Shown here: piece after piece, positions 1 through 35,994 of the stretch
How positions within the stretch are numbered: the first letter of the stretch is position 1
Layout: the number at the start of each line of letters is the position of its first letter
Source of the DNA: Candidatus Spechtbacterales bacterium
GTDB lineage: Bacteria > Patescibacteriota > Minisyncoccia > Spechtbacterales > 2-12-FULL-38-22
Direction: 5' to 3'
NCBI GenBank assembly: GCA_033721415.1
Contig: JAWWAH010000003.1
Span: 1 to 35,994 of the forward strand
DNA length: 35,994 nt
The notes under the pieces: model-generated
Database searches by the model: none
What the model was told of the DNA's origin: nothing
Seen by the model: only the letters and a program-made list of their open reading frames with translations
Program-made: the position numbers and the translations under genes

Positions 1-741
1 AGCGTTATATATACCTACATCTTCCTGGCTTTTCATAATAGAAAGAAGTATTGTATCTAATTTAAAATATAAAAGAGTAAAAACAAGCGAAACTGCTATT
101 GGGTAGGTAGTTTTTATTATTCTTTTCCACTCCTTAAGGGATGTTTTTAGATTAAAGCGTACAAGCCTTCGTGCAAAGATAAAGTTTATTATAAATATAA
201 CAAAACTTCCTACTACAAGCGCCGATAAGAAAAAGAGAAGCTCGCTATTATTTTGAAAAAAATACCAAACTAAACCCAATTGAACCGCTCTACCTAAAAC
301 TTCAGCTATAGCAGCTTTATATATTTGTATATATTTTTGAAACACTCCCAAAAATATTTGCGAAAGAGATAAAAACAAAAAACCAGATGCTGTAAAAACT
401 ACACCTAGTTTAACCACCTCAGAGTAGGGGAGTAGAAAAACCAACAAGGAAGCTACTCCTAAAAATACGCTTGCGACAACAAGACGTAGTGTAAAGTAGT
501 TACTTACTAATCTTTTTTCTTCCGTAGGGTTTTGAGATATTTCTTTAGTTAATAAAGAATATAATCCTAAATCAGCAAGTATTTGGAATGTAGAAAGATA
601 CGCAACCACAGTAGAGTACTCTCCAAAACCCTTTGTACCTAGTGCTCTGGTTATTAAACCAACAGAAAAAAGGGCAAGCACTCCACCGAGTATTCGCCCT
701 AAAGAAGAAACAAATGTATTTACTGTTATTTTTTTCAACAT
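1..741 (-). CDS. Wzx/MATE-like polysaccharide flippase (runs off window start)
   Basis: Not in ORF track. Manual translation from ATG at 741 gives MLKKITVNTFVSSLGRILGGVLALFSVGLITRALGTKGFGEYSTVVAYLSTFQILADLGL, a typical Wzx N-terminus (R-LG-x-GFG-Y...DLGL), followed by hydrophobic segments. Confidence 0.8.
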   Translation of the reverse strand, partial: MLKKITVNTFVSSLGRILGGVLALFSVGLITRALGTKGFGEYSTVVAYLSTFQILADLGLYSLLTKEISQNPTEEKRLVSNYFTLRLVVASVFLGVASLLVFLLPYSEVVKLGVVFTASGFLFLSLSQIFLGVFQKYIQIYKAAIAEVLGRAVQLGLVWYFFQNNSELLFFLSALVVGSFVIFIINFIFARRLVRFNLKTSLKEWKRIIKTTYPIAVSLVFTLLYFKLDTILLSIMKSQEDVGIYNA

Positions 742-756
742 AGGCCTATATGCCTA

Positions 757-1221
757 TTATGCCAGATATACTACAACTCGTCGATCAGGATAGTTTCCCT
801 TACTCTCTGTTTTAACATCATTATAGTCAGTAAGTGCTGCGTGTACTGCTCTTCTATCAAAAGCATTCATTGGTTCAAGTTCTACAGGTTTTTGTTCTTT
901 TAGTGCTTTATTTCGTGCTGAAAGAGCAAACCTCCTTAACAACTCTTCCCTTTTCTTTTTATAACCATTAATATCTAAATCTATTCTTATTTCTGGTCCA
1001 TATTTTTTTAGCATAGCTAAACGAAATACGGTTTGAAAATCTTTAAGATTACTTCCTCGTTCTCCTATAAGCGTTCTTGGTTCGTCCACAAAGGCACGGA
1101 CAAGGTATCTATTTTCTTCATCTTGTTCTTGAACCTCTGGGTCATGTAAAAGAAAAAAGTCCATTTTCTCGAGCCAGTTTTTTATATCCTTTTTTAAGTT
1201 TAAAGCTATATTTACATTCAT
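757..1221 (-). CDS. jag: Jag/EloR (KhpB) RNA-binding protein, KH + R3H, lacking Jag_N
   Basis: LIGERG KH motif, MNAFDRRAVH R3H motif, TESKG..RRVVV ending; canonical position after yidC. Confidence 0.88.
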   Translation of the reverse strand: MNVNIALNLKKDIKNWLEKMDFFLLHDPEVQEQDEENRYLVRAFVDEPRTLIGERGSNLKDFQTVFRLAMLKKYGPEIRIDLDINGYKKKREELLRRFALSARNKALKEQKPVELEPMNAFDRRAVHAALTDYNDVKTESKGNYPDRRVVVYLA

Positions 1222-1289
1222 AATATATTTTATAAACTAGTAATTTCCTGTGCTTAATATACATTAAATAAGCACTATTAGCAAGGTGT

Positions 1290-2012
1290 CTAGTCTTCGA
1301 ATTTCTTGTTTATACTATATTGCTGTCCAAATGAGAATACGGTTGTTGTAAACCAATAAAGAACTAGTCCCGCAGGAAAGCTTCTTGCTATAAAAATTGT
1401 TATAAAGGGTAAGATATATGTCATCTGCTTACCCATAATTTTTTGGAAATCTGGTTGTGATCCACTTTTTGTCTTACCAATTTTTTTCTTTTGACTAAAT
1501 GTTGTCTTAGATAACACAAATTGAGCCAATCCTGCTAGTATAGCTAAAATAAGAGATTGTTCTGCTAAATTAATACTTAAAAACATTGTATTAATATATT
1601 CTGGTTGTGAAACAAAACTATACAAACCCTCTATATTTCCTGGTTCAAGTTCTGTTAAAAATACTCTATACATACCTAAGATAATTGGAAGTTGTATAAG
1701 AAAAGGAACACATCCAGAAAATGGGTTTATTTTATGTTCTTTATAAAACTCCATTATAGCTCTTGATTGAGCCTCTTTATCTTTTTTATGTTTTTTTTGA
1801 ATTTCTTTTATTTTAGGTTGAAGAGTGGAAAGTTCTTTTTGAGATTTTAATGCTTTATAAGAAAGCGGGAAAAGCGCTAAACGAATAAGCACAGTAACTA
1901 GTATTATAGCGACACCAAGGTTTGCACCGGGTAATATATCTATAAATATAACCAAAAGATTTACTATTGGTTGAAAAATAAGATTATTAAATATAGTAAG
2001 TAGTATATCCAT
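1290..2012 (-). CDS. yidC: Membrane protein insertase YidC (short form)
   Basis: LQPKIKEIQKK, INPFSGCVPFLIQLPI, PAGLVLYW motifs; synteny. Confidence 0.95.
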   Translation of the reverse strand: MDILLTIFNNLIFQPIVNLLVIFIDILPGANLGVAIILVTVLIRLALFPLSYKALKSQKELSTLQPKIKEIQKKHKKDKEAQSRAIMEFYKEHKINPFSGCVPFLIQLPIILGMYRVFLTELEPGNIEGLYSFVSQPEYINTMFLSINLAEQSLILAILAGLAQFVLSKTTFSQKKKIGKTKSGSQPDFQKIMGKQMTYILPFITIFIARSFPAGLVLYWFTTTVFSFGQQYSINKKFED

Positions 2013-2013
2013 A

Positions 2014-2253
2014 TTAATGACAGTCTTTAATTTGTTTTAATCCTTTTTTAAGTCCTTTAATAACTCCGTGTTGTTTTACCATTTTTTTTGTATATTCAGA
2101 GCAGGTTGGACTAAACCTACAAACCCCTGTTGTATATAAACTTAATACTCCATGATCAGGGGAGAGGGTCCATTGATACACAACTATTATACCACTAACT
2201 ATTTTTCTAGAAATATTAGATAATGTTTGCCTTTTTAAAAATATCATTTGCAT
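2014..2253 (-). CDS. yidD: Membrane protein insertion efficiency factor YidD
   Basis: YQWTLSPDHG...CRFSPTCSEY...CH; between rnpA and yidC; start codon uncertain. Confidence 0.9.
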   Translation of the reverse strand: MQMIFLKRQTLSNISRKIVSGIIVVYQWTLSPDHGVLSLYTTGVCRFSPTCSEYTKKMVKQHGVIKGLKKGLKQIKDCH

Positions 2254-2551
2254 CTTTTATTAATTCCTGAAAATTAGCGCTTTTTATGTTTTCTTGTCCT
2301 ATAAAAACAATATCTACATCGCTGTCTAATGTTGGTAGTACTTCTACTATAACATGTCTTAATAAGCGCTTATAATAATTCCTTAAAACCGCCTTTTTTG
2401 TAAGTTTTTTACTTACTCCTACACCAATTCTTGTTTTTTTATCTTTGTTTTTTAATACTTTAATAAAAAAGAATTTACCCTTATAATTTTTTCCATTTTT
2501 AATTACTTGGGTAAACTCTTTAGTATTTAAGGTGTTTTTTTTTGGAATCAT
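2216..2551 (-). CDS. rnpA: Ribonuclease P protein component
   Basis: RIGVGVSKK..KAVLRNYYKRLLR (RNR-type motif); synteny after rpmH. Confidence 0.92.
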   Translation of the reverse strand: MIPKKNTLNTKEFTQVIKNGKNYKGKFFFIKVLKNKDKKTRIGVGVSKKLTKKAVLRNYYKRLLRHVIVEVLPTLDSDVDIVFIGQENIKSANFQELIKDANDIFKKANII

Positions 2552-2573
2552 AAACAGCCTTAGTGAACCACAA

Positions 2574-2720
2574 TTAAACAGTTAGTTTTTTGCGGCCTTT
2601 TTTTCTTCTTCGTTTTAGAACCCTTCTACCTGTTTTTGTTTTCATTCTTTCTCTAAAACCGTGTTTTCTTTTTCTTCTCTTTTTTGAAGGGTTATATGTT
2701 AGTGACTTCTTTTTTGCCAT
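2574..2720 (-). CDS. rpmH: 50S ribosomal protein L34
   Basis: Missed by ORF track. Manual translation [48 protein letters not shown]. Confidence 0.97.
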
Positions 2721-2954
2721 AATATTTATTATTTTTACTAATCTAGCAACTTTTATACACTACCATTAAAGCTCTATTTTATCAAGATTCGTAATACTTA
2801 TCCACAGGTCTTACACAATTTATCCCAGAACTTTCCAAAAAATCAAGATTACATTAAGAACCATCTTCATGTTATCATACACGTAACTTAATGAATTAAA
2901 TCTACTCATAATCTTGGCTTGGGAACTCGCACCAACTATGAGACTTAAATAATT
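2721..2954. promoter_or_regulatory. oriC part 1 / rpmH-dnaA intergenic region with DnaA boxes and a dnaA leader hairpin
   Basis: Perfect TTATCCACA at 2798-2806, TTATACACT at 2753-2761; hairpin ctcata..ttgg/ccaa..tatgag at 2905-2942. Confidence 0.75.
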
Positions 2955-4313
2955 ATGCACGAACAAGAACTCTGGCAAATAGTATTAACTGATATAGAGG
3001 AACAAATATCAAAGGCTAATTTTGTCACCTGGTTCAAAAATACTTATATATCATCTAAAAAAGATGGTGTTGTATCTGTAGCTGTTCCTAATGGCTTTAG
3101 TAAAGAATGGTTAGAAAAGAAATATAATAAATATATATTAAAGTCCTTACGAAATAACGCTAATGAGGTAAAAGATGTTAAATACGTAATAGAAAATAAA
3201 AAACCATCTGTTCAAGTTGCTGAAAACACCAAACAACAACGTAAAAAGGATGAGGATGATACTCAACTTCAATTTGAAGAATTACAAATAGATAAAAATA
3301 CAAATTTAAATCCTAAATATACTTTTGATTCTTTCGTGGTAGGCGCATCTAATGAATTAGCACATGCTGCAGCTTTATCTGTTGTAAATAATCCAGGAAC
3401 AACTTATAATCCACTATTTATATATGGTGGAGTGGGTTTAGGTAAAACTCACCTACTTCAAGCTATAGGTAATGAATTATCTAAAAATAAAAGAAGTGTT
3501 GTATATTTAACATCAGAACAATTTACTAGTGAGTTTATTTCAGCTGTACAAAATCAAAATATAGAAAGTTTTAAAAACAAATATAGAAAAAAAGACTTGC
3601 TTATTATTGATGATATTCAGTTTATAGCTGGTAAAGAGGGGACTCAAGAAGAGTTTTTTCATACTTTCAATGCATTACATGAAAGAAATAAACAGATAAT
3701 ATTGAGTTCTGATAGACCCCCAAAAGCAATACCTACCTTAGAAGAGCGTCTTCGTTCAAGATTCGAAGGAGGTATGCTTATAGATATTGGTTATCCTGAT
3801 TATGAAACACGAGTAGCAATTCTTAAAATAAAAATTAAAGATAAGAACGTATCTTTAAGCGAGGAGGTTATAAATTATATAGCTTCACATATACAAAAAA
3901 ATGTGCGCGAGTTAGAGGGTGCATTAAATCTTATAATAGCTTCTTCTAAATTACATAAAAATGAAATATCTTTAGATCAAGCTAAAAAAGTTTTAGCACA
4001 TCTAACACAAAAACCTAAAAAACCTATTACTTTTAAAAAGATATTTAAAACAGTAACTAGTTTTTATGAAGTAGATGAAAAAGATCTTATAAGTAAAAAT
4101 AGAAAAAGAGAAGTTGTACTACCCAGACAAGTTGCTATGTTTTTAATGAGAACAGAGATGAAGAGTTCTTATCCCTATATAGGAGAGAAGTTTGGTGGGA
4201 AAGATCATACTACAGTTATTCATGCTTGTGATAAAATTGAAAGAAAATTGAAAGAAAATAGTTCTTTTGAGGAAGAGTTTAACTTTATAAAACAACAACT
4301 ATACCTAGAGTAA
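2955..4313 (+). CDS. dnaA: Chromosomal replication initiator DnaA
   Basis: YNPLFIYGGVGLGKTHL Walker A, LLIIDDIQF, RLRSRF, GGKDHTTVIHA domain IV. Confidence 0.99.
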   Translation: MHEQELWQIVLTDIEEQISKANFVTWFKNTYISSKKDGVVSVAVPNGFSKEWLEKKYNKYILKSLRNNANEVKDVKYVIENKKPSVQVAENTKQQRKKDEDDTQLQFEELQIDKNTNLNPKYTFDSFVVGASNELAHAAALSVVNNPGTTYNPLFIYGGVGLGKTHLLQAIGNELSKNKRSVVYLTSEQFTSEFISAVQNQNIESFKNKYRKKDLLIIDDIQFIAGKEGTQEEFFHTFNALHERNKQIILSSDRPPKAIPTLEERLRSRFEGGMLIDIGYPDYETRVAILKIKIKDKNVSLSEEVINYIASHIQKNVRELEGALNLIIASSKLHKNEISLDQAKKVLAHLTQKPKKPITFKKIFKTVTSFYEVDEKDLISKNRKREVVLPRQVAMFLMRTEMKSSYPYIGEKFGGKDHTTVIHACDKIERKLKENSSFEEEFNFIKQQLYLE

Positions 4314-4563
4314 TAAAATAAGTCTGTTAATTAACAGTGGAAAACAACTAGGAAAACTTTGTGGAATATCTGAAGACTAACTGAGTATTATGTGTGTATA
4401 AAAAGTATTTTAATTACATAGTTAAAACTTATACACACTAAACCCCAGTTAATCCACAGACTACTCCTTGGGTTAGTCCACTATTAATTAATATGTTAAA
4501 TACTTATAAATACAGCTTCTAATAGGTTTTCCACTAAATGCTATCTAACCTATAATAACTACT
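4314..4563. promoter_or_regulatory. oriC part 2 (dnaA-dnaN intergenic DnaA-box cluster and AT-rich unwinding region)
   Basis: TGTGTATAA 4393-4401, TTATACACA 4429-4437, TAATCCACA 4450-4458, further degenerate boxes, then AT-rich CTA/TAA triplets before dnaN. Confidence 0.8.
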
Positions 4564-5673
4564 ATGAAATTAAATATTAAAAAAGAATTATTATTAAAGG
4601 CAGTAAATATCAACGAAAGAAATGTTGGTAGAAACTTAACGCTACCTATACTTAATAATATTTTAATTAGAGCTAACGAAAATAAAGTAGAAATTATATC
4701 TACAGATTTAGATATTGCAATTATTACAGAACTTACTGCAAAAACAGAAGAGTCAGGAAGTATAGTTATACCACCTAAAACTTTAAGTGGTTTTCTTTCA
4801 AATCTTCCTGATTCTTCAATAGAATTAAAGAAAAATAAAGAAACTTTATTTTTAAAAAATGGCACACATAAAACATCTATAAAGGGTGAGAATGATAAAG
4901 ATTTCCCTTTACTACCTAAAGTTTATAGAGATAATTACTTTACAGTTAAAGCTAAAGATATAGTTAGTGCTCTAGATCAAGTAATTAATTCTGTTTCTTC
5001 TTCAGAATTAAAACCAGAACTTACAGGAATACTTTTTAATATTACAAAAAATGAATTTAAATTAGCATCAACAGACTCATTTAGGTTATCTGAAAGAAAA
5101 GTACCTTTTGATAATATTAGTGCTATTAATAATAAAAAAATAATACCTGCAAAAACTGCTAATGAAATTATAAGAAGTTATCAAAACATTGAAGGAGAAC
5201 TTATTTTTTATATAGAAGATAACCAACTAACAGTAGAAAATAAAGATAATAATAATTTTAAAATAAGAATAATCTCTAAGTTTATAGAGGGAGATTATCC
5301 AGATTATTCTAAAATAATCCCTAATAATTTTACAACAAAAGTTATAGTTTCTAAAAAAGATCTTTTACAACAAGTTAAAGGAGCAAGCTTATTTACAAGT
5401 AGAGTTAATGATATCAGATTATCTGTAAACCAAAAAAAAATAGATATACATGCTGAAAATTATGATGTAGGAGAGTTTAATTCTTCTGTTACTGTTACTA
5501 CAACAGGGGAGAGTAAAGAACTTGTTTTTAACCATCAATATTTAATAGATGGTTTAAATAATATAGAGGGTGACGAAATTATTATAAAGATAAATAAGGC
5601 AGATGGTCCTACTATGTTTGAATCTACAGATTATAAAAATTACTTTTATATACTTATGCCAATTAGGCATTAA
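4564..5673 (+). CDS. dnaN: DNA polymerase III beta clamp
   Basis: LPILNNILI, STDLD, STDSFRLSE, EGDYPDY, YILMPI; follows dnaA. Confidence 0.98.
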   Translation: MKLNIKKELLLKAVNINERNVGRNLTLPILNNILIRANENKVEIISTDLDIAIITELTAKTEESGSIVIPPKTLSGFLSNLPDSSIELKKNKETLFLKNGTHKTSIKGENDKDFPLLPKVYRDNYFTVKAKDIVSALDQVINSVSSSELKPELTGILFNITKNEFKLASTDSFRLSERKVPFDNISAINNKKIIPAKTANEIIRSYQNIEGELIFYIEDNQLTVENKDNNNFKIRIISKFIEGDYPDYSKIIPNNFTTKVIVSKKDLLQQVKGASLFTSRVNDIRLSVNQKKIDIHAENYDVGEFNSSVTVTTTGESKELVFNHQYLIDGLNNIEGDEIIIKINKADGPTMFESTDYKNYFYILMPIRH

Positions 5674-5685
5674 TCACAGGATAAT

Positions 5686-5955
5686 ATGTTCATACATTTA
5701 AATAGTTTATTATCCAGAAAAACTTTTAAATTTGACAACGCAGAATTACCTCAATTATGGAAAGAGGCAGTAAAAAATGTACGACCAGGAGCAGAGAAGT
5801 ATACCAAATATAAAGATATTAGAAATAATATATTGTATGTTAGTGCTGATGATCCTGTATGGATAAAAGAACTTAGTGGTTATCAAGAAGACTTAAAAAA
5901 ACACATTAATAAAAAAAGAAGCGAACCTATATATTCTATAAAAATATCTCTCTAA
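5686..5955 (+). CDS. dciA: DciA / DUF721 helicase-loading factor
   Basis: W..AV...AEKYT....RNNILYV...DPVW..EL pattern of DUF721; located after dnaN. Confidence 0.7.
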   Translation: MFIHLNSLLSRKTFKFDNAELPQLWKEAVKNVRPGAEKYTKYKDIRNNILYVSADDPVWIKELSGYQEDLKKHINKKRSEPIYSIKISL

Positions 5956-5998
5956 ACTAAAAATCCCAGATATCTGGGATTTTTAGTTTAGAGAGATA
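5945..5998. terminator. Perfect 54-bp palindrome / bidirectional terminator between convergent genes
   Basis: tatctctctaaactaaaaatcccagat|atctgggatttttagtttagagagata, 27-bp arms, no spacer. Confidence 0.8.
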
Positions 5999-8717
5999 GA
6001 ATATTAAGTGCGTCTTCGTTTTCTTCTGGAGGATTAGGTTTTCCTACAATAAAGGATACACTTCTGGATGTTGTATTTTCTTCATAAGTTTCTCCAAATA
6101 TAGTAATCGTGTAATTTCCTTCAGATAAAGAACCTAAATTATTTTGTATATTATAAGCAGATATACCATCATTAGAAAATCTTTTATTTAAAACAGTATT
6201 TTTATTTAATGTGATTCTAATATTTTTTAATGACCCTGAGGAACTTACACTTCCTGATATTATTATATCTTCACTTTCTTTATAATTTTTATTTTCTGGA
6301 TTATTTATATTTATCACAATAGGACCAGATTGTTCATTATTACCGTTACTGTCGTTTAATATTCCATTTTCTCTTGCCCATATTCTTACAGAATAATCCC
6401 AATTAGTATATTGAGGATCATTTTTAGGGTTATCTGGGGCATCTTTTCTTGGTTTGTATTTTTCAACATAATGCAGAATAGAATGAGGCATAACAACACC
6501 ATCTAATACAGGTTTTTCAGTTTTATCTATAACAGGATTAGTAAAAGACGACTCTTCTTCTAGTGTTGGAAGTTTAAAGTAAAATTCCTTGTTTTTAATA
6601 ATATCTCCTTCTAAAGATTTTTCTTTATATATATTTTTAATTACACTATTCCATATAGGAGATGCTACAGAGCTTCCTGATCCATTACGCATAGGGTAAT
6701 TATTATTATTACCAGTCCATACACCAACAGTGATACTTGGTGTGTATCCCACCGTCCATGCATCCATGTAATCTTGAGTAGTCCCTGTTTTAGCTGCAAC
6801 AGATAAACCAGGTATATTTAAATTATTTACTTCTCCAAATACACGGGATCTAAATTCATTTTTACTTAAACTGTATGTAACTTGGTTAGCTACATTTTTA
6901 TCTAAAACACGAACAGAGTTTTTTCTATATTCTTCTAATACATTACCTTCTTTATCTTCTATATTTAATATAAAAGTTGTTTCATTTCTTTCTCCTTCTG
7001 TTGCAAAAACACCAAACGCAGATGTTTCTTCTACAAGCGTTACATCTCCTCCTCCAAGGACAAGTGCTAAACCATAGCGATTATGATCCTGTAAAGAATC
7101 TATACCCATTCTATTAGCTAATTTTAACGTGTTTTCTATTCCTGCTAGATATAAAACTTTTACAGCAGGTATATTTCTTGATTGAGCTAAAGCTTCTTTA
7201 AATGTAAGAGGTCCAAAATAAGCAAGGTCATAATTACCCGGATTATAACATTTAGAACCATTTGGTGCAGTTTCTTCAAGTGCATTAGCAGAGCAGTTTG
7301 GATTAAATTCTGTACGAGTATCATATATTATAGTATCTGGTGTATATCCTCGATCATAAGCAGCTGCATAAGCAAAAGGTTTAAATGAAGAACCTGGTTG
7401 TTGTGGGGTTACAGCAACATTTACTTGAGGGTCAAATAAACAAGATTTACCAGGAGTACAATTTTCAGGATAAGAATCTCCAAAATAATTTTTAGATCCA
7501 ACCATACTTAAAACTTGTCCTGTGTGTGGATCTATTACCACAACAGCAGTATTATTTGAATTAAACTGGTTTTTATTTTTTTCAGAGTACTCTATAACAG
7601 AATCTTCTGCTACTCTTTGAATAGTGGTATCTAAAGTAGTAACAACCTTAAGTCCTGCTTTTTGTACAAAAGTAGCTCCATACTTATTTTCTAAATACTT
7701 TTTAACTTCTATAACAAAATGAGGAGCATCAAATCCACTGAAAGTAGGACTTAATATAACCTCTTCATTTAAAGCTAATTCATATTCTTCTTCGGAAATA
7801 TATTCTGAATTTTTCATTTTTTCTAGTATAAATCTCTGTCTATTTTTTAATGCTTCTTGGTTATTAGCATAATATGTAGGAGCTTGAGGTAGTGCTGCTA
7901 AAGTTGTAGCTTCTGCTAAAGTTAAATCTTTTGCACTTTTATTAAAATAACTTTTAGATGCAGCCTCTACTCCATAAGTATTACCCCCATAAGGTACTTG
8001 GTTTAAATATAAATCTAAAATTTCATCCTTTGAGTATTTAAACTCTATTTGTATAGCTAAAATAGCCTCCTTTATTTTTCTTGAAAATGTTTTTTGAGGA
8101 GTAAGTAGTGCATTTTTTATAAATTGTTGAGTTATTGTTGATCCTCCTTGGGTTCTATCTCCGGTTCTAATATTTACCACTACAGCTCTAAATATACCCT
8201 TAACGTCTATTCCTGGATGTTCATAAAAATTTTCATCTTCAGCAACTATAGTTGCCCACTTTATACTATCTGGAATTTCTTCAGGGGGTATAATAGTTCT
8301 TTTTTCTTCTCCATAAATATCATATAAAACTGTTGACTCTGTTCTATCTAATATCTTTGTTGATTCAGGAATAAAAATATCACTTATTGCTTCTGAAGAA
8401 GGAAGATCTTTACTGTAATAAACAAATAAAAAACCAATAAGCATAAGTCCAATAAATCCAGTATATGCAATAGTTTTTAATAAAGTAAATTTTTTATTAC
8501 CAACAAATTTAGCGATTTTTTTAAAACCTAACTTTAAATAATGTGCTATAAAGTATAAAATAGAAAGGAGTATTTTAAATATATCAACTAAAGCACCTAG
8601 AAACTCCCTCCCTATTTGAGGTGCATATCTTTTTAAGATATTTAAAAAACGCACTGAAAAATCCTTTACATAAGGAAGCAATGCTTTAATTTTAGATAAA
8701 ATATTTTTTTTGTTCAT
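5988..8717 (-). CDS. Class A penicillin-binding protein (PBP1A family) with probable C-terminal Ig-like domain
   Basis: AEDENFYEHPG, GGSTITQQ, RKIKE, YLNQVPYG transglycosylase motifs; GSSFKP, SRN, KTGT transpeptidase motifs. Confidence 0.95.
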   Translation of the reverse strand: MNKKNILSKIKALLPYVKDFSVRFLNILKRYAPQIGREFLGALVDIFKILLSILYFIAHYLKLGFKKIAKFVGNKKFTLLKTIAYTGFIGLMLIGFLFVYYSKDLPSSEAISDIFIPESTKILDRTESTVLYDIYGEEKRTIIPPEEIPDSIKWATIVAEDENFYEHPGIDVKGIFRAVVVNIRTGDRTQGGSTITQQFIKNALLTPQKTFSRKIKEAILAIQIEFKYSKDEILDLYLNQVPYGGNTYGVEAASKSYFNKSAKDLTLAEATTLAALPQAPTYYANNQEALKNRQRFILEKMKNSEYISEEEYELALNEEVILSPTFSGFDAPHFVIEVKKYLENKYGATFVQKAGLKVVTTLDTTIQRVAEDSVIEYSEKNKNQFNSNNTAVVVIDPHTGQVLSMVGSKNYFGDSYPENCTPGKSCLFDPQVNVAVTPQQPGSSFKPFAYAAAYDRGYTPDTIIYDTRTEFNPNCSANALEETAPNGSKCYNPGNYDLAYFGPLTFKEALAQSRNIPAVKVLYLAGIENTLKLANRMGIDSLQDHNRYGLALVLGGGDVTLVEETSAFGVFATEGERNETTFILNIEDKEGNVLEEYRKNSVRVLDKNVANQVTYSLSKNEFRSRVFGEVNNLNIPGLSVAAKTGTTQDYMDAWTVGYTPSITVGVWTGNNNNYPMRNGSGSSVASPIWNSVIKNIYKEKSLEGDIIKNKEFYFKLPTLEEESSFTNPVIDKTEKPVLDGVVMPHSILHYVEKYKPRKDAPDNPKNDPQYTNWDYSVRIWARENGILNDSNGNNEQSGPIVININNPENKNYKESEDIIISGSVSSSGSLKNIRITLNKNTVLNKRFSNDGISAYNIQNNLGSLSEGNYTITIFGETYEENTTSRSVSFIVGKPNPPEENEDALNILSL

Positions 8718-8863
8718 ATATTAAACAAAATAAGAAAGATAGTATATTTATATACTACAAGTAAAAACAATAATATAATAAAATATATAGGTCAACCCTT
8801 ATATAGTAACATTTTATAAGTATTTTGTTAGTATATAATAATTAGAAAAATAAATATAAAGAT

Positions 8864-10048
8864 ATGAAAACAGAATTCACAGAAAAAGACCTTCTTACTC
8901 GTGGAGTTGAAGAGGTTATAGAAGAGAAAAATTTAAAAAAGAAACTAAAAAAAGGCAAAAAGTTGCGTATTAAATTTGGTATAGATCCGACGGCACCCGA
9001 TATTCATCTTGGTCATACTGTTCCGATGTGGAAACTAAGACAATTTCAAGATATGGGGCACACAGCAGTTCTTATAATTGGGGATTATACAGCATCAATA
9101 GGGGATCCTTCAGGAAAAGACAAAACAAGACCCCCACTTACTGAAAAAGAAATCAAAAAAAACTACAAAACTTACGAAAAGCAAGCTTTAAAAATATTAA
9201 GAAAAGATAGATTAGAGGTTCATAAGCAAACAGAGTGGTTTAAAAAGTTTAATTTAAAAGAATTAATTAAATTAACTTCTCAGATATCTGTTGGTCAACT
9301 TTTAAGTCATGAAACATTTAGGGCTCGTTTACGTAAAAATGAACCATTATCTACACACGAACTTTTATATCCATTTCTTCAAGGGTATGATTCCGTTGCA
9401 ATAAAAGCAGATGTAGAATTAGGTGCTGTAGAACAAAAATTTAATCTTTTAGCCGGGAGGATTATACAGAAACAAAACAATATGAATCCTCAAGATGTAA
9501 TCACAACACCATATTTACTAGGTACAGATGGAAAAGAAAAAATGAGTAAGAGTTTGGGAAACTATATAGCCCTTCAAGATAAACCAGAAGATATGTTTGG
9601 AAAAGTTATGTCTATAACTGACGATGAGATAATAAAGTACTTTGAACTTGCTACACCACTACCCACAAAAGAAATAAAAAAACTAAAAAAAGAAAAAATA
9701 ACTGGAAAAACGGCTCGTAATCTTAAAATAAAACTAGCGGAACTAATTACAACTATTTATTGGGGAGAGGAAGAAGCAAAAAAAGCACGCAAAAGATTCG
9801 AAACCCAATTTCAAAAACAAGAAATTCCCAAAGATGTAAAAGAATTCAAAACAAATAAGAAAAAAGTTACAGATGTTTTAGATAAAACTGATCTAACTTC
9901 TTCTAAAAGTGAAGCTAGAAGATTAATTAAACAGGGTGCTGTTTATATTAATGACAAAAGAGTAGAGGATATACACGCAGAAATACCTAAAAAACCATTT
10001 ATTTTAAGAGTTGGTAGAAGAAAAATAATAAAGGTTTCTAAAAAGTAA
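8864..10048 (+). CDS. tyrS: Tyrosine--tRNA ligase
   Basis: GIDPTAPDIHLGH, YPFLQGYD, KMSKS, C-terminal S4 domain (SKSEARRLIKQGAV). Confidence 0.98.
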   Translation: MKTEFTEKDLLTRGVEEVIEEKNLKKKLKKGKKLRIKFGIDPTAPDIHLGHTVPMWKLRQFQDMGHTAVLIIGDYTASIGDPSGKDKTRPPLTEKEIKKNYKTYEKQALKILRKDRLEVHKQTEWFKKFNLKELIKLTSQISVGQLLSHETFRARLRKNEPLSTHELLYPFLQGYDSVAIKADVELGAVEQKFNLLAGRIIQKQNNMNPQDVITTPYLLGTDGKEKMSKSLGNYIALQDKPEDMFGKVMSITDDEIIKYFELATPLPTKEIKKLKKEKITGKTARNLKIKLAELITTIYWGEEEAKKARKRFETQFQKQEIPKDVKEFKTNKKKVTDVLDKTDLTSSKSEARRLIKQGAVYINDKRVEDIHAEIPKKPFILRVGRRKIIKVSKK

Positions 10049-10083
10049 GAAAAAAGCGGAGACTATTTCTCCGCTTTTTTCTT
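10047..10083. terminator. Bidirectional intrinsic terminator
   Basis: aagaaaaaagcggaga-ctatt-tctccgcttttttctt between convergent tyrS and rimK-like gene. Confidence 0.8.
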
Positions 10084-11514
10084 TTTAGTGTTTTTCTTTT
10101 TTTTACCCCCTTTTTTCTTTTTAGATTTAGGACGTGTTAATCCCGCACCCTTAACTCTTTTTGAGGGGATTATTTTATATTCGAATACTAAACCATCATC
10201 TTCTTCAAAAAAACCTTCTAGTTTTTCTGTTTTAGTAAAACCAGCACGCTTGTAGGTGTTTTGTCTTTTTTTATTACTTGCGGGTAATACAGCATTTATT
10301 TTTTCATCACCCTCTTTTATAGATATTGATATTAAAGCTCTTAACATTCTTCTTCCCATTCTTTGTCCTCTATATTTAGGAGTTATTCCCCAGCGAGTAA
10401 CCCGACGAGTATTCTCTTTTTTATAATGGGTTAAATATGCGATAGGCTTCTTTTCTTTTCTTATAACTATTAAATCACGCTCTTTCAAGGTTTTTTTAAA
10501 CCCTTTTTCAGTTAAAGGTTTTTCTAGGTTTTCTTTTTCTATTTTATAAAGATCTTTAAAAATTGCTTTTTTCTCTTTTTTATTAAATTCAACCTCTAGA
10601 CTCCATAAATATTTCTTTTCTATATGGGAAACTAATTGTTCTGCAACATTTATTTTTGTTGCAGATTCAAAACCCTCAAATCCAGGAAATATATTTACCT
10701 CTAAAATATAAAATTTTCCTTTATATTTAATTAGATCAACCCCACAAAACTCAGCTCCAAAAACCTTAGCAGCTTTTTTTGCTATATCCTTCATTTCTTT
10801 TGAAGGCTCTATTTTATCTGCTGTACCACCACGAGAAACATTTGTACGGAAGTCATCGTCAGCAGAAGTTCTTTTCATTCCTCCAATTACTTTATTGCCT
10901 AAAACAAGTATTCTATAATCGTGTTTTATAGGTATATAACGTTGAACTAAAAGTTTACCCAGCCCAAAACTTTTAACAAGGTCAGGTATTTCTTCTTTAT
11001 CTTTGATTAAAAACACTTGTTTTCCTGCTAAACCCTCTATACTTTTAACTATATATGGTTTTTTAAATTTATCATATACAGAGCTTGGAGTTTGTTTACC
11101 TGTGTATAATCTAGACGTTACTACAGGTAAACCCTCATTACTTAACAAATAGTATTGAAACAATTTATCGTAAACTGGTAGCTTCTGTATTGTTTTTTCG
11201 TTTAAGGCGTGTTTATGGTGTTGGTTAATATATCTAACTACTAAGTAGTAGTGTCTATACAAGCGGCTTAGACGCCCCTCAGTGTCTGTTTTAGAGCTTT
11301 TAATAGGTGATTTAGGTATCACATAGTCATAGTATTTTAAATCTGTCCCATTTATTCTTTGAATACTAACTCCCTTCTTTGTGGAAAAAGCAAAAACAAG
11401 AGCTCTCCAAGACATATAATTTACTGTATGTCCTCTTTTTTTCAACTCTTTTACAAGCTTTTTTACTGTATATGATTTAGTTTTCCTATTAAACCCTAGT
11501 AATAGTATTTTCAT
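10063..11514 (-). CDS. RimK-family ATP-grasp ligase fused to a GNAT domain, with Lys-rich tail
   Basis: DKLFQY, PYIVKS..G.AGKQV, QRYI..DYRILV, DFRTNVSRGG, GVDLI..YILEVNIFPGFEG; C-terminal ITPKYRGQRMGRRML acetyl-CoA motif and YKRAGF. Confidence 0.88.
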   Translation of the reverse strand: MKILLLGFNRKTKSYTVKKLVKELKKRGHTVNYMSWRALVFAFSTKKGVSIQRINGTDLKYYDYVIPKSPIKSSKTDTEGRLSRLYRHYYLVVRYINQHHKHALNEKTIQKLPVYDKLFQYYLLSNEGLPVVTSRLYTGKQTPSSVYDKFKKPYIVKSIEGLAGKQVFLIKDKEEIPDLVKSFGLGKLLVQRYIPIKHDYRILVLGNKVIGGMKRTSADDDFRTNVSRGGTADKIEPSKEMKDIAKKAAKVFGAEFCGVDLIKYKGKFYILEVNIFPGFEGFESATKINVAEQLVSHIEKKYLWSLEVEFNKKEKKAIFKDLYKIEKENLEKPLTEKGFKKTLKERDLIVIRKEKKPIAYLTHYKKENTRRVTRWGITPKYRGQRMGRRMLRALISISIKEGDEKINAVLPASNKKRQNTYKRAGFTKTEKLEGFFEEDDGLVFEYKIIPSKRVKGAGLTRPKSKKKKGGKKKKNTKKKKAEK

Positions 11515-11526
11515 TTATATATATAA

Positions 11527-12201
11527 CTATTTAATATGTTGATGTTGGTATATTTCTTTATTTTTTATATTTACAGAAGATAAATTCTTTTTATATTTTT
11601 CCACTATCAGGCTTATTACCTCTGCAACAGCATAAAAGTTTTCATCACTATCCTTTAAAGCCTTGTTTATTTCTAGTTGAACAGCAGGTATTCCTAGTTT
11701 TTTTCTAACGTGATAAGTTAAGGTTTTTGTTCCGGGTCCATTTATTTTTCTAAAAAAACCGTTACTTATAGAGTGTTTCGGGAAATATTTATGTAAACTT
11801 TTAATTAAGACCTCTTCTAGATAGTCGTCTTGTTGGTGATTTTCTGGGTAAATAAAATCATAATCTATAAGAAAAGGTCTGGTTTTTCTTGCTCCATGAA
11901 TATCGATAAATAAACATATATTCTTAGATTTAATGATTTCATTAACAGTTTTTCTATAAGTATAATAAACACCCCCTTTATTTCGCCAGTTTTTTATAGC
12001 TTTTTCTGACTTAGTTGTTATTCCCCAAGAATTTGTGTTTAAACAAACCTCTTTAACCAATTCATCTGCTCGAGCCTCTCTTCGTCGTATATAAGTCCTT
12101 TCTTTAGTTCGCTTTTTAATTGGAACTGCATGTGGAGCAGAAATCAAAATAGGGGAGTGTCCCTCTGTTATATGTATTTTTTTGTGATTGTTTATAGACA
12201 T
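11527..12201 (-). CDS. N-formylglutamate amidohydrolase / poly-gamma-glutamate hydrolase-like Zn hydrolase
   Basis: PILISAPH...E, FIDIHG, AVQLEI motifs of the M14-like FGase clan. Confidence 0.65.
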   Translation of the reverse strand: MSINNHKKIHITEGHSPILISAPHAVPIKKRTKERTYIRRREARADELVKEVCLNTNSWGITTKSEKAIKNWRNKGGVYYTYRKTVNEIIKSKNICLFIDIHGARKTRPFLIDYDFIYPENHQQDDYLEEVLIKSLHKYFPKHSISNGFFRKINGPGTKTLTYHVRKKLGIPAVQLEINKALKDSDENFYAVAEVISLIVEKYKKNLSSVNIKNKEIYQHQHIK

Positions 12202-12216
12202 AAGTCTAAAATAATA

Positions 12217-12303
12217 CCGGATAGTTATAAATTCACGATTTACACATGAACTTTGCTATCCGGATATATACTAAACTATACCCTATATAATTAAGATTTA
12301 CAA
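12217..12303 (-). promoter_or_regulatory. Sigma70 promoter plus 5' leader hairpin of the hydrolase-rimK operon
   Basis: Minus strand TTGTAA-17bp-TATAGT (12303-12275), then hairpin ccggatag..aagttcatg/cgtgaattt..ctatccgg (12263-12217) with G-U pairs on the minus strand. Confidence 0.6.
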
Positions 12304-12320
12304 GGGTATTTTTTATCAAC

Positions 12321-12830
12321 CTAAGACTTATATGCTTCTAAAACATCTAAAGATGAAGCACAACAGAGGGCAACAGCTAAAGCATCTGCGGCATCATCAG
12401 GCCTAGGTATTTTTTTTAAATTCAACAGTTTTTGGGTCATAATTTGAACTTGTTTTTTATCTGCTCGTCCATATCCTGCGACAGCCTGCTTTACTTGTAG
12501 AGGAGTAAAAGAGTGACAAGGTTTTTTTGTTTGAGCGGCCACTAAAAGAGCTACACCTCTAGCTTGGCTAACCTCAACCAATGTTTTTTGATTTTTAAAA
12601 TAAAAAATATCCTCTACACCAAAAGCATCAGGACTATATTTTTCGATCAAAGTATTTAATTGTTCGTATATACTTTCTAAGCGTTTGTGTTTTTCATTTC
12701 CTGCAGAGGTCTCTATTACACCATAGTCAAGGCATTCAATCGAAGGTTTTTCATATTTTAAAACACCATAACCCATACGAGCTGTTCCAGGATCAATCCC
12801 AAATATTATACGCGATATTTTTTCCTGCAT
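12321..12830 (-). CDS. ruvC: Holliday junction resolvase RuvC
   Basis: GIDPG, VEDIF, QARGV, GYGRADKKQV, PDDAADALAVA. Confidence 0.97.
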   Translation of the reverse strand: MQEKISRIIFGIDPGTARMGYGVLKYEKPSIECLDYGVIETSAGNEKHKRLESIYEQLNTLIEKYSPDAFGVEDIFYFKNQKTLVEVSQARGVALLVAAQTKKPCHSFTPLQVKQAVAGYGRADKKQVQIMTQKLLNLKKIPRPDDAADALAVALCCASSLDVLEAYKS

Positions 12831-12833
12831 AGA

Positions 12834-13391
12834 TTATTTTTTCATGTTTGAGTAAATACTTTGCACGTCGTCATGCTCATCAAGGGCTTCATATAACCTT
12901 TCTAATCCCTTCTTATCTTTACTAGATACTTCAATTTTTGTTTTTGCTTCCCACCCTATAGATCCCTTCTCTTTTTCAATTTTTTCGAACATCCATTTAG
13001 CACTACCTTCTCCAGATAACTTTGCCTCATATTGGCCCAACAGATGACGCAATTCGGCAGTTGTTCGATTTCGGTTATCAGTTATAACAGAAATTAAAAT
13101 AGCAACTCCCCCAGGACCATAAGCCTCCATTATAAGTTCTTCTAGTTTTATGTCTTCTTGAAGCTCTCCTGTTCCCTTTTTTATAGCTGTTTCTATTTTA
13201 TCTTTCGGCATATTGGCATCTTTCGCTTTGTTTATTAAGGTTCTTAATTCGTGGTTTGTGTCTGGGTCTCCTCCTCTTTGTTGAGCAGATACTGTAATTG
13301 CTTTTGTTAGTTTACCAAAAACAGCAGCCCTTTTTTTATCGGCCGCTTCTTTTTTATGTTTTATATTTGACCACTTCGAATGTCCTGCCAT
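12834..13391 (-). CDS. yebC: YebC/PmpR family protein (shortened)
   Basis: MAGHSKWSNIKHKK, EAYGPGG, TDNRNRT, DDVQSIYSN. Confidence 0.96.
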   Translation of the reverse strand: MAGHSKWSNIKHKKEAADKKRAAVFGKLTKAITVSAQQRGGDPDTNHELRTLINKAKDANMPKDKIETAIKKGTGELQEDIKLEELIMEAYGPGGVAILISVITDNRNRTTAELRHLLGQYEAKLSGEGSAKWMFEKIEKEKGSIGWEAKTKIEVSSKDKKGLERLYEALDEHDDVQSIYSNMKK

Positions 13392-13396
13392 GGTTA

Positions 13397-14404
13397 TTAT
13401 ATTAATCTATTGTTGCGAGGAACTTCAAGGCCTAAGTGTTCGTAAGCCGCTGGTGTTGCCATTCTTCCACGAGGAGTTCTTTCTATGAAACCTATCTGCA
13501 TAAGGTATGGTTCATAGACCTCTTCTATAGTATCTGCTTCCTCGAAAGCACCAGCTGCTAGTGTTTGGACACCAACAGGCCCACCATTAAATTTATTGAT
13601 TATTATTTCTAATATTTTCTTATCAGTAGGCTCTAACCCCATATGATCAACTTCCAACATTTCTAAACCTTCATTTGCTGCTTTTTCTGTTATTTTTCCT
13701 TTATGTTTTACTTCTGCATAATCTCTAACCCTTTTAAGTAGGCGATTAGCAACTCTTGGGGTTTTCCTGCTACGCTTTGCTACTTCCTCTAAGGCGGCAG
13801 AATCTATTTTTGTGCCAAGTATATCAGATGAGCGCTCAAGTATTTGTTTTAGTTCGTTATTTTCATAAAAATTAAGACGAGCAGTTATACCAAAACGAGA
13901 TCTTAGGGGAGCAGAGATAAGCCCTGCTCTAGTTGTGGCGGATATTAAAGTAAAAGGAGGTAGCTCCAGTTGAATTGTCCTTGCCGAGGGCCCTTTTCCT
14001 AATATTATATCTAAAGTGCTTTGTTCCATTGCAGGGTAGAGAACTTCTTCGATATTTTTATTTAATCTATGAACCTCATCTATAAATAAAACATCATAAG
14101 GAGAAAGATTTGTTAATATTGATGCTATATCGCCAACTTTTTCTATTGCGGGTCCCGAGGTTATCTTAATATTAACACCAAGCTCTTTTGCTATAAGATG
14201 AGCTAATGTAGTTTTCCCTAGTCCAGGAGGCCCGTATAATAGCGTATGATCAAGAGCTTCATTTCTTTTTTTTGTAGCATCAATAAAGATACGAAGTTTT
14301 TCTTTCGCTTTTTCTTGACCTACGTATTCTTCCCAAACAGCGGGCCGCAAAGTAGAGTCTAATAACCTGTCTTCACTTTTTTGTTTTCCAGATGTTTTAT
14401 TCAT
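13397..14404 (-). CDS. ruvB: Holliday junction helicase RuvB
   Basis: [46 protein letters not shown]. Confidence 0.99.
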
Positions 14405-14458
14405 CTATTATTCAGAACAAAATGTTAATTTATAAATATAAAAAGCCACAAATAACAC

Positions 14459-14487
14459 TTGACAAAATCTATATAGTTTGCTAATAT
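14459..14487 (+). promoter_or_regulatory. Sigma70 promoter facing a non-coding rod
   Basis: TTGACA-17bp-TAATAT with extended TGn; both flanking genes are on the minus strand. Confidence 0.7.
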
Positions 14488-14545
14488 ATGTTCCTACAAG
14501 AGGGAAATAGATAATTCGTACTTTTTATAACCCTATTGTAACACA

Positions 14546-14718
14546 AAAAACGCCTTTAGAATGTAGGTGTGCACAGCCCTCTGTTTTTAAATAGAGGGTT
14601 TGGAATATTTTTTAGCTAATGGGTTATTCGGCTTTTGCGGAATAATTCCTCAAGAATATTCTGCTTTTAGGTTCCCAAGCCAAGGTTTTGTGCATACCTA
14701 CACTCCAAGGGCGTTTTT
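14546..14718 (+). ncRNA. 6S-like rod-shaped ncRNA (~173 nt)
   Basis: Terminal helix aaaaacgccttt..tgtaggtgtgcaca / tgtgcatacctaca..aagggcgttttt, central bubble with side hairpin, apical stem gaatattttt/aagaatattc. Most G-U wobbles and the upstream promoter favour the + strand. 6S identity rests on size and shape only. Confidence 0.55.
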
Positions 14719-14724
14719 ATATTA

Positions 14725-16383
14725 TTATTCAGATAAAGGTCCTAAAATACGCTCAACCTCTTCTATAGAGGTAATCCCATTTAGTATTTTTAAGGCAGCA
14801 TCTTGAGTTATAGTAGTCATTCCTTGTGATATAGCAAAGTCTCTAAGTTCTCCATCTGTTGGATTCTCTGATATTTTATTTTTAATTTCTTTTGTTGCGG
14901 TTAGTATTTCAAAAACACCTACCCTACCCTTGTATCCTGTTCCTCTACATTCACTACAACCCTCAGGGTTGTTTTTATATATCTTTGTTTGGTTATCTGA
15001 TAATTCTGGTTGTATTTCTTGAGGTAAGGCTCTTACTAGGGGAGATAATTTTGAATATTCTTTATTCGATATTGTTTTTTCTACTTTACAAGCATCGCAA
15101 AGTTTTCTTACAAGTCTTTGTGCTATAGATGCTGTTAGGGCCGAAGCTGTAGTTGCAGGATCTATACCTAAATCTGTTAAACGAGGCGCTGTTCCTGCAG
15201 CATCCATGGTGTGCAAAGTTGTTAAAACTTTTCTTCCAGCAAGAGCACCCTGTAGAGCAACTTCTGCTGATTCTCTTTCTCGAAGCTCTCCTATAAGCAC
15301 TATGTCGGGGTCTTGTCGTAGAATTGCTTTTAATCCAGCAGAAAACGTATAACCCTCATCTTCGTTAACTTGTGTTTGGGTGGTTCCTTTCACATGGTAT
15401 TCTATAGGGTCTTCAATGGTTATTATTTTTACTCGAGGCGTGTTAAGGTGTAGAATTCCCGCGTACAAAGTTGTTGTTTTACCCGAGCCAGTTGGTCCAG
15501 TTACAAAAAGTATACCATCAGGCTTTGTTAATTGTTTTTTAAAGGTTGCAAGCAAATCATCTCTTATACCAAGATCAGAAAGAGATAATAAGAATTTTGG
15601 ATCCAATATTCTTAAAGCAATATCTTCCTTATACTCACTTGGAAGCAGTGATGCTCTTATTTCAACAACTCGACCCTCAAACATAACAGAAAACCTACCT
15701 TCTTGAGGCTGGTCATGTATGTTTAGTTTTAGTTTTGATAGCAGTTTAATACGAGAAAGGACTAATTTATACAACCTATCATCTAATTGAGCTGTTTCAT
15801 ACAACAACCCATCCAACTTAAGGCGCACAATAGCACCTTCTTTTCGTGGTTCTATGTGTATATCTGTAGCTTCCATTGAAAGAGCTGAACTTAATATAAG
15901 TTCAAAAACATGAGAAGCATTCTGATCTGATATTTCATTTAAGACACCCTGAAAACTATCTACAGTAGTTATTTCTCCCTTGAAGCGCTCAAGAATATTT
16001 TCAGAGACCTGAACCGATCCAGTTATATCCTTCTTTTTTGTTTTTGGGGATGTGTGAGATTCCCAAGCCTCTTTTATTCCAGTTTCTGAACCAATAAAAA
16101 CATCAACTCTGTCGTATTTATCACGTAGGTTGTTTAGAATATTCTTTGTGGTTGGGTCGTTTGGGTTAGAGATTGCTATTTGCACCACTCCTTTCTGCTC
16201 TTTTATTACAATAACTTTATTTTGCGCAACATCTTCAGACAAAACAGAAAAAGCATCCCTATCGATTGGGGTTTGAGATAGATCTACATAAGGTAGCTCA
16301 TATACGCTAGCCTTTTCCCTTGTTAGGGACTCTTCTTGCCTTCTTTTTATAGAGTCAGCTTGTGAAGACCCAGAATTGGTCAT
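14725..16383 (-). CDS. GspE/PilB type IV pilus assembly ATPase
   Basis: TDIHIEP, GPTGSGKTTTLY, TIEDPIEY, LRQDPDIVLIGELR, CxxC..CxxC Zn motif, GYKGRVGVFE. Confidence 0.95.
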   Translation of the reverse strand: MTNSGSSQADSIKRRQEESLTREKASVYELPYVDLSQTPIDRDAFSVLSEDVAQNKVIVIKEQKGVVQIAISNPNDPTTKNILNNLRDKYDRVDVFIGSETGIKEAWESHTSPKTKKKDITGSVQVSENILERFKGEITTVDSFQGVLNEISDQNASHVFELILSSALSMEATDIHIEPRKEGAIVRLKLDGLLYETAQLDDRLYKLVLSRIKLLSKLKLNIHDQPQEGRFSVMFEGRVVEIRASLLPSEYKEDIALRILDPKFLLSLSDLGIRDDLLATFKKQLTKPDGILFVTGPTGSGKTTTLYAGILHLNTPRVKIITIEDPIEYHVKGTTQTQVNEDEGYTFSAGLKAILRQDPDIVLIGELRERESAEVALQGALAGRKVLTTLHTMDAAGTAPRLTDLGIDPATTASALTASIAQRLVRKLCDACKVEKTISNKEYSKLSPLVRALPQEIQPELSDNQTKIYKNNPEGCSECRGTGYKGRVGVFEILTATKEIKNKISENPTDGELRDFAISQGMTTITQDAALKILNGITSIEEVERILGPLSE

Positions 16384-16643
16384 AAGGTTTACTGTGGTCG
16401 TTAGTTGTTATTATACTATCCTATTTTTTACTTTAAAACAATCTTGCTTTATGTGTAAAAAATGTTGTCTAATGTAAAATTGGGGTGTATGTTTGTTAAT
16501 TTTAATAAAATAAAAACTATTTTTAGTTGATTTATTAACACGCAACTCTTAGAATAATATATAATAGTAAAAGTTTGGCAACTGTATTTATATTAATAAA
16601 GTCTTTAGTATAAATCTTAAAATACAACAATAATCAAGCAAAA

Positions 16644-17111
16644 ATGAAAAAAGAATTTTTTTCAAAATCTCCAGAAGATACAAAAGAAATAGCAAAAAAA
16701 ATAATAGAAAAAATTCCTAATACTAAAAAAGCTAAAATTCTTGCACTAACAGGTGATCTGGGCGCTGGAAAAACCAACTTTACTCAAGGGGTAGGGGAGT
16801 TTCTAGGTGTTAAAAGAACAATCACAAGCCCCACCTTTGTTTTAATGAAAAAATATAAAGTAGACCAAGAGGATCAAAAATATAGTAATTTTTTTCACCT
16901 AGACTGTTATAGAATACACTCCAAAGAAGAACTTTTAGATTTAGGGTGGAGTGAAATGATTACAAAACATGAAAACTTAATACTTTTAGAATGGGGAGAA
17001 AGAGTAAAAGATATTCTACCCGAAGACACAGTATGGGTTATAATAGATACAAAAGGAAAGAACAAAAGAAAAATAACAGTTATCCTTAAAGAAGATGAAC
17101 CAAAAAAATAA
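16644..17111 (+). CDS. tsaE: tRNA threonylcarbamoyladenosine biosynthesis ATPase TsaE
   Basis: GDLGAGKT, SPTF, HLDCYR, LLEW. Confidence 0.96.
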   Translation: MKKEFFSKSPEDTKEIAKKIIEKIPNTKKAKILALTGDLGAGKTNFTQGVGEFLGVKRTITSPTFVLMKKYKVDQEDQKYSNFFHLDCYRIHSKEELLDLGWSEMITKHENLILLEWGERVKDILPEDTVWVIIDTKGKNKRKITVILKEDEPKK

Positions 17112-19302
17112 AAGACCGCTACTTATAGTAATAGATTCTAACTCTTTGTTTCACAGGGCATACCATGCTCTTCCTAGGTTTAAAACAAAAAAAGGAGAAC
17201 TGGTGAATGCCGTTTATGGATTTTCACTTGTTTTAATGAAAGCACTTAAGGAGCATAAGCCAAAATATATAGCTGCGACATTTGATGTTGCGGGACCAAC
17301 TTTTAGAAGTGAAGAATACGAGGAATATAAGGCTGGCAGAGAGAAAGCTCCCGATGAGCTTTACGAACAGATCCCTCGCATAAAAGAGGTCTTGGCGGCG
17401 TTTAATATACCAGTGTATGAAAAAGAAGGCTTTGAGGCTGATGATGTAATAGCTACTGTTGCTGAGAAAATAAATCAAAACAAAAAAAACATAAACACCT
17501 TAATAGTTAGTGGAGATTTAGATACCTTGCAACTTGTAAATGATAATACAAGCGTATATACAATGAAAAGAAGTGTTAAAGACACCATTATATATGATGA
17601 AGAAGCTGTGGTAGATCGTTATAGCCTAGAACCAGAACAACTTAACGACTACAAAGGTCTTCGGGGAGATCCTTCAGATAATATACCTGGAGTCCCAGGT
17701 GTTGGCGAAAAAACAGCAACAACTCTTTTAAAAAAATACCCAACACTTGAAGATCTTTATGATGCGCTTGAACAAAACAAGGTAGAGGAGGTGACCGAGC
17801 GTATATGCAAAATATTAAAAGAAAACAAAGAGCAAGCATTTTTCTCACGCATGCTTGCAACTGTTAAGAAAGACGTTCCAATTGATTTTAAGTTGAGTGA
17901 TGCTGAATGGGGTGGTTTTGACCCCGAAGATGTGCGTAAACTTTTTAAAGAACTTAACTTTAATGCTCTTTTACAGCGCCTCTCTGATCTTGAAGGTTTT
18001 GATGAAGTTAAAGAAGAGGCTGAGGTTGAAAAACCGAGAAAAAAAGAGCTGTTAGATGAAGTAGAATCCGCACATGATGCAGGGTTGTTCTCGGATGAGA
18101 TATATAAACTAGAAAAAGAAATTGTACCAATTATTATCAAAATGGAAGACAAGGGTATAGGTTTTAATAAAGAAGCATTAAAAGATTTACAACAGAAGGT
18201 TCAAAAAAAACTCGATAAGGTGGAGAAAAAAATATACAAAGAAGCAGGAGAGGAATTTAATGTAAATTCACCACAACAACTTTCAGAGATATTGTTTGAA
18301 AAACTAGAAATAAGCTCTAATGGTCTAAAAAAGACTCCGGGCAAAAAAATATCTACAGCAGCAAGCGAGCTCGAAAAATTAAAAGGAAAGCACAGTATAA
18401 TAGACCTTATTCTTGAACAAAGAGAGCTTCAAAAACTTATTTCTACATATATAAACCCATTACCAGAGCTTGTTGCTGATGATGGAAGAATACACACAAC
18501 ATTTAATCCGCTAGGTACTGCAACAGGTAGAATGTCCAGCTCTGACCCTAATCTTCAAAATATCCCTATTCATAGTAGTTTCGCTTCGGATATAAGAAAT
18601 GCATTTATAGCTGATAAGGGTAAAAAGTTTTTGGCTTGTGATTATTCTCAAATGGAACTTAGACTAATAGCTCATCTTGCGAATGATAAAAACATGATAG
18701 AGGTGTTTGCTAACGATGAAGATATACACATAAGTACAGCAGCACTTGTATTTGGTGTCAAAAAAGAAGATGTAAGTTCAGATATGCGCTATAGAGCTAA
18801 GGCATTAAACTTTGGAATAATATATGGGATAGGTCCACGTGCTTTTTCTAGATCCGCGGATATAAGTTTTGAGGAGGCAAAAGATTTTATAAACAAATAC
18901 TTAGATGTATTTGAGGATGTGGCCATGTATATGGAAGAAATGAAAAACAAAGCCCACAAACAAGGTTATGCTGAAACAATGTTTGGTCGTAAACGTTTTT
19001 TGCCCGACTTAAGATCTCCAAATCCAATGTTGCGCTCTTATGCTGAAAGAGCTGCGATTAACCACCCCGTGCAGGGGACAGGGGCAGACATTGTGAAGAT
19101 GGCCATGGTTAAAACGGAGCAAGAACTAGAGGGTATAGACCTCCTATTGCAGATACATGATGAATTGTTGTGGGAGGGAAGTAGTGGTAAAATAAAGGAA
19201 GTGGCTCCAAAAGCAAAAAAACTACTAGAGGGCATAGTTAAACTATCTGTGCCCTTAAAGGTAGAGTACAATATTGGAGAATCTTGGGGTGAGCTTAAAT
19301 AA
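17095..19302 (+). CDS. polA: DNA polymerase I (5'-3' exonuclease + polymerase, no 3'-5' exonuclease domain)
   Basis: RAYHA, EADDVI, GDPSDNIPGVPGVGEKTA; TGRMSSSDPNLQNIP, DYSQMELR, AKALNFGIIYG, QIHDEL; only 735 aa. Confidence 0.97.
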   Translation: MNQKNKRPLLIVIDSNSLFHRAYHALPRFKTKKGELVNAVYGFSLVLMKALKEHKPKYIAATFDVAGPTFRSEEYEEYKAGREKAPDELYEQIPRIKEVLAAFNIPVYEKEGFEADDVIATVAEKINQNKKNINTLIVSGDLDTLQLVNDNTSVYTMKRSVKDTIIYDEEAVVDRYSLEPEQLNDYKGLRGDPSDNIPGVPGVGEKTATTLLKKYPTLEDLYDALEQNKVEEVTERICKILKENKEQAFFSRMLATVKKDVPIDFKLSDAEWGGFDPEDVRKLFKELNFNALLQRLSDLEGFDEVKEEAEVEKPRKKELLDEVESAHDAGLFSDEIYKLEKEIVPIIIKMEDKGIGFNKEALKDLQQKVQKKLDKVEKKIYKEAGEEFNVNSPQQLSEILFEKLEISSNGLKKTPGKKISTAASELEKLKGKHSIIDLILEQRELQKLISTYINPLPELVADDGRIHTTFNPLGTATGRMSSSDPNLQNIPIHSSFASDIRNAFIADKGKKFLACDYSQMELRLIAHLANDKNMIEVFANDEDIHISTAALVFGVKKEDVSSDMRYRAKALNFGIIYGIGPRAFSRSADISFEEAKDFINKYLDVFEDVAMYMEEMKNKAHKQGYAETMFGRKRFLPDLRSPNPMLRSYAERAAINHPVQGTGADIVKMAMVKTEQELEGIDLLLQIHDELLWEGSSGKIKEVAPKAKKLLEGIVKLSVPLKVEYNIGESWGELK

Positions 19303-19304
19303 AC

Positions 19305-20435
19305 ATGCCAAAAAAAGAAAAAACTTCAGAGAATAATTTTAAAATGCCCATAACTGTTTTTGGATGGCTGTGGTCTGTAGGAGCCTTAGCGTTTATGGCT
19401 CTATTTTTATCTGAGGAAATATTTGCTGAAAATACACTATATAGAGCAGTTCTCGTAGTTGTTGTTTTTGTTTTGTATGTTATAGCCTCGTTCTTTATTG
19501 TTCGCCGTGATTTTATTAAACCGCTAAAGAAAATATACAAAGCATCAAGTGAAATAGGAGGAGGTAACTTTGGATACCGAATGAAGCTTAAAACAAACAC
19601 AAAAGTGGATGATATAGCAGATGCTATAAATGACATGGCAGAACGATTAAATAAAATACATAAAAGAGAGGAAAATATTGCAAATATGAAAACAGAATTT
19701 CTAACCATAGCAGCACATCAAATGAGAACACCACTTTCTGGTATAAGGTGGATATTCAATGCCCTAACAGATTCTTCTGGTGCAGGTGCTGGGCTTAATG
19801 ATACACAAAAGAAGCTCATGAAAAGGGGAAGTAACCTAACAGAAGATACAATAGGTATGGTGAACGACCTTTTAAATGCCGCCCTTATTGAACAAGGAGA
19901 GTTCGGGTATTCTTTTAAGGTTGGATCTATTATGGATGCCGTACAAAAAGTAGTTGATAAAGAAAACAACGTAAGCCAAGAGAAGGGGATTGATATTTTC
20001 TTTAAAAAACCAACAGAGGAAGTGCCAAACATAAAGTTTGACCCCGAAAAAATAGAAGTCGCCCTTCGTGCTCTTGTGGATAATGCTATTAAATACAGTG
20101 ACAAAGGATCAAAGATATACGTTACTCTAGAAAATAAGGAAAATGAAGTATGGATATCTGTACAAGACGAGGGTATCGGAATACCAGAAGATGAAGTAAA
20201 GAAATTATTCACCAAATTTTTTAGAGCAAAAAACGCGCTAGAGTTAGATACAACAGGAAATGGTTTAGGTTTGTATATAGTGAAAAATATTACTGACCAT
20301 CACAATGGAAAGGTCTGGGTGCAATCAAAAGAAGGACAAGGGACAAAGTTCACTATAGCTATTCCAAAAAACCTTGATAAAAAAATAGAGAAGACAGAAG
20401 AAGGTGAAATACAATCTTTTCTAGAGGATTTATAA
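19305..20435 (+). CDS. Membrane sensor histidine kinase (2 TM, HAMP, HisKA, HATPase)
   Basis: AAHQMRTPL H-box, DNAIKYS, DEGIGI, GNGLGL boxes; no response regulator in the window. Confidence 0.93.
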   Translation: MPKKEKTSENNFKMPITVFGWLWSVGALAFMALFLSEEIFAENTLYRAVLVVVVFVLYVIASFFIVRRDFIKPLKKIYKASSEIGGGNFGYRMKLKTNTKVDDIADAINDMAERLNKIHKREENIANMKTEFLTIAAHQMRTPLSGIRWIFNALTDSSGAGAGLNDTQKKLMKRGSNLTEDTIGMVNDLLNAALIEQGEFGYSFKVGSIMDAVQKVVDKENNVSQEKGIDIFFKKPTEEVPNIKFDPEKIEVALRALVDNAIKYSDKGSKIYVTLENKENEVWISVQDEGIGIPEDEVKKLFTKFFRAKNALELDTTGNGLGLYIVKNITDHHNGKVWVQSKEGQGTKFTIAIPKNLDKKIEKTEEGEIQSFLEDL

Positions 20436-20440
20436 AACAC

Positions 20441-20644
20441 ATGAAGCACAATATATTCAAACTACAACTGGGAGAAATACTCTTTTTTATTTCTGGACTG
20501 TTGTGGCTTTTTGCTTTACCAGCCCTTAAAAGTGAATACGGGTATTTTCTTTGGGTTGGAGCAAAGGTGGTTTATTTTTTAGGTTTTGTATTCTTTTTTG
20601 TTAATTTTGTTTTAAGATATAGGGAAAATAAAAACAATGTATAA
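20441..20644 (+). CDS. Small two-TM hypothetical membrane protein
   Basis: 67 aa, hydrophobic, tightly packed between neighbouring genes. Confidence 0.6.
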   Translation: MKHNIFKLQLGEILFFISGLLWLFALPALKSEYGYFLWVGAKVVYFLGFVFFFVNFVLRYRENKNNV

Positions 20645-21659
20645 CAGCATAATAGAAATTTCATCAATTGTTCGCCTCTTTATTCAATTGAATTTAGTTG
20701 TGGCAGGTGCAGCCTCTCTTTGGTGTATGGTTTTTTCATATAAAGGAATAAAGGATAAAGATAGGGGAGAATATTGGAATAGGCTTGCTTTGTACTTGGG
20801 ATATGTTTTTATAGGAGCTCTTGTGTTGTTTATTTTGAGTTGGTGGGCTGGTTCTATGTTTATTTTTTCACCTGATTCCTTAGCTCACGAAGGGGTTGTT
20901 CATAGTGCAGCTTATCCAGATCAACTTGCAATCAATGGGTTTAGTGCAAATATGATTTGGGTATCTATTTTATCGTTATTTAATATTTTTGCCCTTATTT
21001 TATATCAGAGAAAAAATAAATCCTTTGGATACTTTAAAAAAAGAGCCTTTCCCTTTTTTGCTCTGAATTTTTTTATACTTAGCGTAATTCTTTCTTTAAG
21101 TGCTTTTACTGGAGGATTGGATAAACTTCAGGTTGCTCTTACCCTTCATAATTGGCATTCTATAATAACACTGGGAACAGTTATATGTGTGGATATTTTG
21201 TTTATGCTAACCATAAAAAAAGATAACTTAAAAAGGATATTATACCCCTTTTACCCTATTATGAGCGCTGCTATATGGTTTGGCCTTGGGCTAGATTTTG
21301 TGAGTTCGTTTCTTATTATAGACGGCGGCCTTTCTCTTACTGATCAGTTTATATTTAATCAAGCAGTTGTTATCATATTAATACTAAACGGCGCACTTTT
21401 ATCTGTTGGTATAAATGATGAGTTAATAGCCCTGATAAAACCAGACAGAGTGGACAGAATGGATCCAGTGGTGGATAGTGTTGTTAGGGTTTCGGGGTCT
21501 ATATCTATAGTTTCTTGGATAACCGTTACAGTTATAGATTTTTTCATAATACCCATTGCACTGCCTTGGCTGGTTGTAGTCTATTTGGCCTTGATTTTTA
21601 TGGCATATATTGTTAAACCTTTTGCAGAAGAGCAATTTGAAAGATTAGCCCCAGCATAA
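20637..21659 (+). CDS. Multi-pass membrane protein, unknown function
   Basis: 340 aa with many hydrophobic segments and His residues (LHNWHS) that might bind heme or metal. Confidence 0.75.
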   Translation: MYNSIIEISSIVRLFIQLNLVVAGAASLWCMVFSYKGIKDKDRGEYWNRLALYLGYVFIGALVLFILSWWAGSMFIFSPDSLAHEGVVHSAAYPDQLAINGFSANMIWVSILSLFNIFALILYQRKNKSFGYFKKRAFPFFALNFFILSVILSLSAFTGGLDKLQVALTLHNWHSIITLGTVICVDILFMLTIKKDNLKRILYPFYPIMSAAIWFGLGLDFVSSFLIIDGGLSLTDQFIFNQAVVIILILNGALLSVGINDELIALIKPDRVDRMDPVVDSVVRVSGSISIVSWITVTVIDFFIIPIALPWLVVVYLALIFMAYIVKPFAEEQFERLAPA

Positions 21660-21668
21660 AAATAAAAA

Positions 21669-22763
21669 ATGAAAATATATATAAAAAAACTAAAAGAAGC
21701 CCTAGAGCACCCTATAATATTTTTGCCGATTATTCTGCTTATACTCGCTTTTGGTGGGTTGTTTTATTTTGGAGAAATAACAGAAGTTTTAAGTAAAAAA
21801 GGTTTTTATTCGTTTGAGATTAATTCAGGCGAAGGTGGGGCGGGGAATATTTTAAATGAGCCACACCCTCTTACAGGAAAACGTTGTGGAAATAGCGAAA
21901 AAAGGCCTTTTGCGGTTATGATGCCCTCAGATCAAATTACACGCCCTCTTTCTGGAATAGCAAAAGCTGATCTTGTGGTAGAGATGCCAGTAACTCAGCC
22001 AGGCCAAGGCGGGATAAACAGAATGATGGCAGTCTTTGCATGTGAAGAGCCAGAAGAGATTGGCTCGGTTCGCTCCGCAAGAGATGATTTTATACCCCTA
22101 GCAGCCTCTTTCGATGCAATATACGCTCATTGGGGTGGTTCTCACTTCGCGTTAGACGAATTAAAGAAGGGCATAATCCCTGATATAGATGCACTTGTAA
22201 ACCCATTTAGCACATATTATAGAAAGCAGTGGATAGCACGACCACACAATGGATTCACATCTTTTAATCGTCTTCTAAACACAAGCGAAAAGCTAGGTTT
22301 TAGAACAGAGAATAAGTTTGGTGGATATCCTCATATTGAAGGATCTTCTAGTGTTGGGGACAATCCTACAACAATTTCTGTTGCATACCCAGGATCTTAT
22401 CGTGTGAGTTATGTTTACAACCCCGAAAACAACTCTTATATGCGTTGGCGTGGAGGAAGTCCCGAAGTGGATGCGCTAGATAACAAGCAGGTAGAATCCA
22501 AAATACTCATAGTTATGAAAACTAATACTCGCCACCTAGAAGGGCAGTATAATGACGTTGATGTCTTTGGGTCTGGCCAGGCTTATGTTTTTCAAAATGG
22601 CGAATTAATAAGAGCTAGTTGGCAAAAAGAGTATGGAGATATAGATGGTAAATTATACTTCTATAACAAAAAAGACAAAGAAATAAAATTTGTAGCAGGC
22701 AACATGTGGATACATGTTGTAGACAACTCAACCCCTATATATTGGGGAGGGGAGAGGCTGTAA
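21669..22763 (+). CDS. DUF3048 (YerB-like) membrane-anchored protein
   Basis: PLTG, RPFAVM, RPLSGI..ADLVVE, GSVRSAR, AHWGGS, PHN motifs. Confidence 0.88.
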   Translation: MKIYIKKLKEALEHPIIFLPIILLILAFGGLFYFGEITEVLSKKGFYSFEINSGEGGAGNILNEPHPLTGKRCGNSEKRPFAVMMPSDQITRPLSGIAKADLVVEMPVTQPGQGGINRMMAVFACEEPEEIGSVRSARDDFIPLAASFDAIYAHWGGSHFALDELKKGIIPDIDALVNPFSTYYRKQWIARPHNGFTSFNRLLNTSEKLGFRTENKFGGYPHIEGSSSVGDNPTTISVAYPGSYRVSYVYNPENNSYMRWRGGSPEVDALDNKQVESKILIVMKTNTRHLEGQYNDVDVFGSGQAYVFQNGELIRASWQKEYGDIDGKLYFYNKKDKEIKFVAGNMWIHVVDNSTPIYWGGERL

Positions 22764-22797
22764 GAAGGTGTTATATTGTTTTTGCTTAAAACAACCT

Positions 22798-22829
22798 AAA
22801 CCAGCCCAACCACAACTGGGCCGGTTTTT
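22798..22829 (+). terminator. Probable intrinsic terminator
   Basis: aaacc-a-gccca..tgggc-c-ggttttt. Confidence 0.45.
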
Positions 22830-22846
22830 AATGTTAAAATAGAAGC

Positions 22847-23863
22847 ATGATAAATTTTGAATCACAATATGAAAAAGTGGTAGGCGGGGAGTCTAAAGAA
22901 GAAAGAAAAGAGGCCGAAAAAAGAATACAAGACAGACTGGAGAGACTCGATACAGAAGCAGTGGGAGAGTTTGAAGTAGACAAAACAGAACAAGAAGAGA
23001 AAATTATAGAAACTTCAGAAGATGCTGTTGATGAGATGGTTGAGAGATGGGGAGGGGAACCAAAAAAACTACCGCCACATAAGATACATATTTTGGAACC
23101 GGAAGCAGTTGGGCAACTTACCGCAGGGAAACTTGCCAGTGCTTTTTATGCGCCGGGCGCTCAATTTGTGGGCATAGAAAGAAGAGGTTCCGGTGTAGAC
23201 TTTGCCACAAGTGTTGCGCATGAATTTTTTCACGCAAAATCATATAAAGCAGCTCAGGTTATGGAAGACGGCAAAGACGCTCCTTGGCGCTCCGGTGTTC
23301 AAGTCTATGAGTTTAAAGATAAGAGGGTTGCCTATTTCGGTGCACTAGAAGAAGCAATAGTAGGTGAGTCCACGAGGTTGTTTTTTGAAGAGAAGGTAAA
23401 AAATAACCCCATGTTTAAAGACGAAGTAGAGGCCGTAGAAGAAATTAAAAAATGGTTAAGAAGCTCGGCTTCAGAAAGGAAGTTGTCCGATGAGCAAAAG
23501 AAGGCGGTAGACATATTCATAGAAGAACTATATTCTATCCCCGATGCTATAAAGGTTGCCGAAGTTTTGGTGGGTGATAAGGATGATGAATATAAGCGCG
23601 GCTTTTTAGAAGGAGCATTTTCTAAGATCAATGAAGAGAGAACAGATATAATGGCAGAGCGATACGAAGAGAGGCACAAGCTGTATGAGTTAATGGATCA
23701 AATAATAGAAAACTCAAGCTTTGAAACCAGAGAAGAGCTCTTTGAAGAATTTGCAAAAGCAAACTTCAGTGGCTCGTTATTGCCACTAGCGAAAATAGTA
23801 GAAAACGCACTCGGAAAAGGCGCCTTTAGAAGAGTTGCAGAAGATTTTAAAGAGGAGTTATAG
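22847..23863 (+). CDS. Acidic hypothetical protein with zincin HExxH motif
   Basis: VAHEFFH followed by downstream LEEA; Glu-rich. Confidence 0.7.
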   Translation: MINFESQYEKVVGGESKEERKEAEKRIQDRLERLDTEAVGEFEVDKTEQEEKIIETSEDAVDEMVERWGGEPKKLPPHKIHILEPEAVGQLTAGKLASAFYAPGAQFVGIERRGSGVDFATSVAHEFFHAKSYKAAQVMEDGKDAPWRSGVQVYEFKDKRVAYFGALEEAIVGESTRLFFEEKVKNNPMFKDEVEAVEEIKKWLRSSASERKLSDEQKKAVDIFIEELYSIPDAIKVAEVLVGDKDDEYKRGFLEGAFSKINEERTDIMAERYEERHKLYELMDQIIENSSFETREELFEEFAKANFSGSLLPLAKIVENALGKGAFRRVAEDFKEEL

Positions 23864-23881
23864 TGCACCCCTGGCTCCACA

Positions 23882-23911
23882 TTGACAAAAATACCATTAA
23901 GTGGTATTTTT
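23882..23911 (+). promoter_or_regulatory. Sigma70 promoter overlapped by an inverted-repeat operator
   Basis: TTGACA-17bp-TATTTT with TGn; IR aaaaatacca-ttaag-tggtattttt (23887-23911). Confidence 0.7.
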
Positions 23912-23956
23912 TACATACCTATTTGTTTTAACATAAGCACACTGAAAGGAGGGTAA

Positions 23957-24199
23957 ATGTTTAAAGTACTGAAAGATGAACCGCCTAGGCCGCCTAGGCC
24001 TGGAGACTTTGTAAAAACCGCATCCGGAGAAACCCACAGGGTTTCTAAGACCGAAGAAAAAAATGGAGATTGGTTGGTTTATTTTCAGGGTGGAGGTTCT
24101 GCATACTGGAAGCGTGATAATATCACCACAATATCTCGCGACGAGAATTTTCAGGAACATGTAGAGGACCTTTGCAATAGATATGGGATTGAGAAATAA
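23957..24199 (+). CDS. Small hypothetical protein (monocistronic)
   Basis: Own promoter, strong SD aaaggaggg, own terminator. Confidence 0.8.
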   Translation: MFKVLKDEPPRPPRPGDFVKTASGETHRVSKTEEKNGDWLVYFQGGGSAYWKRDNITTISRDENFQEHVEDLCNRYGIEK

Positions 24200-24207
24200 G
24201 TTCTTTT

Positions 24208-24231
24208 AAAGCCCTCAGTTGAGGGCTTTTT
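24208..24231 (+). terminator. Intrinsic terminator
   Basis: aaagccctca-gt-tgagggcttttt. Confidence 0.8.
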
Positions 24232-24271
24232 ATGTGGGATTATTTAAAAAATAGGCTAATGTTATAATATA

Positions 24272-24309
24272 TTGACAACAATAAGATAAAGATGGTATAA
24301 TATTGTTGT
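24272..24309 (+). promoter_or_regulatory. Sigma70 promoter of the TrmB gene with flanking inverted repeat
   Basis: TTGACA-18bp-TATAAT with TGn; IR acaacaata (24275-83) / tattgttgt (24301-09). Confidence 0.7.
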
Positions 24310-24335
24310 AAAAAGTAAACAACTAAAATAAAATC

Positions 24336-25097
24336 ATGAGCAATCAAATAAAAACGCTAGCATCTAAATTAGAACCCCTTGGCTTAAGCGACAAACAAGC
24401 CCGCGTTTATGTCGCTACTTTGTTTTTGGGTTCTGCTCCGGTGCAACAAATAGCAAAACAAGCAGACATTAATCGTCCAACAGCATATGTAATATTAGAG
24501 GAACTTGAAAACATGGGCTTGGTATCTGAGTCTACTGATGCTAAAAAAACAGTTTATATCGCAGAAGATCCAGAAGCGATTACTCGTTGGCTTGAGAAGA
24601 AAGAGATTGAGATAGAAGCAAAGAAGAAAAGTGCAAAAAAATTAATTAGTGACCTAGAGGGTATTAAGAGGGAAGAGGTGTCTCAGGCTCCCATGGTTCG
24701 TTTTTATCGTGGGAAAGAAGGTATAAAGTCTATATTAGCTGAATCTGCAAGAAAATCTAAACCGAAAACAGAGGTTTATGGTTTCACAAACTTGGACGAG
24801 GTAAAGAAATTGTTTCCTGGATATTTCAAAAGCGCACCAGAAAGAAGGCTTCCTAAAGATATTTCAAGCAAGGTTCTATATTCTTCTCTAGAAAAAATAG
24901 ATTTAGAAAACAAAGAAGCCTTACGTCGAGCACGGAGGGTTGATAACCCAATAGAGGCTGATATTAGCATTTACGAAGATAGAGCAACACTTTTAACTTA
25001 TGCAGGAGAAAATTCTTCCGGAATCGTTATAGAGAGTCCAGAAATAGTAAAATCTCTAAGGCAGTTGTTTGAATTAGCCTGGGAAAGCAAAGAATAA
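24336..25097 (+). CDS. TrmB-family transcriptional regulator
   Basis: LGLSDKQARVYVATL..IAKQADINRPTAYVILEELENMGLV wHTH; C-terminal effector-binding domain. Confidence 0.88.
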   Translation: MSNQIKTLASKLEPLGLSDKQARVYVATLFLGSAPVQQIAKQADINRPTAYVILEELENMGLVSESTDAKKTVYIAEDPEAITRWLEKKEIEIEAKKKSAKKLISDLEGIKREEVSQAPMVRFYRGKEGIKSILAESARKSKPKTEVYGFTNLDEVKKLFPGYFKSAPERRLPKDISSKVLYSSLEKIDLENKEALRRARRVDNPIEADISIYEDRATLLTYAGENSSGIVIESPEIVKSLRQLFELAWESKE

Positions 25098-25114
25098 AAA
25101 TAAGTCAATTAATA

Positions 25115-25143
25115 TTGACAAAAATAATATAAAGTGTTAGTAT
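25115..25143 (+). promoter_or_regulatory. Sigma70 promoter, island unit A
   Basis: TTGACA-17bp-TAGTAT with TGn; predicted start near 25150 coincides with the first helix. Confidence 0.8.
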
Positions 25144-25149
25144 ATTTAT

Positions 25150-25520
25150 GCCACACAGAACAAGAGAGAACACTGAAAGTACCTTTCAAAGGTGCTCTAA
25201 GGTTCAGAGTGTGGCGCTCACCGAAAGGACGAAAGATGGGTGGAGGTTAACAATATATTAGGCTAGAAAAATGACACCCTGCTCGGGTATAAAGAGCATC
25301 AACAAGACAGGTGCCACAATCTGATTCTCGGCACCAAACAACTTACAGTGTCCTAAAAGAAAGCCGTGGTGAATTTTTGCAAAAAAAGAGGCAAACATTC
25401 ACTAGGCCAAGATCCAAAAGGACCAACAGCACTTTTTTCCCCGTATACACCAGGTATGCGGGGAATTGTTATTTTAGGACTGGAAACTATATCTATAGCT
25501 GTGGGTATAGTTTCCGGGGC
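25150..25520 (+). ncRNA. Unknown structured ncRNA, unit A (~370 nt)
   Basis: Helices gccacac/gtgtggc (25150/25215), tgctc/gagca, ggtgcc/ggcacc, tggtgaat..tttgc/gcaaa..attcacta, gtcctaaaa/ttttaggac, 12-bp 25437-25465, 17-bp 25480-25517 with + strand G-U pairs; no credible ORF. Confidence 0.7.
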
Positions 25521-25619
25521 AATACAATATTTGTATAAATAATATTACAAAAATATAGCTATAAAATCCCTTAAAATAAAGGAAAGTATGACTAAAAAAC
25601 AATACTCTGTTATTAATAC

Positions 25620-25648
25620 TTGACAAAAAAATATCAATATGCTAATAT
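25620..25648 (+). promoter_or_regulatory. Sigma70 promoter, island unit B
   Basis: TTGACA-17bp-TAATAT with TGn; predicted start near 25655. Confidence 0.8.
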
Positions 25649-25823
25649 AACAGCAAGTTGAAATGAGGCGAGGAAAAATTCTCGCCCAAAAGCAAAGATT
25701 GCTTGGGAGCCATATACTGTTTAATTAAATTAATCAAAACAGAAAAAATGGATTACCCAATCAAAACAATAATGTAAACAGGCGAGAAGGCCTGTCTTTT
25801 TTATGCCTGAATTTCGGCAGGCC

Positions 25824-25948
25824 AACGGTTCCCCGATGGATTCGGGGCTGACGAGCCCAAAGTTTGATCTGTTTGAGGTAGTGCTCATTTAAATAACCTT
25901 CCTCATTTCAACTTTAATAACAGATTAAAGCTACAGGGCGAAACCGTT
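25824..25948 (+). ncRNA. Type III hammerhead ribozyme
   Basis: Stem III aacgg/ccgtt, GUU triplet (cut after 25830), stem I ccccga/tcgggg with loop UGGAU, core CUGACGA (25848-54), stem II gccc/gggc with conserved G10.1-C11.1, GAAA (25940-43). Stem II extended by tttgatctgtt/aacagattaaa. Confidence 0.85.
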
Positions 25949-26164
25949 AAAGAAAAACTAGGGCTTGGGAAACTATAAGTTTTTAATCGCGCCACAAAGC
26001 AATAAAAAAGGCGGACAGGTTATAAAACTTGGGGAGGCTCTCTCCCCGAAGCTCGCGTCTAAGTATATGTGATCAATTTTAATACTAAAGTTCGGACGCG
26101 GGTTATGGGGAGAGAGCAACCGAAGCTCCTCTTTTCATATATAGATATGCCGAAAGGAAAACCA

Positions 26165-26356
26165 ATGGCAAAGAAGGGCCAGGCACAGAAGCACGTTTGC
26201 CACCAGCACCCCTCTGTTCGTACGTTCCAGACACCGACCTACGAACCGGGTGACACGTTCGAGACCGCGAGGGGTAAGTCACTTTCGTTCCGTGCCCGTG
26301 TGGCTCGGCTCAAGCCACAGCCCAGGGGTTACACGAGCAAGGTGAAGCAAGGGTAG
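26165..26356 (+). CDS. Small basic protein (63 aa) embedded in unit B RNA
   Basis: SD aaagga before ATG 26165; MAKKGQAQKHVCHQHPSVRTF...KVKQG; GC-rich codons like the other island ORFs. Confidence 0.7.
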   Translation: MAKKGQAQKHVCHQHPSVRTFQTPTYEPGDTFETARGKSLSFRARVARLKPQPRGYTSKVKQG

Positions 26357-27005
26357 TTCTTCGCCCCTCATCCTTACAAACAAGGGTGAGGGGCAACCCA
26401 ACTTAATATAATATTTCGCACCACGATCTTAGCCGGTAATGCCGCTTGAGATCGCGGTGCGAGCTTAACTGGCGCGACAAAGCCCCAAGCCTGGGCATAA
26501 AAGGTTAGGGGTTCCTCTACCCCGCGATGAAGGACTAGGAGGCCGCCGGATAGGGAGTTCCTTATCCCTGGGACCAAAAGGTGCGGGGAGTAGGAGCCCG
26601 CTATCTTAGTTCACCCTGTTGTCTGCAAGGTCCGCAGGCAGAGGATGTGGTCTTGAGCTCGCACCGCAACAACTTAATGATATATGCAAATAATATCGCA
26701 TATAAGTAGTTGTTCTTTTTAATCCCGGCTATCATACGATAGCCGGCCCGACCCAAGATTACTATGCTAAGCGTAGTTATAGCGACTTTGGGCCGGGTGC
26801 AACATCAAAACAGGAGAGAACACCTTGGAGCAGTTCATTAGTTAGCAAAAACAACCCTTTCCTTCTGTGTGAAGGGGAGGGGAACTGGGTTCTAGGTTCT
26901 AGTTTATAATTTTGCTAGGTTTGTTACCTACCTTTCTAGACAAAGGCAACACTAAAACAAAAATAAACAAACCATTAAAAAGTGTCAAAAACACCGAACA
27001 AACCC

Positions 27006-27034
27006 TTGACAAGTAAATAATAATATACTATAAT
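27006..27034 (+). promoter_or_regulatory. Perfect consensus sigma70 promoter, island unit C
   Basis: TTGACA-17bp-TATAAT with A-rich upstream sequence. Confidence 0.9.
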
Positions 27035-27084
27035 ATAGGGACTAACAGTTAGTAATAAACTGTTTAAAGTTCTTAACACTGTAC

Positions 27085-27183
27085 TTTCGAGCATCGAGAA
27101 GGAGAGGGCGGGCATAAAATACTATATAGGCTCTTGACCCTCTCATTCTCGGTGTTCGAAAACTCATTCCTAAAGGAGGTGAG
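27085..27183 (+). promoter_or_regulatory. Structured 5' leader of unit C
   Basis: 16-bp helix 27085-100/27146-61 with G-U pairs plus gagaggg/ccctctc; hairpin ctcattcc/ggaggtgag sequesters the SD. Confidence 0.7.
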
Positions 27184-27186
27184 AAG

Positions 27187-27390
27187 ATGGTAGCAAGCAT
27201 CAAGCCAAGGTGCCTTTGTGGCGCCGAGGTTGGCTTCAAGGGAGACCGTTGCATCATGTGCGGAACCGACGAGGAGAACATCCAGATCGATCTGTACGAG
27301 ATCCTCGATTCGCCCCAGCCAACCACTGGGTTCTCGATTGTCCCAGACATCGAGTTCCCAACATCCGAGGCTTTGGAGCTCGGCCTTTGA
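27187..27390 (+). CDS. Small Zn-ribbon protein with acidic tail (67 aa)
   Basis: SD aaggaggtga; CLC..CIMC motif; Asp/Glu-rich C-terminus. Confidence 0.75.
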   Translation: MVASIKPRCLCGAEVGFKGDRCIMCGTDEENIQIDLYEILDSPQPTTGFSIVPDIEFPTSEALELGL

Positions 27391-27575
27391 AACAGGCTCC
27401 ATCAAGACTTTCTTACCCCTAGGGTGAGGCCCGGAAACAACCGAGGAAAAATTTAGTCTATCAGCAGGCTATCAAGCCCATTCGGGCAGCTGAGGGCACA
27501 AAGCACTTTGTGCCCTTCCTTCTAAGGTCTCGACTACTCGAGGTTTTAGAAGGGAGAGAAACCCTTCCTAAAGAA
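27391..27575 (+). ncRNA. Structured intercistronic RNA
   Basis: Consecutive helices ttaccc/gggtga, tcagc/gctga enclosing gccc/gggc, agggcacaaa/tttgtgccct, ccttctaa..tcga/tcga..ttagaagg. Confidence 0.55.
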
Positions 27576-27678
27576 GGCCAAGCGGCGAAGTCTGGTCGCA
27601 TCGTGGGGTATACACCTTCGCTCTGTATATTCTCAAAACGTGTCAAAAGCGTTTCGGGTTCAAATCCCGGCTTGGCCA
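27576..27678 (+). tRNA. tRNA-like element (class II shape) with non-canonical, enlarged anticodon arm; identity unassignable
   Basis: Acceptor ggccaag/cttggcc + A, D-loop with GG (agtctggt), long variable arm aaacgt/gcgttt, T arm tcggg-TTCAAAT-cccgg; anticodon region ggggtataca-ccttcgctc-tgtatattct. Confidence 0.7.
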
Positions 27679-27718
27679 CGAACAGTACCTATCAATCACA
27701 CACAAAAGGAGGGCTCAC

Positions 27719-28165
27719 ATGAGCCGCCGATTCAAGAAGGGCCCGACACTCGAGGCGATCGAGGAGCTCGGGATCACCCGGCGCACAAAGCCGGGCGAGG
27801 TCGATCCTGCGACCTTCATCAAGGGGGCGGCTCTCCTGTGGCAGTCCGAGTTCGCTTGGGCTGTCGACAACGAGGAGACCCGTTGGGCGTATCGAGAACT
27901 TGAGCGCCTTCTGTACGCGGCTGTTTCAGCCACGAGTCAGGACGAGCTCACAGAGGCCATCAAGCCGAAGCACAGCCTCGCTGCTCTGCGGTGCGCCACC
28001 TCGCGCATCAACAAGGCTGAGGTTAATGTTCTCGAGGAAGAGGCTCGTCGTGAAGCCTCTTCCAACAACTCTTCTCAGTCTCTTCGTGAGTCCCGCGCCC
28101 GCAAGGAGCGCAAGCGTGCTCGCGATCGCGAGATCCGTGCCCGCATGAAGGGCAAGAGCCAGTAG
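27719..28165 (+). CDS. Hypothetical helical protein with Arg-rich C-terminus (148 aa)
   Basis: SD aaggaggg; ends RESRARKERKRARDREIRARMKGKSQ; consistent codon bias. Confidence 0.8.
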   Translation: MSRRFKKGPTLEAIEELGITRRTKPGEVDPATFIKGAALLWQSEFAWAVDNEETRWAYRELERLLYAAVSATSQDELTEAIKPKHSLAALRCATSRINKAEVNVLEEEARREASSNNSSQSLRESRARKERKRARDREIRARMKGKSQ

Positions 28166-28241
28166 ACCTTCGGGGGCAGGCCGTGAAGACACCAGCCTGC
28201 CCCTGACCAACCATAAGCGAAACCCTTGAAAGGGGGTGAAT

Positions 28242-28418
28242 ATGTCGAAGAAGGTCGAAGCTAAGGAGTTCGAGATCGTAAAGACGATCTCGACGGGACG
28301 CCACCGCCGCACCGAGACCGCTCAGGTCGTTGCGCGCATCAATGGTCGTCGCGTCACGCGCCATGTCCGAAAGGACAACGGTGTGTGGAAGGACCTCCAA
28401 GGGAACACCTACAGCTGA
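28242..28418 (+). CDS. Small basic protein (58 aa)
   Basis: SD aagggggtga before ATG 28242; MSKKVEAKEFEIVKTISTGRHRRTETAQVVARINGRRVTRHVRKDNGVWKDLQGNTYS. Confidence 0.75.
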   Translation: MSKKVEAKEFEIVKTISTGRHRRTETAQVVARINGRRVTRHVRKDNGVWKDLQGNTYS

Positions 28419-28770
28419 AAAGCTGATTAGGTATCCTGGCGCGGAGCTCCGAAAAGCCGCGCAAAAACAAGGAGCAAAAGTTCCGGTCGTATAAAACACG
28501 AAGAAGGGCCGGAAAGGCGAAAAAGGGAGCGCCTAAAAAATCTCTCCAGGGAACGCAGCACTCGCGTTCCCGCTCTTACAGTATTCTCGAAGATTTCGAG
28601 GATAGCGTAGGCGCAGAAATGGAAATAAAATGCTAAAGCGAGCATTTGGAAGACTGTTTGCTTTTGCTGGAATCATGGCAATGGCAAACATGGAAGCCAA
28701 CGAATGGAAAAACAAGCACCTATAATAAATACCCGCCACAAGCTACATAAAGGCTTTTTGGCGGGTATTA
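28412..28770 (+). ncRNA. Structured 3' RNA domain of unit C with two candidate H-type pseudoknots and a terminal hairpin
   Basis: cagct-GAAA-agctg; PK 28439-75; PK 28515-46; gggaacgc/gcgttccc; tattctcgaa/ttcgaggata; final aatacccgcca/tggcgggtatt (28728-69). Confidence 0.6.
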
Positions 28771-28820
28771 AAAATTAATAAACATTATACAAGATAAAAA
28801 ACATATAATATAGATATCTC

Positions 28821-28855
28821 TTGAAAAATAGTGTGCCATATGGCATACTATTTTT
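28821..28855 (+). promoter_or_regulatory. Probable promoter covered by a 32-bp near-perfect palindrome
   Basis: TTGAAA-17bp-CATACT with TGn; aaaaatagtgtgccat|atggcatactattttt (one mismatch). Confidence 0.6.
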
Positions 28856-28878
28856 AGTTATTTTAAAGGAGGTGGTAC

Positions 28879-29373
28879 TTGAACATCGATCCAAATCGTC
28901 TTTTCAACGGAAAGTTGATACTGGCCAACAATAAAGAAATTCCAAATTATATTACTCATGATGAAATAATAGCGATTACCTTTGCGTTTCTTAAAGATAA
29001 AGGATATCCATTAAGTAATAGTTTGCGTCAGTTATCTATATTTTTTATTCCTGAAACTCGATATGGAAAAGATGGAATAGATCGTTTTTTACCAAAAATA
29101 TTTAAGTGGCGCACAAGAGACAGCACTAGTGGGAATTATCTTTCTTTAGCACTTAGCATAAAACTATTTGTACCACATCTACAGAATAGAAGAGATTTTA
29201 TAAAAACATTATTGCATGAATTAGATCACGTAGTCTGGTTTTTAGAGCATTGCGGCAGGTTTGATCGCTCAAAAAGATATAGAGCAAGACCGCACGAAAA
29301 GCGTGCGCGAAAAACTTCTCGCAAATGGTACAGAAAAGCAAAAAAGATAGCAAGCAGAAATAAGCCACAGTAA
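28879..29373 (+). CDS. Basic HExxH zinc metallopeptidase-like protein (SprT/ImmA-like zincin)
   Basis: SD aaaggaggtgg + TTG; TLLHELDH...PHEKRAR. Confidence 0.75.
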   Translation: MNIDPNRLFNGKLILANNKEIPNYITHDEIIAITFAFLKDKGYPLSNSLRQLSIFFIPETRYGKDGIDRFLPKIFKWRTRDSTSGNYLSLALSIKLFVPHLQNRRDFIKTLLHELDHVVWFLEHCGRFDRSKRYRARPHEKRARKTSRKWYRKAKKIASRNKPQ

Positions 29374-29382
29374 ATAGAATAT

Positions 29383-29409
29383 AAAGCATGTCGCATGACA
29401 TGCTTTTTT
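29383..29409 (+). terminator. Intrinsic terminator
   Basis: aaagcatgtc-gcat-gacatgctttttt. Confidence 0.8.
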
Positions 29410-29462
29410 AAATATTGCTAAAATGTTAAAATATACTCAATTAATATAAAAAATATTCAGCT

Positions 29463-30413
29463 ATGTTAATAGTGCTCCACGGAAAAAACACCTTTCGCTC
29501 TCGTAGGAAGTTGCTTGAGCTTATAGATGTTTATCGCAAAAAACACGAAGGCGGATTTTCATATGAACGAGCACAGGCAGAGAACATGACACTCAACGAG
29601 CTTAGCAGTATAGTGCAGAGCGCTTCTTTGTTCGATAATTCTAAGTTGGTTGTATTAGAAAATCTACTAAACAATAAAAAACTAAAAAAGGATGTTGTTG
29701 AATGGGAGAGTCTTCCCGATATTGCAAAGCAAAAGGATAACTTGCTTATACTTTTTGAAGAGTCATCTGTCGGCAAGGATAAAGATTATAAAGATATTTT
29801 AAAAAATGCTTCAAAAACCCAAGAGTTTAAAGAATTATCAACTCGAGATTCTGTAAAATGGTTTAAGTCTTATTTTGAAAATCAAGACAAAGACATAGAT
29901 ATCTCAAACATAAACATTGTTGTTTCTGCGGCTCAGGGTGATATGTGGAGGGCTTATAATGATCTTGAAAAAATATACGCATATAATAAAGGCAGTAAAC
30001 TAAGCCAGAAAGAAATCTCTGCTTTAAAAATAGGCTCTGAAGAAGCCCAAATATTTCCAACTATAGACGATGTTTTTTATGGAAATATAGATAAAGCAAT
30101 ATACAAAATACAACTTCACTGGAAAGAGGATTACTTTCCTCAGCAGTTTTTCCATATGCTAGAGCGACAAATAAAACTAATTGCATTAATAAAAGAACAA
30201 AAAGAAAAAGGGGTAGTGCAGAGGGCGATGGCAAAAAATTTATCGCTCCATCCATTTGTTGTTAAGAAAACATATAATTTGTGTGATAAATACTCTTGGC
30301 AAAAGATAGAAAATATTTATCAACGAATAGAGTCTCTAGAGGTTAAAAGCAAAACAGGGCAATTACAGCCAAGATTGGCATGTGAATTATTGAGCGTTGC
30401 TATAGCTAGCTAA
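29463..30413 (+). CDS. holA: DNA polymerase III delta subunit
   Basis: MLIVLHGKN, SLF...KLVVLEN, GDMW..NDLEK, LHPFVVKK, KSKTG; convergent with rpsT as is common. Confidence 0.88.
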   Translation: MLIVLHGKNTFRSRRKLLELIDVYRKKHEGGFSYERAQAENMTLNELSSIVQSASLFDNSKLVVLENLLNNKKLKKDVVEWESLPDIAKQKDNLLILFEESSVGKDKDYKDILKNASKTQEFKELSTRDSVKWFKSYFENQDKDIDISNINIVVSAAQGDMWRAYNDLEKIYAYNKGSKLSQKEISALKIGSEEAQIFPTIDDVFYGNIDKAIYKIQLHWKEDYFPQQFFHMLERQIKLIALIKEQKEKGVVQRAMAKNLSLHPFVVKKTYNLCDKYSWQKIENIYQRIESLEVKSKTGQLQPRLACELLSVAIAS

Positions 30414-30415
30414 AA

Positions 30416-30445
30416 TAAAAAGCCCCGAGTACTCGGGGCTTTTTA
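30416..30445. terminator. Bidirectional terminator (perfect 30-bp palindrome)
   Basis: taaaaagccccgagt|actcggggcttttta. Confidence 0.85.
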
Positions 30446-30455
30446 AAAGTTTGAG

Positions 30456-30725
30456 TTATTTTTCCTCTTTCGGATTTAGACTCCTTGCTAAAGATGATTT
30501 TCTTCTAGAAGCAGTGTTTTTATGAAGAATACCCTTCTTAACAGACTTATCAATAGCCTTGTAAATGGTTGGCAATAGTTTTTTTGCTTCATCTATCTTT
30601 CCACTGGTTACTAAATCTGAAAATTCGCGTGTAAGTTTTTTGACGCGATTTTTATAACTTCTGTTTAACTTTTCTCGTCTTGCGCTTTGTCGAAGCGCCT
30701 TTTTTGCGTTTTGTAAATTTGGCAT
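30456..30725 (-). CDS. rpsT: 30S ribosomal protein S20
   Basis: AKKALRQS..N, IDKSVKKGILHKNTASRRKSSL. Confidence 0.97.
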   Translation of the reverse strand: MPNLQNAKKALRQSARREKLNRSYKNRVKKLTREFSDLVTSGKIDEAKKLLPTIYKAIDKSVKKGILHKNTASRRKSSLARSLNPKEEK

Positions 30726-30788
30726 ATATCTATTTATTCACGTTTTCAAATACTATCATGATTTTTTTAATTCATCAAGGGTCTTGCC

Positions 30789-31442
30789 CTATATCCAGTC
30801 TCTGAAACTGGATAGAGGGCGGGCATCCTCCAGAGAGTACTCTCCAATAGAGGTTCTTTTTAATTCGCTAACGTAAGCCCCTGTTTTAAGCTCTCTACCT
30901 ATGTCTCGCGCCAAAGCCCTAATATAAGTGCCACTTGAAACTTTTACCCTTATCTTTACCTCGGGCCAACTATAACTAAGTAGTTCTAGTTTATAAATAG
31001 TAACCTTTTTTGGTTTTAATTTAACCTCTTTTCCTTCTCTTGCTAGCTCATAAGCTTTTTTACCTTTTATTTTTTTAGCTGAATACGTGGAGGGAATTTG
31101 CTCCATCTCTCCTGTAAATTTTTCGAGCACCGCTTGAAGCTCTTGCTCGGTAACCGGCACTGCATTATCGACGGATGTATGCTGTGATTCCACTGGTTCT
31201 CCAGTTATGTCTCCTGTATCTCTTTCTTCGCCCAAAATAAAAGTTGCTTCATATTCTTTATCCATTCCTATAAAGGTGCTTTGTTGTTTGGTTTCTGGTC
31301 GCCCTACCAAAATAATAAGAAGCCCTTCTGCAAAAGGATCTAGGGTTCCTGCGTGACCCACTTTTTTAATGCCCGTAATTTTACGAACTTCGTCTACTAT
31401 ATCGTGGCTTGTTGGCCCCTTTGGTTTGTTAATTAAAAGCAT
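30789..31442 (-). CDS. truB: tRNA pseudouridine(55) synthase
   Basis: KPKGPTSHD, GHAGTLDPFAEGLL, SSGTYIRALARD. Confidence 0.97.
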   Translation of the reverse strand: MLLINKPKGPTSHDIVDEVRKITGIKKVGHAGTLDPFAEGLLIILVGRPETKQQSTFIGMDKEYEATFILGEERDTGDITGEPVESQHTSVDNAVPVTEQELQAVLEKFTGEMEQIPSTYSAKKIKGKKAYELAREGKEVKLKPKKVTIYKLELLSYSWPEVKIRVKVSSGTYIRALARDIGRELKTGAYVSELKRTSIGEYSLEDARPLSSFRDWI

Positions 31443-31445
31443 TAC

Positions 31446-33449
31446 CTATGAATTATCTTTTAACTTGTTTATCTTATCACGTAATTTAGCAGCTTTTTCA
31501 AAATCAAGATTTTTTGCTGCTTTTTTCATTTCTTTTTCTAACTCTTTTATTGCTAAGTTTTCATACTCTTTGAGCTCTTCATCTTTTGCCTCTTCTAACT
31601 CTAACTCTTTGGGCATTTTGTAGATTTTCTTCTCTATAGACATCGGTGTTATACCATGTTTTTTATTATATCTTTCTTGAATTTTCCTTCTGCGCTCCGT
31701 TTCTTTTATTGTTGCTTTCATTGAATCGGTTATCTTATCTGCATACATAATTGCCCTACCTTCAACATGTCTTGCCGCTCTTCCTATTGTTTGAAGTAAC
31801 GTAGTTTCGTTTCTAAGAAAACCCTCCTTATCTGCGTCGAATATTATAACAAGCGAAACTTCAGGAAAGTCTAGCCCTTCTCTTAGTAGGTTTATACCAA
31901 CCAAGACATCATATTCTCCTTCGCGCAGTTTTTGCATAATGGGCAATCGTTTAAGTGTGTGTATTTCTGAGTGTATGTATTGAACTTTTATTCCTTCGGT
32001 GTTTAAAAATTCAGCAATTTCTTCGGCAAGACGCTTTGTTATTGTTACAACAAGTGTACGTTGCCCCTTTTTATTTTGTTTTTCTATTTCCTCTATAGCG
32101 GTTTGCATCTGGTTTTTTGTTGGGCGTATTTCTATTTTTGGATCTAGTAACCCAGTTGGCCTTACTATTTGCTCTACTATGTTTTCTTTGCCAGCTTTTT
32201 CTGTTTCATAGTCTCCGGGTGTTGCAGAAACGTATACTGCTTTTTCTATTCTCTTGTTAAACTCATCAAATTTAAGTGGCCTGTTGTCGACGGCGGAGGG
32301 AAGGCGAAAGCCATGCTGTATTAATGTTCTCTTTCGTGCTCTGTCTCCTGCATGCATCCCTCGTATCTGAGGAAGCGTCATATGAGATTCATCTATCACA
32401 GTTAGAAAATCGTTGTCAGCGTTTTTCATATAGTCAACCAGGGTAAATGGGGGAGAGCCTGGCTTGCGGAAATCTAGGTGTCTTGAGTAGTTTTCAATTC
32501 CGGGGCAGTAGCCCATTTGTTCTATTAGCTCAAGATCATAATTTGTTTTCTGTTCTAATCTGTATGCTTCAATGTCCCGCCCTCTTTCTTTTAGGTTTTT
32601 TAATCTTGTGTGTAGTTCAGCTTGGATATTTTTAGTTGCAATCTTTAATTTATTTTCTGGAGTTATCCAAAAATTTGCTGGAAATATTTTTACCCCTTCT
32701 TTTTCTCCTTTTTTTCCGTATACTCCGCTAGGCGATATATCTTCGTTTTGTGCAATATTTGGTTCGGCTACAACTAGAGTTGCTATTTTTTCTTTATCAC
32801 CTTGACCCTCAAGCTCAATAACTATTTTTGCCTCCCCGGTGGGAGGATACACTTCTATTAGGTTACCCTTGGCACGGAAGCTTCCTGCCGATGGGTCTAT
32901 ATCGTTTCTGCCAAACCCCATACTAACTAGAGTGTTTAAAAGGTCCCTTCTTGTGATGGGCTGGTCTTTTTTTAAATCAAGGCTTACTCCTTGGTAATCT
33001 TCCGGAGAACCGATACCGTATATACAAGAAACCGAAGCCACAACCAAAACATCTTTTCTTGTAAGTAGTGCTTGTACTGCGGAGTGTCGCATCTTGTCTA
33101 TTTTTTTATTAACGCTTGCATCTTTTGCTATGTAAGTATCATTTTGAGGTATGTAAGCCTCAGGCTGGTAGTAGTCATAATAGCTTACAAAATAATGAAC
33201 AGCGTTTTCAGGGAAAAACTCTTTGAATTCCTGGTATAACTGCCATGCTAAAGTTTTGTTGTGAGATATAACAAGGGTTGGCTTATTGATATCTGCTATT
33301 GTATTTGCCATTGTAAAAGTTTTACCCGATCCTGTTACACCATGAAGAACCTGGTGCTTTTCACCGTCTTTTAACCCTCTTACAATATTTTCTATAGCCT
33401 TCGGCTGGTCACCTCTAGGTTCTAGTTTTGTGGTTAGTTTAAAATCCAT
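31446..33449 (-). CDS. uvrB: Excinuclease ABC subunit B
   Basis: GDQPKAI, GVTGSGKT, YYDYYQPEAY, DESH, QTIGRAAR, C-terminal UVR domain; start taken at MDFKL (33449). Confidence 0.98.
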   Translation of the reverse strand: MDFKLTTKLEPRGDQPKAIENIVRGLKDGEKHQVLHGVTGSGKTFTMANTIADINKPTLVISHNKTLAWQLYQEFKEFFPENAVHYFVSYYDYYQPEAYIPQNDTYIAKDASVNKKIDKMRHSAVQALLTRKDVLVVASVSCIYGIGSPEDYQGVSLDLKKDQPITRRDLLNTLVSMGFGRNDIDPSAGSFRAKGNLIEVYPPTGEAKIVIELEGQGDKEKIATLVVAEPNIAQNEDISPSGVYGKKGEKEGVKIFPANFWITPENKLKIATKNIQAELHTRLKNLKERGRDIEAYRLEQKTNYDLELIEQMGYCPGIENYSRHLDFRKPGSPPFTLVDYMKNADNDFLTVIDESHMTLPQIRGMHAGDRARKRTLIQHGFRLPSAVDNRPLKFDEFNKRIEKAVYVSATPGDYETEKAGKENIVEQIVRPTGLLDPKIEIRPTKNQMQTAIEEIEKQNKKGQRTLVVTITKRLAEEIAEFLNTEGIKVQYIHSEIHTLKRLPIMQKLREGEYDVLVGINLLREGLDFPEVSLVIIFDADKEGFLRNETTLLQTIGRAARHVEGRAIMYADKITDSMKATIKETERRRKIQERYNKKHGITPMSIEKKIYKMPKELELEEAKDEELKEYENLAIKELEKEMKKAAKNLDFEKAAKLRDKINKLKDNS

Positions 33450-33557
33450 AGACACTATATTATAGTATATTTTATAGATTAAGTCTAGATTGATACAAAT
33501 CAAAATATGTGATATTTTTTTTATATCTTAGTTCTTTGCCAACAGAGAGGAAAAAAC

Positions 33558-34574
33558 ATGGCAGAGGAAAGAGAAGAATCAACAAGGGATGAGCCTGTTG
33601 GAATGCCAGAGGCCTCCCCTCAAACTATTAAGCGTAGTGTGAATCCGATACTTCCTGTATTACTTGCAGTAGCGCTTGTTTTCGGAATTAGCGTTGGGAC
33701 CAATCACTGGCTCAAGCCGACTCCGGACGAACTTCGCTCCACTGTGTTTGATGACGGTGAATTTGATGGCACCGATTTCGAAGGTGACATGAGCACCTAT
33801 ACTCGAACAGTTAGAGTAGATGCGCATATTTTCTGGACTGCCGAAGAGGTAAGAGCCAGGGTTCTTGCTATGAATCCAGGTATATCTCAATTACCGGAAG
33901 AAGAGCAACAGGCTACTCTTGATCAGCTTGACGAGCAAATCTCTAATCTTCCTACAAATGAGGATGGATACATCTCTCAGAATGACCTTTCTCCACAGTT
34001 CAGGATAAATCCTGCAGCTGCTACGGGAGTGTTGCTTTCTGATAGCGTTGTTGTTCCAAGTCAAGTTCTTGCCACAGTACTGGGTATTTCGGGAACGATG
34101 GCTGATCGTGTAACTGTAACAGTCACACTCCTGGCGGATGCTGATGTTGAGGATGAGTGGAAGAAGGAGGAGCTTTTCAACGGCAGTGCTTCTGAGCTTG
34201 TGGTAGACTCGAAGGTTTATGTCGATAAGGACTATGGCCTTACTTACCTTGAGCGCCCTGCTCAAAAGGCTCTTGTAGACCCCGGGGAAAACCCATATGA
34301 AAAAGTTTCTCTCGAAGATATCAGCGACTTGGATGCTGTTGTGTATCCGCGTTCTCTGGGCACCCTTCGTGTAGTTGATTCCGGAAGAGTTACAGGAACT
34401 ATTGAAGACAGAGGACTTATTCTTATCGGAGGTCACTTCAGCACAGCTGATATGGGTGCCCCAGTTTTCTTGGTTCGCGATGGCAATCTTGTTTGGGCTG
34501 GTATGCTCACCAGCACAGCTCAGGGATTTGGCGTTGTAGTAAGTGCTGATACGGTAGAAAGCAGAATGCCATGA
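33558..34574 (+). CDS. Membrane-anchored protein with degenerate trypsin-like fold
   Basis: N-terminal TM; ATGVLL..VVPSQVL, DKDYGLTYL and ADMGAPVF..WAGML align by eye with trypsin-like motifs but lack His/Asp/Ser. Confidence 0.6.
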   Translation: MAEEREESTRDEPVGMPEASPQTIKRSVNPILPVLLAVALVFGISVGTNHWLKPTPDELRSTVFDDGEFDGTDFEGDMSTYTRTVRVDAHIFWTAEEVRARVLAMNPGISQLPEEEQQATLDQLDEQISNLPTNEDGYISQNDLSPQFRINPAAATGVLLSDSVVVPSQVLATVLGISGTMADRVTVTVTLLADADVEDEWKKEELFNGSASELVVDSKVYVDKDYGLTYLERPAQKALVDPGENPYEKVSLEDISDLDAVVYPRSLGTLRVVDSGRVTGTIEDRGLILIGGHFSTADMGAPVFLVRDGNLVWAGMLTSTAQGFGVVVSADTVESRMP

Positions 34575-34585
34575 AAGGAGTGAGC

Positions 34586-35994
34586 ATGAGAAAATTCGCG
34601 GCATTAATTGCTGCAATGGCAATGATATTAACCGCCTGCAGTTCAGGTGGAGGTAATACAGATTCAGAAACAACTGATAGCGGAGACCGCGATTATCTGC
34701 AGATAGCTTCTTCAGAGCCCTCAACTCTTGATCCACACCTGGTGACAGATGTTGGCTCTCACAGTTATGTTGCAAAGCTTTTTGCAAATCTTGTGAGGCT
34801 TGACCCAGCTTTGGTTGATAAGGATGGCAACGTTGTTGCCGTCGGTGCTGAAGCCACTACGCCAGATATGGTTGAAAAATACCGTAATGGTGAACTCGAG
34901 GGTTCGGCTGTTGTTGTTCCCGATATCGCAGTAGAACTGCCCGATCCTGAATACAACGATGATGGCACAATTTCCTATACCTTTAAGATCAGGGAGGATG
35001 CAAAATTCTCTAATGGTCGAAAGGTAACTGCTAACGATTTTGCATACTCTATTGAGCGTGCCGCAGATCCAAGGACCAGGAGTACCACAGCCGAGCTTTA
35101 TCTTGGCGACATTCTTGGTGTTATGGATATGCAGCGAGGTCGTATCAACAACCTGGTGTCCAACCAGGATGATAAGGTTAAAGTTGACCTCCCCGGTATC
35201 GAGGTTTTGGACGAATCAACCATCAGAATTACAACTGACGGAGGAATTAACTCCGAGGTGTTCTTGATGAAAATGACATATCCCACAGCTTCGGTTGTGG
35301 ACAAGGTGCAGGCAGAAAGCCCTGCCCGATGGACAGACCGTCCCAATTCCACAGGTCCTTACGTTCTCGTGAAGAAGGATGTTTCGGAAATAGTAATGGA
35401 GGCTAACCCCAATTATCACGGAGACCAGCCAAAGATTAACCGAGTTGTGTATCTGCTTGCGGGGGGGTCAACCTTCCTTAGATACCAGAATGGTGAACTT
35501 GATCTTACGGGCGTGGGTATCGCTGACCTTGATCTTCTTGCTCAGGCTCGCGATAGCTCTTCGGAGATCTCTAAGCAGTATTTCGAAACAACGGATATGG
35601 CAACGTCCTATATAGGACTTAGCTCAAGAACTCCACCATTCGATGACCCGATGGTACGCAAGGCCTTTGCTCTTGCAATAGATCGCACAGCGATTGCTAC
35701 CACGGTGCTTCAGGATCTTGTAATTCCTGCACATGGAATTCTTCCCCCCGGCATGCCCGGTTACAGGGAGGATTTCCAGGGTCAGAACTTTAACCCAGAT
35801 GAAGCAAGAGATCTTCTTGCTCGTTCGAGTTACGGTACAGACCTTCCTCGTATCAAGCTTACTGTTTCAGGGAGCGGCTCCTCGCCAAGTGTTGTTCTGC
35901 AAGCAATTGTAGAATCCTGGCGCACGCATCTTGGAGTAGAGGTTGAGATTGAGCAGGTTGACTACGCCACTTTCCTCGAAGAGTTGAAGAGAGG
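34586..35994 (+). CDS. OppA/DppA-family ABC transporter substrate-binding lipoprotein (runs off window end)
   Basis: Not in ORF track. SD aaaggag; MRKFAALIAAMAMILTAC lipobox; EPSTLDP, YTFKIREDAKFSNGRKVTANDFAYSIERA, STGPY, PFDDPMVRKAFALAIDR. Confidence 0.92.
   Translation, partial: MRKFAALIAAMAMILTACSSGGGNTDSETTDSGDRDYLQIASSEPSTLDPHLVTDVGSHSYVAKLFANLVRLDPALVDKDGNVVAVGAEATTPDMVEKYRNGELEGSAVVVPDIAVELPDPEYNDDGTISYTFKIREDAKFSNGRKVTANDFAYSIERAADPRTRSTTAELYLGDILGVMDMQRGRINNLVSNQDDKVKVDLPGIEVLDESTIRITTDGGINSEVFLMKMTYPTASVVDKVQAESPARWTDRPNSTGPYVLVKKDVSEIVMEANPNYHGDQPKINRVVYLLAGGSTFLRYQNGELDLTGVGIADLDLLAQARDSSSEISKQYFETTDMATSYIGLSSRTPPFDDPMVRKAFALAIDRTAIATTVLQDLVIPAHGILPPGMPGYREDFQGQNFNPDEARDLLARSSYGTDLPRIKLTVSGSGSSPSVVLQAIVESWRTHLGVEVEIEQVDYATFLEELKR

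Follow-up and report, generated by a model that had tools for sequence, protein, structure and literature searches.

A strain-specific island of structured RNA lies in the tiny genome of this Candidatus Spechtbacterales bacterium, and the hairpin that follows the island's third promoter is a member of a previously undescribed, conserved RNA family. We put at roughly even odds (about 0.5) the view that this part of the window (the whole 35,994-nucleotide stretch of DNA that was analysed) represents an additional, enlarged copy of an expression module peculiar to the lineage, whose structured RNA elements would delimit and process the messages of small proteins. Covariation shows the hairpin family to be conserved, and two other elements, a domain at 26415-26710 and a tRNA mimic, have relatives; that the island is transcribed, that a candidate ribozyme and the tRNA mimic are cleavage sites, and that they act in stability or translation is what we infer from the sequence. 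Features are listed in Table 1.

Table 1. Features of the island and of the insertion that contains it (positions in the window)
Feature	Position	Strand	Basis or characteristics
Accessory insertion	22764-29462	.	6.7 kb, by family synteny
HExxH protein	22847-23863		within insertion
TrmB-like HTH regulator	24336-25097		within insertion
Promoter-like P1	25115-25143	+	TTGACA, 17 bp, TAGTAT; TG before -10 hexamer; 10/12
Unit 1 structured RNA, ~330 nt	25150-25475	+	z -5.4 on +, -3.4 on -
Hydrophobic ORF, 28 aa	25456-25542		ORF list
Promoter-like P2	25620-25648	+	TTGACA, 17 bp, TAATAT; TG before -10 hexamer; 10/12
Unit 2 leader RNA, ~150 nt	25655-25803	+	z -3.6 on +, -4.8 on -
Candidate type III hammerhead	25824-25948	+	descriptor match, three helices
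Long hairpin just upstream of ORF4	26035-26119	+	fold prediction
ORF4, 63 aa, pI 10.8	26165-26356	+	weak SD-like AAGGA upstream
Structured domain, ~300 nt	26415-26710	+	paralogue C17:17697-18010
Promoter-like site divergent from P3	26960-26988	-	10/12
Promoter-like P3	27006-27034	+	TTGACA, 17 bp, TATAAT; 12/12
Leader hairpin, R1 family member	27078-27168	+	103.6 bits
ORF-A, 67 aa, pI 4.1	27187-27390	+	four Cys (CxC...CxxC); strong SD
tRNA-like element	27576-27677	+	fold prediction, model R2
ORF-B, 148 aa, pI 9.9	27719-28165	+	homologues and structure model
ORF-C, 58 aa, pI 11	28242-28418	+	predicted small all-beta protein
Structured 3' region, ~six hairpins	28419-28775	+	z -7.5 on +, -4.8 on -
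SprT-like HExxH protein	28879-29373		within insertion

An earlier, sequence-only reading had marked out a mostly non-coding unit of ~3.7 kb (25115-28770). Its RNA-rich character is confirmed, approximately 73% of the DNA between the TrmB-like and SprT-like genes being non-coding, but synteny gives it a larger true extent. In all five relatives examined the homologue of 21669-22763 lies 0-850 bp from holA, and the corresponding short gaps in three relatives hold unrelated small ORFs instead; 22764-29462, which also contains an 80-aa ORF, is 6.7 kb of inserted DNA that separates two core genes at a site of variable content. With a GC content of 53-63% the island stands well above the 38% of the genome, and no relatives of its DNA were found among 40 related genomes. 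Logan contigs from run X1, whose source is probably the sample that gave the window, span both GC boundaries (24630-27984 and 27896-32000). A soil run contains a second organism in which the flanking genes are 82-92% identical and chiefly non-coding blocks of the island are kept at an identity of at least 80%, including matches to 26419-26468, 26642-26668 and 28479 to ~28570; five of the six island indels listed fall in predicted loops or linkers, and one soil contig joins 27154 to 27593 through 33 other letters, so placing the hairpin directly next to the tRNA mimic. The idea that the structures are unique to this interval was abandoned, the hairpin and the 300-nt domain belonging to a module at a locus downstream of transketolase in relatives.

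Folding z-scores were computed against dinucleotide-preserving shuffles, and composition is thereby controlled. On the + strand of 25100-28700, z is below -3 in 23 of 49 overlapping 150-nt windows, compared with only 9 of 145 in the rest of the contig. The assertion that nearly all of the non-coding sequence forms helices is right as to an excess of folding but overstated in its reach, since z stays above -3 in windows that start at 25775-25925 and 26750-26975. The proposed + strand bias is upheld in 12 of 17 segments; against the module, the + strand folds no better than the - strand in units 1 and 2, the hammerhead region and the tRNA mimic. All three TTGACA promoters with 17-bp spacing that had been proposed match the consensus. 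The 6.7-kb insertion, at 0.7% of genome length, holds 6 of the 67 exact-TTGACA promoter matches in the genome; 12/12 sites elsewhere stand upstream of tmRNA (C22) and of GC-rich islands, and an 11/12 site upstream of the C4 tRNA array. A terminator scan places a terminator-like hairpin (25437-25465) and a T-rich tail at the end of unit 1, for which Rfam gave no match at E <= 0.1, and unit 2 has a terminator-like hairpin (25778-25795) with a T run that also reads as a - strand terminator.

No Rfam family reaches its cut-off in the island. Identity with the large ornate RNAs GOLLD, ROOL, OLE and HEARO was rejected, there being no match even at E <= 10, in agreement with the initial failure to recognise any of them. 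The island is like these RNAs in combining structured, GC-rich RNA with an AT-rich genome, a nearby tRNA-like sequence and accessory DNA; unlike them, its structure is broken up, with promoters, terminators and ORFs separating elements of 90-330 nt. The proposal of an undescribed RNA-centred system survives as undescribed RNA structure under selection, but not as a single large RNA, the island being a mosaic of separate, cis-acting elements that each stand ahead of a small ORF.

The hairpin family (model R1) has 17 copies in 7 of the 16 genomes of the order, this genome included, and in a sample of the class 3 of 151 genomes were positive, all from that order. Across the copies 94.1% of 374 cells are paired, compared with 77.2% in shuffles, none of 500 of which reaches the observed value, and with 45-53% in slid controls; covariation is strong, compensatory changes on both sides occurring in 14 of 22 pairs. 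The upper stem pairs a purine arm containing an invariant AAGGAG with a CYCYCUC pyrimidine arm; its changes are transitions that leave purines 5' and pyrimidines 3', and a U.G pair is retained in 13 of 17 copies, features consistent with an RNA read on the + strand. Each of the three copies in this genome lies 30-72 nt downstream of a 12/12 promoter, and in relatives the hairpins follow tandem consensus promoters and stand between small GC-rich ORFs. Distance to the ORF varies from 11 to ~240 nt, and genome G005 has three tandem copies without an intervening ORF, so that a role in transcription or RNA stability explains the pattern no worse than a leader for each gene would. Against the module, searches with two models failed to detect RNase III, the enzyme that usually acts on long hairpins, in this 96% complete genome. 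The early region of phage T7 carries intercistronic processing hairpins, while HK022 put and rRNA-operon leaders act on polymerase; like these, R1 elements are conserved hairpins of ~30 bp that follow strong, sometimes tandem promoters between short cistrons. They differ in that RNase III was not detected in this genome and in being limited to one order, and we know of no T7, HK022 put or rRNA-leader element in which the upper stem pairs an SD-like purine tract with a pyrimidine tract.

The ~300-nt domain aligns locally with its paralogue at a score of 115, the maximum in 100 shuffles being 65. Within it 26454-26465 has two alternative partners, 26416-26427 or 26656-26667, and 26340-26480 has a z of -8.0. 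The long hairpin upstream of ORF4 has a pyrimidine-rich 5' arm and a purine-rich 3' arm (z -7.4 for 25950-26130), and the structured 3' region ends with a 10-bp hairpin at 28732-28769.

The tRNA-like fold that had been claimed is real, though the element is not a tRNA. Its acceptor stem is 7 bp long, the D arm carries GG, and a T stem of 5 bp closes a UUCAAAU loop; in place of the anticodon arm there is a stem of 10 bp capped by a 9-nt loop, together with an extra arm, and the tail is ACGAA, without CCA. As a true tRNA it was rejected (22.1 bits, no ARAGORN call). G005 holds a second non-tRNA copy in the same orientation, ~1.1 kb downstream of its hairpins and ahead of an SD and a 78-aa basic ORF, with two compensated acceptor pairs and an identical ACGAA tail. 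Model R2 scores the island and G005 copies at 140 and 94 bits; its 12 remaining matches (22-34 bits) are all ordinary tRNAs by ARAGORN, eight of them Leu. The distribution so far comprises two genomes of one family and metagenome contigs, and a functionless tRNA-Leu copy in decay could also account for the mimic. tRNA punctuation and mascRNA, at the 3' end of MALAT1, are tRNA-like processing signals, and the acceptor/T-arm minihelix is the part recognised by RNase P and by the enzymes of the tRNA 3' end; this genome encodes an RNase P RNA. The island element resembles these signals in its acceptor/T-arm minihelix, canonical T loop and D-loop GG, and in its place within a longer putative transcript just 5' of the next gene. 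It differs from them in being bacterial, in its origin from a tRNA of class II (Leu-like) and in having neither an anticodon arm nor an encoded CCA, and its cleavage is predicted.

Upstream of ORF4, the hammerhead that had been proposed has a complete type III core but falls short of the Rfam threshold: RF00008 aligns exactly at the candidate but gives it 17.9 bits, the cut-off being 48.5, a deficit attributable to stem II, which carries an inserted 75-nt hairpin at a place occupied by 6 nt in the model, and the whole-genome Rfam search does not list it. Its parts are a 6-bp stem III, a 6-bp stem I with a 5-nt loop, the core CUGACGA, a 4-bp stem II and GAAA; stems I and II are closed and stem III open, as in type III hammerheads, and C3-A9, G12-A14, the A15.1-U16.1 pair and a non-G H17 agree with RF00008. 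Cleavage is predicted after U25830, at a GUU triplet in place of the usual GUC; this triplet and the insertion are atypical, and the tertiary loop contacts of hammerheads were not identified. The descriptor, the thresholds of which were chosen after the candidate was known, has a single match in 1.86 Mb, one match in 30 genome shuffles and none in 3000 island shuffles. The core is absent from the blocks matched by the soil relative. On its sequence, the candidate is likely to be a self-cutting ribozyme. Prophage hammerheads are likewise found between transcription units of an accessory island, and their suggested role is to divide long transcripts into mRNAs the length of single genes (PMC3088659); the present candidate differs from them in being a single copy and not a flanking pair.

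The four short ORFs are as described earlier, three of them basic (pI 9.9-11.0) and one acidic with the cysteines of a possible Zn-ribbon. ORF-B is a conserved protein, with homologues P0002 (53% identity) and P0003 (43%) and 45 invariant columns; its model is a helical bundle with a 64-residue, Lys/Arg-rich basic C-terminal helix (pLDDT 90), and no fold matched at E <= 0.001. ORF-C, modelled from a single sequence (pLDDT 82.6), likewise has no fold match. ORF4 (GC by codon position 0.58/0.50/0.72), the stretch of which shows no excess structure (z -1.3), matched nothing in the family libraries Pfam, PHROGs, NCBIfam and PADLOC. This result, the failure to find homologues of ORF-A or ORF-C, and a GC3 of 0.71-0.75 in all four ORFs in a 38% GC genome count against the module.

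Under the module reading, consensus sigma-70-type promoters would drive GC-rich, heavily folded transcripts carrying very small genes, with a separate structured RNA element ahead of every one. ORF-A would stand behind the conserved hairpin, the upper stem of which would hide the AAGGAG; ORF4 behind the hammerhead, cutting the RNA at its predicted site; and ORF-B and ORF-C behind the tRNA-Leu-like minihelix, where RNase P may act 5' of the fold and a nuclease of tRNA 3' ends may cut behind the discriminator base. Such elements would fix and protect the ends of the mRNAs and might also gate their translation; a long primary transcript would in this way yield separate, stable messages that encode small basic or membrane proteins.

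It is possible, although we think it unlikely, that the island comes instead from a phage or another mobile element, as its remnant or satellite, with the ribozyme, tRNA-like piece, strong early-type promoters and small ORFs as leftovers or a working part. An insertion of 6.7 kb where relatives hold different small ORFs, its high GC content, and its HTH regulator and two HExxH proteins would suit such an origin, as would the prophage genes that hammerheads often flank (PMC3088659). The ORF-A cassette lies within 22-nt imperfect direct repeats (27158-27179 and 27556-27577) and is missing from the soil relative, and the nearest Atlas cluster to ORF-B, at a score of 0.91 and with 156 features in common, has mainly viral members, though this is no more than a lead. 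Yet neither integrase, transposase nor RT, as stated at the outset, nor any replication or structural gene occurs among nine proteins scanned with Pfam or seven with PHROGs, NCBIfam and PADLOC, and the direct repeats listed include no flanking att-like pair. There is no DNA match beyond a 32-nt stretch in 50,697 phage records and none at all in 72,556 plasmids; viral contigs hold no relative of ORF-B, and 14 viral stretches with the hairpin pattern all fail to fit R1 (best 14.7 bits). The hairpin and 300-nt domain are, moreover, chromosomal features of the lineage at the syntenic transketolase locus. Somewhat less probable again is an RNA-centred ribonucleoprotein system in which basic ORF4, ORF-B and ORF-C bind the adjacent structured RNAs. 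Three basic ORFs in an island that is mostly structured RNA, the Lys/Arg-rich helix of ORF-B, conserved along with its structured flanks, and the fixed purine/pyrimidine polarity of the upper hairpin stem, as for a protein-binding site, are in its favour; but hairpins in relatives adjoin unrelated small ORFs, many encoding membrane peptides, a contig scan of 16 genomes found no ORF-B relative in the order's other genomes, the RNA is a mosaic, and no fold or family ties any of the proteins to RNA binding.

We regard as distinctly improbable a toxin-antitoxin or defence cassette controlled by small RNAs, in which units 1 and 2 are regulatory RNAs and folded leaders silence toxic small proteins. 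The two promoter-to-terminator units resemble stand-alone small RNA genes, the SD of ORF-B can pair in the minimum-energy fold with a CCCUUCCU tract that precedes the tRNA mimic, small hydrophobic peptides are encoded by modules in relatives and on C47 and C41, and a 28-aa hydrophobic ORF lies in the island at 25456-25542; against this, PADLOC matched none of seven proteins, the predicted folds and the listed repeats show no antisense overlap or repeat array like those of type I or III systems, and the four GC-rich ORFs are hydrophilic (gravy -1.1 to 0.1). That the island has no function, as an assembly chimera or as decaying foreign DNA with hairpins born of composition, would explain the sharp change in GC at its flanks, three ORFs of four without homologues and the lack of DNA relatives in 40 genomes, but is scarcely credible: the z-scores control for composition, contigs bridge both GC boundaries (run X1, probably the same sample), the soil organism retains the non-coding blocks, and the hairpin family covaries.

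The sequence-only reading had seen ornate RNAs in the stretch between a TrmB-like regulator gene (24336-25097) and an SprT-like HExxH gene (28879-29373); we find no single ornate RNA there but a mosaic of separate elements. Two stand-alone promoter-to-terminator RNAs (units 1 and 2, 25150-25475 and 25655-25803) are followed by a probable ribozyme, ORF4 and a 300-nt domain, and then by a promoter, a hairpin, ORF-A, a tRNA mimic, ORF-B, ORF-C and a structured tail. As that reading had remarked, no known ornate RNA is recognisable: GOLLD, ROOL, OLE and HEARO were absent at E ≤ 10, and at E ≤ 2 to 10 in sub-searches, and the cmscan comparison it had called for, run on the whole window, returned no Rfam 15 family at gathering score. 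RNase P RNA and tmRNA were rejected as the identity of the island, both genes being elsewhere in the genome (the former on contig C2). The window is one entire contig (C3; 35,994 bases) of a 928-kb assembly (G000; 65 contigs, GC 37.8%), and its GC content climbs to 0.53-0.63 over about 26050-28600.

Three TTGACA promoters with 17-bp spacing had been claimed, and a promoter scan places sites at 25115 (10/12), 25620 (10/12) and 27006 (12/12). Between 24000 and 30000 there are 17 promoter-like sites, against 10.2 ± 3.6 in shuffles; genome-wide, exact TTGACA with a good -10 hexamer occurs 67 times, which is no excess over block-shuffled genomes (47-68), and six of these 67 sites fall within a 6.7-kb insertion (22764-29462) that contains the island. 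Outside the island, 12/12 sites lie upstream of tmRNA (C22) and of other GC-rich islands, and the C4 tRNA array is preceded by an 11/12 site. An extended ATATTGACAA.AATA motif that reaches past the -35 hexamer is present at the promoters at 23881 (80-aa ORF), 24271 (TrmB-like gene) and 25114 (unit 1), and may be a common operator.

Folding energies, scored against dinucleotide-preserving shuffles, set the island apart, with z < -3 on the + strand in 23 of 49 overlapping windows (25100-28700) compared with 9 of 145 in the remainder of the contig, and z of -4 to -8 on that strand for most non-coding segments. The preference for the + strand that had been described applies to 12 of 17 segments but fails for unit 2, the hammerhead region, 26130-26345, the tRNA mimic and ORF-C. 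The top folding signals outside the island are at 5941-6090 (z -8.4 on +, -9.7 on -) and 881-1030 (-6.4, + only). Unit 1 ends in terminator-like hairpins overlapped by a small ORF of 28 hydrophobic residues (25456-25542, +), whose ATG is inside a 58-aa ORF (25366-25542, GC3 0.24) and which is reminiscent of the small membrane peptides in relatives' modules.

The best supported element is the leader hairpin at 27078-27168, downstream of the 27006 promoter. Two paralogues occur in G000 (C47:6551-6640 and C17:17618-17702), each of the three copies lying 30-72 nt after a 12/12 promoter, and a covariance model built from these copies (R1) scores the island hairpin at 103.6 bits. R1 detects the motif in 5 of the 7 remaining genomes of the family and in one of eight from the order's other two families; among 151 sampled genomes of the class the motif appears in three, all from that order. 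In an independent MAFFT alignment of 17 copies, the RNAalifold consensus contains 22 pairs, 14 of which have changed on both sides; 94.1% of 374 cells are paired. The corresponding figure for 500 shuffles is 77.2%, and not one shuffle attains any of the five measures; sliding the partner columns by 1-3 reduces pairing to 45-53%. The stem is 22-26 bp long and its upper part always carries AAGGAG-type purines 5' and CYCYCUC pyrimidines 3'. Substitutions in this part are exclusively transitions, in contrast to the lower stem, where pairs flip freely; 13 of the 17 copies retain a U.G pair. The 27078-27168 hairpin has both arms together with the covariation that define the family. A hairpin pattern had fourteen viral matches, none of which fits R1. 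The compensatory changes expected of the island RNAs are borne out for this hairpin, and among the island's elements statistical support from covariation is limited to it.

On this comparative evidence the leader hairpin is a new RNA motif with covariation, absent from Rfam 15, and the listings and abstracts of the literature on structured or noncoding RNA in CPR/Patescibacteria contain no description of the island elements. In relatives, the hairpins occur in threes, preceded by a single or tandem consensus promoter (12/12 in three genomes, 11/12 in two), and alternate with small GC-rich ORFs, of which several encode hydrophobic peptides. The arrays of two relatives (G005 and G002) and the C17 copy are all downstream of a transketolase gene; this locus is therefore ancestral and the window copy additional. 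The hairpin may influence translation, stabilise the RNA or keep the polymerase going. The RNase III models TIGR02191 and PF14622 had no match in G000, which at 96% completeness does not prove absence, and this counts against RNase III processing, the role that would first come to mind for a hairpin of 30 bp. No SSU rRNA is present in the same 96% complete assembly. The modules on C17 (17589-18400) and C47 (6506-7422) each comprise a 12/12 promoter, the leader hairpin and GC-rich structured sequence. On C17 some 750 nt are free of any coding-like ORF up to a terminator; C47 has two ORFs, one of 66 aa and one, for a membrane peptide, of 54 aa, and a GC-rich gene of 115 aa with its own divergent 12/12 promoter.

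The tRNA-like fold that had been claimed at 27576-27677 holds, and has a relative in G005, but tRNA identity does not. A 7-bp acceptor stem, a D arm with GG in the loop, a 5-bp T stem with a UUCAAAU loop (UUCRANU in general form) and an extra arm are all present; a 10-bp stem with a 9-nt loop occupies the place of the standard 5-bp anticodon stem and 7-nt loop, ARAGORN makes no call on the + strand, and no model of the Rfam tRNA clan scores higher than tRNA-Sec, at 22.1 bits (cut-off 47). The second mimic, which ARAGORN likewise does not call, has the same orientation as the G005 hairpin array and lies about 1.1 kb downstream of it; an SD and a basic ORF of 78 aa come next. The two mimics differ by two compensated acceptor pairs and share an identical tail after the discriminator. 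A model built on both (R2) scores its two members at 140 and 94 bits; its other matches, 12 sites in 16 genomes at 22-34 bits, are all normal tRNAs according to ARAGORN, eight of them Leu. A 22-nt pattern from the mimic had no match in viral or genome contigs. ARAGORN also reports a tRNA-Thr of 85 nt inside ORF-B (27739-27823, -), which is probably false since Rfam gives it no support. In another genome, G010, the tRNA-Sec model matches a sequence with an odd D arm on contig C4 (633-719, +; 34.1 bits, below cut-off); about 800 nt separate it from the leader hairpin of G010, and the two are on opposite strands.

The candidate hammerhead at 25824-25948 (+), which would be expected to cleave itself, is probably genuine. 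A type III descriptor permitting a stem II of up to 130 nt, with thresholds fixed after the candidate had been seen, selects this single site in both strands of the genome (1.86 Mb), with stems of 6, 4 and 6 bp; shuffle controls gave one match over 30 genomes and none over 3000 islands. The conserved type III core is C3 U4 G5 A6 N7 G8 A9, G12 A13 A14, an A15.1-U16.1 pair and a non-G H17, and here it is complete: CUGACGA at 25848-25854, GAA+A at 25940-25943, a U25829-A25943 pair and U25830 as H17. Three helices surround it, of which stem III is open and the other two end in loops, and the unconstrained minimum-energy fold yields the same three-way junction (z -3.0). In a 171-nt search the Rfam Hammerhead_3 model aligned at the same coordinates over positions 2-53 of 54 with all core bases matched, at 17.9 bits (E 0.16) against a gathering threshold of 48.5; the stem II region has 75 nt where the model has 6. 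The candidate was not listed in a 4.1-kb search or in a whole-genome search (E ≤ 1). Core, helices and above-chance occurrence support the earlier claim, but the Rfam score does not. The candidate ribozyme directly follows the terminator-like hairpin of unit 2, upstream of ORF4, and cleavage after U25830 would free the ORF4 message.

No type I or II hammerhead was found in the genome. Hammerhead matches in two sister-family genomes were set aside as uninformative for the island: one, in G011 (C59:10920-10974, -), scores 31.8 bits as type III and has an 11/12 promoter about 400 nt before it, with the variant core word CCGAUGA rather than CUGAUGA, and the other lies in a gene start. Among literature listings and abstracts there was nothing on hammerhead ribozymes in Patescibacteria, and combining hammerhead, tRNA-like and bacterial prophage yielded irrelevant work only.

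The 300-nt domain (26415-26710) aligns with C17:17697-18010; the score is 115, whereas 100 shuffles averaged 42 and did not exceed 65. Each copy contains a 12-nt segment with two alternative partners, one upstream and the other about 200 nt downstream. Its MAFFT alignment with the C17 paralogue was unreliable, so no model was built and no covariation is claimed; the domain is undetectable by sequence in relatives' loci, and C17 and C47 contain no paralogue of any other island segment. A soil metagenome run (X2) holds a related organism whose flanking genes are 82-92% identical. One of its contigs links 27154 to 27593 via 33 other letters, so that ORF-A is missing there, and goes on to match 27593-27679 and the sequence from 28479; further X2 contigs match 25631-25672, 25875-25915, 26419-26468, 26642-26668 and from 26927, with gaps counted as evidence of absence only where a contig joins across. 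Of six island indels listed relative to X2, predicted loops or linkers account for five, and the sixth is where a stem meets its loop. Logan contigs from X1, a run probably from the window's own sample, span both GC boundaries.

The four small GC-rich ORFs that had been reported, three of them basic, are upheld (see table), with high GC3, pI 9.9-11.0 in the basic three and four Cys in ORF-A. None belongs to a Pfam, PHROGs, NCBIfam or PADLOC family or has sequence similarity in the PDB. ORF-B alone within the island has homologues: an exhaustive search of 1.84 billion representatives found P0002 and P0003 (152 and 154 aa; 53% and 43% identity), encoded on Logan contigs of 1,282 and 10,888 nt. 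A word-seeded protein search returned only the query for ORF-B, ORF-C and ORF-A, and the scanned metagenome, genome and viral contigs contained no ORF-B relative. Two further matches, P0004 and P0005, were dropped because they cover only 26-28 residues of repeat proteins. ORF-B is predicted (pLDDT 90) to form a helical bundle with a 64-residue basic helix, and ORF-C a small beta protein. The fold searches suggested for the ORFs were fruitless: ORF-B had nothing at E ≤ 0.001 in PDB or BFVD, ORF-C was likewise without a match, and the Atlas offered none usable for ORF-C.

Small ORFs of the island (contig C3) and other GC-rich islands of the same genome
Feature	Position	Strand	GC3	pI	Remarks
ORF4	26165-26356	+	0.72	10.8	weak SD
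ORF-A	27187-27390	+	0.71	4.1	four Cys, good SD
ORF-B	27719-28165	+	0.73	9.9	good SD
ORF-C	28242-28418	+	0.75	11.0	good SD
GC-rich island	C8:18297-19445	-			consensus promoter in front
GC-rich island	C7:11471-12118	+			GC3-rich ORF without Pfam family
GC-rich island	C33:9161-9703	-			GC3-rich ORF without Pfam family
GC-rich island	C39:6138-6725	-			GC3-rich ORF without Pfam family
GC-rich island	C42:5516-6016	+			GC3-rich ORF without Pfam family
GC-rich island	C47:5947-6294	-			consensus promoter in front

Every small ORF is preceded by a folded element of its own kind, and in relatives these elements are again found, ahead of other small ORFs; hence, we interpret them as cis-acting devices, which would define, process, stabilise or gate small-protein messages as a lineage-specific module, with ribozyme cleavage, and RNase P cleavage at the mimic, as the presumed processing steps. 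The island might also be explained as part or remnant of a mobile element. By synteny with five of five relatives it is a portion of a larger insertion: the homologue of the gene at 21669-22763 is 0-850 bp from holA in 5/5 same-family genomes examined, and the same pair is separated by 6.7 kb in G000. The short gaps of three relatives carry unrelated small ORFs, indicating that the site is variable. In G006 (C5:11195-12043) this core-gene interval has a Cys-rich ORF of 94 aa and three hairpin repeats that resemble one another; in G005 it has two small ORFs and in G002 a 146-aa ORF.

Insertion at the site, the deviating composition, and the known association of hammerheads with prophages (PMC3088659) are the reasons why the mobile-element explanation keeps weight. 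However, neither mobility genes nor phage matches were found. The earlier claim of no integrase or transposase was sustained by family-library scans of proteins (Pfam, PHROGs, NCBIfam, PADLOC), no flanking repeats were seen, and the insertion lacks the combination of integrase or transposase, flanking repeats and phage genes that would mark an integrative element or prophage. Island DNA had matches of only 31-46 nt, at chance level, in 2 of 40 related genomes, one 32-nt match in two phage records, and none among plasmids.

Very little is known of gene expression and RNA biology in bacteria with such small genomes, which are mostly uncultured. The proposed devices comprise a covariation-backed motif, a candidate hammerhead with an unusual stem II (long stem II insertions may be shown in the supplementary figures of PMC3088659) and, in an mRNA leader, an element derived from a tRNA; each is associated with small genes set apart by their composition. 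If they process or gate mRNAs, they would provide a handle on abundant small-protein production in such organisms, and they offer testable sites for ribozyme and RNase P work. A broader proposal, which we hold to be improbable, is that the order has its own route of small-protein expression, with genes on GC-rich, hyper-structured transcripts punctuated by three unrelated devices, a self-cleaving hammerhead, a tRNA-derived minihelix and an SD-mimic hairpin of a new family, in modules that multiply and move within genomes (three copies in G000, one in a fresh insertion). On this proposal the hairpin might be a switch bound by the ribosome, the polymerase or a protein, and not just a passive stabiliser.

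GC-rich islands (0.5-0.68) occur at no fewer than six other places in G000, each with one ORF of GC3 0.57-0.74 and no Pfam family, and look like a recurrent, promoter-equipped class of orphan genes, not noise. A search of C29:1-2200 gave no Rfam match at gathering score; this region carries two copies (9-240, + and 611-840, +) of another GC-rich, hairpin-rich element, the third being at C24:1-192 (-). The C24 and C29 copies follow 12/12 promoters, and two of them are near-identical.

Follow-up and report, generated by a model that had tools for sequence, protein, structure and literature searches.

A type III hammerhead with a long stem II arm in the predicted leader of a small orphan gene block from a Patescibacteria genome

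Hammerhead ribozymes are common, and their roles in bacteria are largely guesswork. The discontinuous hammerheads of the mammalian CLEC2 genes lie in the mRNA 3' UTR and carry an insertion of hundreds of nucleotides in stem I. In two-piece (permuted) tmRNA, as in some other RNAs, processed pieces are held together by base pairing. We analysed a window of 35,994 nt (the whole stretch of DNA under study, contig JAWWAH010000003.1 of a Candidatus Spechtbacterales bacterium) and find elements that recall each of these systems. In the CLEC2 hammerheads a peripheral helix can be greatly extended with the core still active, and the hammerhead core in the window likewise coexists with a long insert. 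Unlike theirs, this insert measures 77 nt, sits in stem II and is complementary to the predicted 5' end of the transcript that contains it. If that complementarity forms a helix (the clamp), the cleavage products would be joined non-covalently like those of two-piece tmRNA, a two-piece state that we infer for this RNA, whereas tmRNA has no homology with the window element.

Among described families, the closest is Rfam RF00008 (clan CL00010), with which the window copy shares the 11-nt core, A15.1-U16.1, G10.1-C11.1, a nucleotide other than G at position 17 and the arrangement in which stem III is open and the other two stems are closed. It differs in having no RF00008 score, in its 77-nt arm in place of a 4-nt loop and in a loop I of 5 rather than 6 nt. 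For bacterial and prophage hammerheads that flank genes, the role proposed in the part of Perreault et al. (2011, PMC3088659) drawn on here is the processing of long transcripts into shorter units. Like the hammerheads in that part of the study, ours is intergenic and within a small orphan gene block, and at one related locus (L044) two copies flank a single 112-aa ORF; the examples there come from other bacteria (in prophages and in Legionella), and type II is described as common in eubacteria, whereas the present subfamily belongs to Patescibacteria.

Our main reading, to which we give a probability of about 0.7, is that the window holds a functional type III hammerhead of a Patescibacteria subfamily, in the leader of a small orphan gene block, with a 77-nt arm complementary to the predicted 5' end. 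Patescibacteria genomes are <1 Mb, which makes each retained RNA element notable. The analysis defines a covarying type III hammerhead subfamily in this phylum that is tied to small orphan gene blocks, and the window copy serves as a natural experiment, having the core and genomic position of its relatives plus a 77-nt arm that matches its own 5' end. Among the copies of the subfamily it is set apart by that arm.

The hammerhead core and its fold

The evidence strongly supports a genuine type III hammerhead ribozyme at 25824-25948 (+), with catalysis predicted from the model (Table 1). The initial annotation had described a complete core, and on reading the sequence we found each of its elements in place. 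The conserved positions C3 U4 G5 A6 N7 G8 A9 and G12 A13 A14 are present as CUGACGA and GAAA, U25829-A25943 supplies the A15.1-U16.1 pair, and position 17 is U25830, a non-G. All 11 core positions, G10.1-C11.1, A15.1-U16.1 and all 16 stem pairs are intact. A U at position 17 is permitted in hammerheads but uncommon in the subfamily described below, where just 3 of its 21 sequences have it.

Table 1. Features at the hammerhead locus, in window positions
Feature	Position	Strand	Description
Second upstream segment	25603..25616	+	complementary 13/14 to 25914-27, -11.0 kcal/mol
Sigma-70-like promoter, TTGACA-17-TAATAT	25620..25648 (25620-25, 25643-48)	+	17-nt spacer with TG; 10/12 hexamer matches
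Clamp arm A, AAGUUGAAAUGAGG	25655..25668	+	first 14 nt of predicted transcript; 100% complementary to 25901-14
Leader hairpin, GGCGAGG-loop-(C)CUCGCC	25667..25686	+	minimum-energy folds
Terminator-like hairpin, ACAGGC-GAGAAG-GCCUGU, then CUUUUUUAU	25778..25804	+	between promoter and ribozyme
Stem III, 5' strand	25824-25829	+	pairs with 25943-25948
Cleavage triplet GUU	G25828 U25829 U25830	+	cut predicted between 25830 and 25831
Stem I hairpin, CCCCGA / UCGGGG, loop UGGAU	25831-36 / 25842-47 (25831..25847)	+	minimum-energy fold, pair list
Catalytic core strand CUGACGA (C3 to A9)	25848-54	+	sequence read
Stem II, basal 4 bp, GCCC/GGGC	25855-58 / 25936-39	+	fold; encloses 77 nt (25859-25935)
Stem II above base	25855..25939	+	internal loop AA / ACA; beyond it an irregular, extended helix, 25861-78 / 25901-32
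Clamp arm B, CCUCAUUUCAACUU	25901..25914	+	apical stem II; 25901-05 pairs locally with 25874-78
Core GAAA	25940-43	+	A25943 pairs with U25829
Stem III, 3' strand	25943-48	+	sequence, fold
A-rich segment	26002..26014	+	can pair with terminator U-tract 25792-25804; in minimum-energy fold of 25655-26020
Long hairpin	26037..26117	+	23-nt arms, 83% complementary; downstream of ribozyme
G+C-rich block	26030..28750	+	47-58% G+C vs 37.8% for genome; four short ORFs with Shine-Dalgarno-like words upstream
Short ORFs of G+C-rich block	26165-26356, 27187-27390, 27719-28165, 28242-28418	+	

The minimum-energy fold of 25820-25952 is the hammerhead three-way junction (-38.6 kcal/mol, z = -3.0), a stability that none of 200 shuffles reached, and the junction is retained when the whole 366-nt transcript (25655-26020) is folded. 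The pair list gives 6, 4 (+17) and 6 bp, and the topology of the minimum-energy fold is type III (stems I and II closed, stem III open). We rejected a type II hammerhead, which would have stem II open and stems I and III closed; the type II model RF02276 gave only a partial match at the site (25775-25861, 12.4 bits, E = 6.9). A descriptor scan of both strands of the entire 928,048-base genome (0.93 Mb), asking for at least 4 bp per stem, returned the 25824-25948 site as its sole hammerhead match. Simulated genomes had a mean of 0.15 matches to this descriptor, and none of 80 contained a match equalling the 6/4/6 bp of the window copy.

Rfam itself does not recover the site, which falls short of the 48.5 bits set as gathering threshold for RF00008. 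No Rfam family matched the window at gathering thresholds, and RF00008 had no match across the whole genome. With E allowed up to 10, the region 25500-26250 gave six matches, none a hammerhead, and 26000-28800 with E up to 0.5 gave sub-threshold noise that likewise included no hammerhead. Rfam misses this hammerhead because its stem II bears the 77-nt insert, although the miss still counts against the assignment; our own model R2, which treats the stem II insert as an insertion, scored the window copy at 67.5 bits (E = 4e-17).

The periphery of the window copy departs from that of its relatives. Its loop I has 5 nt (UGGAU), against 6 in the subfamily (UGUGUG-like in relatives), and of the A-rich stem II loop seen in relatives all that remains is the internal loop AA / ACA, 4 bp from the core. 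The customary contact between loops I and II, which gives hammerheads fast cleavage at low Mg2+, cannot be assumed here, because loop I is 1 nt short and the stem II loop has been replaced by an internal loop.

A covarying subfamily in Patescibacteria and its gene context

We found 20 additional copies of this hammerhead subfamily in Saccharibacteria and other Patescibacteria genomes. Searching other genomes with model R2 gave further copies in 2 of 150 from the class, 10 of 31 from one family and 3 of 150 from the phylum. When the 21 sequences are aligned, pairing is kept in 96.6% of cells, and both sides have changed at 14 of the 16 stem pairs; the covariation score was reached by none of 500 shuffles, and slid controls pair in 35-49%, with the caveat that the alignment was fitted to the model. 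Stem I has compensatory changes at 6/6 pairs across the subfamily; between the window copy and its relatives three stem I pairs differ, each fully compensated. G10.1-C11.1 and U16.1-A15.1 are invariant in 21/21 sequences, and CUGANGA and G12 A13 A14 are conserved in all 21. The full core and membership in this covarying subfamily bear out the type III assignment of the initial annotation.

Genomic position adds to the relationship. A TrmB-like gene at least 45% identical to that of the window was found at seven loci, three of which (L009, L010 and L012) carry the same hammerhead downstream on the same strand, at a distance of 1.1-1.5 kb (0.7 kb for the window copy). The L009 copy is itself above the RF00008 cut-off of 48.5 bits, at 53.4 bits. 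With model R2 the window copy scores lowest of the four (67.5 vs 82-90 bits). The gene context of the relatives matches the transcript-processing model. An ORF neighbouring the hammerhead in this context matches the phage family phrog_30542 (E = 1.5e-22), and the hammerhead of L010 adjoins a tmRNA gene. Three of the four relatives whose leaders we read (L009, L012 and L018) open their gene block with a promoter and a leader that lacks a terminator; the leader of L010 has a GC-rich hairpin followed by no T-run.

Searches that include the insert, or that compare DNA directly, reach little beyond the window. The single-sequence model R1, with the insert included, found nothing in seven other genomes of the family and only two matches (E ~0.5) in 150 other genomes of the class; one of these, L006, was dropped as it has no hammerhead core. 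DNA comparisons of a 3.2-kb region with 60 relatives and of a 531-nt region with 15 genomes of the order returned matches of just 27-46 nt, promoter-like or otherwise short; in a blastn comparison, 25098-29460 and the related loci shared only stretches of 18-37 nt. The literature that we searched holds no report of a hammerhead ribozyme in Saccharibacteria, although published hammerhead lists may include TM7/Patescibacteria examples; publications naming both 'hammerhead' and 'Patescibacteria' are unrelated by title and abstract.

The small ORFs downstream of the window hammerhead are orphans in our searches. A protein search with the 148-aa ORF returned only itself, Pfam assigned no family to three of the short ORFs of the block and PHROGs none to the four small ORFs; in a phage collection, neither a DNA search with 25640-28760 nor tblastn with the 148-aa ORF found a match. 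We rejected the idea that the G+C-rich block is a hidden tmRNA or RNase P RNA, both of which are located elsewhere in the genome; the tmRNA is an ordinary one-piece molecule on another contig (141.5 bits). The loop word AAUUUUAAUAC of the long hairpin downstream of the ribozyme is also found 3' of the hammerhead in L010.

The stem II arm and its complement at the predicted 5' end

The initial annotation had drawn attention to an unusually long stem II and to a 14-nt complementarity between its loop and the start of the transcript, and both observations stand. Stem II of the window copy encloses 77 nt, against 4 nt in 15 of the 20 other copies and 10-19 nt in the other five. The predicted 5' end 25655-68 and the apical segment 25901-14 are complementary at 14/14 positions, and this is non-random: only 1 of 5000 shuffles of the insert contained a complement of at least 14 nt to the 250 nt upstream, and 25655-68 is the best match of the insert genome-wide, self excluded. 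The duplex would have -18.8 kcal/mol. A shuffle test of duplex energy between leader and insert gave 2/500, a poor control in which huge interior loops were allowed. The genome has 39 perfect inverted repeats of at least 14 nt, about 10 of them with arms >100 nt apart. In the structural ensemble, 25906-14 is at least 93% unpaired; when the leader is folded alone, the last two G of 25655-68 pair into the next hairpin and the remainder is partly paired.

Conservation, which the initial annotation had tied to the clamp, is not found: the clamp is absent from 20/20 other subfamily members. The extended stem II loops of five relatives (one of them badly parsed in this test) showed no significant long-range partner, as 338-985 of 1000 shuffles reached the observed value. 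No insert-bearing relative was obtained for alignment, which leaves the clamp without covariation. A pattern scan for hammerheads with a stem II insert of 62-92 nt gave no matches in viral contigs; three metagenome matches to this pattern were rejected as type II hammerheads on unrelated G+C-rich contigs with a coincidental downstream GAAAC. The insert is unique in the genome, and we rejected the idea that it is a repeated mobile element.

In sequencing run X2, contigs apparently from a diverged relative align (at least 80%) at 25639-25671/2 and 25875/85-25915/6, and so over both arms. One contig keeps a TTGACA at the same spacing in a loose end before 25639. After the second piece comes a 30-letter loose end, whose last letters are a variant stem II 3' strand and GGGCG; what separates the two pieces in these contigs is not given, and they may even lack the ribozyme 5' half.

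It had also been suggested that the clamp might gate cleavage. This is unlikely, because the clamp competes only with the apical helix 25874-78 / 25901-05 and so would open no more than 5 bp at the tip of stem II; the core and the other 17 stem II pairs would stay as they are. A second structural proposal, a 13-bp helix (25792-804 / 26002-14) enclosing the ribozyme, holds in part: the pairing exists, but it is AU-rich and unremarkable, joining a U-tract to an A-tract with two G-U pairs (-11.9 kcal/mol), and we regard such low-complexity pairing as weak evidence.

A model for the leader, and competing explanations

We propose that transcription of the + strand, with a predicted start near A25655 judging from the promoter sequence, would produce the ribozyme as part of the leader of the G+C-rich small orphan gene block. 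The standard three-way junction would then form and the RNA would cut itself between U25830 and C25831, splitting off a promoter-proximal leader of ~176 nt (25655-25830) with a 2',3'-cyclic phosphate end. The downstream RNA would begin with a 5'-OH within the stem I hairpin, and the G+C-rich block (26030-28750) would be released from its leader. Such a cut would be the kind of RNA processing proposed earlier for intergenic hammerheads of bacteria and phages. The 77-nt sequence would have been inserted in the stem II tetraloop, with the basal 4 bp and flanking unpaired A's kept; catalysis should survive the insert because these are retained where relatives have the A-rich loop. The most likely consequence of the clamp would be a long-range helix tying the 5' end to the ribozyme arm; the 5' end would then be hidden, and the two products of cleavage would stay base-paired to each other.

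A two-piece RNA held by the clamp is possible on this model. That the clamp is a selected RNA function we consider doubtful, and the fuller proposal is less likely again: that the 77-nt arm is a selected docking module, holding the triphosphate 5' end in a 14-bp helix so that, after cleavage, leader and downstream RNA would remain together as a programmed two-piece RNA in which neither 5' end is exposed. Were the clamp functional, a peripheral helix of a ribozyme would have been recruited to organise the ribozyme's own cleavage products; were the docking module true, an ultrasmall epibiotic bacterium would have a non-covalent RNA assembly built by a ribozyme, and this might make the mRNAs of the small-gene block more stable or link what becomes of them to the leader. 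If the clamp is not functional, the locus is a clean case of a fold-back duplication that decorates a ribozyme stem without destroying the ribozyme.

That last explanation is a serious one, though we hold it only tentatively: the ribozyme is real, and the insert arose near the promoter by a recent inverted duplication of DNA (fold-back or template switch), leaving the complementarity to 25655-68 and 25603-16 as an unselected relic. The contiguous stretch 25901-27 is the reverse complement of 25603-16 (13/14) plus 25655-68 (14/14), the complement of the former directly adjoining arm B and the two sources being separated only by the 38-nt promoter; 25603-16 lies upstream of the predicted start and would be absent from the RNA. 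A perfect 14-mer suits a young event. Also in favour of this explanation, the insert is confined to the window copy among 21 members, and the extended loops of relatives have no long-range partner. The similarity ends at those 27 nt, however, with the rest of the insert matching nothing else in the genome, and the promoter must then have arisen or inserted between the two pieces later. In the diverged run X2 relative both arms can still be aligned but the flanks fall below 80%, a hint of constraint, although arm A may be constrained as initial transcribed sequence. The same X2 contigs bear on an idea that we think very improbable, that the arms act as DNA, as inverted repeats bounding an invertible or excisable 260-bp segment (25655-25914, holding the terminator and the ribozyme 5' half) whose recombination switches the ribozyme on and off. 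The repeat is perfect and of a rare kind, with arms >100 nt apart as in only ~10 of the 39 perfect repeats, and some X2 contigs join ~25671/2 to ~25875/85; these joints, for which the intervening letters are not given, are same-strand skips rather than inversions, and the source-like run X1 has no reported strand-changing joint. The genes scanned with Pfam beside the site, a minority of the window ORFs, are the TrmB-like regulator, a weak SprT-like match and HolA, with no recombinase among them.

Two other explanations concern the leader and the ribozyme itself. Most transcripts from the 25620 promoter may end before the ribozyme, because a terminator-like hairpin and U-run separate this sole nearby promoter from it, and our main reading would depend on read-through. 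The leader could then be a separate unit that mostly stops at 25778-25804, a ~150-nt attenuator or small RNA, with the ribozyme present only in read-through and the free small RNA pairing in trans, via its 5' end, with the stem II arm. GGCGAG occurs in the leader hairpin and recurs at 25781-86 in the terminator stem, thus CUCGCC at 25681-86 could form an antiterminator, and a leader with a terminator would be a local novelty, three of the four relatives' leaders having none. Yet no known riboswitch or leader family was matched in Rfam, and on read-through cis pairing would be kinetically favoured over trans; we consider a separate leader rather improbable. Slightly less credible still is that the hammerhead is a family relic, inactive or decaying, crippled by the stem II insertion, the shortened loop I and the U at position 17. 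In the ribozyme tested in the part of PMC3088659 used here, lengthening stem I or II by even one or two base pairs, or shifting the loop-loop contact, lowered activity by orders of magnitude, and the window copy has the lowest model score of the four at the conserved position. The 11 intact core positions, the 16 stem pairs and the three compensated stem I pairs would be unexpected in a relic, however, and the insert preserves the 4-bp basal stem and flanking A's.

The hammerhead and its subfamily

The genome comprises 928,048 bases in 65 contigs (37.8% G+C), of which the window is the whole of contig C3. The hammerhead lies in ~3.7 kb without long ORFs, between the genes for a TrmB-like regulator and a weakly SprT-like protein. 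The initial annotation described a complete core with stems I-III; every element is read at its position, and the fold agrees. The RNAfold minimum-energy structure of 25820-25952 is the hammerhead junction (-38.6 kcal/mol, z = -3.0, with 0/200 shuffles as stable). The junction is kept in the minimum-energy fold of 25655-26020, while the centroid there is without stem III and the stem II base.

Features of the hammerhead and of the locus around it
Feature	Position	Detail
TrmB-like regulator gene	24336-25097	Pfam TrmB, E = 4e-13
First promoter-like site	25115-25143	
Structured stretch closing in terminator-like hairpin	hairpin 25437-25465	
Second promoter-like site	25620-25648	TTGACA, 17 nt, TAATAT
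Leader closing in terminator-like hairpin	hairpin 25778-25795 plus U-run	150 nt
Hammerhead	25824-25948	
Stem III	25824-25829 / 25943-25948	
Position 17	U25830	
Stem I	25831-25847	CCCCGA-UGGAU-UCGGGG
Core strand	25848-25854	CUGACGA
Stem II base	25855-25858 / 25936-25939	GCCC...GGGC
Core strand	25940-25943	GAAA
G+C-rich block	26030-28750	47-58% G+C; four short ORFs behind Shine-Dalgarno-like words
Long hairpin	26037-26117	
Short ORFs of block	26165-26356, 27187-27390, 27719-28165, 28242-28418	Shine-Dalgarno-like words ahead
Weakly SprT-like gene	28879-29373	

A descriptor (CUGANGA, GAAA, U16.1, a residue other than G at position 17, stems of at least 4 bp, stem II of at most 110 nt) matched the window site alone on both genome strands. 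It gave a mean of 0.15 matches in 80 first-order Markov genomes, none of which equaled the observed 6/4/6 bp; lowering the stem minimum to 3 bp brought up 10 additional weak matches in the genome, mostly of 3-4 bp per stem. The check proposed against the Rfam hammerhead models did not call the window copy: RF00008 (type III) had no match in the genome, and the best RF02276 (type II) match reached 12 bits (E = 6.9). At gathering scores Rfam gave 0 matches in the window, and at E up to 10 it gave six weak ones, all unrelated to hammerheads.

A TrmB-like protein search of species-representative genomes yielded 11 loci, seven at 45-51% identity. R1, a model built from the window hammerhead alone, detected a compact hammerhead in locus L010 (E = 0.013); that of L009 scores above the Rfam threshold (53.4 bits versus 48.5), and the descriptor matches this motif in L009 and L010 and also in L012. 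These three share the strand of the TrmB-like gene and lie 1.1-1.5 kb further downstream. No hammerhead was found in L008 (best 12.7 bits, E = 0.71), L011, L013 or L018. The model R2, built from the window, L009, L010 and L012, found one copy in each of the latter three genomes, that of L012 adding a weak second match (19.4 bits, E = 0.03); the genomes of L018 and L011 gave none. It found copies in at least 10 of the 31 other genomes of L010's family (three in one genome), at least 2/150 other genomes of the class and at least 3/150 of the phylum, counts that are lower bounds since these large searches scored ~21 first-look candidates per genome.

In an alignment of 21 matches from 17 sources, all core positions are kept, 96.6% of 320 cells hold standard pairs, and 14 of the 16 stem pairs show both-sided changes. 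The covariation score of 0.749 (0.202 in shuffles) was reached by 0/500 shuffles, and sliding the partner by 1-3 columns drops pairing to 35-49%. Fitting the alignment to the model biases it towards the structure, yet these margins are wide. Compared with the L009-type stems, three pairs differ in the window's stem I and one in its stem II, all fully compensated. From the kept core, the compensated pairs and the large covariation margins we conclude, on comparative sequence grounds, that the hammerhead subfamily is real and that the window element truly belongs to it, which upholds the type III identity first proposed.

The extended stem II and the clamp

Stem II had been called unusually long, and its insert of 77 nt, a single occurrence in the genome, far exceeds the loops of the other 20 copies, which measure 4 nt (AAAA or GAAA) in 15 and 10-19 nt in five. 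The model alignment puts the insert within the loop, between AAA and A. Above the basal 4 bp stands an internal loop (A25859, A25860 / A25933, C25934, A25935), followed by helices of 5, 8, 5 and 2 bp and a 13-nt bulge (25906-25918).

Within the insert, 25901-25914 (arm B) is perfectly complementary to 25655-25668 (arm A) at the predicted transcript start. This complementarity, noted at the outset, is real: after 5000 shuffles of the insert, a perfect run of at least 14 nt against the 250 nt upstream arose once. Perfect inverted repeats of at least 14 nt whose arms lie 20-400 nt apart number 39 genome-wide; most are local hairpins, and in about 10 the arms are >100 nt apart. The clamp duplex is predicted at -18.8 kcal/mol; in the ribozyme ensemble 25906-25914 stays unpaired to at least 93%, and a fold of the leader by itself pairs arm A only in part. 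Clamp formation would displace the apical 5-bp helix 25874-25878 / 25901-25905 alone, and we therefore see no route in the modelled fold for switching the core off, as the suggestion that the clamp gates cleavage would need.

The clamp may have a selected role as RNA or be a relic of the duplication that created the insert. The segment adjoining arm B, 25914-25927, is complementary to 25603-25616 in 13/14 positions, such that a contiguous 27 nt of the insert mirrors two upstream pieces divided exactly by the 38-nt promoter. This mirror speaks for an origin by fold-back at the DNA level, or else for an earlier transcript with a more upstream start; the relic is a tentative reading. For the other five extended loops, a search of 400 nt around them gave nothing comparable, the observed pairing being equaled in 338-985 of 1000 shuffles (one loop parsed badly). 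Of two public sequencing runs, both other than RNA, X1 contains 94% of sampled words of 25100-28800 and is probably the source, and X2, from soil, contains 8% and gives a view of closer relatives. X2 contigs, aligned at 80% likeness, include one of 227 nt identical to 25686-25912. More distant X2 relatives align as islands (25639-25671/2, 25875/85-25915/6, 26419-26468, 26642-26668 and 26927 onward; the sequence between is not reported), the first two of which cover both clamp arms; the last letters of a loose end past 25916 are a variant stem II 3' strand and then GGGCG. This hints that both arms are constrained in these relatives. A selected function for the clamp seems doubtful, though only slightly less likely than the relic.

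Our main reading, at a probability of roughly 0.7, is that the element belongs to this subfamily and is active as a processing ribozyme. The hammerhead would fold during synthesis, in read-through transcripts that start at the 25620 promoter or further upstream. Cleavage after U25830 would free the leader from the small-ORF RNA and place the resulting 5'-OH end within the stem I hairpin, and the pieces could be held together by 6 bp of stem III, 14 bp of the clamp and a weak outer helix of 13 bp. Bacterial hammerheads are already well known; an arm perfectly matching the predicted 5' end of its own transcript is new. The literature library searched returned nothing linking a hammerhead ribozyme with Saccharibacteria; judged by titles and abstracts, its papers on hammerheads and Patescibacteria are unrelated to the subfamily, and those listed on self-cleaving bacterial hammerheads and tmRNA do not describe this arrangement. 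The subfamily is a solid, tidy ribozyme family, and the clamp an intriguing twist, still a candidate.

The locus in the window and in relatives

After the TrmB-like gene in L009, L010, L012 and L018 come a promoter, then 350-400 nt of structured RNA closed by its own terminator, a second promoter and G+C-rich small ORFs; relatives with a hammerhead carry it behind one or two of these ORFs. Their G+C-rich blocks are analogous and in the same place, with different genes. The window's block also has long structured spacers and a strong promoter-like site (TTGACA-17-TATAAT near 27005-27033); it has no phage matches, and a protein search with its 148-aa ORF returned itself alone.

L010 (10065-10421), L018 (10740-11088) and L011 (4758-5112) each carry a tmRNA gene beyond the TrmB-like gene and small-ORF block, in the same orientation. 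The L010 hammerhead (9848-9894) is only 170 nt upstream of the tmRNA gene and so may help release the tmRNA precursor; L018 and L011 have the tmRNA gene behind the same block, yet without a hammerhead, and that of the window's genome is on a different contig, C22. In L044 two hammerheads of the subfamily, 1501-1567 (-) and 2131-2189 (-), stand on either side of a single acidic 112-aa ORF, a layout resembling the prophage hammerheads which Perreault et al. 2011 (PMC3088659) read as processing long transcripts. One neighbouring 128-aa ORF matches phrog_30542 (phage family, function unassigned; E = 1.5e-22), and the other small proteins scanned matched no Pfam or PHROG family. The 112-aa ORF has a GH..GHICA motif, also present in ORFs of L009 and L012.

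Several minor observations concern structured RNA. GGCGAG is present twice in the leader: its first hairpin (25667-25686) has one copy, and the terminator stem has the other on its 5' side (25781-25786), so that CUCGCC (25681-25686) could pair with either, and the layout (hairpin, antiterminator, terminator) could be attenuator-like. Inside the block, 26454-26468 / 26653-26667 is a 15-nt inverted repeat (93% complementary, arms 184 nt apart), both arms of which are covered by X2 islands three and four, suggesting a conserved long-range RNA helix. A tRNA-like element at 27576-27677 (+) has an 8-9-bp acceptor stem, a perfect T-arm (GGGUUCAAAUCCCG) and an over-long middle; its Rfam tRNA-Sec match is weak and sub-threshold (22.1 bits, E = 0.34), and ARAGORN finds none. 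A diverged X2 relative keeps it (27593-27679), and X1 has a second variant of 27645-27698. ARAGORN also reports an 85-nt tRNA-Thr at 27739-27823 (-), within the 148-aa ORF, its TGT anticodon standing at position 37. The Rfam tRNA model gives it no support, and the call is probably false.

The first stretch after the TrmB-like gene (window 25144-25480; L009 1328-1750; L012 1638-2050; L018 8808-9220; L010 8802-9180) has in each genome a promoter, 330-420 nt of structured non-coding sequence and a terminator. It matches no Rfam family, and RNase P RNA is ruled out since that sits on contig C2; the stretch could represent a so far undescribed RNA of Saccharibacteria. The L009, L012 and L018 stretches have a GGGCGCAACA...ACCCGAAAGGGGA motif in common; the window's aligns poorly with those of relatives.

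Three high-G+C metagenome contigs (L032, L033, L034) carry hammerheads between short ORFs, which we rejected as kin of the window's element, being type II and unrelated. Two of these contigs are nearly identical to part of L032, which has two such hammerheads 400 nt apart (about 2150-2210 and 2558-2615), typical of phage-like operons. Among hammerhead loci of the class, L031 has a ~100-nt structured non-coding unit twice upstream of the hammerhead (4040-4140, 5225-5320), and L030 a ~120-nt structured unit repeated 2 kb apart (near 4810 and 6870).

Follow-up and report, generated by a model that had tools for sequence, protein, structure and literature searches.

A predicted hammerhead-headed, strongly folded RNA at a GC-rich cassette locus of Saccharibacteria

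The stretch of DNA analysed here, called the window below, comprises 35,994 nucleotides (contig JAWWAH010000003.1) from an ultrasmall bacterium. The GC-rich island with which we are concerned belongs to the core chromosome close to dnaA, and the gene of a TrmB-like regulator adjoins it. Twenty further ORFs of the window were scanned; 18 have Pfam matches, all of them to housekeeping families (rnpA, yidC, dnaA, dnaN, polA, ruvABC and uvrB are included), two have no match, and no phage family appears among the 20. A weak lead in the opposite direction comes from ORF148, whose nearest ESM Atlas clusters consist of hypothetical proteins that are mostly viral (score 0.91, 156 features shared); its two relatives, 53% and 43% identical, occur in Logan contigs only, with none in 400 genomes of the class or in viral contigs. 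An assembly chimera can be ruled out as the origin of the island, which independent Logan contigs of run X1, probably from the same sample as the window, join to host genes on both sides. These contigs and those of the X2 relative discussed below are DNA; a look-up of RNA data sets holding the stretch listed none.

Within the island, the unit of interest (unit B; Table 1) reads as a promoter, a 176-nt leader, a hammerhead ribozyme and about 1.1 kb of strongly folded RNA, in that order. Promoters similar to its own precede unit A (25115-43) and unit C (27006-34). No terminator was recognised ahead of the unit C promoter, and no minus-strand promoter-like site was found within 25650-26930. Both ends of the unit B transcript are placed by prediction.

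Table 1. Features of unit B, with positions in the window
Feature	Position	Strand	Details
Sigma-70-like promoter	25620..25648	+	TTGACA, 17 nt, TAATAT; TG before second hexamer
P1, 5' strand (predicted transcript start)	25655..25668	+	pairs with 25901-25914, 14 nt, 100%
Terminator-like hairpin followed by U-run, within leader	25778..25802	+	
Type III hammerhead ribozyme core	25824..25948	+	from pattern, fold and covariation
Hammerhead stem III	25824-29 with 25943-48	+	6 Watson-Crick pairs
Hammerhead cleavage site, predicted	after U25830	+	triplet GUU
Hammerhead stem I	25831-36 with 25842-47	+	6 Watson-Crick pairs
Hammerhead CUGACGA	25848-54	+	
Hammerhead stem II	25855-58 with 25936-39	+	4 Watson-Crick pairs
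Insert in hammerhead loop II	25859..25935	+	77 nt; contains P1 3' strand, 25901-14
Hammerhead GAA	25940-42	+	
Closing stem, 5' side	25961..26000	+	25961-69 outer, 25979-83, 25987-94 inner, 25997-26000
Long hairpin in ORF leader	26037..26117	+	23-nt arms, 83% complementary, mean probability 0.95
ORF63, 63 codons, product basic and hydrophilic	26165..26356	+	AGGA 7 nt upstream; weakly supported, coding status uncertain
Hairpin 7 nt past ORF63 stop codon	26363..26394	+	13 bp; without U-run
Hairpin kept in X2 relative	26416..26462	+	3' strand overlaps 5' strand of 26454-68/26653-67
Alternative or pseudoknot helix, 26454-68 with 26653-67	26454..26667	+	15 nt, one mismatch; crosses closing stem
Closing stem, 3' side	26463..26492	+	26463-66, 26470-77 inner, 26479-83, 26484-92 outer
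Strongly folded 3' region of unit B without ORFs	26493..26960	+	z = -5.7 for 26498-26960

The hammerhead core, which the original prediction overlooked, ends 12 nt upstream of the outer of the long-range helices described below. All of the core letters C3-U4-G5-A6-N7-G8-A9 and G12-A13-A14 are present, in columns that are invariant across seven aligned sequences; G10.1-C11.1 is represented by G25855-C25939 and A15.1-U16.1 by A25943-U25829. The cleavage triplet is G-U-U, with U25830 at H17, and thus satisfies NUH with H17 not G; the triplet is GUC in six of eight aligned hammerheads of relatives and differs in the other two. The three helices follow the type III order (I, II capped, III open), with stem II capped only via a 77-nt insert in loop II, a loop that measures 4 nt in the relatives' hammerheads. 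The three-way junction appears of itself in the minimum free energy (MFE) fold of the whole unit, where its stems have probabilities of 0.75-0.81. CUGANGA occurs once in 25100-28900, and at that quality the core has no equal in the genome or in any of 20 shuffled genomes.

Judged by its sequence, this core is kin to the canonical hammerheads of relatives, 47-57 nt long, with which it aligns even in the loop-flanking letters outside the core. In a small set of related sequences (n = 7, window included), 90.2% of the cells of the alignment are paired and 8 of 19 pairs show compensatory changes; the covariation score for these seven is 0.316 vs 0.168 +/- 0.033, a value reached by none of 500 shuffles, and slid controls give 0.035-0.130. 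With the window left out (8 sequences), 10 of the 19 pairs change on both sides. The Rfam hammerhead family, RF00008, gives no match to the window's copy at E up to 10, and a model built on eight relatives with the window excluded (R2) yields 9.6 bits (E = 2) over the 5' half only (25818-25879), so that the copy is not recovered; it is missed because of the 77-nt insert. The 57-bit match to a further model, R1, is by construction, since that model incorporates the window's own copy. The insert may also have left the ribozyme crippled. The CUGANGA scan over 25100-28900 found no second hammerhead or relaxed copy, and model R1 found none anywhere in the window.

The relatives' hammerheads lie in other Saccharibacteria, downstream of the same TrmB-like gene: they are found 1.06-1.52 kb beyond it in five of ten loci (45-51% identity, 1.6 kb or more of sequence available downstream), and the window's hammerhead lies 0.73 kb beyond it. 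Three of them, one in locus L054 and both of those in L059, score 40-43.5 bits against RF00008, and the two of L059 stand 1465 nt apart, around an ORF. The nearest relatives show no hammerhead, which speaks against the reading: G005 has no match, and the contig of G007 stops 672 nt past the TrmB-like gene. Cassettes in L054 and L059 are set apart by hairpin repeats that the window's genome lacks. The promoter stretch is the only part that resembles the relatives' loci; content varies between genera while the locus itself is kept. Between close relatives, too, the island is hypervariable, and the contigs of one of these, the X2 relative, match it only in pieces, with breakpoints at 25915/26419 and 26468/26642. 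What the X2 contig keeps is P1 (both strands), 26419-68 and 26642-68.

Downstream of the ribozyme, the original prediction had singled out two pairs of 8-mers as nested long-range helices enclosing the 63-codon ORF. The outer pair (ggcttggg, 25962-69, with cccaagcc, 26484-91) and the inner (tcgcgcca, 25987-94, with tggcgcga, 26470-77) are indeed perfect reverse complements and correctly nested. A G25961/U26492 wobble pair extends the outer helix, and two further short helices (25979-83/26479-83 and 25997-26000/26463-66) complete a composite stem of 26 bp that closes a domain of about 530 nt. The two helices appear in the MFE folds, and also the centroid folds, of both 25955-26500 and the whole unit 25650-26960. 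In these predictions they seal off the stretch that bears the ORF, as had been claimed. The view of unit B as a large folded RNA of unusual stability likewise holds up in z scores and MFE: against shuffles the domain has z = -8.74 on the plus strand and -7.33 on the minus strand, and two host gene segments taken for comparison give +0.5 and -1.2.

It is possible, if on the unlikely side, that this complementarity is fortuitous, the helices having no role in a GC-rich, hairpin-rich stretch whose stability comes from local hairpins alone; other GC-rich islands of the genome also fold well (z from -2.3 to -8.4). When the shuffled control proposed with the original prediction was run, dinucleotide shuffling of unit B yielded a nested pair of perfect 8-mers in 41 of 500 cases, and taken by themselves the two 8-mers are therefore without significance. 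The full stem is rarer. In the MFE fold 28 pairs bridge 450 nt or more, vs 7.6 +/- 7.5 in shuffles, where 28 or more were reached in 1 of 150 and at least 17 in 21 of 150, a test that is flattered in that the domain ends were picked at the helices. Against chance, too, when the 5' segment is tried against 729 windows of the island, the true one makes the most stable duplex (-36.7 kcal/mol), the next non-overlapping window being 8.6 kcal/mol weaker (-28.1 kcal/mol). In favour of chance, comparable duplexes (-35 to -36.5 kcal/mol) are formed by three or four of 1150 segment pairs sampled elsewhere in the island. Also against it, pair probabilities hold across three transcript contexts (outer helix, 0.85-0.92; inner helix, 0.91-0.97). 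In favour of chance again, neither strand of either helix is kept in the X2 contig at 80% identity. Pairing of the two domain ends appears plausible from the folding models, and the two helices are a less secure part of the structure than the hammerhead core.

The original prediction also held that other helices cross these two, implying pseudoknots or alternative folds, and this topology is correct. Of the two it named, the pairing at 25792/26014 has a probability of 0.00 in the nested model. For the crossing helix 26454-68/26653-67, the strands are 93% complementary, a match of 14 in 15 that 5 of 200 shuffles reach, and both are kept in the X2 contig, with a probability of 0.01-0.03 in the nested model. 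That competing long-range pairings are real is seen in P1, between the predicted start of the transcript and the loop II insert, a perfect 14-nt complement of a kind found in none of 200 shuffles. Nascent transcripts with 3' ends at 25916-25955 are predicted to form it with a probability of 0.83-0.95, and on 25655-25955 the P1 fold stands at -86.0 kcal/mol vs -84.4 for the hammerhead fold; once RNA beyond 25955 is added, the hammerhead fold rises to 0.6-0.8. The terminator-like hairpin of the leader has a probability of 0.87-0.96 in long transcripts and 0.14-0.23 in the P1 fold. In nested folds the leader helix P1 is a modelled competitor of the cutting fold and, being nearly isoenergetic with it, could therefore delay or gate cleavage.

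The enclosed ORF63 presents a mixed picture. Its GC3 is 0.71 vs 0.28-0.35 in three flanking host genes measured, and a codon model of GC-rich ORFs in the genome ranks it first among 20 open frames, though at only +0.06 bit per codon. It belongs to no Pfam or PHROGs family. A search for protein homologues returned only the match to itself; two marginal matches in 400 genomes of the class are at chance level, and further searching gave nothing. Its translation is presumed. In the predicted fold, 26127-30 pairs with the Shine-Dalgarno sequence and the AUG is in part paired, which, together with the 5'-3' pairing that closes the domain, the possibility that the 26454-68/26653-67 helix refolds the 3' side, and the orphan, fast-evolving character of the gene, would suit a translation lock in which the mRNA of a toxin-like small gene is kept inert until processing refolds it. 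The hok-type mRNAs, the model for such a lock, combine a small hydrophobic toxin with a cis-antisense RNA. Unit B has no antisense promoter within 25650-26930, and ORF63, with its weak coding signal and no known family, encodes a basic, hydrophilic product that lacks a membrane helix in translation; we regard such a lock as improbable.

Very improbable in our judgement is the reading put forward originally, that the ORF is looped out of one large intron-type tertiary RNA, spliced or circularised and bound by the 63-aa protein. Long-range helices do close an ORF-bearing domain, crossing complementarities exist, and a self-cleaving ribozyme core adjoins the domain; two hammerheads around an ORF, as in L059, could in principle excise RNA, and circular or spliced products are mentioned as possible by Perreault et al. 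2011 (PMC3088659). The statement that no intron core is recognisable stands for groups I and II, neither of which, nor any riboswitch or other ribozyme family, was found in Rfam at gathering score or, in 25200-29000, at E up to 10 (matches to RAGATH-13 at 21.8 bits and tRNA-Sec at 22.1 bits are far under threshold and were rejected; the tmRNA and RNase P RNA are located elsewhere in the genome). A ribozyme core of another kind can be recognised in the region, and the earlier reading is to be corrected to a hammerhead and not an intron. Since the window has a single hammerhead, a second cut that would free or circularise the domain is lacking, and there is no sign of splicing or circularisation. 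The analogy with introns breaks down further in that no gene is interrupted, the neighbours being intact, separate housekeeping genes, and that ORF63 matches no maturase, endonuclease or other family.

Hardly credible is the suggestion that the complementary segments act as inverted repeats in DNA, at the ends of a mobile cassette or at a recombination site: the piecewise matching of X2 and the varying content of a conserved locus would fit it, but the X2 breakpoints lie elsewhere than the repeats, flanking direct repeats are missing at 25961 and 26492, there is no copy elsewhere in the genome and no transposase or integrase nearby, and the arms, unequal in length (34 vs 23 nt), are interrupted in the way that is typical of internal loops in RNA.

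Searches for the domain itself (25961-26492) recovered only itself in its own genome, nothing in 40 relatives, phages or plasmids, and chance matches of 29 nt across the order (16 genomes, including the window's own). It was not found in syntenic loci reached through the TrmB-like protein (20 metagenome and 11 genome loci), and a 26-nt pattern from a tRNA-like element had no match in three collections. Literature queries for hammerhead ribozyme with candidate phyla radiation returned no paper; those with Patescibacteria, and those combining hammerhead, tRNA-like and small proteins, gave, judged by their listing, unrelated and no relevant papers, respectively.

The reading that we favour, with confidence that is evenly balanced, takes unit B for a strongly folded RNA headed by a ribozyme, from a 'GC-rich cassette' locus of Saccharibacteria, and not for an intron. 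Transcription would begin near 25655 from the consensus promoter and proceed through the 176-nt leader into the type III hammerhead, which would cut after U25830 and free an RNA of about 1.1 kb with a 5'-hydroxyl end (25831 to about 26960) that may run on into unit C. The central domain would be closed by the two long-range helices and the two short ones, with ORF63 inside and its ribosome-binding site predicted to be paired. By bringing the domain ends together, the closing stem would stabilise and insulate the domain and keep translation of ORF63 low or conditional. During synthesis, the first 14 nt of the transcript might pair instead with the loop II insert, a proposed switch that, with the two folds so close in energy, could delay or gate cleavage.

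A further-reaching version makes unit B a member of an undescribed class of Saccharibacteria RNAs of about 1.1 kb headed by hammerheads, its cut-off leader remaining tethered via P1 to the loop II insert, P1 acting as a co-transcriptional switch from a non-cutting to a cutting fold, and its domain a functional RNA, or an RNP with the 63-aa protein, rather than just an mRNA; this we think doubtful. The purpose of bacterial hammerheads is a long-standing question, and the present core belongs to a defined transcription unit under a consensus promoter, the locus being a recurrent one among Saccharibacteria. The perfect 14-nt complement of the leader inside the ribozyme's own loop would provide a concrete switch between a leader-paired and a cutting fold, and the stem-closed domain suggests that the cut creates a protected, insulated RNA carrying a small gene.

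Bacterial hammerheads flank variable genes, and the processing of long transcripts has been proposed for them (Perreault et al. 2011, PMC3088659). Like the bacterial and prophage hammerheads described there, the core of unit B adjoins small, non-conserved ORFs in one transcription unit; unlike the prophage examples of that paper (PMC3088659), it has neither several flanking copies nor a prophage or integrase context. The relative L059, with its two copies around a gene, conforms to the flanking arrangement, whereas the window's single copy heads the ORF-bearing RNA and does not end it. With the type III hammerheads of RF00008 it shares a complete catalytic core and three stems in the type III order, and it departs from them in the 77-nt loop II insert with its perfect 14-nt complement to the 5' end of the transcript. 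The enclosure of an ORF by long-range helices in a larger folded RNA recalls intron-encoded ORFs, but unit B is unlike group I and II introns in lacking an intron core, an interrupted host gene, an endonuclease or maturase and any sign of splicing; from hok-type mRNAs it differs in its non-hydrophobic product and in having no minus-strand promoter-like site within 25650-26930. The discontinuous hammerhead in the 3' UTRs of mammalian Clec2 mRNAs tolerates a long insertion in stem I, in a eukaryotic mRNA; unit B likewise carries a long insert in one stem, at loop II. In RiboJ, an engineered insulator, a hammerhead trims the 5' leader and leaves the downstream mRNA with a defined 5'-OH end protected by a hairpin, and the hammerhead of unit B would, on the cleavage and insulation predicted here, trim its own 5' leader in a similar way.

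Unit B, the second of the three promoter-headed pieces of the GC-rich island (units A, B and C) and extending over ~25650-26960 of the window (+ strand, as for all coordinates without a prefix), is classed here among the small-gene RNAs associated with bacterial hammerheads, and its insert is unusual. Metagenome loci encoding relatives of the neighbouring TrmB-like protein were retrieved, two of which have a GC-rich small ORF followed by a canonical hammerhead, and a structural scan of the window then located a matching core at 25824-25948 (see table). The original prediction had described an intron-like RNA with no recognisable group I or II core; a recognisable ribozyme core is present after all, as a hammerhead. 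The intron-like interpretation is not supported, but the view of unit B as a single large folded RNA that can pair in alternative ways is. All 16 of the 16 hammerhead stem pairs are Watson-Crick, CUGANGA occurs a single time in 25100-28900, both strands counted together, and no other arrangement of equal quality was found in the genome or in any of 20 shuffled genomes. The window's copy aligns with the 47-57-nt hammerheads of the relatives, including letters beyond the catalytic core, but has a 77-nt insert as against their 4-nt loop II. Across seven aligned sequences the stems are 90.2% paired and 8 of 19 pairs show compensatory changes, with a covariation score reached by none of 500 shuffles; the three-way junction is already part of the unconstrained MFE structure of unit B (stems 0.75-0.81). 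Because of the insert, the window's hammerhead gives no match to RF00008 in Rfam (E up to 10), and a covariance model from eight relatives without the window gives it 9.6 bits (E = 2), over its 5' half only; the 57 bits from model R1, which includes the window's copy, arise by construction. Among the relatives, the L054 hammerhead and both L059 copies reach 40-43.5 bits with RF00008, a little short of its threshold of 48.5 bits. The cleavage triplet is GUU in the window vs. GUC in six of the eight relatives' aligned hammerheads. The insert may also have impaired cutting by this candidate ribozyme. Cleavage after U25830, if it occurs, would separate a 176-nt leader from a 5'-hydroxyl RNA that starts with the ribozyme scaffold and runs on through a stem-closed ORF domain into the ~470 nt of ORF-free folded RNA that lies 3' of that domain (z = -5.7).

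Coordinates of predicted elements in the window and of hammerheads in other genomes of the class
Feature	Position	Strand	Basis or remark
Unit A promoter	25115	+	consensus, one of three near-identical
Unit B promoter	25620	+	consensus, one of three near-identical
Unit C promoter	27006	+	consensus, one of three near-identical
Hammerhead stem III	25824-29/25943-48	+	structural scan
Predicted cleavage nucleotide	U25830	+	structural scan
Hammerhead stem I	25831-36/25842-47	+	structural scan
CUGACGA	25848-54	+	structural scan
Hammerhead stem II	25855-58/25936-39	+	structural scan
GAA	25940-42	+	structural scan
Accessory helix	25979-83/26479-83	+	joins the two 8-mer helices
Accessory helix	25997-26000/26463-66	+	joins the two 8-mer helices
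Type III hammerhead	G024:C43:5410-5474		model R1
Type III hammerhead	G070:C43:1661-1717		model R1
Type III hammerhead	G127:C1:91105-91176		model R1
Type III hammerhead	G156:C1:91762-91823		model R1

The relatives found through the neighbouring protein are labelled Candidatus Saccharibacteria / Saccharimonadia. Of ten loci whose protein is 45-51% identical and which extend 1.6 kb or more beyond the TrmB-like gene, five (L054, L059, L074, L076 and L078) have a hammerhead 1.06-1.52 kb downstream of it; the shorter L055-L058 are outside this count. The hammerhead is absent from two loci at 40% identity and from the nearest complete relative, G005 (57%); the contig of a further relative, G007, stops 672 nt past the TrmB-like gene. 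Model R1 detects hammerheads in four of 150 other genomes of the class; their contexts are varied and, where checked, they lie on contigs other than that of the TrmB-like gene. L059 has two type III hammerheads (5273-5319 and 6737-6785) that are separated by 1465 nt and flank a GC-rich ORF of 123 codons, and the piece between the cuts has a predicted 10-bp + 5-bp long-range stem around this ORF. A conserved hairpin repeat, absent from the window's genome, is found between small-ORF cassettes in L054 (3162-4671, four copies) and L059 (6006-6929, two copies). Across genera the bodies of the units are unalike and the promoters alone are alike; what recurs is an architecture of promoter, small RNA with a tiny Shine-Dalgarno-led ORF, and GC-rich small ORFs in a long folded RNA, accompanied by hammerheads and tRNA-like elements.

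The most significant long-range complement in unit B is not either of the originally predicted helices but P1, a perfect 14-nt complement between the predicted 5' end of the transcript (25655-68) and 25901-14 that none of 200 shuffles reaches; its 3' strand sits within the hammerhead loop II insert. For 25655-25955 the P1 and hammerhead folds are almost equal (-86.0 vs. -84.4 kcal/mol), P1 prevailing (0.83-0.95) for transcripts that end at 25916-25955 and the hammerhead (0.6-0.8) with more RNA present, a competition predicted by the energetics of nested structures; a pseudoknot could also accommodate both. A contig from sequencing run X2, representing a more distant relative, retains both P1 strands, the hairpin 26419-68 and 26642-68; at 80% likeness, the hammerhead halves and both strands of each originally predicted helix are skipped. 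Since P1 and the 26454-68/26653-67 pairing are kept there and the closing stem is not, the former look older on sequence comparison. The 3' strand of the strong hairpin 26416-26462 doubles as the 5' strand of the 15-nt long-range helix 26454-26468/26653-26667, and the two folds are therefore mutually exclusive; the X2 relative keeps both but not the intervening sequence.

The helices originally predicted consist of four 8-mers, at 25962-69/26484-91 (outer) and 25987-94/26470-77 (inner), and both pairs are indeed perfect reverse complements, G25961/U26492 lengthening the outer one to nine. The hammerhead ends at 25948 and the outer helix starts at 25961. RNAfold uses both helices on 25955-26500 and on the whole unit, 25650-26960, and their pair probability is 0.85-0.97 in three contexts (the full unit, the RNA left after ribozyme cleavage, and the unit prolonged into unit C). 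In the predicted fold they form, with the two accessory helices, a 26-pair composite stem closing a multi-branched domain of ~530 nt that is far stabler than its shuffles (z = -8.74). When unit B was dinucleotide-shuffled 500 times, a nested pair of perfect 8-mers arose in 41 of the shuffles, and the two helices as first noticed are therefore not significant alone. The composite stem is rarer: the MFE structure contains 28 pairs with a span of 450 nt or more, vs. 7.6 +/- 7.5 in shuffles, with 28 or more in one of 150, a figure flattered by setting the domain ends at the helices themselves. Set against 729 windows, the 5' segment forms its strongest duplex with the true 3' segment (-36.7 vs. 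-28.1 kcal/mol), but three or four other segment pairs among 1150 sampled in the island form comparable duplexes (-35 to -36.5 kcal/mol), which weighs on the other side. The long-range helices are confirmed as sequence fact and are robust as a thermodynamic prediction; their statistical weight is moderate, and the search for homologues yielded no evolutionary support.

The 63-codon ORF enclosed by this stem has a GC3 of 0.71. A codon model trained on the genome's GC-rich ORFs ranks it first among 20 open frames, at just +0.06 bit/codon, and pairing with 26127-30 is predicted for the AGGA ahead of its AUG. The searches made gave the ORF neither a family nor a homologue, an open frame of 63 codons is not unusual at 55% G+C, and it is less certain as a gene than the ORFs of unit C.

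The island (3.7 kb, 45-62% G+C) lies on contig 3 of a 0.93-Mb genome of 37.8% G+C, between the TrmB-like regulator gene (24336-25097) and an SprT-like/holA pair; its neighbours are housekeeping genes near dnaA, with no phage or integrase gene among those surrounding it. All its parts fold far better than shuffles (z -3.2 to -9.0, vs. +0.5 and -1.2 for two host gene segments). Unit C has three ORFs with strong Shine-Dalgarno sites and a GC3 of 0.72-0.78 vs. 0.28-0.35 in three flanking host genes. The 148-aa ORF (27719-28165, +) has two relatives in a library of 1.8 billion proteins (53% and 43% identical, 152 and 154 aa, both only from Logan assemblies) and therefore, judged by this conservation, is a real gene; no relative appears in 400 class genomes. 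In the ESM Atlas it falls closest to clusters made up mainly of hypothetical proteins from viruses (score 0.91, with 156 features in common), which is no more than a lead. The orphan ORFs at 27187-27390 (+, 67 aa, with a CxC...CxxC pattern) and 28242-28418 (+, 58 aa) have strong Shine-Dalgarno sites, GC3 of 0.72 and 0.78, and no family match.

Between the first and second unit C ORFs lies a tRNA-like element (27576-27677, +) with an 8-bp acceptor stem, D arm, canonical T arm and swollen middle (Rfam tRNA-Sec 22.1 bits, E = 0.46; no ARAGORN call). In the X2 contig one C of the 5' acceptor strand is replaced by U and the 3' strand has no listed change; if that strand is truly unchanged, the pair would become a G-U wobble. 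At the corresponding position L054 has a tRNA whose anticodon loop measures 11 nt, and both elements could serve as RNase P cutting signals. Unit A (25115-25470), directly 3' of the TrmB-like gene, is a ~320-nt promoter-to-terminator small RNA (z = -5.9) with no Rfam family match. Similar RNAs occur in L049 (3346-3630), L051 (reverse, 60-430), L054 (1890-2330), L059 (4056-4410), L055 and L056, with one or two 4-5-codon ORFs behind a strong Shine-Dalgarno in all relatives inspected (MGGG, MGGH, MYGG, MGGY, MDGY, MGGL and others). An independent 3355-nt contig from run X1 shows 14 differences from the window, 13 of them in the short, AT-rich spacers 25481-25563 and 26987-27017 that adjoin the unit B and unit C promoters, and none listed inside units A, B or C; the spacer differences could reflect variation between strains or a spacer that has recombined.

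About ten further GC-rich islands (50-66% G+C vs. 37.8% overall) occur in the same genome, among them C7:11401-12250, C8:18151-19500, C33:9101-10050, C39:6001-6800, C42:5501-6150, C47:5801-7400, C29:51-1400 and C17:17651-18400. They contain orphan ORFs without a Pfam family, or no ORF, and fold with z of -2.3 to -8.4 against shuffles (-6.0 to -7.1 for the two ORF-free ones); the structural scan found no hammerhead in them. One of the islands is 1.4 kb away from a TrmB-like paralogue (C7:9274-9984).

Listings from a literature search contained no paper tying hammerheads to this lineage. In Perreault et al. 2011 (PMC3088659), hundreds of bacterial hammerheads are described, which in prophages often flank one gene or a short block of genes whose identity varies; processing of long transcripts is suggested, with spliced or circular products mentioned as alternatives. 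Compared with the hammerheads as described there, unit B shares the ribozyme class and the small variable ORFs nearby, but it lies in the core chromosome in a non-phage context, is headed by just one hammerhead, and carries a long loop II insert and a built-in leader complement.
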